NCBI GenBank assembly: GCA_016791465.1
Contig: JAEUWE010000216.1
Location: forward strand, 1-17,589
Source: Pseudobdellovibrionaceae bacterium
GTDB taxonomy: Bacteria > Bdellovibrionota > Bdellovibrionia > Bdellovibrionales > JAMPXM01
Direction: 5' to 3'
Length of the DNA: 17,589 bases
Shown here: positions 1-17,589 of the stretch, one piece after another
How positions within the stretch are numbered: the stretch's first letter is position 1
Layout: every line of letters starts with the position of its first letter
Program-made: the position numbers and the translations under genes
The notes under the pieces: generated by a model
Told to the model about the DNA's origin: nothing
Database searches by the model: none
Seen by the model: the letters and a program-made list of their open reading frames with translations, nothing else

Positions 1-32
1 GAGGCCTGTGATCGATCCGGGTGTCAGCAGTT

Positions 33-767
33 TCACGCAGCCTCATCAATGGGTGGTTGATCTGAGCGTTCGGCCGAAATGTCTAGGCTTCCTAGCCAGA
101 ATGCTCGGTGTGGAGCGGATGTTGCGACGTCGCGAATCATCTTATCCAATTGCAGATCGGCCATTGTCCAAGAGTAAACAATGGCCGGTGGCTGTGAGTG
201 GGCAAGTAGTATGAGGCGGTCATTTGCTCTCGTTCGAAAGCTATTGACTGAAACATTCACATTGCTATCGAGTCCTAGAAGTTGTCCAGGAAGAGGCGTC
301 AGTGGTGTTCCGTTTTTTTGCTCCGAACAATCGAGAGAGAGATCGGTTTTCGACTCAAGGGAAAGCAGAGTTTGATTCTTTCGTGCGAGGAGGACGTTGG
401 GGCCGCCAACCTGAACCCAGCAAAGCTCGTTGCCCGATAAGGTGAGAGCAAGTAGCTCGACGCCGACGTGGTATTCGTCGCGGTTGTCCTCTCGATAGAG
501 CATATCGTTAGCGAGGAGAGCTGCAATGCGTAGATTGTTTGCGGCATCAGAAAGGCATGAAAGTTTCGGCAATGGCGAAGTTGCCTCCTTGTCCTGGGAT
601 GCGAATGCCAGGAATTCCAAGACACGGTCGATCACCTTCCTTGCGCCCGATCGAGGGCCCCATGGAACTGCGACGATGAGTGTATTGAGCGACGCTTCGA
701 AGTGAACTTCGGGTGTCGGGCGAGGCTGTTTTCCAGAATAAGGCCGATGCTGAAAATCGAACTTCAT
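33..767 (-). CDS. PP2C-like protein, probably catalytically inactive (pseudophosphatase candidate); last gene of the FHA operon
   Basis: 244-aa ORF. Its ATG (767-765) overlaps the upstream stop by 4 nt (ATGA). By-eye alignment to bacterial PP2C (PrpC/Stp type) is colinear. LIVAVPWGPRSG sits where xxVADGMGGH is expected. VGVELLALTLSGNELCWVQVGGPNVLL sits where MGTTxVxxxxxGxxxxxAHVGDSRxYL is expected. DRLILLAHSQ sits where GDxLLLCSDGL is expected. The metal-binding Asp positions are not conserved. Confidence 0.55.
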   Translation of the reverse strand: MKFDFQHRPYSGKQPRPTPEVHFEASLNTLIVAVPWGPRSGARKVIDRVLEFLAFASQDKEATSPLPKLSCLSDAANNLRIAALLANDMLYREDNRDEYHVGVELLALTLSGNELCWVQVGGPNVLLARKNQTLLSLESKTDLSLDCSEQKNGTPLTPLPGQLLGLDSNVNVSVNSFRTRANDRLILLAHSQPPAIVYSWTMADLQLDKMIRDVATSAPHRAFWLGSLDISAERSDQPPIDEAA

Positions 768-2770
768 GTGCCCTGATCCGAATAGTTGCGAAGTTTCATT
801 TTAGACTTCAGATAGTATTCACCATCCGTCGTATCGCGATCCATGATTTGTCGCCACTTGCTCTGTGCTTCCTTCACTTGTCCAACGCCTTCATAGAGAA
901 TGGCGTCTTCGTACAGCGTACGCAGTTGTGAATTGAGTTCTTTCCTTACGCGAGCAATAAACTCCGCAGCCTTCTCGCTCTTTGGATCAAACTCTTTGGC
1001 GCGTCTTGCGCCCTCGAGGGCGTCTTTGAAGTTTCGACTCTGGTAGGCCGCGTTGGCCGACGCGAGTGCTTCATCGACTTTTGTTGCAAGCATTGACTTA
1101 ATTTTTACAATATTTTGCTGAGAGCGTGTTTTGAGTCCATCGGGATCCGGCATTTGCGATGCGATGTGCTTATTGAACGCGTCGATTGCCGGATACCACT
1201 GACCTTGTCGTTGTAGGGCAAGGGCTTTCTCATGAAGCTCGCGACCGCGATCAACTTTGTCTTGGTAGTCGCGATGTGCTGAGAGCTTTGATGTGCGTTC
1301 GCCAACTCGTTTTTCGACCCGACCGATCAAATCGATAACCAGGGGATTGGTGGGATCGAGTCCGATCGTGGGCGAAAGACACTGACGAATCTCATCGACA
1401 CTAAATGTGCGGTTGGCGATTGGATTGCATTGTTGAATATTGCGATCGATGATGCGTTTTTGTTCTTCCACACGTTTCTGTTCGGCCTCAATGAAGGCTA
1501 ATTTCTCGGCGTTGGCGCGCTGAGCGAGGCAGTCCTCCTCCATTGTCTTTGATCCTTCGTAACCTTCCGGTAGAATTTCGTGGAGTTTTTTGAGCTGCTC
1601 GTAGGCGTTCTCAAACTTGCCTTGCATGTAGAGATTGCGAGCTGTGACATAGATCTCTTTAATAGTCTGCTTTTGCTGTGCGGAGAGTCGCTCAATTCCG
1701 TTTCCGGGATCGTTTGTCTTGCTGCTCTTGTTGTCGGAGTCAGGGCCAAAAGCGGCATAGAGTCCGATGACCGCAATCGCAAGAATTGCGGCCAGACGGA
1801 TGGTTTTCGCTTTCGAGTTTTTCTTACTGCTGTCGGCTGACCATTCGGCCCCATAGTTGTCGATGCGAACCGCGCCGCCAGGTCCTTGTAGGACGGGATA
1901 GTTGATCATCTCGTACTGAGCGACCGGAGCGAGTGGTGCCGCGAGCACGTTTGGCGCAATCGCGACTAGGCGCTTTTCAAAATTCGGATCACGAACCTCA
2001 AAGTGGACCTTCAAGGCATTGACTGAAAGAACGTCACCGCTTTGTAGGAGGTGGGGTTCTTCGGGAATCAAAGGCGTGCCGTTGAGAACGGTGCCATTGG
2101 CGCTTCCGAGATCGGTGACAAAGTATCCTTCAGGAGTCGATGTGATCTCAAACTGTCGTCGACTTGCCTTACGGTCCGGAAGAAAGATGTCGCAAGTGTC
2201 CTCGCGCCCGGCGAGCCACTTCTTTCCATCAAGATCGATGCGCTGTTCACTTCCGCTGCTTTTCACAATTCGAATCGAAGGCCGTCCTGGGAGCGAAACG
2301 CCGACGTTGGTGGCATCATCATTTCCCTCAAATGAGGGCTGTGGATGTTGTGGCGCCGGAACCAGCGAGAGTGTGCCGCCAGGATGAGCGGGAGGCGCCG
2401 ACGGGGCGTCGTCAGCGAAGTTCTCAGCGCCGACGGCGGCAGACCGGCTGGTCGGAACTGCGGCAGAAATCGCGGACGACTCTTCGACGATACGGAAGTC
2501 ATAAGCCGCGACGTTGAAGACACTTGTTGGCGTGAGCTCAACCTCAGCCGTCGCTTGGCCAGCAACAATGATTTCACCGAACTTCGATAGAACGGAGGCC
2601 TTCCAGACGCCGTCGATTTCGGCGACTTTAAAGTGCTGTCGGGAGATTCCAGGTTGTTCTTGTAATTGGATGGCGCAACCATCGGCACGTCCGATGATGT
2701 ACTCCTCGCCAGAGCGCAACTGGATCGAAGCGATTTCCTTACCATGGAGAAAGGCTTTGAGGATTGGCAT
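764..2770 (-). CDS. Dual-FHA, single-pass membrane protein with a large C-terminal (predicted periplasmic) TPR-like helical-repeat domain
   Basis: 668 aa. FHA1 is about aa 1-95 (IIGRADGCAIQL...GISRQHFKV). A Pro/Ala-rich linker follows. FHA2 is about aa 165-260 (LAGREDTCDIFL...ASRRQFEI...DLGSANGTVLNGTPL). The TM segment is about aa 324-342 (IRLAAILAIAVIGLYAAFG). Helical repeats come next (ARNLYMQGKFENAYEQLKKL; ALALQRQGQWYPAIDAFNKH; AYQSRNFKDALEGARRAKEFDP). The ATG overlaps the upstream stop by 1 nt (TAATG). Confidence 0.85.
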   Translation of the reverse strand: MPILKAFLHGKEIASIQLRSGEEYIIGRADGCAIQLQEQPGISRQHFKVAEIDGVWKASVLSKFGEIIVAGQATAEVELTPTSVFNVAAYDFRIVEESSAISAAVPTSRSAAVGAENFADDAPSAPPAHPGGTLSLVPAPQHPQPSFEGNDDATNVGVSLPGRPSIRIVKSSGSEQRIDLDGKKWLAGREDTCDIFLPDRKASRRQFEITSTPEGYFVTDLGSANGTVLNGTPLIPEEPHLLQSGDVLSVNALKVHFEVRDPNFEKRLVAIAPNVLAAPLAPVAQYEMINYPVLQGPGGAVRIDNYGAEWSADSSKKNSKAKTIRLAAILAIAVIGLYAAFGPDSDNKSSKTNDPGNGIERLSAQQKQTIKEIYVTARNLYMQGKFENAYEQLKKLHEILPEGYEGSKTMEEDCLAQRANAEKLAFIEAEQKRVEEQKRIIDRNIQQCNPIANRTFSVDEIRQCLSPTIGLDPTNPLVIDLIGRVEKRVGERTSKLSAHRDYQDKVDRGRELHEKALALQRQGQWYPAIDAFNKHIASQMPDPDGLKTRSQQNIVKIKSMLATKVDEALASANAAYQSRNFKDALEGARRAKEFDPKSEKAAEFIARVRKELNSQLRTLYEDAILYEGVGQVKEAQSKWRQIMDRDTTDGEYYLKSKMKLRNYSDQGT

Positions 2771-3744
2771 TAGAACCGCCCCTCTTGAAGCACGTCACAT
2801 TCTTTCTTCATTGCCTCAGCCTGCTTGTACTTAAGGTCCTCTTTGTTGTTCATAAGTAAAAGCGCTTTCTCGAGCGCCGATGAACAGCGAGCGTACATAT
2901 TTTTTTCGAGATAGCGACGCCCTTCGAGCGTGAGTTGTGTTACGGACTCGTCGCGCTGTTTCTCGGCCAGCCTGTAGTAGCGAAGTGCAAGCTGATGTTC
3001 GGGGTCGATTGCTCGAGCCGTTTCAAAAGATCTCATTGCTCGTGAGTAGCTACCTTTTTGATAGTCACGAAAGCCTTCGAGATAATGTCGCTGGGCCTCT
3101 TCGTATCGGGTTTTCTCTTCCTCGGTTCTAAAGGTTCTCTTTTTTGCGGCCGTTGCGGTGCGGGCGTCGCTTTCAGAGATTTCTTTCTCGATTTCAGAAG
3201 TCGTCTTAAGCCCCTTATCGAGTTTTCTCGAAGTGCTGTCGGACATTCCAATATAGACCATGCCGCCGATGATTCCGGTCATGATGAGGTAGAACATACC
3301 TTTGCCGGATTTCTGAGGTCGGACGTTCTTGACTTGCGGTGTGGCGGAGTTCGCCGCGCCGCCCATAACCGAAAGTGATGGAACACCGGGAACGGCCTGT
3401 GGAGCAAGAAGATGCATGGCTTCGACAATGAAGGCGAGTTCTGACTCGCCGATGCGAATCATATCTCCGCCTTTGAGCGGCTGCTGCTCAGCATGCCGGC
3501 CGTTGACGGTCAGCTTTGCTTTACCACTAATGTCGTGAATAGTGATTTCTTCGGGAGTGAATTCGATCACGGCCGCATTTCGGCTCACGCGCGGGTCGTT
3601 GAGAACGACATTGTTCGATGTTGGATCACGGCCGATTGTGACTCTCGGAGGCAAAAGCTGATAGGTCGCGCCAGCATCGGGGCCACCGCGAACAGCAATT
3701 GTGAATTTGAATCCCGTACGAGGGATCGCCGGAGCCAAAGTCAC
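2770..3744 (-). CDS. FHA-domain single-pass membrane protein with a C-terminal TPR-like domain; shorter paralogue-like version of the 668-aa protein
   Basis: 324 aa with a GTG start at 3744. The SD GGAGGG is formed by the last codons of the upstream gene, 9 nt spacing. FHA is about aa 12-107 (VTIGRDPTSNNVVLNDPRVSRNAAVIEF...LTVNG...GDMIRIGESELAF). TM is about aa 149-167 (MFYLIMTGIIGGMVYIGM). TPR-like helices follow (YLEGFRDYQKGSYSRAMRSFETARAIDPEH). Confidence 0.8.
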   Translation of the reverse strand: MTLAPAIPRTGFKFTIAVRGGPDAGATYQLLPPRVTIGRDPTSNNVVLNDPRVSRNAAVIEFTPEEITIHDISGKAKLTVNGRHAEQQPLKGGDMIRIGESELAFIVEAMHLLAPQAVPGVPSLSVMGGAANSATPQVKNVRPQKSGKGMFYLIMTGIIGGMVYIGMSDSTSRKLDKGLKTTSEIEKEISESDARTATAAKKRTFRTEEEKTRYEEAQRHYLEGFRDYQKGSYSRAMRSFETARAIDPEHQLALRYYRLAEKQRDESVTQLTLEGRRYLEKNMYARCSSALEKALLLMNNKEDLKYKQAEAMKKECDVLQEGRF

Positions 3745-3750
3745 TACCGT

Positions 3751-5430
3751 TTACCCTCCACTTCTTTGCAGCACGACCAAATACCAACCGGCTTCGCCCG
3801 AGTGATTGAGAACGGCTTGGCCATTGATTTCATATTTCTCACCAGAGAAAGGGATCTCGCTAAAGGCAATTGATCCCATCTGTTCGCGCATTCGCGGAAG
3901 CAGTTCACGCAAGTTCGCTTGGAGCGCTGGATCTGGAACTTCGTTTACAGATCGACCAACGAGAGCACCTGCTGATCCGATGAGATGATCGAAAGCACTA
4001 TTAGTTGCGATGACGCGATCGTCGATGGCATTGATACTCAGTGCGGGAGTGTTCAACATGCGAACGACATTTGAGGCCTCGATGTCTCGATTGATGACAC
4101 CGCCACTGACGCCCCCGAATGCCTGGCCGCTGCCATTGGCGGCGCGGTTCAGCGCCGAGTTCACATTCGAAATCAGCTTTTCAAGCAGTGGATACTGATA
4201 GGGAGTTGCTAGATCATCGCGCCCTTCGCGAAGGGCATCGTTGAGCTGCGTGCTGAGCAGTTCGACTGGATGTTCGACGACACGGCTGAGAAAGAAAAAG
4301 AGAACACCGCCGAGCAGAGCTGCGACAAGGAAGATTTGCAGAAAGAGTCCCATGGTCTGTGCAGGACTCATCGCCATCGATCCCATGTCGTATAGAACGA
4401 CAGAATAGGCGGCGGCCTCTTGTGAGCCGGTGTCGGGATTGTAGCGCGAGATGGGAACCGCAACACCAAGTGTTGAGTCGCCTGTGAATCCATCGGTTTC
4501 TCGCTCTTCGCGTCGCGCTTGATTAACAAAAGGCATTTTGGCGAACTCGCCACGTTTATTGGCGGGCGCGAGAATTGTTCCGTCTTTATTGATGATAACG
4601 GCCGTTGATACGCCTTCTTCAAGTTCGGCCAGTCGAACTGTGACCGCCACCTCGTTTTTCTCAAGGATGGCTTGGCGGTTGATAGCGGCGAGGTTGCGGG
4701 CAATTGTTTTTGCCCGACGGATGCTTTCTTGGCGAATGCTCGACTTGGTCAAGGTCACCATCGGAATCGTCGCGACAAACGTCAATACAACGGCATAAAT
4801 AGCAATCAGAAGGAGTAGGCCCTGACGGTAATTCATGCGTTGAATAAGACTGTAAATCCCAGGCATAGCGACGTGATCAAGATAGAGTCGCAGATTCTCG
4901 AGTAGATCGAAGAGAGCGTTTCCGCTCGAAGCCACTCGGGGACGTGCATCATGTTCGACTTCAGCATGGACTTCTTGGGCGACCTGCGCGCTGGGATCTG
5001 GATAGGCTTGCGCAGCCATCGGATGCTGTTGAACGGGCATGGCGAGGGCGCCATTGCCAGCCCACGCCGGCATCGGGGCAAGACCATTCTGCATGTTTTG
5101 AACATGACGAGGATCAACTCCGGCCGGAAGCTTCAGAATATCAATAATGAGGTCATGAAATGTGAGCTTGTCTCCGGCTTGTAACTTTTGATTTTGAACG
5201 CGAAGACCATTAACGAACGTGCCGTTGCGTGAATTCATGTCGGTGATAATGACTTTACCATCGTCGGTGACAAGAACGGTCGCATGCTCTTTAGAAACTG
5301 CATTCGAGGCCAGTTTGATCTGACAGTTTGGGCTGCGGCCGATGACGTTGTATCCCACAGTGAGCGGCATGATTTGTCCGGCCTGTGGTCCGCTGAGGAC
5401 TCGGATGGCCCAGGTTTCACGACTCGACAT
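3751..5430 (-). CDS. FHA-domain two-pass membrane sensor-like protein (FHA / TM / periplasmic domain / TM / HAMP-like helix / PAS-like C-terminus) with no kinase or other recognisable output domain
   Basis: 559 aa. SD AGGAG lies 9 nt upstream of the ATG at 5430. A canonical FHA is at aa 6-100 (VIGRSPNCQIKL...AVSKEHATV...DMNSRNGTFVNG). A Pro/Gln/Ala low-complexity linker follows. TM1 is about aa 204-226, a loop of about 130 aa spans 227-358, and TM2 is about aa 359-381. An amphipathic HAMP-like segment covers 382-430. The C-terminal alpha/beta region 445-556 resembles PAS (ALSINAIDDRVIATNSAFDHLIGSAGALVGRSV...YEINGQAVLN...GWYLVVLQ). Confidence 0.8.
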   Translation of the reverse strand: MSSRETWAIRVLSGPQAGQIMPLTVGYNVIGRSPNCQIKLASNAVSKEHATVLVTDDGKVIITDMNSRNGTFVNGLRVQNQKLQAGDKLTFHDLIIDILKLPAGVDPRHVQNMQNGLAPMPAWAGNGALAMPVQQHPMAAQAYPDPSAQVAQEVHAEVEHDARPRVASSGNALFDLLENLRLYLDHVAMPGIYSLIQRMNYRQGLLLLIAIYAVVLTFVATIPMVTLTKSSIRQESIRRAKTIARNLAAINRQAILEKNEVAVTVRLAELEEGVSTAVIINKDGTILAPANKRGEFAKMPFVNQARREERETDGFTGDSTLGVAVPISRYNPDTGSQEAAAYSVVLYDMGSMAMSPAQTMGLFLQIFLVAALLGGVLFFFLSRVVEHPVELLSTQLNDALREGRDDLATPYQYPLLEKLISNVNSALNRAANGSGQAFGGVSGGVINRDIEASNVVRMLNTPALSINAIDDRVIATNSAFDHLIGSAGALVGRSVNEVPDPALQANLRELLPRMREQMGSIAFSEIPFSGEKYEINGQAVLNHSGEAGWYLVVLQRSGG

Positions 5431-5755
5431 AGAGTTGATCTCCTGGGTTGAGGGTTAGGGGCAGAGTGCCGGCCGCAACTTCAATGACGCTTGTGGCTTT
5501 GAGACGTGGCAACGTTACTCTCCATGGCGGCAAATTGCGGTAGACGTGAATAACGTGCAGCGAGCTATCGACAAAGACGGCGTCGATGGCGAATCGCATA
5601 AACCAAGTGTGGATTGAGTTGCAGCGTTTGATCCAGAGACCTTGATTTTCGGGTAACGAGGCGCGGCCGAGCAGACCCTTGCTTCGTTGTGCAAATGAGC
5701 TTGCGACTTCGAGTTCGCTCACGACCACGGTGCCATTGTGGAGAAGGCGCATCAC
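5417..5755 (-). CDS. DUF192 / UPF0127 (COG1430) family protein
   Basis: 112 aa. Family-typical motifs are present: A..F.QRSKGLLGR..L....GLWI..CNSIHTWFMRFAIDAVFVD...V......LPPWR......A..VIEV.AG......PGD. The start is either GTG 5755 (4-nt overlap with the tadC-like stop) or ATG 5752 (1-nt overlap, TGATG). Confidence 0.8.
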   Translation of the reverse strand: MMRLLHNGTVVVSELEVASSFAQRSKGLLGRASLPENQGLWIKRCNSIHTWFMRFAIDAVFVDSSLHVIHVYRNLPPWRVTLPRLKATSVIEVAAGTLPLTLNPGDQLYVES

Positions 5756-6657
5756 TGTCCACCTCCATAAATAAACTGCAGCGCAACCGGTGCGAAGACC
5801 ATGATGAAAACGGCCGGCAAGATAAACACGACGAGTGGAATCAGAATCTTCTGCGAAGCTTTGGCTCCTTCTTTTTCTGCGCGCACAAATCGCTCAAGAC
5901 GCATCTGTGCTGATTGATCCTTTAAGACGCGTGCGATGCTGACGCCGGTTGCATCAGAGTCGATCACGACGTTGACCAGTGACTTGATCTCGGGGACATC
6001 GCATCGATTGTCGAGGCCGCGCAGAGCTTCGGCTCTGGAGCTGCCGAGAGTGATGTCGCGCAAGACCTGGTTGAACTCGCCAGCCAAGACGCTGTCGGCG
6101 TTTGCCTTTTCAACAATAGCCTGAATGGCGCCTTGGAAGTCTTTTCCGGCTTCAACGGCAAGCGCCATGAGATCAACAAAGAACGGTAGCTCGGTGATCA
6201 TCGAGCTCTGGCGGTCAGAGCGCATTTTCTTTGCGTGCGAGTCCGGCATACCCCAGCCAATCAATGCGAAAAACAAAAATACGGGCACGGGATAGTTCAA
6301 CTGTAAGGCAAAGTTCAGCACGAGAGCGATGATCGGGAGCACGACACCCCAGAGCAATTTTAGTCCAATGAATTCGTCGACGTTGAGCTCGGCGGTGAGA
6401 CCTGACGTGATGAGCTTGTGTTCAATTTTTTTGCGCCACCGCGGATCTTTAAAGCGAACGGCATAGTGAATTGTAAATTGATGAACGAGCGATCTTGAGA
6501 TCTCAATGAGTTTCGACTTGGATTTTTCTGGTGCATTGCCCGAGGCCCAGGACAGCGCTTGCATTCCTTCGTCCTTCGCAAGCAGCGACGAGACAAAGAA
6601 ATACACCGACACACCTGTGACAAGGATGAGGACCATCGGTAGTAAATCACTTCCCAT
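5752..6657 (-). CDS. TadB/TadC-family (type II secretion system F domain) pilus-assembly platform protein; first gene of the operon
   Basis: About 301 aa. It has an N-terminal TM, a central TM pair, and a T2SSF-type helical domain (ELPFFVDLMALAVEAGKDFQGAIQAIVEKA...LGSSRAEALRGLDNRC.VPEIKSLVNVVIDSDATGVSIARVLKDQSAQMRLERF..AEKEGAKASQKILIPLVVFILPAVFIMVFAP). The track start at 6660 is TTG. I prefer ATG at 6657, which has SD GGAAGG 6 nt upstream. Confidence 0.8.
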   Translation of the reverse strand: MGSDLLPMVLILVTGVSVYFFVSSLLAKDEGMQALSWASGNAPEKSKSKLIEISRSLVHQFTIHYAVRFKDPRWRKKIEHKLITSGLTAELNVDEFIGLKLLWGVVLPIIALVLNFALQLNYPVPVFLFFALIGWGMPDSHAKKMRSDRQSSMITELPFFVDLMALAVEAGKDFQGAIQAIVEKANADSVLAGEFNQVLRDITLGSSRAEALRGLDNRCDVPEIKSLVNVVIDSDATGVSIARVLKDQSAQMRLERFVRAEKEGAKASQKILIPLVVFILPAVFIMVFAPVALQFIYGGGQ

Positions 6658-6685
6658 CAATCACCTTCCGTGATGTAAGAGAGAC

Positions 6686-8008
6686 ATGAATGTTCGCAGT
6701 CTCGTTTTGGCATCGCAGTCGCCACGTCGAAGACAAATCCTTTCGTTGGCAGGGTTCGAGTTCGACATCCTCCCTTCTCAAATATCGGAAATTCCCGATG
6801 AAAACCTGAATCTGGCGCAGCAAATTCGACAGCTGGCTCATGACAAGGCCGAGGCCTGTCTCAAAATGAGAAAGCCATTGAAAGGACAGGGGGTTTTGAT
6901 CCTTGCGGCCGACACGATGGTGGCCTTGGCTGGCCAAACATTGGGCAAGCCGAAGGACGAGAATCAAGCGCGTCAATTTCTTAAGCAGCTCTCTGGCCAG
7001 ACTCATGTCGTGCTCACTGGACTTTCGCTCTATGACGTCGACACGGATACCTGGGCTGAGTCTGTTGTCGAAACCAAGGTGTATTTTCGCGAGCTGACGG
7101 CTCAAGAAATCGAGCACTATGTTCGTTCGGGTGATCCGATGGACAAGGCTGGTGGCTATGGTATTCAGGGCGAAGCCGGCGCTTTCGTTCAGCGAATTGA
7201 AGGGCCGTTCGATAATGTCGTTGGACTTCCTATCGACGAGTTGAAACGTCTGCTTGTCGAGAATCGATGGCAGATTCGCAGGCGAGTTTCATCGGTACAA
7301 GAAGGTCTCCTCAGTATCCGCCAACAGATTTCGAACGCCTGCATCCAATTTCATCGGGCGCCGTCGAGCGTGAAGCTGATCGCGGTTTCGAAGACGAAAT
7401 CTGCGGAAGCCGTGATGGAGGCGGTCTTGGCGGATCAGCTGGAGTTTGGTGAGAACTACGCTCAAGAGGCTGTGGATAAGCAAGTGGAGATTGCACAGTT
7501 GCAGCAGATCGCCGGTATCGACCGAAAAGTGAATTGGCACTTTATCGGTGGTCTCCAAAGCAAGAAGGTCAAGGCGGTCGTTGGGTCGTTCGTGTTGATT
7601 CATTCTGTCGACCGCGAATCATTGGTTTTAGAAATTGAAAAGCGCGCGGCCGAAAAGGAGATAGTGCAGGACATTTTGCTTCAGGTGAATATAGCGAACG
7701 AAGAGACAAAGTCGGGAGCGAGTGTTCAGGATTTTACCTCGCTTGTCGACCTGGCTGCTCGTCAGTCTCACATTCGAATCTGCGGTATTATGGCACTGCC
7801 ACCGCTGGTTGAAGACGAGGTGTTGGCGCGCCGGCAGTTTGCTGAAGTTCGCGCCGTTTTTGAGTTGGCCAAGCGTCGTCTTTCAATCGAGCAACAGCGG
7901 TCTTTCACCGAAATGTCGATGGGAACAACGCATGACTTTGCGGCCGCCATTGCAGAGGGCGCGACGATGGTTCGTGTGGGGACGGCGATCTTCGGAGCTC
8001 GGCAGTAG
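6686..8008 (+). CDS. maf-yggS: Fusion protein: Maf-family nucleoside-triphosphate pyrophosphatase (N-terminal, about aa 1-190) plus YggS/YlmE-family PLP-binding protein (C-terminal, about aa 200-440)
   Basis: Single uninterrupted 440-aa frame. Maf motifs: LASQSPRRRQIL, AADTMVALAGQTLGKPKDENQARQFLKQLSGQTHVVLTG, DKAGGYGIQGEAGAFVQRIEGPFDNVVGLP. YggS motifs: VKLIAVSKTKSAEAV (PLP Lys), FGENYAQEA, WHFIGGLQSKKVK, IHSVD, LLQVNIANEETKSG, MSMGTTHDFAAAIAEGATMVRVGTAIFGAR. Confidence 0.9.
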   Translation: MNVRSLVLASQSPRRRQILSLAGFEFDILPSQISEIPDENLNLAQQIRQLAHDKAEACLKMRKPLKGQGVLILAADTMVALAGQTLGKPKDENQARQFLKQLSGQTHVVLTGLSLYDVDTDTWAESVVETKVYFRELTAQEIEHYVRSGDPMDKAGGYGIQGEAGAFVQRIEGPFDNVVGLPIDELKRLLVENRWQIRRRVSSVQEGLLSIRQQISNACIQFHRAPSSVKLIAVSKTKSAEAVMEAVLADQLEFGENYAQEAVDKQVEIAQLQQIAGIDRKVNWHFIGGLQSKKVKAVVGSFVLIHSVDRESLVLEIEKRAAEKEIVQDILLQVNIANEETKSGASVQDFTSLVDLAARQSHIRICGIMALPPLVEDEVLARRQFAEVRAVFELAKRRLSIEQQRSFTEMSMGTTHDFAAAIAEGATMVRVGTAIFGARQ

Positions 8009-8023
8009 GCCGAGCGTTTTTTT
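7997..8023 (+). terminator. Rho-independent terminator overlapping the maf-yggS stop codon
   Basis: GCTCGGC (7997-8003), loop AGTAG (contains the TAG stop), GCCGAGC (8009-8015), then G+T7 (8016-8023). Confidence 0.65.
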
Positions 8024-8026
8024 GAA

Positions 8027-8560
8027 CTAGTTCTGAATCAATAGTTGGCAGTTGTCGTTCTCAGAACTCAGATGCCCTTTCAAGCATGAAAAGCTGAGAG
8101 CCAGATCTTCTGTATTGAGGTACTTCATAAAGTATCCGGCGTGCTGCAGCATCGGCACATCAATAGCCTCAAAGAGAAATTGAATTGTCTGCGGTTCAGT
8201 GAGTGTCGCGCGAATCATACTCGGAGTGTATTCAACGGCAACGTGGTCGCTGCTTGAAACTTTGGCGATCTCAGCGCCACATGTGAACTTCGGACCCGAG
8301 TATTGAGCACAGTAGAAATACACCGTGCCAGAACTGTCTCTGAAGCGCTTCATCATCGCTCTTTTGCCATTCGGATCAGTGGCCATTGCTTCTGGGAATT
8401 TGAGTTTGAAGTAGATATCGTGAGCTTCTTGCGCCTGATCGATAACGATCGAAACGGTGGTCGGCGTTTCGGTGATAGCGGCTTTTGCTGGTGATCCTGT
8501 GCCCACAAGGATCAGGAGAGTGGCGGCTGTGACGAAATGGAATTTCTGAAAAGACATCAT
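8027..8560 (-). CDS. Small secreted hypothetical protein (signal peptide, 4 Cys); no family recognised
   Basis: I chose the internal start ATGATG at 8560, with GGAG 7 nt upstream. It gives MMSFQKFHFVTAATLLILVGTGSPAKA|AITE, a classic signal peptide. The longer track ORF (to 8656) would overlap the proC upstream region. Two Cys pairs are present (YFYCAQYSGPKFTCG; SFSCLKGHLSSENDNCQ). Confidence 0.6.
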   Translation of the reverse strand: MMSFQKFHFVTAATLLILVGTGSPAKAAITETPTTVSIVIDQAQEAHDIYFKLKFPEAMATDPNGKRAMMKRFRDSSGTVYFYCAQYSGPKFTCGAEIAKVSSSDHVAVEYTPSMIRATLTEPQTIQFLFEAIDVPMLQHAGYFMKYLNTEDLALSFSCLKGHLSSENDNCQLLIQN

Positions 8561-8665
8561 GATGGTGCTCCAATCGGTCGGTCTCTGTCGGTTTATCGAG
8601 GAACTCCGAAAAAAGAAATGTGTATCATTGTTGCGCGTCGCCACAAGGTCGCGCATGATGAATCA

Positions 8666-9493
8666 ATGATCTACCAAAAGATCGGCTTTATTGGGACCGG
8701 CCACATGGGCCAAGCGATGATCCAGGCATTGGCTGAAAGCGGCAAGGTTCCGGTCTCGAAGCTCTATGCGTCGAATCGATCACCGGGAAAACTCAAGCGT
8801 GTCCAAGAGCAGTTTGGAATTAACGTCGTTGCGAACAACGAAGAGCTGATCGACATCTGCGACATCGTCATTATTGCGGTCAAGCCACAAGACTTGACCG
8901 CCGTTATTGAGCCTGTGGCTTCGAGTTTTCTCCCTGGGCAGATCGTGATCTCGCTTGCCGCTGGCTACTCGCTTCGTTCGCTTCAGAAGCTACTTCCGAC
9001 GGTAAAGGGTTTGGTGCGTGTGATGCCCAATACGCCGGCAACGATTCGCCGGGCAGTGCTCGGCTACTGCATGGGCCCGGGGGCTGATATCTATGCTCCG
9101 GTTATTGAAGAACTGTTTTCGCCTCTTGGTCTTGTCGTGCCAGCGCCTGAAGGCGAGTTGTTTGAGGCGCTGACTGTGAGTTGTGGATCGGGTCCCGGCT
9201 TTATTTTTGAAGTGATGCAGTACTGGCAAGAATGGGTGGAAGAGCACGGATTTGAGCCCGACGTCGCTCGAAAAATGGTTGTTCAAACATTCTTGGGCGC
9301 GGCAGAGCTTGCGGCAAAATCAGTCGATATGCCGCTCCACGATCTCCAGGACCGGGTTGTTTCGAAAAAAGGAGTTACGGCCGCTGGACTTCAGTCGATG
9401 CGTGAACTCGAGATCGAGCGCGCGCTTCGCTATAGTTTCGAGAAGGCCGTGCTTCGCGACCAAGAATTGGCTCGCGGGACAGCGAAAGACTGA
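8666..9493 (+). CDS. proC: Pyrroline-5-carboxylate reductase
   Basis: I chose the start at ATG 8666 (MIYQKIGFIGTGHMGQAMIQAL, a Rossmann GxGxxG motif at the N-terminus; about 275 aa, typical length). Other motifs: AVKPQD, RVMPNTPA, CGSGPGFIFE, VVSKKGVTAAGL. Confidence 0.9.
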   Translation: MIYQKIGFIGTGHMGQAMIQALAESGKVPVSKLYASNRSPGKLKRVQEQFGINVVANNEELIDICDIVIIAVKPQDLTAVIEPVASSFLPGQIVISLAAGYSLRSLQKLLPTVKGLVRVMPNTPATIRRAVLGYCMGPGADIYAPVIEELFSPLGLVVPAPEGELFEALTVSCGSGPGFIFEVMQYWQEWVEEHGFEPDVARKMVVQTFLGAAELAAKSVDMPLHDLQDRVVSKKGVTAAGLQSMRELEIERALRYSFEKAVLRDQELARGTAKD

Positions 9494-9574
9494 AACTAGA
9501 CCTAGGGCCGTTGTCGAAGGTCCAGCAACTCTCGTATCCTAAATAGGTAAATCATCGGTCCCAGGGAGGGAATC

Positions 9575-10162
9575 GTGAGAATTGCTCCGATCGACATCGC
9601 TCACAAGAGCTTCAATCGCAAAGTTATGGGTCTCGATTCTGACGAAGTTGCAAACTTCCTTCGCGATATCGCGGATCAAATGGAAGAACTCATCCGTGAG
9701 CGCAATTCACTCAAAGAAATCGCTCGTCAAAAAGACATTCAGCTCATGGAGTATAAAGAGCGGGACGACACTTTGAAGGCGACACTCGCGACGGCAACAA
9801 AGATGTGTGAGCAGATTCGCCAAGATGCCGAGCGCGAAGCCAAGCTCATCATCAACGACGCCTCACAGAAGGCTGAAGTCGTGATGCGCGATGGTCGTGA
9901 TCAATTGAAGCGGCTGTATCAAGAAATCGCCGACATCAAAAAGCTTCGCATGCAGTTCGAAGGAAATTTGAAAGCGGTTTGTCAGGCGCATATCTCGATG
10001 GTTGAGTCGAGCCACATGCATCTTCCGGATCCGCAAATCAATTTGGCTCACGCGGCGAACGTCACGCATGCACAGGCGCCGAGTGCAAACCAAGCGACCA
10101 CGCCTGCTGCGGCAGCCCCGCAGCAGCAGGCCCCGCGCTTCCGCACGACGCCTAACGTGTAG
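9575..10162 (+). CDS. divIVA: DivIVA-domain cell-division / polarity protein
   Basis: GTG start at 9575 preceded by GGGAGGG. The N-terminus MRIAPIDIAHKSFNRKVMGLDSDEVANFLRDIADQMEELIRERNSLKE matches the DivIVA lipid-binding plus coiled-coil signature. The tail is Pro/Ala/Gln-rich. Confidence 0.85.
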   Translation: MRIAPIDIAHKSFNRKVMGLDSDEVANFLRDIADQMEELIRERNSLKEIARQKDIQLMEYKERDDTLKATLATATKMCEQIRQDAEREAKLIINDASQKAEVVMRDGRDQLKRLYQEIADIKKLRMQFEGNLKAVCQAHISMVESSHMHLPDPQINLAHAANVTHAQAPSANQATTPAAAAPQQQAPRFRTTPNV

Positions 10163-10183
10163 TTCGCCCGACATCAGGACGAG

Positions 10184-10226
10184 AAAACAAAAAAGGTCCG
10201 CTTTGCCAGCGGACCTTTTTTATTTC
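10184..10226. terminator. Bidirectional rho-independent terminator between convergent divIVA and the endonuclease gene
   Basis: A-tract AAAACAAAAAA, stem GGTCCGCT (10195-10202), loop TTGCC, stem AGCGGACC (10208-10215), then T6. The A and T tracts flank the stem, so it reads as hairpin plus U-tract on both strands. Confidence 0.85.
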
Positions 10227-10244
10227 AGCCATTCAATGAGTGCA

Positions 10245-11129
10245 TTAGAAGTCGGAGATTTCCTCGACGAGTTCTGGATGGTCGATGAAAGGATTGCGGT
10301 TGCCTTGCACCTTGTAAATCGTTTCGTTCCGCTCTTGCTCAAAGGTATCGGCCGGGTCTTGGCGATGCCACTTTCTCAAGAAGGCCTCTTCTGTTGGGTC
10401 GATTTCGATGTGATATCGAACCGAGAAGTAAAAGAGGGCGCGAGCAACGTTACCCTTATGCGCGTTTGGTGGTTCAAAGTAGTCTTCTGAGCGGCCCTGA
10501 ACGGTACCGAACTTTGACGAGTTTGAGCAGGGGAGCGGTCGATCTGGAACGTCGACTTCGGCAAACTTATGATTTCCGCGAATCGAGTTCATTTGTGAGT
10601 GCGTTGGGTAGAGGTGGTGAAGATCGCTCTTCTGTGTGTCTTTTGAGAAGGAGCGGTTGAAGCGGCTTTGCGGCCAGGTGTGCTCGGTATTGATGATCGA
10701 GTCTTGTGGGGTTTTTCCAGGGCCGACTTGATCGGATCCGCCGAAGTCGCGATTCGTGAATTCTTTCTCGCAATAGACGTCGCGAACAGCGTAGTTGCCT
10801 GGTGAGCCAGAGAGATGGATCTGCCCCATGAGAACTCGGCGCGCAGCGCTGTAGCCAATGGGTTGGTGCGAGTAGCAGTCGCGACCTGCGGTGTCGCAGT
10901 TGGCGTTCACGGAGTCTGGTGCTCCACTGTTGCGTTGATGGCGCGATTCGAGAATGTCCTGGAGTTCTTGGATGAGCTCTTTGTCGCGTTTGCCGGCTGC
11001 GACATGGCTGTAGAATTCGCTACCGTAGTAGGGAATTTGCTTGGTGAGCGTAACAGCCGAAGCTGTCGACACCATGCAAAGGATTGAAAAGAGCCAAGAA
11101 ACCCTAAACAGAACGTTCGAATACTTCAT
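10245..11129 (-). CDS. Secreted endonuclease I family nuclease (EndA/Vvn/Dns-like)
   Basis: I chose the start at ATG 11129 (MKYSNVLFRVSWLFSILCMVSTASA, a signal peptide; a G6 SD-like run lies 6 nt upstream). The track start at 11162 is TTG. Family motifs: NTEHTWPQSRF, DLHHLYPTHSQMNSIRGNHKF, KGNVARALFYFSVRY, QGNRNPFIDHPELV. Confidence 0.85.
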   Translation of the reverse strand: MKYSNVLFRVSWLFSILCMVSTASAVTLTKQIPYYGSEFYSHVAAGKRDKELIQELQDILESRHQRNSGAPDSVNANCDTAGRDCYSHQPIGYSAARRVLMGQIHLSGSPGNYAVRDVYCEKEFTNRDFGGSDQVGPGKTPQDSIINTEHTWPQSRFNRSFSKDTQKSDLHHLYPTHSQMNSIRGNHKFAEVDVPDRPLPCSNSSKFGTVQGRSEDYFEPPNAHKGNVARALFYFSVRYHIEIDPTEEAFLRKWHRQDPADTFEQERNETIYKVQGNRNPFIDHPELVEEISDF

Positions 11130-11220
11130 CCGACGCCCCCCTTTGGAAATTGGTTTAAGCAAACGGTTCGCACGGCGGCAAGAATAAGAGTTTTAGGATT
11201 GTGTTGTGACGCATCGCGCA

Positions 11221-12024
11221 TCACGGTTTTGTGCCCAGAGTTTCGGCAAAGAAGCTGCGCATCGCGATCCACGAGCGCTTTGCCGCCTGTTCATTGTAGG
11301 CCGCACCCTTTGAGTTGTCGTTTCCGGCCTCCTTTTCGGTGAAGGAGTGAACCGCGCCTCCGTATTGGATGAGCTGCCAGTCGACTTTATTCTTTCTCAT
11401 TTCATCTTCGAATGCGGCGAGGTCAGCGGCTGCGACAAACGGATCGTCAGCACCGTGGAGCGCGAGGATGCGTCCTTTGATGCGGGCGCCGTCGGCCGGC
11501 TTTGGAGAATCGAGTCCACCGTGAAAGCTGACAAAGGCTTTCGCATCAGCACCGGCGCGCGCAAGTTCGATGGCGGCCGTTCCTCCGAAACAATAACCAA
11601 TGACGGCGATTCTATTCTTATCGACCTGCGGTTGTTCTTTGATCAGCTTAAGGCCTCGCTGCATACGATTGCGCAGACTCGTGCGGTCTTTTTTGAAGCC
11701 GCCCGCAAGTGCGCTGGCTTCTTCTGCGTTCTTTGGACGAACATCCTTTCCATAAATGTCGACGGCCACGGCGACAAAGCCCTCTTGAGCGAGGCGCTCG
11801 ACGACTTCTTTGGTCTGATTCGTTACGCCCATCCAGTTGTGGGCGACGAGAACGCCCGGGAGTGGGCCTTTGAGTTGATCGTCGTAGGCGATTAGGCCTT
11901 CAAATTTTTTTCCGACCATATTGTATTCGATGGAGCGACTGACGATGGCCGACTGAGCGATGTCGTGAAAACCAGTGACGAATGCGACTGAGGCGATCAG
12001 GAGAGACAGATCTTTGATAGTCAT
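11221..12024 (-). CDS. Dienelactone hydrolase family protein (alpha/beta hydrolase), probably exported
   Basis: 267 aa. Hydrophobic N-terminus (LSLLIASVAFVTGFHDIAQSA). PGVLVAHNWMGV and the nucleophile motif IGYCFGG (GxCxGG is typical of DLH). HGADDPFV and a C-terminal GAVHSF. The start lies 4 nt after the yggU-like stop. Confidence 0.85.
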   Translation of the reverse strand: MTIKDLSLLIASVAFVTGFHDIAQSAIVSRSIEYNMVGKKFEGLIAYDDQLKGPLPGVLVAHNWMGVTNQTKEVVERLAQEGFVAVAVDIYGKDVRPKNAEEASALAGGFKKDRTSLRNRMQRGLKLIKEQPQVDKNRIAVIGYCFGGTAAIELARAGADAKAFVSFHGGLDSPKPADGARIKGRILALHGADDPFVAAADLAAFEDEMRKNKVDWQLIQYGGAVHSFTEKEAGNDNSKGAAYNEQAAKRSWIAMRSFFAETLGTKP

Positions 12025-12028
12025 AAGA

Positions 12029-12355
12029 CTAGCGCATCATTGATGCGGCGAGCTTGGCAAGTGCGGTGTCGAGGCTTAGCCCTTCAGCCCGGAAGACTTT
12101 TGCCCGCGACTTGTCACCTTTGATAAGGGTGATGCTGCGTTTGGAAACCTCGAGGAGCTCGGCGAGAAAGTGAGTGAGCTCCTCGTTGGCCTTGCCCTCC
12201 ACCGGAGGCGCACCAATTTTGATTTTCAAGGCGTCGCCGTGGAGGCCGACCAGCGAGCAGCGGCGTGCCCCGGGCTGCGCGTGAACAGCGATGAGGACTG
12301 CGCCGGATGGGTCGGTCTTCAGGGCGACGCGAAGATTGGTGGGCTCATTTTCCAT
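12029..12355 (-). CDS. yggU: DUF167 (YggU) family protein
   Basis: Motifs: AVLIAVHAQPGARRCSLVGLHGDALKIKIGAPPVEGKANEELTHFLAELLEVSKRSITLIKGDKSRAKVF. I prefer ATG at 12355 (108 aa, 11-nt overlap with the upstream gene) over the track start at 12412. Confidence 0.8.
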   Translation of the reverse strand: MENEPTNLRVALKTDPSGAVLIAVHAQPGARRCSLVGLHGDALKIKIGAPPVEGKANEELTHFLAELLEVSKRSITLIKGDKSRAKVFRAEGLSLDTALAKLAASMMR

Positions 12356-13412
12356 CGAGCAGTCGCTCGGTTTCGTTGAGGTCGCTACCGCTCGTACCGG
12401 GCTGAAAGTCATTTCCAGGCTTGATCACGTCCGGATCGGTTTGTTCAGAATCAAGTTTGAAGGAGTCGGTCGTGCCAGGTGCAGAGATTCGTTCGTCTGG
12501 ATTTTCAGAAATCCCTGTCGCTCTTGTTCGCCGCGGAATGGACGAGAAGACGACATTGAGCGTGATGGCTTGTCCCTCAGCTGTGCGCAAGCCTGTGAGA
12601 GTTTTATCGTAGCCGGCGCGAATCTCGACCGTGTTGCCGGGTTTAAAGCCAATCCAGCCGCGGGCGCGAAGCAGCGCTGGATCGAATGTGCGATAGCGGA
12701 AGCTTCCACCATTCGCTGAGCTTGTCGTGAGAGAGCGCTCGGCGAGAGTGAGATCGTCATTGAGAAGAGTCTCGATGCCATCAACGCCGCCCCCGAGCAT
12801 AATTTTTCCGAGCGGCACTTCGGCGAATGCTCCATAGTGCAGAGTTTTGGCGAGTCCCTCTGTAGGAAGACGGGCGCCGACGTAGCCGAAGATTTTGAGC
12901 GCGCCGATATCTTTTCGGAGATGCAAAAGTGCCCGACCGTACATCGCTCCGTCATTCACAAGTGGCGAAATCTGATAGCGAGTGACCGACGAGATCGGCA
13001 TTCCGGCTTCGATCTCGGCGACCATGCGCAGCCATTCGCGCCAAACGACGAAGTGGCCACCGACAAAGGCGTCAGACAAACCGCTGTTGGTCTTTTCATT
13101 GAAAGTATCGAGGACCCGCACTTGCGTCAGTCCTGCGCCACCATAGACCGAAAATTTGGGCCAGAACGCGTAACGTGCGCGGACCCAGGTCTGAAAGTCA
13201 GTGAGGTTGTTGTCGCCAGCGAGGCGCGAGTATTCGCCGCGGGTGGGGCCGTAGTTTGCGTGGGTCCAGAAATACTCAGTGGAGCCCGAGATCCCAAACG
13301 AGCCTTTTCTCCAGGCCCAGGGCGGCGTTTCAATTGGACTTCCAAACGCTGAATTCGGAGTCGTGTTCATTGCGACAAGCGCGAACAAGAAAGTCAGAGC
13401 GAACCGTTTCAT
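12345..13412 (-). CDS. Putative outer-membrane beta-barrel protein with an acidic, disordered C-terminal tail
   Basis: I chose the start at ATG 13412 (MKRFALTFLFALVAMNTTPNSAFG|SP, a signal peptide). Alternating hydrophobic/aromatic strand-like segments occur throughout (YFWTHANYG, WVRARYAFWP, SVYGGAGL, LKIFGYVGARL, VEIRAGYD, AITLNVVFS). No specific family recognised. Confidence 0.5.
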   Translation of the reverse strand: MKRFALTFLFALVAMNTTPNSAFGSPIETPPWAWRKGSFGISGSTEYFWTHANYGPTRGEYSRLAGDNNLTDFQTWVRARYAFWPKFSVYGGAGLTQVRVLDTFNEKTNSGLSDAFVGGHFVVWREWLRMVAEIEAGMPISSVTRYQISPLVNDGAMYGRALLHLRKDIGALKIFGYVGARLPTEGLAKTLHYGAFAEVPLGKIMLGGGVDGIETLLNDDLTLAERSLTTSSANGGSFRYRTFDPALLRARGWIGFKPGNTVEIRAGYDKTLTGLRTAEGQAITLNVVFSSIPRRTRATGISENPDERISAPGTTDSFKLDSEQTDPDVIKPGNDFQPGTSGSDLNETERLLDGK

Positions 13413-13459
13413 TGCCCTCAAGTTAGCATCGAATGCCTGGTCGCGGTATGTTGAAATAA

Positions 13460-13496
13460 TCGACGTCTTGTCTAAAACGCGGCGATCTCGACGTCT
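13460..13496. repeat. Two exact copies of TCGACGTCT (GACGTC palindromic core), 28 bp apart, in a divergent intergenic region
   Basis: The copies are at 13460-13468 and 13488-13496, read directly from the sequence. They lie between the divergent starts at 13412 (-) and 13619 (+). Function unknown. Confidence 0.4.
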
Positions 13497-13618
13497 CATA
13501 CATGGACCTATGTTGAGGCCTATCGCCCTAGGACCAGAGTTTCTTTTCGATACGATAGGAAGCCGGCCGTTTCGCCGATAAACTGGTTGTATTGATCGCA
13601 ATTGAAGGAGAGTACGCC

Positions 13619-14905
13619 ATGTTGAGAATCCAACAATGGACGGCCGTTCTCGCGGTGGGAATCGTCATGACTTTGATCGGCTGTAAGGCCGATCAAAACA
13701 CGTTCACCGAACCAAACGCCTCGATTGGAACTGGCGACGGCAGCGGTAGCATTGATTCGACAGCGGGATTTAAGTTGTCCTTGAAGGCAAAGGCGGGTGT
13801 AACGACACTTCTGCATAAGTTTGGCGACTACGCCGCAGCCTGTGAGATTGCCAAGGGGACGACGACTCCGACTTCAATCAACTGCCTTTTGAACATGATG
13901 GAGTATGATCTCTATTTTTACGGCTTTGATTTACAGGTCACAGTTCCGGCGGATACCTGTAGTTTTCTTGAGGAAGACCCGTATCGCTTTTATAAGGCAG
14001 AACCTGGGGTGGGTCCGTCTGCGATTTCAGTTGTTGTGAATGGCGGCGGTACGATGACGTCTTGTGTTGTCGATACTCAGGACGTGTCGGGCACAATTAA
14101 CGGCAACGTTTGTTATGCGGGTGAGGTTACGGTGTTTGCCTCTGGGACCGCAAAATGTGCGTATGATCACACTGATGATGATGGGCCGAATTGCTGTCGG
14201 GGTACCGGGGCGATCACGCTTACAAAAACTGTAGGAGCGGATACGTCAGTAACTTCCACAGAGGTTGACTGGGGTGGGACGTATGAAGCGTGCACGGAAT
14301 CTCCACATGACTACATTGCGGAATGGCCAAAGTTGCAAGAGAAAGCCGCGACCGTGATCAACGGTCTGAATGGCGCGGCGCTCAGTAAAGTGACTAAGTT
14401 TCCGAGCGTCATCAAGCTTTTGTCAGACGGTCTTCGCAATGGCCACCGCTCCGTTTTCTTGCACGCCAATATGTATGATTGGGCGGGATATCAGGCGAAT
14501 CCATCGACATGGGGAACCAATGCTGCAACAGTCCCAGCGGCTTTTTATACTGACATTGATCGCGGCCCGCTCGGAGACCGATTGACGGCAAACGGCGCGA
14601 CGGCTTTGAACTCATATCGTCATGGTACCTATCGTTTCCGCTGTTTGGGACCAGCTGGCGAGCTAAAGCAGAGTATTACTTTGATGGTCCAGTCCTGGAA
14701 CACGTCAGAGGAATTCGATGCCTATCTGGACACTGGGGACTATGCAGCGGCCGATCCGTACGTGCAGGGCACCGCGGGAGTTGATTGCTCGTCCGTTAGC
14801 ACGGGATACTCCTGCAACTCATTGTGGAGCTTTGATGATCTCACCATCGTTGAGGGTGCTGGATACTTCTACCCTAATGAGCACAACCGCAGCTCGCCAC
14901 CTTGA
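13619..14905 (+). CDS. Cys-rich lipoprotein of unknown function
   Basis: I chose the start at ATG 13619 (GGAG 9 nt upstream); the track start at 13592 is TTG. MLRIQQWTAVLAVGIVMTLIG|C carries the lipobox LIGC. The mature protein has 12 further Cys, including a CC pair. No family recognised. Confidence 0.65.
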   Translation: MLRIQQWTAVLAVGIVMTLIGCKADQNTFTEPNASIGTGDGSGSIDSTAGFKLSLKAKAGVTTLLHKFGDYAAACEIAKGTTTPTSINCLLNMMEYDLYFYGFDLQVTVPADTCSFLEEDPYRFYKAEPGVGPSAISVVVNGGGTMTSCVVDTQDVSGTINGNVCYAGEVTVFASGTAKCAYDHTDDDGPNCCRGTGAITLTKTVGADTSVTSTEVDWGGTYEACTESPHDYIAEWPKLQEKAATVINGLNGAALSKVTKFPSVIKLLSDGLRNGHRSVFLHANMYDWAGYQANPSTWGTNAATVPAAFYTDIDRGPLGDRLTANGATALNSYRHGTYRFRCLGPAGELKQSITLMVQSWNTSEEFDAYLDTGDYAAADPYVQGTAGVDCSSVSTGYSCNSLWSFDDLTIVEGAGYFYPNEHNRSSPP

Positions 14906-14944
14906 ACTTTCTTGAAAGGAAGTTGGCGATTTTTCACATCGAAT

Positions 14945-14975
14945 AAGGCTCACCGATCTGGTGGGCTTTATTTTT
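14945..14975 (+). terminator. Rho-independent terminator downstream of the lipoprotein gene
   Basis: AAGGCTCACC (14945-14954), loop GATCT, GGTGGGCTTT (14960-14969). This is a 10-bp stem with two G-U pairs, running into TTTATTTTT. Confidence 0.7.
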
Positions 14976-15027
14976 GAATTGAGAGCTGGTCGAAGCCGCT
15001 GTGGTCGGTCCTGAATTTGCTCTCAGT

Positions 15028-15045
15028 GGAGGACGGAGGTCCTCC
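15028..15045 (+). promoter_or_regulatory. Perfect 7-bp hairpin built from SD and anti-SD-like sequences, directly abutting a start codon
   Basis: GGAGGAC (15028-15034), loop GGAG (15035-15038), GTCCTCC (15039-15045), then ATG at 15046. T15027/A15046 can extend the stem. Confidence 0.35.
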
Positions 15046-15354
15046 ATGTCTGGGTTCGAGTCGTGCTGTATGGCGTCCCGTCGGGAACTGCGCCGTCGGC
15101 TTTTCATCGTAGTTCTTCTGGCATTGGCGGCTCTTGCGGCGACCCAGTATTGGGGCCAGCATCGGGCTCATGTGGATCCCGGTCCGTCTGACGAGCGATC
15201 AGAGACAAAGATGCCCATAGAAAAGGCGCCTTTGCATACGAGTGATGATCTGGTCGACCTTGGCATTGGTCCCGAGGGCGATGGGCCAAGGCCTGAAGAC
15301 ATGGTCGCCGAAGCCCAAAAAGCTTTAGCTCAAGGCCTTGAAGCGCGGCCCTAA
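15046..15354 (+). CDS. Small N-terminally anchored membrane protein (hypothetical)
   Basis: 102 aa from ATG 15046. It has a positive-inside cluster and a TM (SRRELRRRLFIVVLLALAALAATQYW), then an acidic Pro/Gly/Asp-rich tail. It sits 39 nt upstream of valS on the same strand. There is no homology support. Confidence 0.4.
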   Translation: MSGFESCCMASRRELRRRLFIVVLLALAALAATQYWGQHRAHVDPGPSDERSETKMPIEKAPLHTSDDLVDLGIGPEGDGPRPEDMVAEAQKALAQGLEARP

Positions 15355-15393
15355 CGTTTGAGCCTGCCGGCGCAAGCGAGTAGACTTACAGGA

Positions 15394-17589
15394 ATGAGCA
15401 ACCAACTCCCTGATCGCTACAATGCCGCTGACGTTGAATCTCGAATCTACAAATGGTGGGAAGAGGCCGGCCACTTTAAAGCCGCTGACCAGAGCAAGAA
15501 GCCGCCGTTTGCCATCATCCTCCCTCCGCCCAACGTCACCGGTCAGCTGCACATGGGCCACGCTCTTGATCACACGATTCAAGATCTGATCGTTCGTTGG
15601 AAGCGCATGTCGGGCTTCAACACGCTCTGGCTTCCGGGCACGGATCACGCGGGTATTGCGACGCAGTCCGTAGTTGAGCGCGAACTTCGAAAAGAAAATA
15701 AATCGCGGCGTGAAATGGGTCGTGAGCCTTTTGTTGAAAAGGTTTGGGAGTGGAAGCACCAGTACGGCAATCGCATTTACGAACAGATGCGCCGGCTTGG
15801 AGATTCTTGCGATTGGGAGCGCGCGACGTTCACACTTGATGACGGTGTTTCGACGGCTGTTCGAAAAGTGTTCGTCGATCTCTATAAGCGAAACATGATC
15901 TATCGCGGGACACGCCTTGTGAATTGGTCGGGGCCGCTTGAGACTGCGATCTCGGATCTTGAAGTTGAGCACAAGGAAACAAAAGGTACATTGTACCATA
16001 TCGCATACTCGGTTGATGGCGATCCGTCGACGAAGCTTGTGGTGGCGACAACGCGACCTGAGACGATGCTTGGCGATACGGCAGTCGCAGTTCATCCCGA
16101 AGACGAGCGCTACAAAAAGTTGATCGGTCGTCGCGTGAAGCTCCCGCTCACCGATCGCACGATTCCAATCGTGGCCGATGCCTATGTCGACAAAGAATTT
16201 GGAACGGGTGTGGTGAAGATCACGCCTGCGCATGACTTTAACGACTACCAAGTCGGTGTTCGTCACAAGCTTGAGATGATCAACATCTTGAATAAAAACG
16301 GCACGCTCAACGAGAACGCCGGCCGCTTTAGCGGCCTGAAGGTTCAAGAGGCGCGGAAACAGGTTTTGGCGGCTTTGAAAGAGGCCGAACTGGTTCTGAA
16401 AGAAGAGCCGCATGTTCACTCGGTGGGCTATTGCTCGCGTTCGGGTGCTGTTGTTGAACCGTTTTTGAGCGAGCAGTGGTTTGCGCGCATGTCGCAGATG
16501 GCGACGGCCGCTCGTCACGTGGTTGAGAACGGTTCGATTCGCTTTGAGCCCGAGTCGTGGACGAAGGTTTATCTCCACTGGATTTCGATCATTGAAGACT
16601 GGTGTATCTCGCGCCAGCTGTGGTGGGGGCATCGGATTCCCGCATGGACATGTGCTGACTGCCATCACGTGACAGTTGCAGAAGCGGATCCAGCGGCGTG
16701 TGAGAAGTGTCAGTCAAAGAACATCAAGCAAGATGAGGACGTGCTCGACACGTGGTTCTCGTCAGCGCTGTGGCCGTTCAGCACAATGGGCTGGCCAAAA
16801 GACACTGAGACGCAGAAGACGTTCTATCCGACGGATGTTTTGGTCACCGGCCACGATATCATTTTCTTCTGGGTCGCGCGCATGATCATCATGGGCCTGG
16901 AGTTTAAAAAAGATGTTCCGTTCCGCAAAGTCTATATCCACGGATTGGTACGCGACTCCGATGGCAAGAAGATGTCCAAGTCGACCGGCAATGCGCTTGA
17001 TCCCGTCGAGCTGATCGAGAACTACGGTGCCGATGCTCTGCGCTTTACGATTCTTGCGCAGATCGCTTCGGGTCGAGATTTGAAGTTTAGCGAAAGCCGT
17101 CTTGAGGGCTATCGCAACTTTATGAATAAGATCTGGAACGCGACTCGTTTTGCGATGAATGCACTGGGCGATTTTGAAGTGCCCAAAGAGGGAACTCGCG
17201 CGGTTCCTCCGAAGTCCGAGCTATCGGTCGCTGATCAGTGGTTGGTTTGGGAAACGGCACAGGTGGAGAAAGCCGTTGAGGAGCATCTCGCACAGGATCG
17301 CTATAGCGACGCGGCGAATGCGCTCTATCAGTTTGTTTGGAACGAGTTCTGCGATTGGTATCTTGAGTTTGTGAAGCCGATTATCTACGGACAGACCGGC
17401 TCCGCGAGTGAAAAGAAAGCGACGCAGCTGGTTCTAGCGCAGACGTTGAATCGTATCATGCGTCTGCTCCACCCGTTCACGCCCTTCATCACTGAAGAGA
17501 TTTATCAAAAGCTTCCGATTCGCGGAGAGGCTTGTATTGTCGATCAGTATCCGACCGTGAAGAACGACAAAGAGTGGCTCTCGGTTGGC
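15394..17589 (+). CDS. valS: Valine--tRNA ligase, 5' partial (732 codons; continues past the window end)
   Basis: Not in the supplied track because it has no in-window stop. I translated it by hand from ATG 15394: MSNQLPDRYNAADVESRIYKWWEEAGHFKA...PPFAIILPPPNVTGQLHMGHAL (HIGH motif), WLPGTDHAGIATQ, TTRPETMLGDTAVAVHPED, ISRQLWWGHRIPAW, DVLDTWFSS, GKKMSKSTGN (KMSKS motif at 16969-16983, in frame with 15394). Confidence 0.95.
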   Translation, partial: MSNQLPDRYNAADVESRIYKWWEEAGHFKAADQSKKPPFAIILPPPNVTGQLHMGHALDHTIQDLIVRWKRMSGFNTLWLPGTDHAGIATQSVVERELRKENKSRREMGREPFVEKVWEWKHQYGNRIYEQMRRLGDSCDWERATFTLDDGVSTAVRKVFVDLYKRNMIYRGTRLVNWSGPLETAISDLEVEHKETKGTLYHIAYSVDGDPSTKLVVATTRPETMLGDTAVAVHPEDERYKKLIGRRVKLPLTDRTIPIVADAYVDKEFGTGVVKITPAHDFNDYQVGVRHKLEMINILNKNGTLNENAGRFSGLKVQEARKQVLAALKEAELVLKEEPHVHSVGYCSRSGAVVEPFLSEQWFARMSQMATAARHVVENGSIRFEPESWTKVYLHWISIIEDWCISRQLWWGHRIPAWTCADCHHVTVAEADPAACEKCQSKNIKQDEDVLDTWFSSALWPFSTMGWPKDTETQKTFYPTDVLVTGHDIIFFWVARMIIMGLEFKKDVPFRKVYIHGLVRDSDGKKMSKSTGNALDPVELIENYGADALRFTILAQIASGRDLKFSESRLEGYRNFMNKIWNATRFAMNALGDFEVPKEGTRAVPPKSELSVADQWLVWETAQVEKAVEEHLAQDRYSDAANALYQFVWNEFCDWYLEFVKPIIYGQTGSASEKKATQLVLAQTLNRIMRLLHPFTPFITEEIYQKLPIRGEACIVDQYPTVKNDKEWLSVG

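Follow-up and report, generated by a model that had tools for sequence, protein, structure and literature searches.

The minus-strand gene block that opens the window (the whole 17,589-nucleotide stretch that was analysed) comes from an uncultured Pseudobdellovibrionaceae bacterium and is almost certainly its tadC operon, the ortholog of Bd0470-Bd0475 of Bdellovibrio bacteriovorus. With the same near-certainty, TadC would serve as the second platform subunit in the inner membrane for the one Tad/Kil-type pilus machine that the predator has and cannot do without. That its partners form a phospho-dependent transmembrane scaffold or regulator module of this machine, acting by the mechanism that we infer below, is about an even chance; on the whole, operon identity combined with a phospho-dependent accessory module provides the best explanation, and a fairly probable one. 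The operon is therefore known rather than new, and predatory Bdellovibrio needs it for prey attack; what our analysis adds is a putative pseudophosphatase, a WalK-like FHA sensor, the conserved FHA Arg/Ser residues and a radical-SAM gene.

Layout, identity and conservation of the operon

Six ORFs encode TadC (T2SSF family), a DUF192 protein, three FHA membrane proteins with four FHA domains and a PP2C-fold protein (Table 1). A preliminary description of this DNA had located them exactly there, with tight junctions at all five gene borders, and direct reading of the sequence agrees: the tadC and DUF192 genes overlap by 4 nt (GTGA; 1 nt with an ATG start), DUF192 and FHA559 by 14 nt, FHA324 and FHA668 by 1 nt (TAATG) and FHA668 and the 244-aa gene by 4 nt (ATGA), FHA559 and FHA324 being separated by a 6-nt gap preceded by GGAGGG. 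Its domain calls were all correct, as judged by Pfam searches or, for the 244-aa protein, by AF2 modelling plus Foldseek, and four FHA domains on three membrane proteins were likewise recovered (Pfam FHA; hydropathy TM segments). The six genes stand as it claimed, but in this lineage the operon runs past position 33 into a seventh coupled gene, whose full ORF on identical metagenome contigs (L001-L005) encodes a 250-aa radical-SAM protein (PF04055, 2.3e-7, 31.6 bits versus a cutoff of 29.5) with the motif CSFDCVYC (CX3CX2C), a gene present in only 8 related genome loci.

Table 1. Features of the tadC operon and its borders in the window.
Feature	Position	Strand	Evidence or remark
tadC, Tad/Kil inner-membrane platform protein, T2SSF family	5752..6660	-	PF00482
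DUF192 protein, 112 aa, Bd0471 ortholog	5417..5755	-	PF02643 2.6e-19
FHA-sensor protein, 559 aa, Bd0472 ortholog	3751..5430	-	Pfam FHA 3.9e-18
FHA-TM-TPR protein, 324 aa, Bd0473 ortholog, GTG start	2770..3744	-	FHA 2.7e-12
FHA-FHA-TM-TPR protein, 668 aa, Bd0474 ortholog (674 aa in HD100)	764..2770	-	FHA 1.1e-23
Putative PP2C-fold pseudophosphatase, 244 aa, cytoplasmic, Bd0475 ortholog (228 aa)	33..767	-	AF2 + Foldseek
Seventh gene, 5' end, GTG at 36-34, GTGA overlap	1..36	-	Cut by window/contig end
Divergent intergenic region, tadC / Maf-YggS gene	6661..6685	.	25 bp

TadC may start at TTG 6660 or, more likely, at ATG 6657, which yields 301 aa as in the NCBI annotation; the SD-like GGAAGGTGA lies upstream. 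The protein matches PF00482 (7.9e-14, 52.1 bits, cutoff 25.2), its homologs carry the name 'tight adherence protein C', and hydropathy places hydrophobic segments at residues 1-29, 94-135 and 267-301. The DUF192 protein (PDB 3m7a, 5.9e-5) has neither an N-terminal signal peptide nor a hydrophobic segment by hydropathy, and tadC is directly followed by its gene in 79 of 80 loci from genomes and 29 of 32 from distant metagenomes. The promoter of tadC must be situated within the maf coding sequence, and no sigma-70-like site above chance was found upstream of tadC. Some 5 kb further downstream the contig carries an FHA-TonB_C gene resembling GltG and Agl-like ExbB/ExbD genes, and a convergent sulfatase gene stands between the operon and these gliding genes.

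The preliminary description regarded this gene combination as one that could not be placed as characterised, which was mistaken: it corresponds to a described operon with mutant phenotypes, the 'tadC locus' of B. bacteriovorus HD100/109J (Duncan et al. 2019 mBio; Front Bioinform 2025, PMC12034629; Tesseur et al. 2026 bioRxiv). The two blocks agree in their six genes, gene order and strand, with similar sizes (116/565/387/684/228 aa for the ORFs of the syntenic B. bacteriovorus locus L048; 386, 674 and 228 aa as published for Bd0473, Bd0474 and Bd0475), with 31-55% amino-acid identity (55% for TadC), and share upstream divergent maf/yggS-proC-divIVA neighbours and the convergent downstream sulfatase. 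The best genome match to TadC is only 79% identical. The tight gene arrangement is not due to chance: in line with the co-conservation that was to be checked according to the preliminary description, 55 of 57 related Bdellovibrionota genomes carry the block in the same order, with its near-zero junctions kept, and collinearity extends to about 28 of 32 loci from distant metagenomes.

Kinase, TadA, secretin or Flp-like ORFs were not found in the window, as already stated in the preliminary description, and a kinase gene is absent from 160 of the 161 loci examined. The rest of the predator's machine (TadZA, TadB, RcpA/C, Flp) would be encoded outside the operon. The earlier proposal that these genes work for a Tad/Kil-like machine whose own genes lie elsewhere is well supported by B. 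bacteriovorus, where Bd0470, the KilH ortholog by reciprocal-best match, lies apart from tad locus 1 next to FHA/TPR/PAS genes, and by two related contigs on which the genes are joined to complete tad clusters. One (L087) carries in a single array TadG-like, RcpC, secretin, TadZ-TadA fusion, TadB, TadC, DUF192 and three FHA proteins; the other (L162) encodes TadE/G, RcpC, secretin, an FHA-TadA ATPase, TadB, TadC, DUF192, FHA and 2xFHA-TPR proteins, followed by two Hanks kinases. Three further metagenomic loci (L147, L150, L166) show the order cpaB-tadB-tadC-FHA-FHA/TPR, as in Kil.

FHA membrane proteins

The N-terminal half of the 559-aa protein comprises a canonical, cytoplasmic FHA domain (1-101), a disordered linker (112-166) and TM1 (201-229), followed by a periplasmic PAS/Cache-like region (~250-350), TM2 (356-387), HAMP-like helices (~386-432) and a C-terminal PAS-like domain (448-556). 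Besides FHA, weak matches to sCache_3_2 (Pfam) and NF033092 (residues 205-396) were obtained, and the AF2 model retrieved FHA structures and, as the best Foldseek match, the WalK model 9a5d (E=2.4e-12, 384 columns), which supports the HAMP/PAS-like label given earlier; no kinase core was found in the protein. As modelled, it links an FHA domain to a sensor module like that of WalK, minus the kinase core. Its design would be that of a WalK-type sensor kinase reduced to its input half, with FHA in the place of the kinase core, and it could pass a periplasmic or envelope cue (e.g. prey contact) to phospho-dependent protein binding.

The 324-aa and 668-aa proteins have TM segments at 149-168 and 321-345 by hydropathy and Pfam TPR matches in their C-terminal parts, the former with Yop-YscD_cpl (3.2e-15) and TPR_2 matches, the latter with two FHA stretches as well as ANAPC3 and TPR matches and a collinear ortholog of its gene in 55 of 57 genomes. 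The Arg and Ser of the phosphothreonine (pThr) pocket (GR, S(R/K)) are at least 90% conserved in all four FHA domains. The domain of the 559-aa protein is fully canonical (GR, SKxH and SxNG motifs at least 90% conserved), and the His and/or Asn have been lost in those of the 324-aa protein and of the N-terminal part of the 668-aa protein; the FHA324 copy described here lacks both but keeps Arg and Ser.

These proteins might instead belong permanently to the Tad/Kil basal body as ring or alignment subunits analogous to T3SS SctD, their FHA folds serving as simple protein-protein modules that bind the ATPase or the platform independently of phosphorylation and kinase signalling. This finds support in the matches of all FHA domains to PF16697 (Yop-YscD_cpl; 52-66 bits versus a cutoff of 33.2), in Foldseek matches to YscD (4a0e) and a T3SS protein (4d9v), in the SctD topology of a cytoplasmic FHA, TM and periplasmic domain, in the PrgH-like annotation of MXAN_4649 by HHpred (Seef et al. 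2021 eLife), in the loss of His and Asn from two of the four FHA domains and in the kinase missing from nearly all loci. PF16697 is a model of the SctD-type cytoplasmic domain that takes in non-phospho-binding FHA folds. However, the full-length SctD model TIGR02500 reaches 19-32 bits where 86 are required, TPR or PAS/Cache domains without ring-building motifs make up the periplasmic parts, the PP2C-fold protein is co-conserved, and both the retained pThr Arg/Ser and the Hanks kinases of L162 argue for phosphorylation, so that a purely structural role is unlikely. The TagH/Fha model TIGR03354 also remains below its cutoff (33-56 bits versus 120). The phosphothreonine-reading scaffold of the preliminary description appears strengthened, at the level of sequence, by the same conserved Arg/Ser and L162 kinases. 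The five co-translated partners of TadC would accordingly be pictured as an accessory inner-membrane module round the TadB/TadC platform, exposing FHA domains with intact phosphate-binding Arg/Ser to the cytoplasm, and TPR domains or a PAS/Cache-type sensor to the periplasm for contacts with other envelope proteins, as Bd0474 with Bd0075. The pThr ligands would be made by Ser/Thr kinases encoded elsewhere in Bdellovibrionales and within the operon on L162.

The PP2C-fold protein

The 244-aa protein gave no Pfam or NCBIfam match even at E<=1 (PP2C, SpoIIE and PP2C_2 included), and its family profile matched no PDB sequence. Its AF2 model (pLDDT 89.6) retrieved tPphA (E=3e-14, TM 0.67-0.69), PstP, PppA (6jkv), SpoIIE and RsbX, which bears out the fold of the 'degenerate PP2C-like' protein announced earlier, as does the lack of metal-ligand aspartates its degeneracy. 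An alignment to PstP, of low statistical weight (hhalign E=0.21 and 0.004) and partly guided by secondary-structure register, puts P35, G122 and H190 at the metal ligands D38, D118 and D191; D38/G39 correspond to P35/W36 and D191 to H190(R), substitutions conserved family-wide, and no acidic residue was found at the expected place of D229. The protein lacks the metal-binding aspartates and, with a confidently modelled PP2C fold, is therefore read as a predicted pseudophosphatase. Unable to bind catalytic metals, it would most likely act as an adaptor or decoy for an FHA protein or a phospho-site; an interaction between Bd0473 and Bd0475 has been predicted (ipTM 0.60).

The family also keeps an invariant loop D59-x-E-A-T63-S-P-(L/F), an invariant Arg16 aligned with the phosphate-binding Arg20 of PstP, and invariant D59, E61, E93, N95, E98, E104, D142 and D183. 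It could be speculated that these acidic and polar residues form a different site in an active, atypical Ser/Thr phosphatase resetting the pThr marks, on the model of PppA and Fha1 in the threonine-phosphorylation pathway of the Pseudomonas T6SS; PppA is among the top structural matches, Arg16 would fit, and a published Phyre2 result already labels Bd0475 'serine phosphatase / SpoIIE'. Nonetheless, the family-wide replacement of the metal ligands and the failure of the sequence-profile searches make such an activity quite improbable.

Role in predation and relation to known systems

In B. bacteriovorus a tadC deletion was not obtainable and TadC-mCherry is found at the invasive pole. All six genes are predation-essential in HD100 Tn-seq (fitness 0.002-0.03), although transposon polar effects may inflate the phenotypes of the upstream genes; the PknG-like kinase Bd3148 is also predation-essential, in keeping with a phospho-reading role, and Bd0075 is a confirmed two-hybrid partner of Bd0474 (BACTH). 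Both Bd0470::tn, which does not attach (class I), and Bd0474::tn, which attaches but no longer kills and rounds prey (class II), have been complemented. With phenotypes that differ in this way, the module might act at a step, or in a machine, other than that of TadC. On the favoured reading it would be needed post-attachment, for prey killing and rounding, TadC acting already at attachment. On the rival one, the FHA/PP2C-like module would control another polar process and have only promoter and attack-phase timing in common with tadC, the candidates being gliding motility, type IVa pili, DgcB/c-di-GMP signalling or the release of prey-modifying enzymes. The nearby GltG-like and ExbB/ExbD genes and the FHA-pThr switch of Bdellovibrio DgcB (PDB 6hc1 among the matches) could point to such processes, yet the convergent sulfatase gene cuts the gliding genes off from the operon, the coupling to tadC is kept in nearly all genomes and distant loci, and the module stays by tadB-tadC in the tad clusters of L087 and L162 and in Kil-type layouts, including MXAN_4648-4652. 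Even taken jointly, these processes are very improbable clients, and we favour the accessory module of the Tad/Kil machine.

Compared with B. bacteriovorus, the operon described here belongs to a different lineage, carries an extra coupled radical-SAM gene after the PP2C-like gene and has lost the FHA324 His/Asn. Kil cluster 2 of Myxococcus xanthus (MXAN_4648-4652) encodes FHA-TPR, FHA, KilH, KilG and KilB (Seef et al. 2021 eLife), likewise a Tad-like machine for predation in which FHA and FHA-TPR genes follow the TadC/KilH gene, the likeness of MXAN_4648/4649 referring to gene layout and FHA domains. In contrast, its listing has no DUF192, sensor-type FHA or PP2C-like gene, all three present here, tadB adjoins the platform gene in Kil (kilG-kilH) but not here, and the Kil ATPase KilF carries FHA where Bdellovibrio has a TadZ-TadA fusion. 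The P. aeruginosa T6SS (PpkA/PppA/Fha1) also combines an FHA reader and a PP2C-fold protein at an envelope nanomachine, whereas here the FHA proteins are membrane-anchored with periplasmic domains, the PP2C appears to lack the catalytic aspartates and no kinase gene lies in the locus. T3SS SctD (YscD/PrgH) resembles the FHA proteins in its cytoplasmic FHA fold (PF16697 above cutoff), single TM and periplasmic domain, and differs from them in the ring-building motifs that here give way to TPR, in the pThr Arg/Ser retained here and in TIGR02500, far below cutoff. Finally, the 559-aa protein shares with WalK-type sensor histidine kinases the succession of TM, extracytoplasmic PAS/Cache, TM, HAMP and cytoplasmic PAS, but ends after PAS, with neither DHp nor HATPase, and adds an N-terminal FHA domain.

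The tadC operon and its surroundings

The preliminary description could not place the six-gene combination as a characterised one. The locus is the ortholog, in the same gene order, of the already described Bd0470-Bd0475 operon of Bdellovibrio bacteriovorus HD100, for which genetic phenotypes exist, so that the unit as such is not new. In B. bacteriovorus, Bd0470 is orthologous to KilH, the platform protein of the Kil system (Seef et al. 2021, eLife). Transposon insertion in this gene (Bd0470::tn; tadC) abolished prey attachment, killing and rounding, and the Bd0474::tn mutant, whose disrupted FHA gene lies 'in an operon' with tadC, still attaches to prey but neither kills nor rounds it; both mutants were complemented, and in Data Set S4 of the same work Bd0470-Bd0475 each have fitness values within 0.002-0.03, with a Phyre2 remark on Bd0475 ('serine phosphatase / SpoIIE') (Duncan et al. 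2019, mBio). The predation requirement of the operon derives from B. bacteriovorus 109J/HD100 only. More recently, Bd0470-Bd0475 were treated as one operon in a 2025 study that reported a two-hybrid interaction between Bd0474 and Bd0075 and predicted binding of Bd0473 to Bd0475 (PMC12034629). A 2026 preprint named the 'tadC locus', noted its FHA, TPR and PAS neighbours, failed to delete tadC and localised TadC-mCherry, together with RomR, to the invasive pole (Tesseur et al., bioRxiv). None of the operon genes is mentioned in the RomR proximity-labelling paper or in its supplements.

In the window, the six minus-strand ORFs occupy the left third, exactly at the positions first assigned to them, and direct reading of all five junctions bore out their tight spacing. 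The proposed six-gene operon held as to the six coupled genes but not as to its end at position 33, since a seventh coupled gene starts there; its full ORF was recovered from metagenome contigs with identical genes, such as L001. The encoded radical-SAM protein carries a CX3CX2C motif (CSFDCVYC at residues 27-34), scores 31.6 bits with PF04055 (cutoff 29.5) and is weakly similar to TYW1, spiro-SPASM proteins and a viperin-like pVip model, no subfamily model reaching its cutoff. Just 8 related genome loci carry this gene, every one a close relative of the window, and B. bacteriovorus lacks it, which makes it a clade-specific addition. A convergent sulfatase gene comes next. Scanning for promoters and terminators yielded no signal beyond that of shuffled sequence and no internal terminator, and PADLOC defence models had zero matches among the six proteins, which are deposited as NCBI MBL7687845.1-MBL7687850.1 (annotated Bdellovibrionaceae, now Pseudobdellovibrionaceae).

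On the other side of the operon, the divergent starts of tadC and maf-yggS are just 25 bp apart and hence the promoter of each must lie within the coding region of the other. The Maf-YggS fusion is not universal, about 44% of the ORF being matched beside tadC in many related loci. Within the ORF between maf-yggS and proC, a stretch resembling a signal peptide (FHFVTAATLLILVGTGSPAKAA) comes after an internal Met. None of the 80 related genome loci has a homolog of this ORF, which is either spurious or codes for a small secreted protein specific to the lineage. Pfam matches are lacking for two genes that exceed 400 aa; one is conserved across 29 of the related loci (58% identity in locus L007) and the other was found only in L007. 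The valyl-tRNA synthetase gene extends past the right edge and for this reason does not appear in the ORF list; its antisense shadow, also devoid of Pfam matches, nonetheless gave tblastn matches in 30 loci.

Coordinates of the operon, its neighbours and the compared tad arrays (junction: with the next gene listed)
Sequence	Position (strand)	Feature	Junction
Window	5752-6660 (-)	tadC	4-nt overlap, GTGA
Window	5417-5755 (-)	DUF192 gene	14-nt overlap
Window	3751-5430 (-)	559-aa FHA sensor-type protein	6-nt gap, preceded by GGAGGG
Window	2770-3744 (-)	324-aa FHA-TM-TPR protein	1-nt overlap, TAATG
Window	764-2770 (-)	668-aa FHA-FHA-TM-TPR protein	4-nt overlap, ATGA
Window	33-767 (-)	244-aa PP2C-fold protein	GTG at 36-34 (-) overlaps stop, GTGA
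Window	1-36 (-)	5' end of radical-SAM gene	
L001	5438-6190	radical-SAM gene, 250 aa, directly after PP2C-like gene	
L001	8022-15021	past the convergent sulfatase, beyond the window's left edge: gliding-motility-like set, ExbB/ExbD pairs, VWA protein, 655-aa FHA protein with AgmX/PglI TonB-like tail and partial GltG/GltJ matches	
Window	6686-8008 (+)	440-aa ORF, Maf nucleotide pyrophosphatase domain (1.2e-58) fused to YggS/PLP-binding Ala_racemase_N domain	
Window	8027-8656 (-)	ORF between maf-yggS and proC	
Window	12345-13601 (-)	>400-aa gene, conserved	
Window	13592-14905 (+)	>400-aa gene, L007 only	
Window	15325-16668 (-)	447-aa ORF, antisense to valyl-tRNA synthetase gene	
Window	15394-17589 (+)	valyl-tRNA synthetase gene (KMSKS motif), cut	
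L087 (Ga0228536_1000272)	336-16486	one same-strand array: TadG-like, RcpC, secretin, TadZ(ParA/MinD)-TadA fusion, TadB, TadC, DUF192, three FHA proteins	
L162 (Ga0207996_1000515)	472-16155	one array: TadE, TadE, TadG-like, RcpC, secretin, FHA-TadA, TadB, TadC, DUF192, FHA, 2xFHA-TPR, two Hanks Ser/Thr kinases	

Platform, DUF192 and FHA membrane proteins

Pfam searches confirmed T2SSF, DUF192 and, spread over three proteins, the four FHA domains named at the outset. TadC matches T2SSF (PF00482) at 7.9e-14 (52.1 bits, gathering score 25.2) and its hydrophobic segments (1-29, 94-135 and 267-301) give a polytopic inner-membrane topology. Among long TadC homologs (400-530 aa) an N-terminal FHA fusion was looked for and none was seen; some TadC homologs (proteins P0256, P0261, P0269, P0287, P0299 and P0303; loci L149, L153, L160 and L161) bear a 120-265-aa N-terminal extension that has no recognisable domain and is not FHA. 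The DUF192 protein matches PF02643 (2.6e-19; 69.6 bits, cutoff 27) and PDB 3m7a (5.9e-5), and hydropathy places no TM segment in it or in the 244-aa protein. The DUF192 proteins of the operon, including that of B. bacteriovorus, begin directly with the conserved fold and without hydrophobic leader, in contrast to the entry 'has signal sequence' tabled for Bd0471 (Duncan et al. 2019). The DUF192 literature gives no function, just the recurrence of such a gene in the tad operon of a Firmicute (Bulleidia).

The FHA model PF00498 (cutoff 20.7 bits) scored 66.1 bits with the 559-aa protein, 47.4 with the 324-aa protein and 83.8, over two stretches, with the 668-aa protein. Hydropathy places two TM segments in the first and one in each of the others, whose C-terminal parts match TPR families, and Foldseek retrieved GarA, OdhI and DgcB as FHA structures. 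BLASTP aligned the 324-aa and 668-aa proteins over the FHA region alone (E=0.005), which rules them out as recent paralogs. The AF2 model of the 559-aa protein (pLDDT 75.5) runs from an FHA domain (1-101) through a disordered linker (112-166) and TM1 to a periplasmic alpha/beta domain (~250-350), TM2, HAMP-like helices and a C-terminal PAS-like domain (448-556), thus bringing into view the HAMP/PAS-like part that had been read from the sequence. In Foldseek the sensor kinase WalK ranked first (E=2.4e-12 over 384 columns), ahead of numerous FHA structures, among them that of Bdellovibrio DgcB; only the input half of WalK resembles the 559-aa protein, DHp (HisKA) and HATPase_c Pfam matches are absent and the model ends in the PAS-like domain. 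As modelled, the 559-aa protein is a sensor-kinase input module carrying an FHA domain in place of the kinase.

Comparison of FHA pocket residues across 66-75 orthologs showed at least 90% conservation, in each of the four domains, of the Arg (GR) and Ser that contact phosphate. The complete phosphothreonine (pThr) pocket (Arg, Ser, His, Asn) is found only in the 559-aa protein, where it is fully canonical; His is replaced by Gln in the C-terminal and Asn by Phe in the N-terminal FHA domain of the 668-aa protein, and the 324-aa copy of the window has lost both His and Asn. This partial degeneracy, together with PF16697 matches, speaks for the main rival explanation, i.e. that the FHA proteins build a phosphorylation-independent scaffold like the type III secretion protein SctD, but the Arg/Ser pairs are conserved, an array related to the operon (L162) holds two Hanks kinases, and the full-length SctD model TIGR02500 fails (19.4-32 bits, cutoff 86), the FHA-like domain alone matching. 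The T6SS TagH/Fha model TIGR03354 (33-56 bits, cutoff 120.25) and the GltG model NF033760 (20-50 bits, cutoff 650, the match being confined to the FHA region) likewise fell short; a separate GltG-like gene with a C-terminal TonB-like AgmX/PglI tail lies downstream on L001. We infer that the FHA domains are candidate pThr readers, their binding to pThr peptides being predicted from these pocket residues.

The PP2C-fold protein

The 244-aa protein has some 174 homologs, none with a functional name or Pfam domain and the few taxon-labelled ones from Bdellovibrionales MAGs. The PP2C likeness first proposed for it is borne out at the level of the fold: the AF2 model (pLDDT 89.6, pTM 0.87) is an alpha/beta sandwich for which Foldseek retrieved tPphA (E=3.2e-14, TM 0.67-0.69), PstP, the T6SS phosphatase PppA, SpoIIE and RsbX. 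Profile searches with Pfam and NCBIfam, including PF00481, PF07228 and PF13672, were empty even at E<=1, and the family profile had zero matches in the PDB. Global hhalign of the family against PstP (reference sequence identical to PDB 2cm1) collapsed; only local hhalign and the fold search were informative. The residue mapping from local hhalign is approximate because the PstP alignments are weak (E=0.21 and 0.004): PstP R20 corresponds to the invariant R16, 'ADGMGG' (D38/G39) to 'VPWGPR' (P35/W36), 'IGDSR' (D118) to 'VGGPN' (G122), 'LLCSDG' (D191) to 'LLAHS' (H190) and the last strand 'GPDNVT' (D229) to 'RAFWLG', with no acidic residue near 222-226. Loss of the metal-coordinating aspartate positions is conserved in 31 homologs, in keeping with the degeneracy initially noticed, and no possible arrangement brings the aspartates back, from which we conclude that the product is a PP2C-fold pseudophosphatase. 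The most conserved feature of the family is a loop modelled with low confidence, D59-x-E-A-T63-S-P-(L/F), and it is tempting to entertain the idea that it could serve as a pT-x-x-hydrophobic FHA ligand.

Conservation and the link to the Tad/Kil machine

A 26-sequence TadC alignment being too diverse for a genome scan, a narrower one was used instead and retrieved 80 loci, all from Bdellovibrionota. Neighbourhood conservation, which the preliminary description had put forward as a check, is extensive: tblastn with the window proteins placed all six genes in collinear order on the same strand in 55 of the 57 loci whose flanks were long enough, with near-zero junctions kept. They include B. bacteriovorus YOA24 (L048), whose ORFs (116, 565, 387, 684 and 228 aa) agree in size with those published for HD100. 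Metagenome contigs scanned with TadC representatives 32-37% identical to the window TadC, and searched with HMMs built from the ortholog alignments, provided 32 more distant loci with enough flank; DUF192 directly follows tadC in 29 of these, the sensor-type FHA protein and both TPR-type FHA proteins were each found in 28, and the PP2C-like gene was detectable in 18. The module is ancient, and certain lineages have it linked physically to complete tad clusters.

Consistent with the initial reading, no kinase, TadA, secretin or Flp-like ORF lies within the window, where tadB is also absent and TadC does not sit beside tadB/tadA. Such separation of tadC from the rest of the tad cluster is typical of Bdellovibrio; tadB/tadA adjacency is present in L087 and L162. 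L087 joins the tad locus directly to the tadC block; its FHA proteins are followed by a 562-aa TPR protein and another TadA paralog, and its fusion ATPase resembles the atypical Bdellovibrio TadZA. L162 lacks the PP2C-like gene, and its kinases (Pkinase 8e-60 and 9e-59) carry, one, an NHL beta-propeller and, the other, a TPR region like that of the 324-aa protein. Since related contigs hold tad genes and FHA block together, the 'orphan' tadC of Bdellovibrionales is best read, from gene order, as the product of splitting a tad cluster that was once contiguous.

We propose that the module would form a transmembrane accessory around TadB/TadC which reads Ser/Thr phosphorylation in the cytoplasm, its periplasmic TPR and PAS/Cache domains contacting envelope partners. 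The kinases would be encoded elsewhere, a candidate being Bd3148, a PknG-like kinase essential for predation, and the pseudophosphatase may act as an adaptor. A more elaborate reading would make the operon a kinase-less, 'reader-only' signalling device for the predatory Tad pilus: a WalK-like transmembrane sensor would carry a grafted FHA domain, and a dead PP2C would stand at the operon position held by Hanks kinases in L162. The invariant flexible EATSP(L/F) loop (pT-x-x-L/F), or the vestigial phosphate-binding Arg, might dock onto or shield FHA/pThr sites, such docking would license post-attachment killing or invasion, and the coupled radical-SAM enzyme could add a modification step in the window's clade only. 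That all these parts hold jointly we consider unlikely.

With the operon already on record, there is no discovery to claim here, and what remains of interest is the mechanism and the specific predictions added. The first observation was accurate and its functional intuition reasonable; the comparative data sharpen the tests, in that the operon can include Hanks kinases, its 'phosphatase' is a pseudoenzyme and one FHA protein is a sensor-kinase input without kinase. Mutable residues and partner predictions are thereby supplied for work in B. bacteriovorus, where the genes beside tadC/kilH are leading candidates for the switch of the Tad/Kil pilus from attachment to prey killing or invasion. The FHA module is best read, again from gene arrangement, as belonging to the Tad/Kil machine: the FHA-TadA ATPase of L162 is KilF-like, and the RcpC-TadB-TadC-FHA-FHA/TPR order of L147, L150 and L166 is the same as that of kilB-kilG-kilH-MXAN_4649-MXAN_4648 in Myxococcus.

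Follow-up and report, generated by a model that had tools for sequence, protein, structure and literature searches.

P0001, a 559-aa protein encoded on the minus strand (3751..5430) of the window (the whole 17,589-nt stretch of a Pseudobdellovibrionaceae contig that was analysed; all features below lie on that strand), probably serves the predatory Tad/Kil type IVc pilus of Bdellovibrionota as a signalling adaptor, bitopic (N-in, C-in) in the inner membrane, a reading that we hold with moderate confidence. Structural models support the description of this protein as the input half of a sensor kinase that bears an FHA domain and lacks the transmitter, and its output is best read as a predicted pThr-dependent docking. 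An earlier note on this DNA had described the same transmitter-less layout as a free-standing oddity; the layout stood, whereas the isolation did not, since P0001 is a single-copy member of a tadC operon occurring across the phylum. The subject bears on how Bdellovibrio-like predators sense prey engagement and switch from attachment to invasion, a step for which the Tad/Kil pilus is essential. FHA proteins of kil/tad clusters are often named as signalling candidates and, to our knowledge, none has been dissected. P0001 thus offers a concrete sensor candidate, near-universal in the sampled phylum, single-copy and fixed to tadC, which would combine a ligand-binding-type extracytoplasmic domain wired across the membrane with a strictly conserved pThr pocket.

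The order of parts first read from the letters alone (FHA, linker, TM1, a loop of ~130 aa, TM2 and a PAS-like end) was recovered by Pfam, Kyte-Doolittle hydropathy and AF2 modelling. The FHA domain (aa 6-101; 5128..5415), delimited with Pfam and Foldseek, has a canonical pThr pocket (G31, R32, S46, H49, S67, N69 and G70) carried by the signatures GR (31-32), S46-K-E-H49 and S67-R-N-G70, just where the earlier note had placed them. Indeed, Pfam FHA (PF00498) matched aa 29-91 with an E-value of 3.9e-18 and 66.1 bits against a cut-off of 20.7, as well as 66/66 relatives. Among these 66 relatives, which share 27-60% identity, the only fully invariant columns were those of the FHA signatures together with D64, G75, P223 and P289; to judge from this alignment, the pThr pocket appears to be under the strongest selection within P0001. 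By inspection, no other FHA domain of the locus is fully canonical, as had been claimed, since those of the two downstream proteins deviate from these signatures (SRNA and SGKAK in P0002; SKFG in the first and SRRQ in the second FHA of P0003). Foldseek aligned the P0001 domain with the FHA domains of FhaA, GarA, OdhI and DgcB at TM 0.85-0.91, the Bdellovibrio DgcB domain (6hc0/6hc1) lying at TM 0.85, and with YscD 4a0e at TM 0.74. In addition, the NCBIfam models of EspA and FhaB gave partial matches on this domain.

The FHA domain is followed by a disordered low-complexity linker (aa 102-170; 4921..5127), with pLDDT below 50 at aa 111-165 and a motif P-x-W-A-G-N-x-A (aa 121-128) conserved in closer relatives only, and then by a cytoplasmic juxtamembrane helix (aa 171-200; 4831..4920), delimited by AF2 and the alignment, in which Y183 and V-A-M-P-G-V-Y (187-193) are near-invariant. 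In the model, the FHA domain hangs from TM1 through a flexible tether of ~70 residues. The two-TM arrangement corresponds to the only two Kyte-Doolittle peaks of the protein, at 204-222 (2.64) and 362-380 (2.58), and AF2 draws an unbroken helix at 201-250 through TM1 (aa 201-227; 4750..4830), which holds the invariant P223, and another at 356-402 through TM2 (aa 359-382; 4285..4356). Note that the residues just past TM1 are rich in K/R (6/18), which the positive-inside rule would not predict for a loop in the periplasm.

The loop between the two membrane segments (aa 228-358; 4357..4749), which the earlier note had taken by eye for a PDC/Cache-like domain beginning with a long helix and continuing into strands, was modelled by AF2 (pLDDT 85, pTM 0.79) as a long helix and two strands followed by a further helix and three strands. 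Its best Foldseek matches were CitA 2j80/1p0z (TM 0.65-0.70) and DcuS 3by8 (TM 0.62), both with probability 1.00, followed by KinD and Cache chemoreceptor domains. Thus, the long N-terminal helix, the five-stranded antiparallel sheet interrupted by a helix and the placement between two TMs all point to a periplasmic PDC or single-Cache-like fold. At the sequence level, Pfam sCache_3_2 stayed under its cut-off on P0001 (20.9 bits against 28.4; E 4e-4), and a Cache model reached E<=0.01 in only 1-2/66 relatives. The highest conservation of this domain lies in D-G-T-I-L-A-P-A-N-K-R-G (283-294), and the conserved DGTILAPANKRG segment would come after strand 2, at the position of the major loop of CitA. 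A PilO/GspM-type alignment-protein fold was also considered for this domain and rejected, being absent from its top 50 Foldseek matches.

Past TM2, a HAMP-like helix-connector-helix (aa 383-438; 4117..4284; AF2 helices 356-402 and 414-438) agrees with HAMP in position, length and helix-loop-helix shape and carries a near-invariant P388 (97% conserved) together with an A-L-R-E-G-R-D-D motif. The resemblance previously noticed is one of shape and position. At the sequence level, no match to Pfam HAMP (PF00672) with E<=10 occurred among 10 fragments of the family, and a six-frame search of the genome with the same model missed this segment but found 4 true HAMPs elsewhere. When aligned with hhalign to these four own-genome HAMPs, the segment was colinear over 52 columns but weakly so (P 0.002, probability 14%). 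Therefore, we call it HAMP-like only and regard it as the weak point of the modelled architecture.

The C-terminal domain (aa 448-556; 3763..4089) has in the AF2 model the PAS topology of two strands, helices and three strands (E463-467, E472-476, H478-484, H501-516, E522-528, E531-541 and E547-556, with pLDDT 84-93), in agreement with the PAS-like end first proposed. Pfam PAS, PAS_9 and PAS_4 matched 16, 14 and 8 of the 66 relatives, respectively (E<=0.01; best E 7e-6), and the best PAS-clan score of P0001 itself was PAS_4 at E 0.067, under the cut-off. Against PDB sequences, the full-length family profile matched FHA domains only, and the profile of the HAMP-PAS region gave no match. Because the HAMP-like segment lacks sequence support and the HAMP-PAS profile has no PDB match, we infer signal transmission in P0001 from fold and position only. 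In this respect, the best PDB match of the full-length AF2 model was WalK 9a5d_A (Foldseek; 388 columns, E 1.6e-12), in an alignment that covers both the HAMP-like and the PAS regions.

This layout is widely kept. Gaps are nearly absent across relatives (<=1% of cells) from the blocks of the periplasmic domain, TM2, the HAMP-like segment and the PAS domain, the length of the family is steady (~510-650 aa, in the 150 representative clusters listed and in 286/301 sampled genomes), and the gene occurs in single copy per genome with a match in 286 of the 301 sampled genomes of the phylum, many of them closed. The whole architecture is therefore under purifying selection. Even one genome scored as without match (G051) has tadC-DUF192 followed by a diverged gene of 525 aa with this same layout. 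In a pattern scan of genome contigs, which is dominated by the FHA pattern, the full-length loci returned were only 8, each belonging to Bdellovibrionales or Pseudobdellovibrionaceae. A phyletic argument from joint loss of the sensor gene and tadC was considered and set aside as uninformative, since tadC was retained in 22/22 genomes tested.

The gene of P0001 is the third of an operon ordered tadC(kilH)-DUF192-P0001 gene-FHA/TM/TPR-2xFHA/TM/TPR-PP2C-like, an order shared by every examined locus whose flanks were long enough, with identities as low as 31%. Upstream lie P0006, a TadC/KilH-type T2SSF platform protein (5752..6660; Pfam T2SSF E 8e-14), and P0005, a DUF192 protein (5417..5755; Pfam DUF192 E 2.6e-19) whose 3′ end shares 14 nt with the beginning of the P0001 gene; downstream lie P0002 (2770..3744; 324 aa, FHA-TM-TPR, Bd0473-like), P0003 (764..2770; 668 aa, 2xFHA-TM-TPR, Bd0474-like) and P0004 (33..767; 244 aa, PP2C-like, Bd0475-like), the last operon gene within the window. 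The gene of P0001 is, from this layout, most likely co-transcribed and translationally coupled with its neighbours. P0004 has no Pfam match, and its family profile aligned 154 positions colinearly with the PP2C tPphA (2j82; E 3e-4); since it seems by eye to lack the metal-binding Asp residues, a working phosphorylation cycle inside the operon is not evident. No kinase gene occurs within or adjoining the operon, and five Hanks kinase (Pkinase) genes are found elsewhere in the genome.

By gene order and sizes, the operon would correspond to Bd0470-Bd0475 of B. bacteriovorus, which form one operon (PMC12034629), and P0001, by its position in the operon and the gene sizes, to Bd0472. In the order shared with HD100, TadC is followed by a small protein and then by two FHA proteins, the second of ~370-390 aa, after which come a 2xFHA+TPR protein (~670 aa) and a last protein of ~230-245 aa (PMC12034629). 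The published work on this operon covers Bd0470, Bd0473, Bd0474 and Bd0475 and names Bd0472 as an operon member. Bd0470 is orthologous to KilH (PMC8460266, supplementary file 2); the Bd0470::tn mutant does not attach, and the Bd0474::tn mutant attaches to prey that are neither killed nor rounded (PMC6561027). It was also reported that kil clusters are enriched in FHA proteins, proposed as contact-signalling parts (PMC8460266, PMC12428579), and that the TadC gene is separate from the other tad genes and adjoins FHA/TPR/PAS genes (bioRxiv 10.64898/2026.07.08.737194). By synteny with the kilH/tadC orthologue, the gene of P0001 would be an accessory member of the Tad/Kil gene set, and across the sampled genomes it appears to be a near-universal partner of tadC in the phylum.

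In the mechanism that we propose, P0001 would probably be a dimer, like its kinase relatives. In the envelope or periplasm, its PDC domain may read prey contact, a ligand derived from the prey or the pilus platform's own state, and its PAS domain may read a cytoplasmic cue. The resulting conformational change would switch the partners held by P0001, and not drive phosphotransfer. The FHA domain would dock on a partner phosphorylated at Thr, which may be a Hanks kinase or one of its substrates, and Tad components would be recruited or released at the invasive pole, thereby gating pilus assembly or a post-attachment step. More generally, P0001 exemplifies a histidine-kinase input module in which a predicted phosphopeptide reader takes the place of the transmitter, and two-component-style sensing would thereby be linked to Hanks-kinase signalling with no enzyme in the protein itself. 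A more specific version, which we offer tentatively and consider unlikely as a whole, makes P0001 the candidate receptor for prey contact or envelope cues in BALO predators: a new type of kinase-less transmembrane sensor whose sole output is a conformationally gated FHA-pThr docking and which, with the two FHA-TM-TPR proteins and the PP2C pseudophosphatase, would form a pThr-reading switch licensing the Tad pilus for invasion.

Since its gene occurs once per genome throughout the phylum, within the tadC (kilH) operon and beside genes of FHA-TM-TPR and PP2C-like proteins, P0001 may be a machine-associated scaffold as much as a sensor. Its main role would then be structural, as a Tad/Kil basal-body subunit of the inner membrane that scaffolds or aligns the machine in the manner of SctD (YscD/PrgH) or GltG; the PDC, HAMP-like and PAS folds would be re-used as protein-protein interfaces and not as signal receivers, and the FHA domain would anchor cytoplasmic parts (TadA/TadZ) with phosphorylation optional. 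The strict synteny and the translational coupling with the platform protein TadC argue for such a role, as do the two further FHA-TM proteins of an operon without kinase, and single copy with near-universal presence suits a core machine part. Pfam Yop-YscD_cpl also matched the FHA region at E 5e-14, and NCBIfam SctD (TIGR02500; 32 bits, cut-off 86) and GltG (50 bits, cut-off 650) gave partial matches there, far under their cut-offs. Moreover, the Myxococcus gene after kilH encodes an FHA, single-TM, periplasmic-domain protein without sensor modules, annotated as PrgH-like (PMC8460266, supplementary file 1).

The fold evidence points the other way. The periplasmic domain resembles those of ligand-binding sensors (CitA, DcuS, KinD and Cache chemoreceptors), no ring-building or PilO/GspM-type fold occurs among its top 50 Foldseek matches, and TM2 followed by a helical hairpin and a PAS domain is a standard transmembrane signalling wire. 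FHA-like domains of SctD proteins are typically without the pThr residues, whereas these residues are the most conserved positions of P0001. The two roles are compatible with each other; as the main role, we judge the structural one rather unlikely.

Quite improbable, in our view, is a split two-component sensor, in which the PAS/HAMP-like end would control in trans a histidine kinase, soluble or membrane-bound, or a diguanylate cyclase (e.g., the FHA-GGDEF protein DgcB) encoded at another locus, and the FHA domain would be a second, Ser/Thr-kinase-dependent input. This is suggested by the colinearity of the module with WalK up to the start of the DHp, by the place of the DgcB FHA among the close structural matches, and by the histidine-kinase and PilZ genes reported near other B. 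bacteriovorus tad loci (bioRxiv 10.64898/2026.07.08.737194, section 5). Nevertheless, no kinase or cyclase was linked to the gene at any examined locus, and no fused version occurred in the 150 representative clusters listed.

The frame of P0001 runs from an ATG at 5430, with AGGAG 9 nt on its 5′ side, to a TAA at 3751-3753, only 3 residues beyond the PAS fold, and GGAGGG lies within the final codons, ahead of the GTG of P0002 (3744). Neither Pfam nor NCBIfam matched HisKA or HATPase_c in P0001, and no catalytic output, be it DHp/CA, GGDEF, MCP or another, is present in the protein. The same C-terminal endpoint was found, to within a few residues, in all of the best 150 of 492 representative clusters and in the open frames of the 286/301 sampled same-phylum genomes with a match, and none of these relatives is longer than the P0001 layout; a 997-aa open frame in one genome (G177) proved to be an upstream read-through and not a fusion. 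A lost output domain, or the frameshift at the 3′ end that the earlier note had named as the possible flaw, is therefore excluded because several hundred full-length relatives stop at the same residue, in agreement with the layout of RBS and stop. We thus give practically no credence to a sensor kinase that is cut short or in decay, or to an artefact of assembly or frameshift, without function of its own: the MAG that holds the window is fragmented (518 contigs, 88% complete), but equal-length colinear relatives recur in the sampled genomes, many of them closed, the domain blocks are nearly gap-free, and the downstream gene has its own RBS and FHA domain.

Compared with known systems, P0001 shares with the WalK (YycG) and CitA/DcuS kinases the order TM1, extracytoplasmic PDC/sCache, TM2, hairpin at the HAMP position and PAS, and differs from them in its N-terminal FHA and tether. 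WalK keeps the DHp/CA transmitter, whereas P0001 is without DHp (HisKA) and catalytic ATPase because it stops after the PAS domain; sequence similarity to WalK is undetectable (NCBIfam WalK E 0.0066, with a cut-off of 725 bits), and no cognate response regulator lies near the gene. DgcB of Bdellovibrio (FHA-GGDEF), EspA of Myxococcus (FHA-PAS-HK) and FipA/FhaB Rv0019c have, like P0001, an N-terminal canonical pThr-binding FHA. However, DgcB and EspA end in an enzyme, a GGDEF domain or a kinase, where P0001 has sensor modules and no such output, and FipA lacks the sensor modules that P0001 has.

SctD (YscD/PrgH) and GltG resemble P0001 in their cytoplasmic N-terminal FHA fold, linker, TM, periplasmic domain and setting among genes of a trans-envelope machine. 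They cross the membrane once and do not come back into the cytoplasm with HAMP/PAS modules, in contrast to the two TMs of P0001, and the periplasmic part of SctD is made of ring-building motifs where P0001 has a PDC. In Myxococcus (MXAN_4648/4649), FHA membrane proteins directly follow kilH, as in the operon of P0001; the kilH neighbour of M. vastator has 484 aa, one TM and no PDC, HAMP or PAS, and was rejected as an orthologue for this other architecture. The best FHA match in M. vastator, an unrelated FHA-DUF4388 gene, was likewise rejected, and among the 49 FHA places found by the family HMM in that genome, 0 reached into the sensor part.

Finally, the proposed logic resembles by analogy the PpkA/PppA/Fha1 threonine-phosphorylation trigger of type VI secretion, a comparison already made for kil clusters (PMC8460266). 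In that system, Fha1/TagH with PpkA-PppA is an FHA protein that couples Ser/Thr phosphorylation to the assembly or firing of an envelope-spanning machine in response to contact or an envelope cue, with a PP2C-type gene alongside. In contrast, the operon of P0001 has no linked kinase and its PP2C-like gene looks catalytically degenerate, and NCBIfam TagH gave 33 bits on P0001 against a cut-off of 120. Furthermore, Fha1 is soluble and leaves sensing to the separate TagQRST and PpkA, whereas P0001 unites sensor modules and FHA domain in one polypeptide.

The 559-aa protein P0001 is encoded at 3751-5430 on the reverse strand in an uninterrupted frame, which starts at an ATG (5430) with AGGAG 9 nt upstream and stops at a TAA (3751-3753). 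The start codon falls within the final codons of the upstream DUF192 gene, and the last codons of P0001 contain a GGAGGG that serves as the ribosome-binding site for the GTG of the next gene at 3744. A homologue search with P0001 returned 234 relatives, the best 120 of which measure ~535-577 aa with 95-100% query coverage, save one 369-aa fragment. In addition, a library-wide phmmer search restricted to aa 171-559 gave 492 clusters of representatives; in the best 150, the match stops at most a few residues short of the C-terminus, and, obvious fragments aside, the proteins have ~470-590 aa. Since relatives have a like length and the same C-terminal end, and no kinase, cyclase or MCP module occurs in any of those listed, P0001 can be neither a truncated product nor an artefact; the earlier note's claim that no output domain follows the PAS-like region thus holds, and a 3′ frameshift is ruled out as its cause. 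Across the phylum, the sensor part is present in 286 of 301 sampled genomes (249 of 257 high-quality ones), as a single copy in nearly all matching genomes and in open frames of ~470-650 aa. A 997-aa frame in one genome, considered as a fusion, was rejected as upstream read-through. One genome scored negative keeps tadC and has, in the same slot, a diverged 525-aa gene with the FHA/TM/loop/TM/C-terminal layout.

The only Pfam domain above threshold in P0001 is FHA (aa 29-91, E 3.9e-18); sCache_3_2 (aa 228-296, 20.9 bits vs a cut-off of 28.4) and PAS_4 (aa 470-525, E 0.067) remain sub-threshold. The full-length AlphaFold2 model, built on 48 relatives (mean pLDDT 80), comprises an FHA sandwich (aa 6-101), a disordered linker (aa 111-165, pLDDT <50), a juxtamembrane helix (aa 172-197), TM1 continuous with a periplasmic helix (aa 201-250), a periplasmic alpha/beta domain (strands at aa 274-281, 285-288, 312-315, 320-330 and 337-348; helix at 300-308), TM2 running on into a cytoplasmic helix (aa 356-402), a second helix after a loop in the HAMP position (aa 414-438) and a two-strand, helices, three-strand PAS topology (aa 448-556). 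In the PDB, the whole model comes closest to the WalK histidine kinase (9a5d_A, 388 aligned columns, E 1.6e-12), and the NCBIfam WalK model also matches aa 205-396, very weakly. Modelled separately on 21 sequences from fetched loci (pLDDT 85, pTM 0.79), the periplasmic part (aa 226-360) best matches the CitA citrate sensor domain (2j80 and 1p0z, TM 0.65-0.70), then DcuS (3by8, TM 0.62), KinD and the ligand-binding domains of Cache-type chemoreceptors. The loop and C-terminus, called PDC/Cache-like by eye and PAS-like, respectively, in the earlier note, are therefore confirmed at the fold level; PAS, PAS_9 and PAS_4 matches in 16, 14 and 8 of 66 diverse family members (E<=0.01; best E 7e-6) add sequence support for the PAS fold.

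The HAMP label is the weakest one. Position, length, helix-loop-helix shape and a near-invariant Pro388 agree with it; however, Pfam HAMP matched none of ten family fragments at E<=10, and a six-frame search of the genome found four genuine HAMPs elsewhere and missed this segment. Aligned with these four by hhalign, the family segment was colinear over 52 columns, weakly (P 0.002, probability 14%), and a profile of the HAMP-PAS half matched no PDB sequence, so that we call the segment HAMP-like and nothing stronger. Hydropathy gives exactly two TM segments (aa 204-222 and 362-380), as the earlier note had proposed. Because FHA and PAS domains are cytoplasmic by nature, and given the homology to WalK and CitA, we infer an N-in/C-in topology. 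Note as a caveat that the first 18 residues past TM1, on the predicted periplasmic side (aa 228-245; 4696-4749, reverse strand), hold 6 Lys/Arg against only 1-2 on the cytoplasmic flanks, contrary to the positive-inside rule.

Among 66 relatives with 27-60% identity, the fully invariant columns are only G31, R32, S46, H49, D64, S67, N69, G70, G75, P223 and P289, i.e., the FHA pThr-binding signature and two prolines, located in TM1 and the periplasmic domain, respectively. Conservation is moderate in the periplasmic, TM2, HAMP-like and PAS blocks, where gaps make up at most 1% of cells, and the FHA-to-TM1 linker is unconserved. Within this otherwise disordered linker, a short motif (P-M-P-A-W-A-G-N-x-A, aa 119-130; 5041-5076, reverse strand), modelled as a short helix, is nearly invariant in relatives above 46% identity, distant ones keeping G-N-x-A, and may be a docking motif.

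P0001 is the third of six reverse-strand genes, after a T2SSF/TadC-like platform protein (5752-6660) and the DUF192 protein (5417-5755), and before P0002 (FHA-TM-TPR, 324 aa, 2770-3744), P0003 (2xFHA-TM-TPR, 668 aa, 764-2770) and P0004 (PP2C-like and Bd0475-like, 244 aa, 33-767). Their overlaps and short gaps imply translational coupling, and all fetched loci whose flanks are long enough share this order, even where the sensor part is only 31% identical. Within 764-3744 (reverse strand), the P0002 FHA is off-canonical (SRNA, SGKAK), and in P0003 the first FHA has SKFG and the second SRRQ with SANG kept; P0001 is thus the sole strictly canonical pThr reader of the operon, as had been noticed earlier. 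Pfam found no match in P0004, and a profile of 13 relatives matches the bacterial PP2C phosphatase tPphA (2j82, 2y09; E 3e-4, 154 colinear positions). By eye, P0004 has PWG in place of DGMGG and AHS in place of SDG, the usual metal-binding Asp motifs, which makes it a candidate pseudophosphatase. Beside the operon, a 440-aa forward-strand ORF (6686-8008), whose start lies ~28 nt from the divergent tadC-like start, joins Maf (Pfam, aa 6-191) to YggS/PLP-binding Ala_racemase_N (aa 224-439); these are separate genes (194 and 251 aa) in a syntenic locus, and the fusion therefore appears lineage-specific. The 156-aa ORF P0007 (6647-7117, reverse strand), antisense within maf-yggS and overlapping the tadC-like start region, is unlikely to be a gene.

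Judging from operon position and gene sizes, P0001 is probably the counterpart of Bd0472 of B. bacteriovorus HD100, where Bd0470-Bd0475 form a single operon, the 674-aa Bd0474 (two FHA domains, TPR) has Bd0075 as two-hybrid partner, and an interaction is predicted for Bd0473 and Bd0475 (PMC12034629). Transposon mutants of Bd0470 (tadC) fail to attach, and Bd0474 mutants attach but neither kill nor round prey (PMC6561027). Bd0470 is orthologous to KilH of the Tad-like Kil killing apparatus of Myxococcus, whose kil clusters are rich in FHA proteins proposed to make up a cascade for contact signalling (PMC8460266 supplementary files 1 and 2; PMC12428579). A 2026 preprint merely mentions that tadC lies apart from other tad genes, adjoining FHA, TPR and PAS-domain genes (bioRxiv 10.64898/2026.07.08.737194). 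The family is already in databases as 'FHA domain-containing protein', and for Bd0472 we found nothing in the Bdellovibrio literature beyond operon membership.

The earlier observation is confirmed and its architecture supported; coupling of sensing to pThr binding is a proposal. P0001 would dimerise, relay a signal from the PDC domain across TM2 and the hairpin into PAS, and respond by pThr-dependent partner binding of the tethered FHA. The genome has five Hanks-type kinases, none near the operon. We consider a signalling adaptor gating the Tad/Kil machine the most likely role, with somewhat better than even confidence. By analogy with SctD or GltG, P0001 could instead, or also, be largely a structural basal-body scaffold, to which we give about one chance in four. 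Partial NCBIfam matches confined to the FHA region include both (with FhaB/FipA, EspA and TagH), and YscD is among the remaining top PDB matches of the model, all FHA domains (FhaA, GarA/OdhI, Bdellovibrio DgcB FHA; TM 0.7-0.9); no pilus alignment-protein fold (PilO/GspM) appeared within the top 50 PDB matches of the periplasmic model. A partnership in trans with a kinase or cyclase encoded elsewhere is conceivable, unsupported and improbable. Within an operon already linked to predation by genetics, P0001 is the most plausible candidate for a receptor-like part.

Among the genomes examined, the FHA-plus-sensor fusion occurs only in Bdellovibrionota; full-length matches listed in a species-representative scan are all from Bdellovibrionales and Pseudobdellovibrionaceae MAGs. 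In the Myxococcus vastator genome, the family HMM matched 49 FHA domains, none reaching into the sensor part. The gene that directly follows the kilH orthologue there (locus L094, 110-1564, reverse strand) codes for a 484-aa protein in which a linker joins a canonical FHA to the single TM, followed by a beta-rich domain in the periplasm and a helical part at the C-terminus. By position, this protein is the counterpart of the FHA membrane proteins of Bdellovibrionota, but its extracytoplasmic part differs, and it lacks a second TM, HAMP and PAS. In its logic, the proposed adaptor resembles the PpkA/PppA/Fha1 pathway that type VI secretion uses, with the difference that sensor and reader are fused. 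P0001 combines two known kinds of protein, the input modules of sensor kinases and the FHA adaptors of envelope machines.
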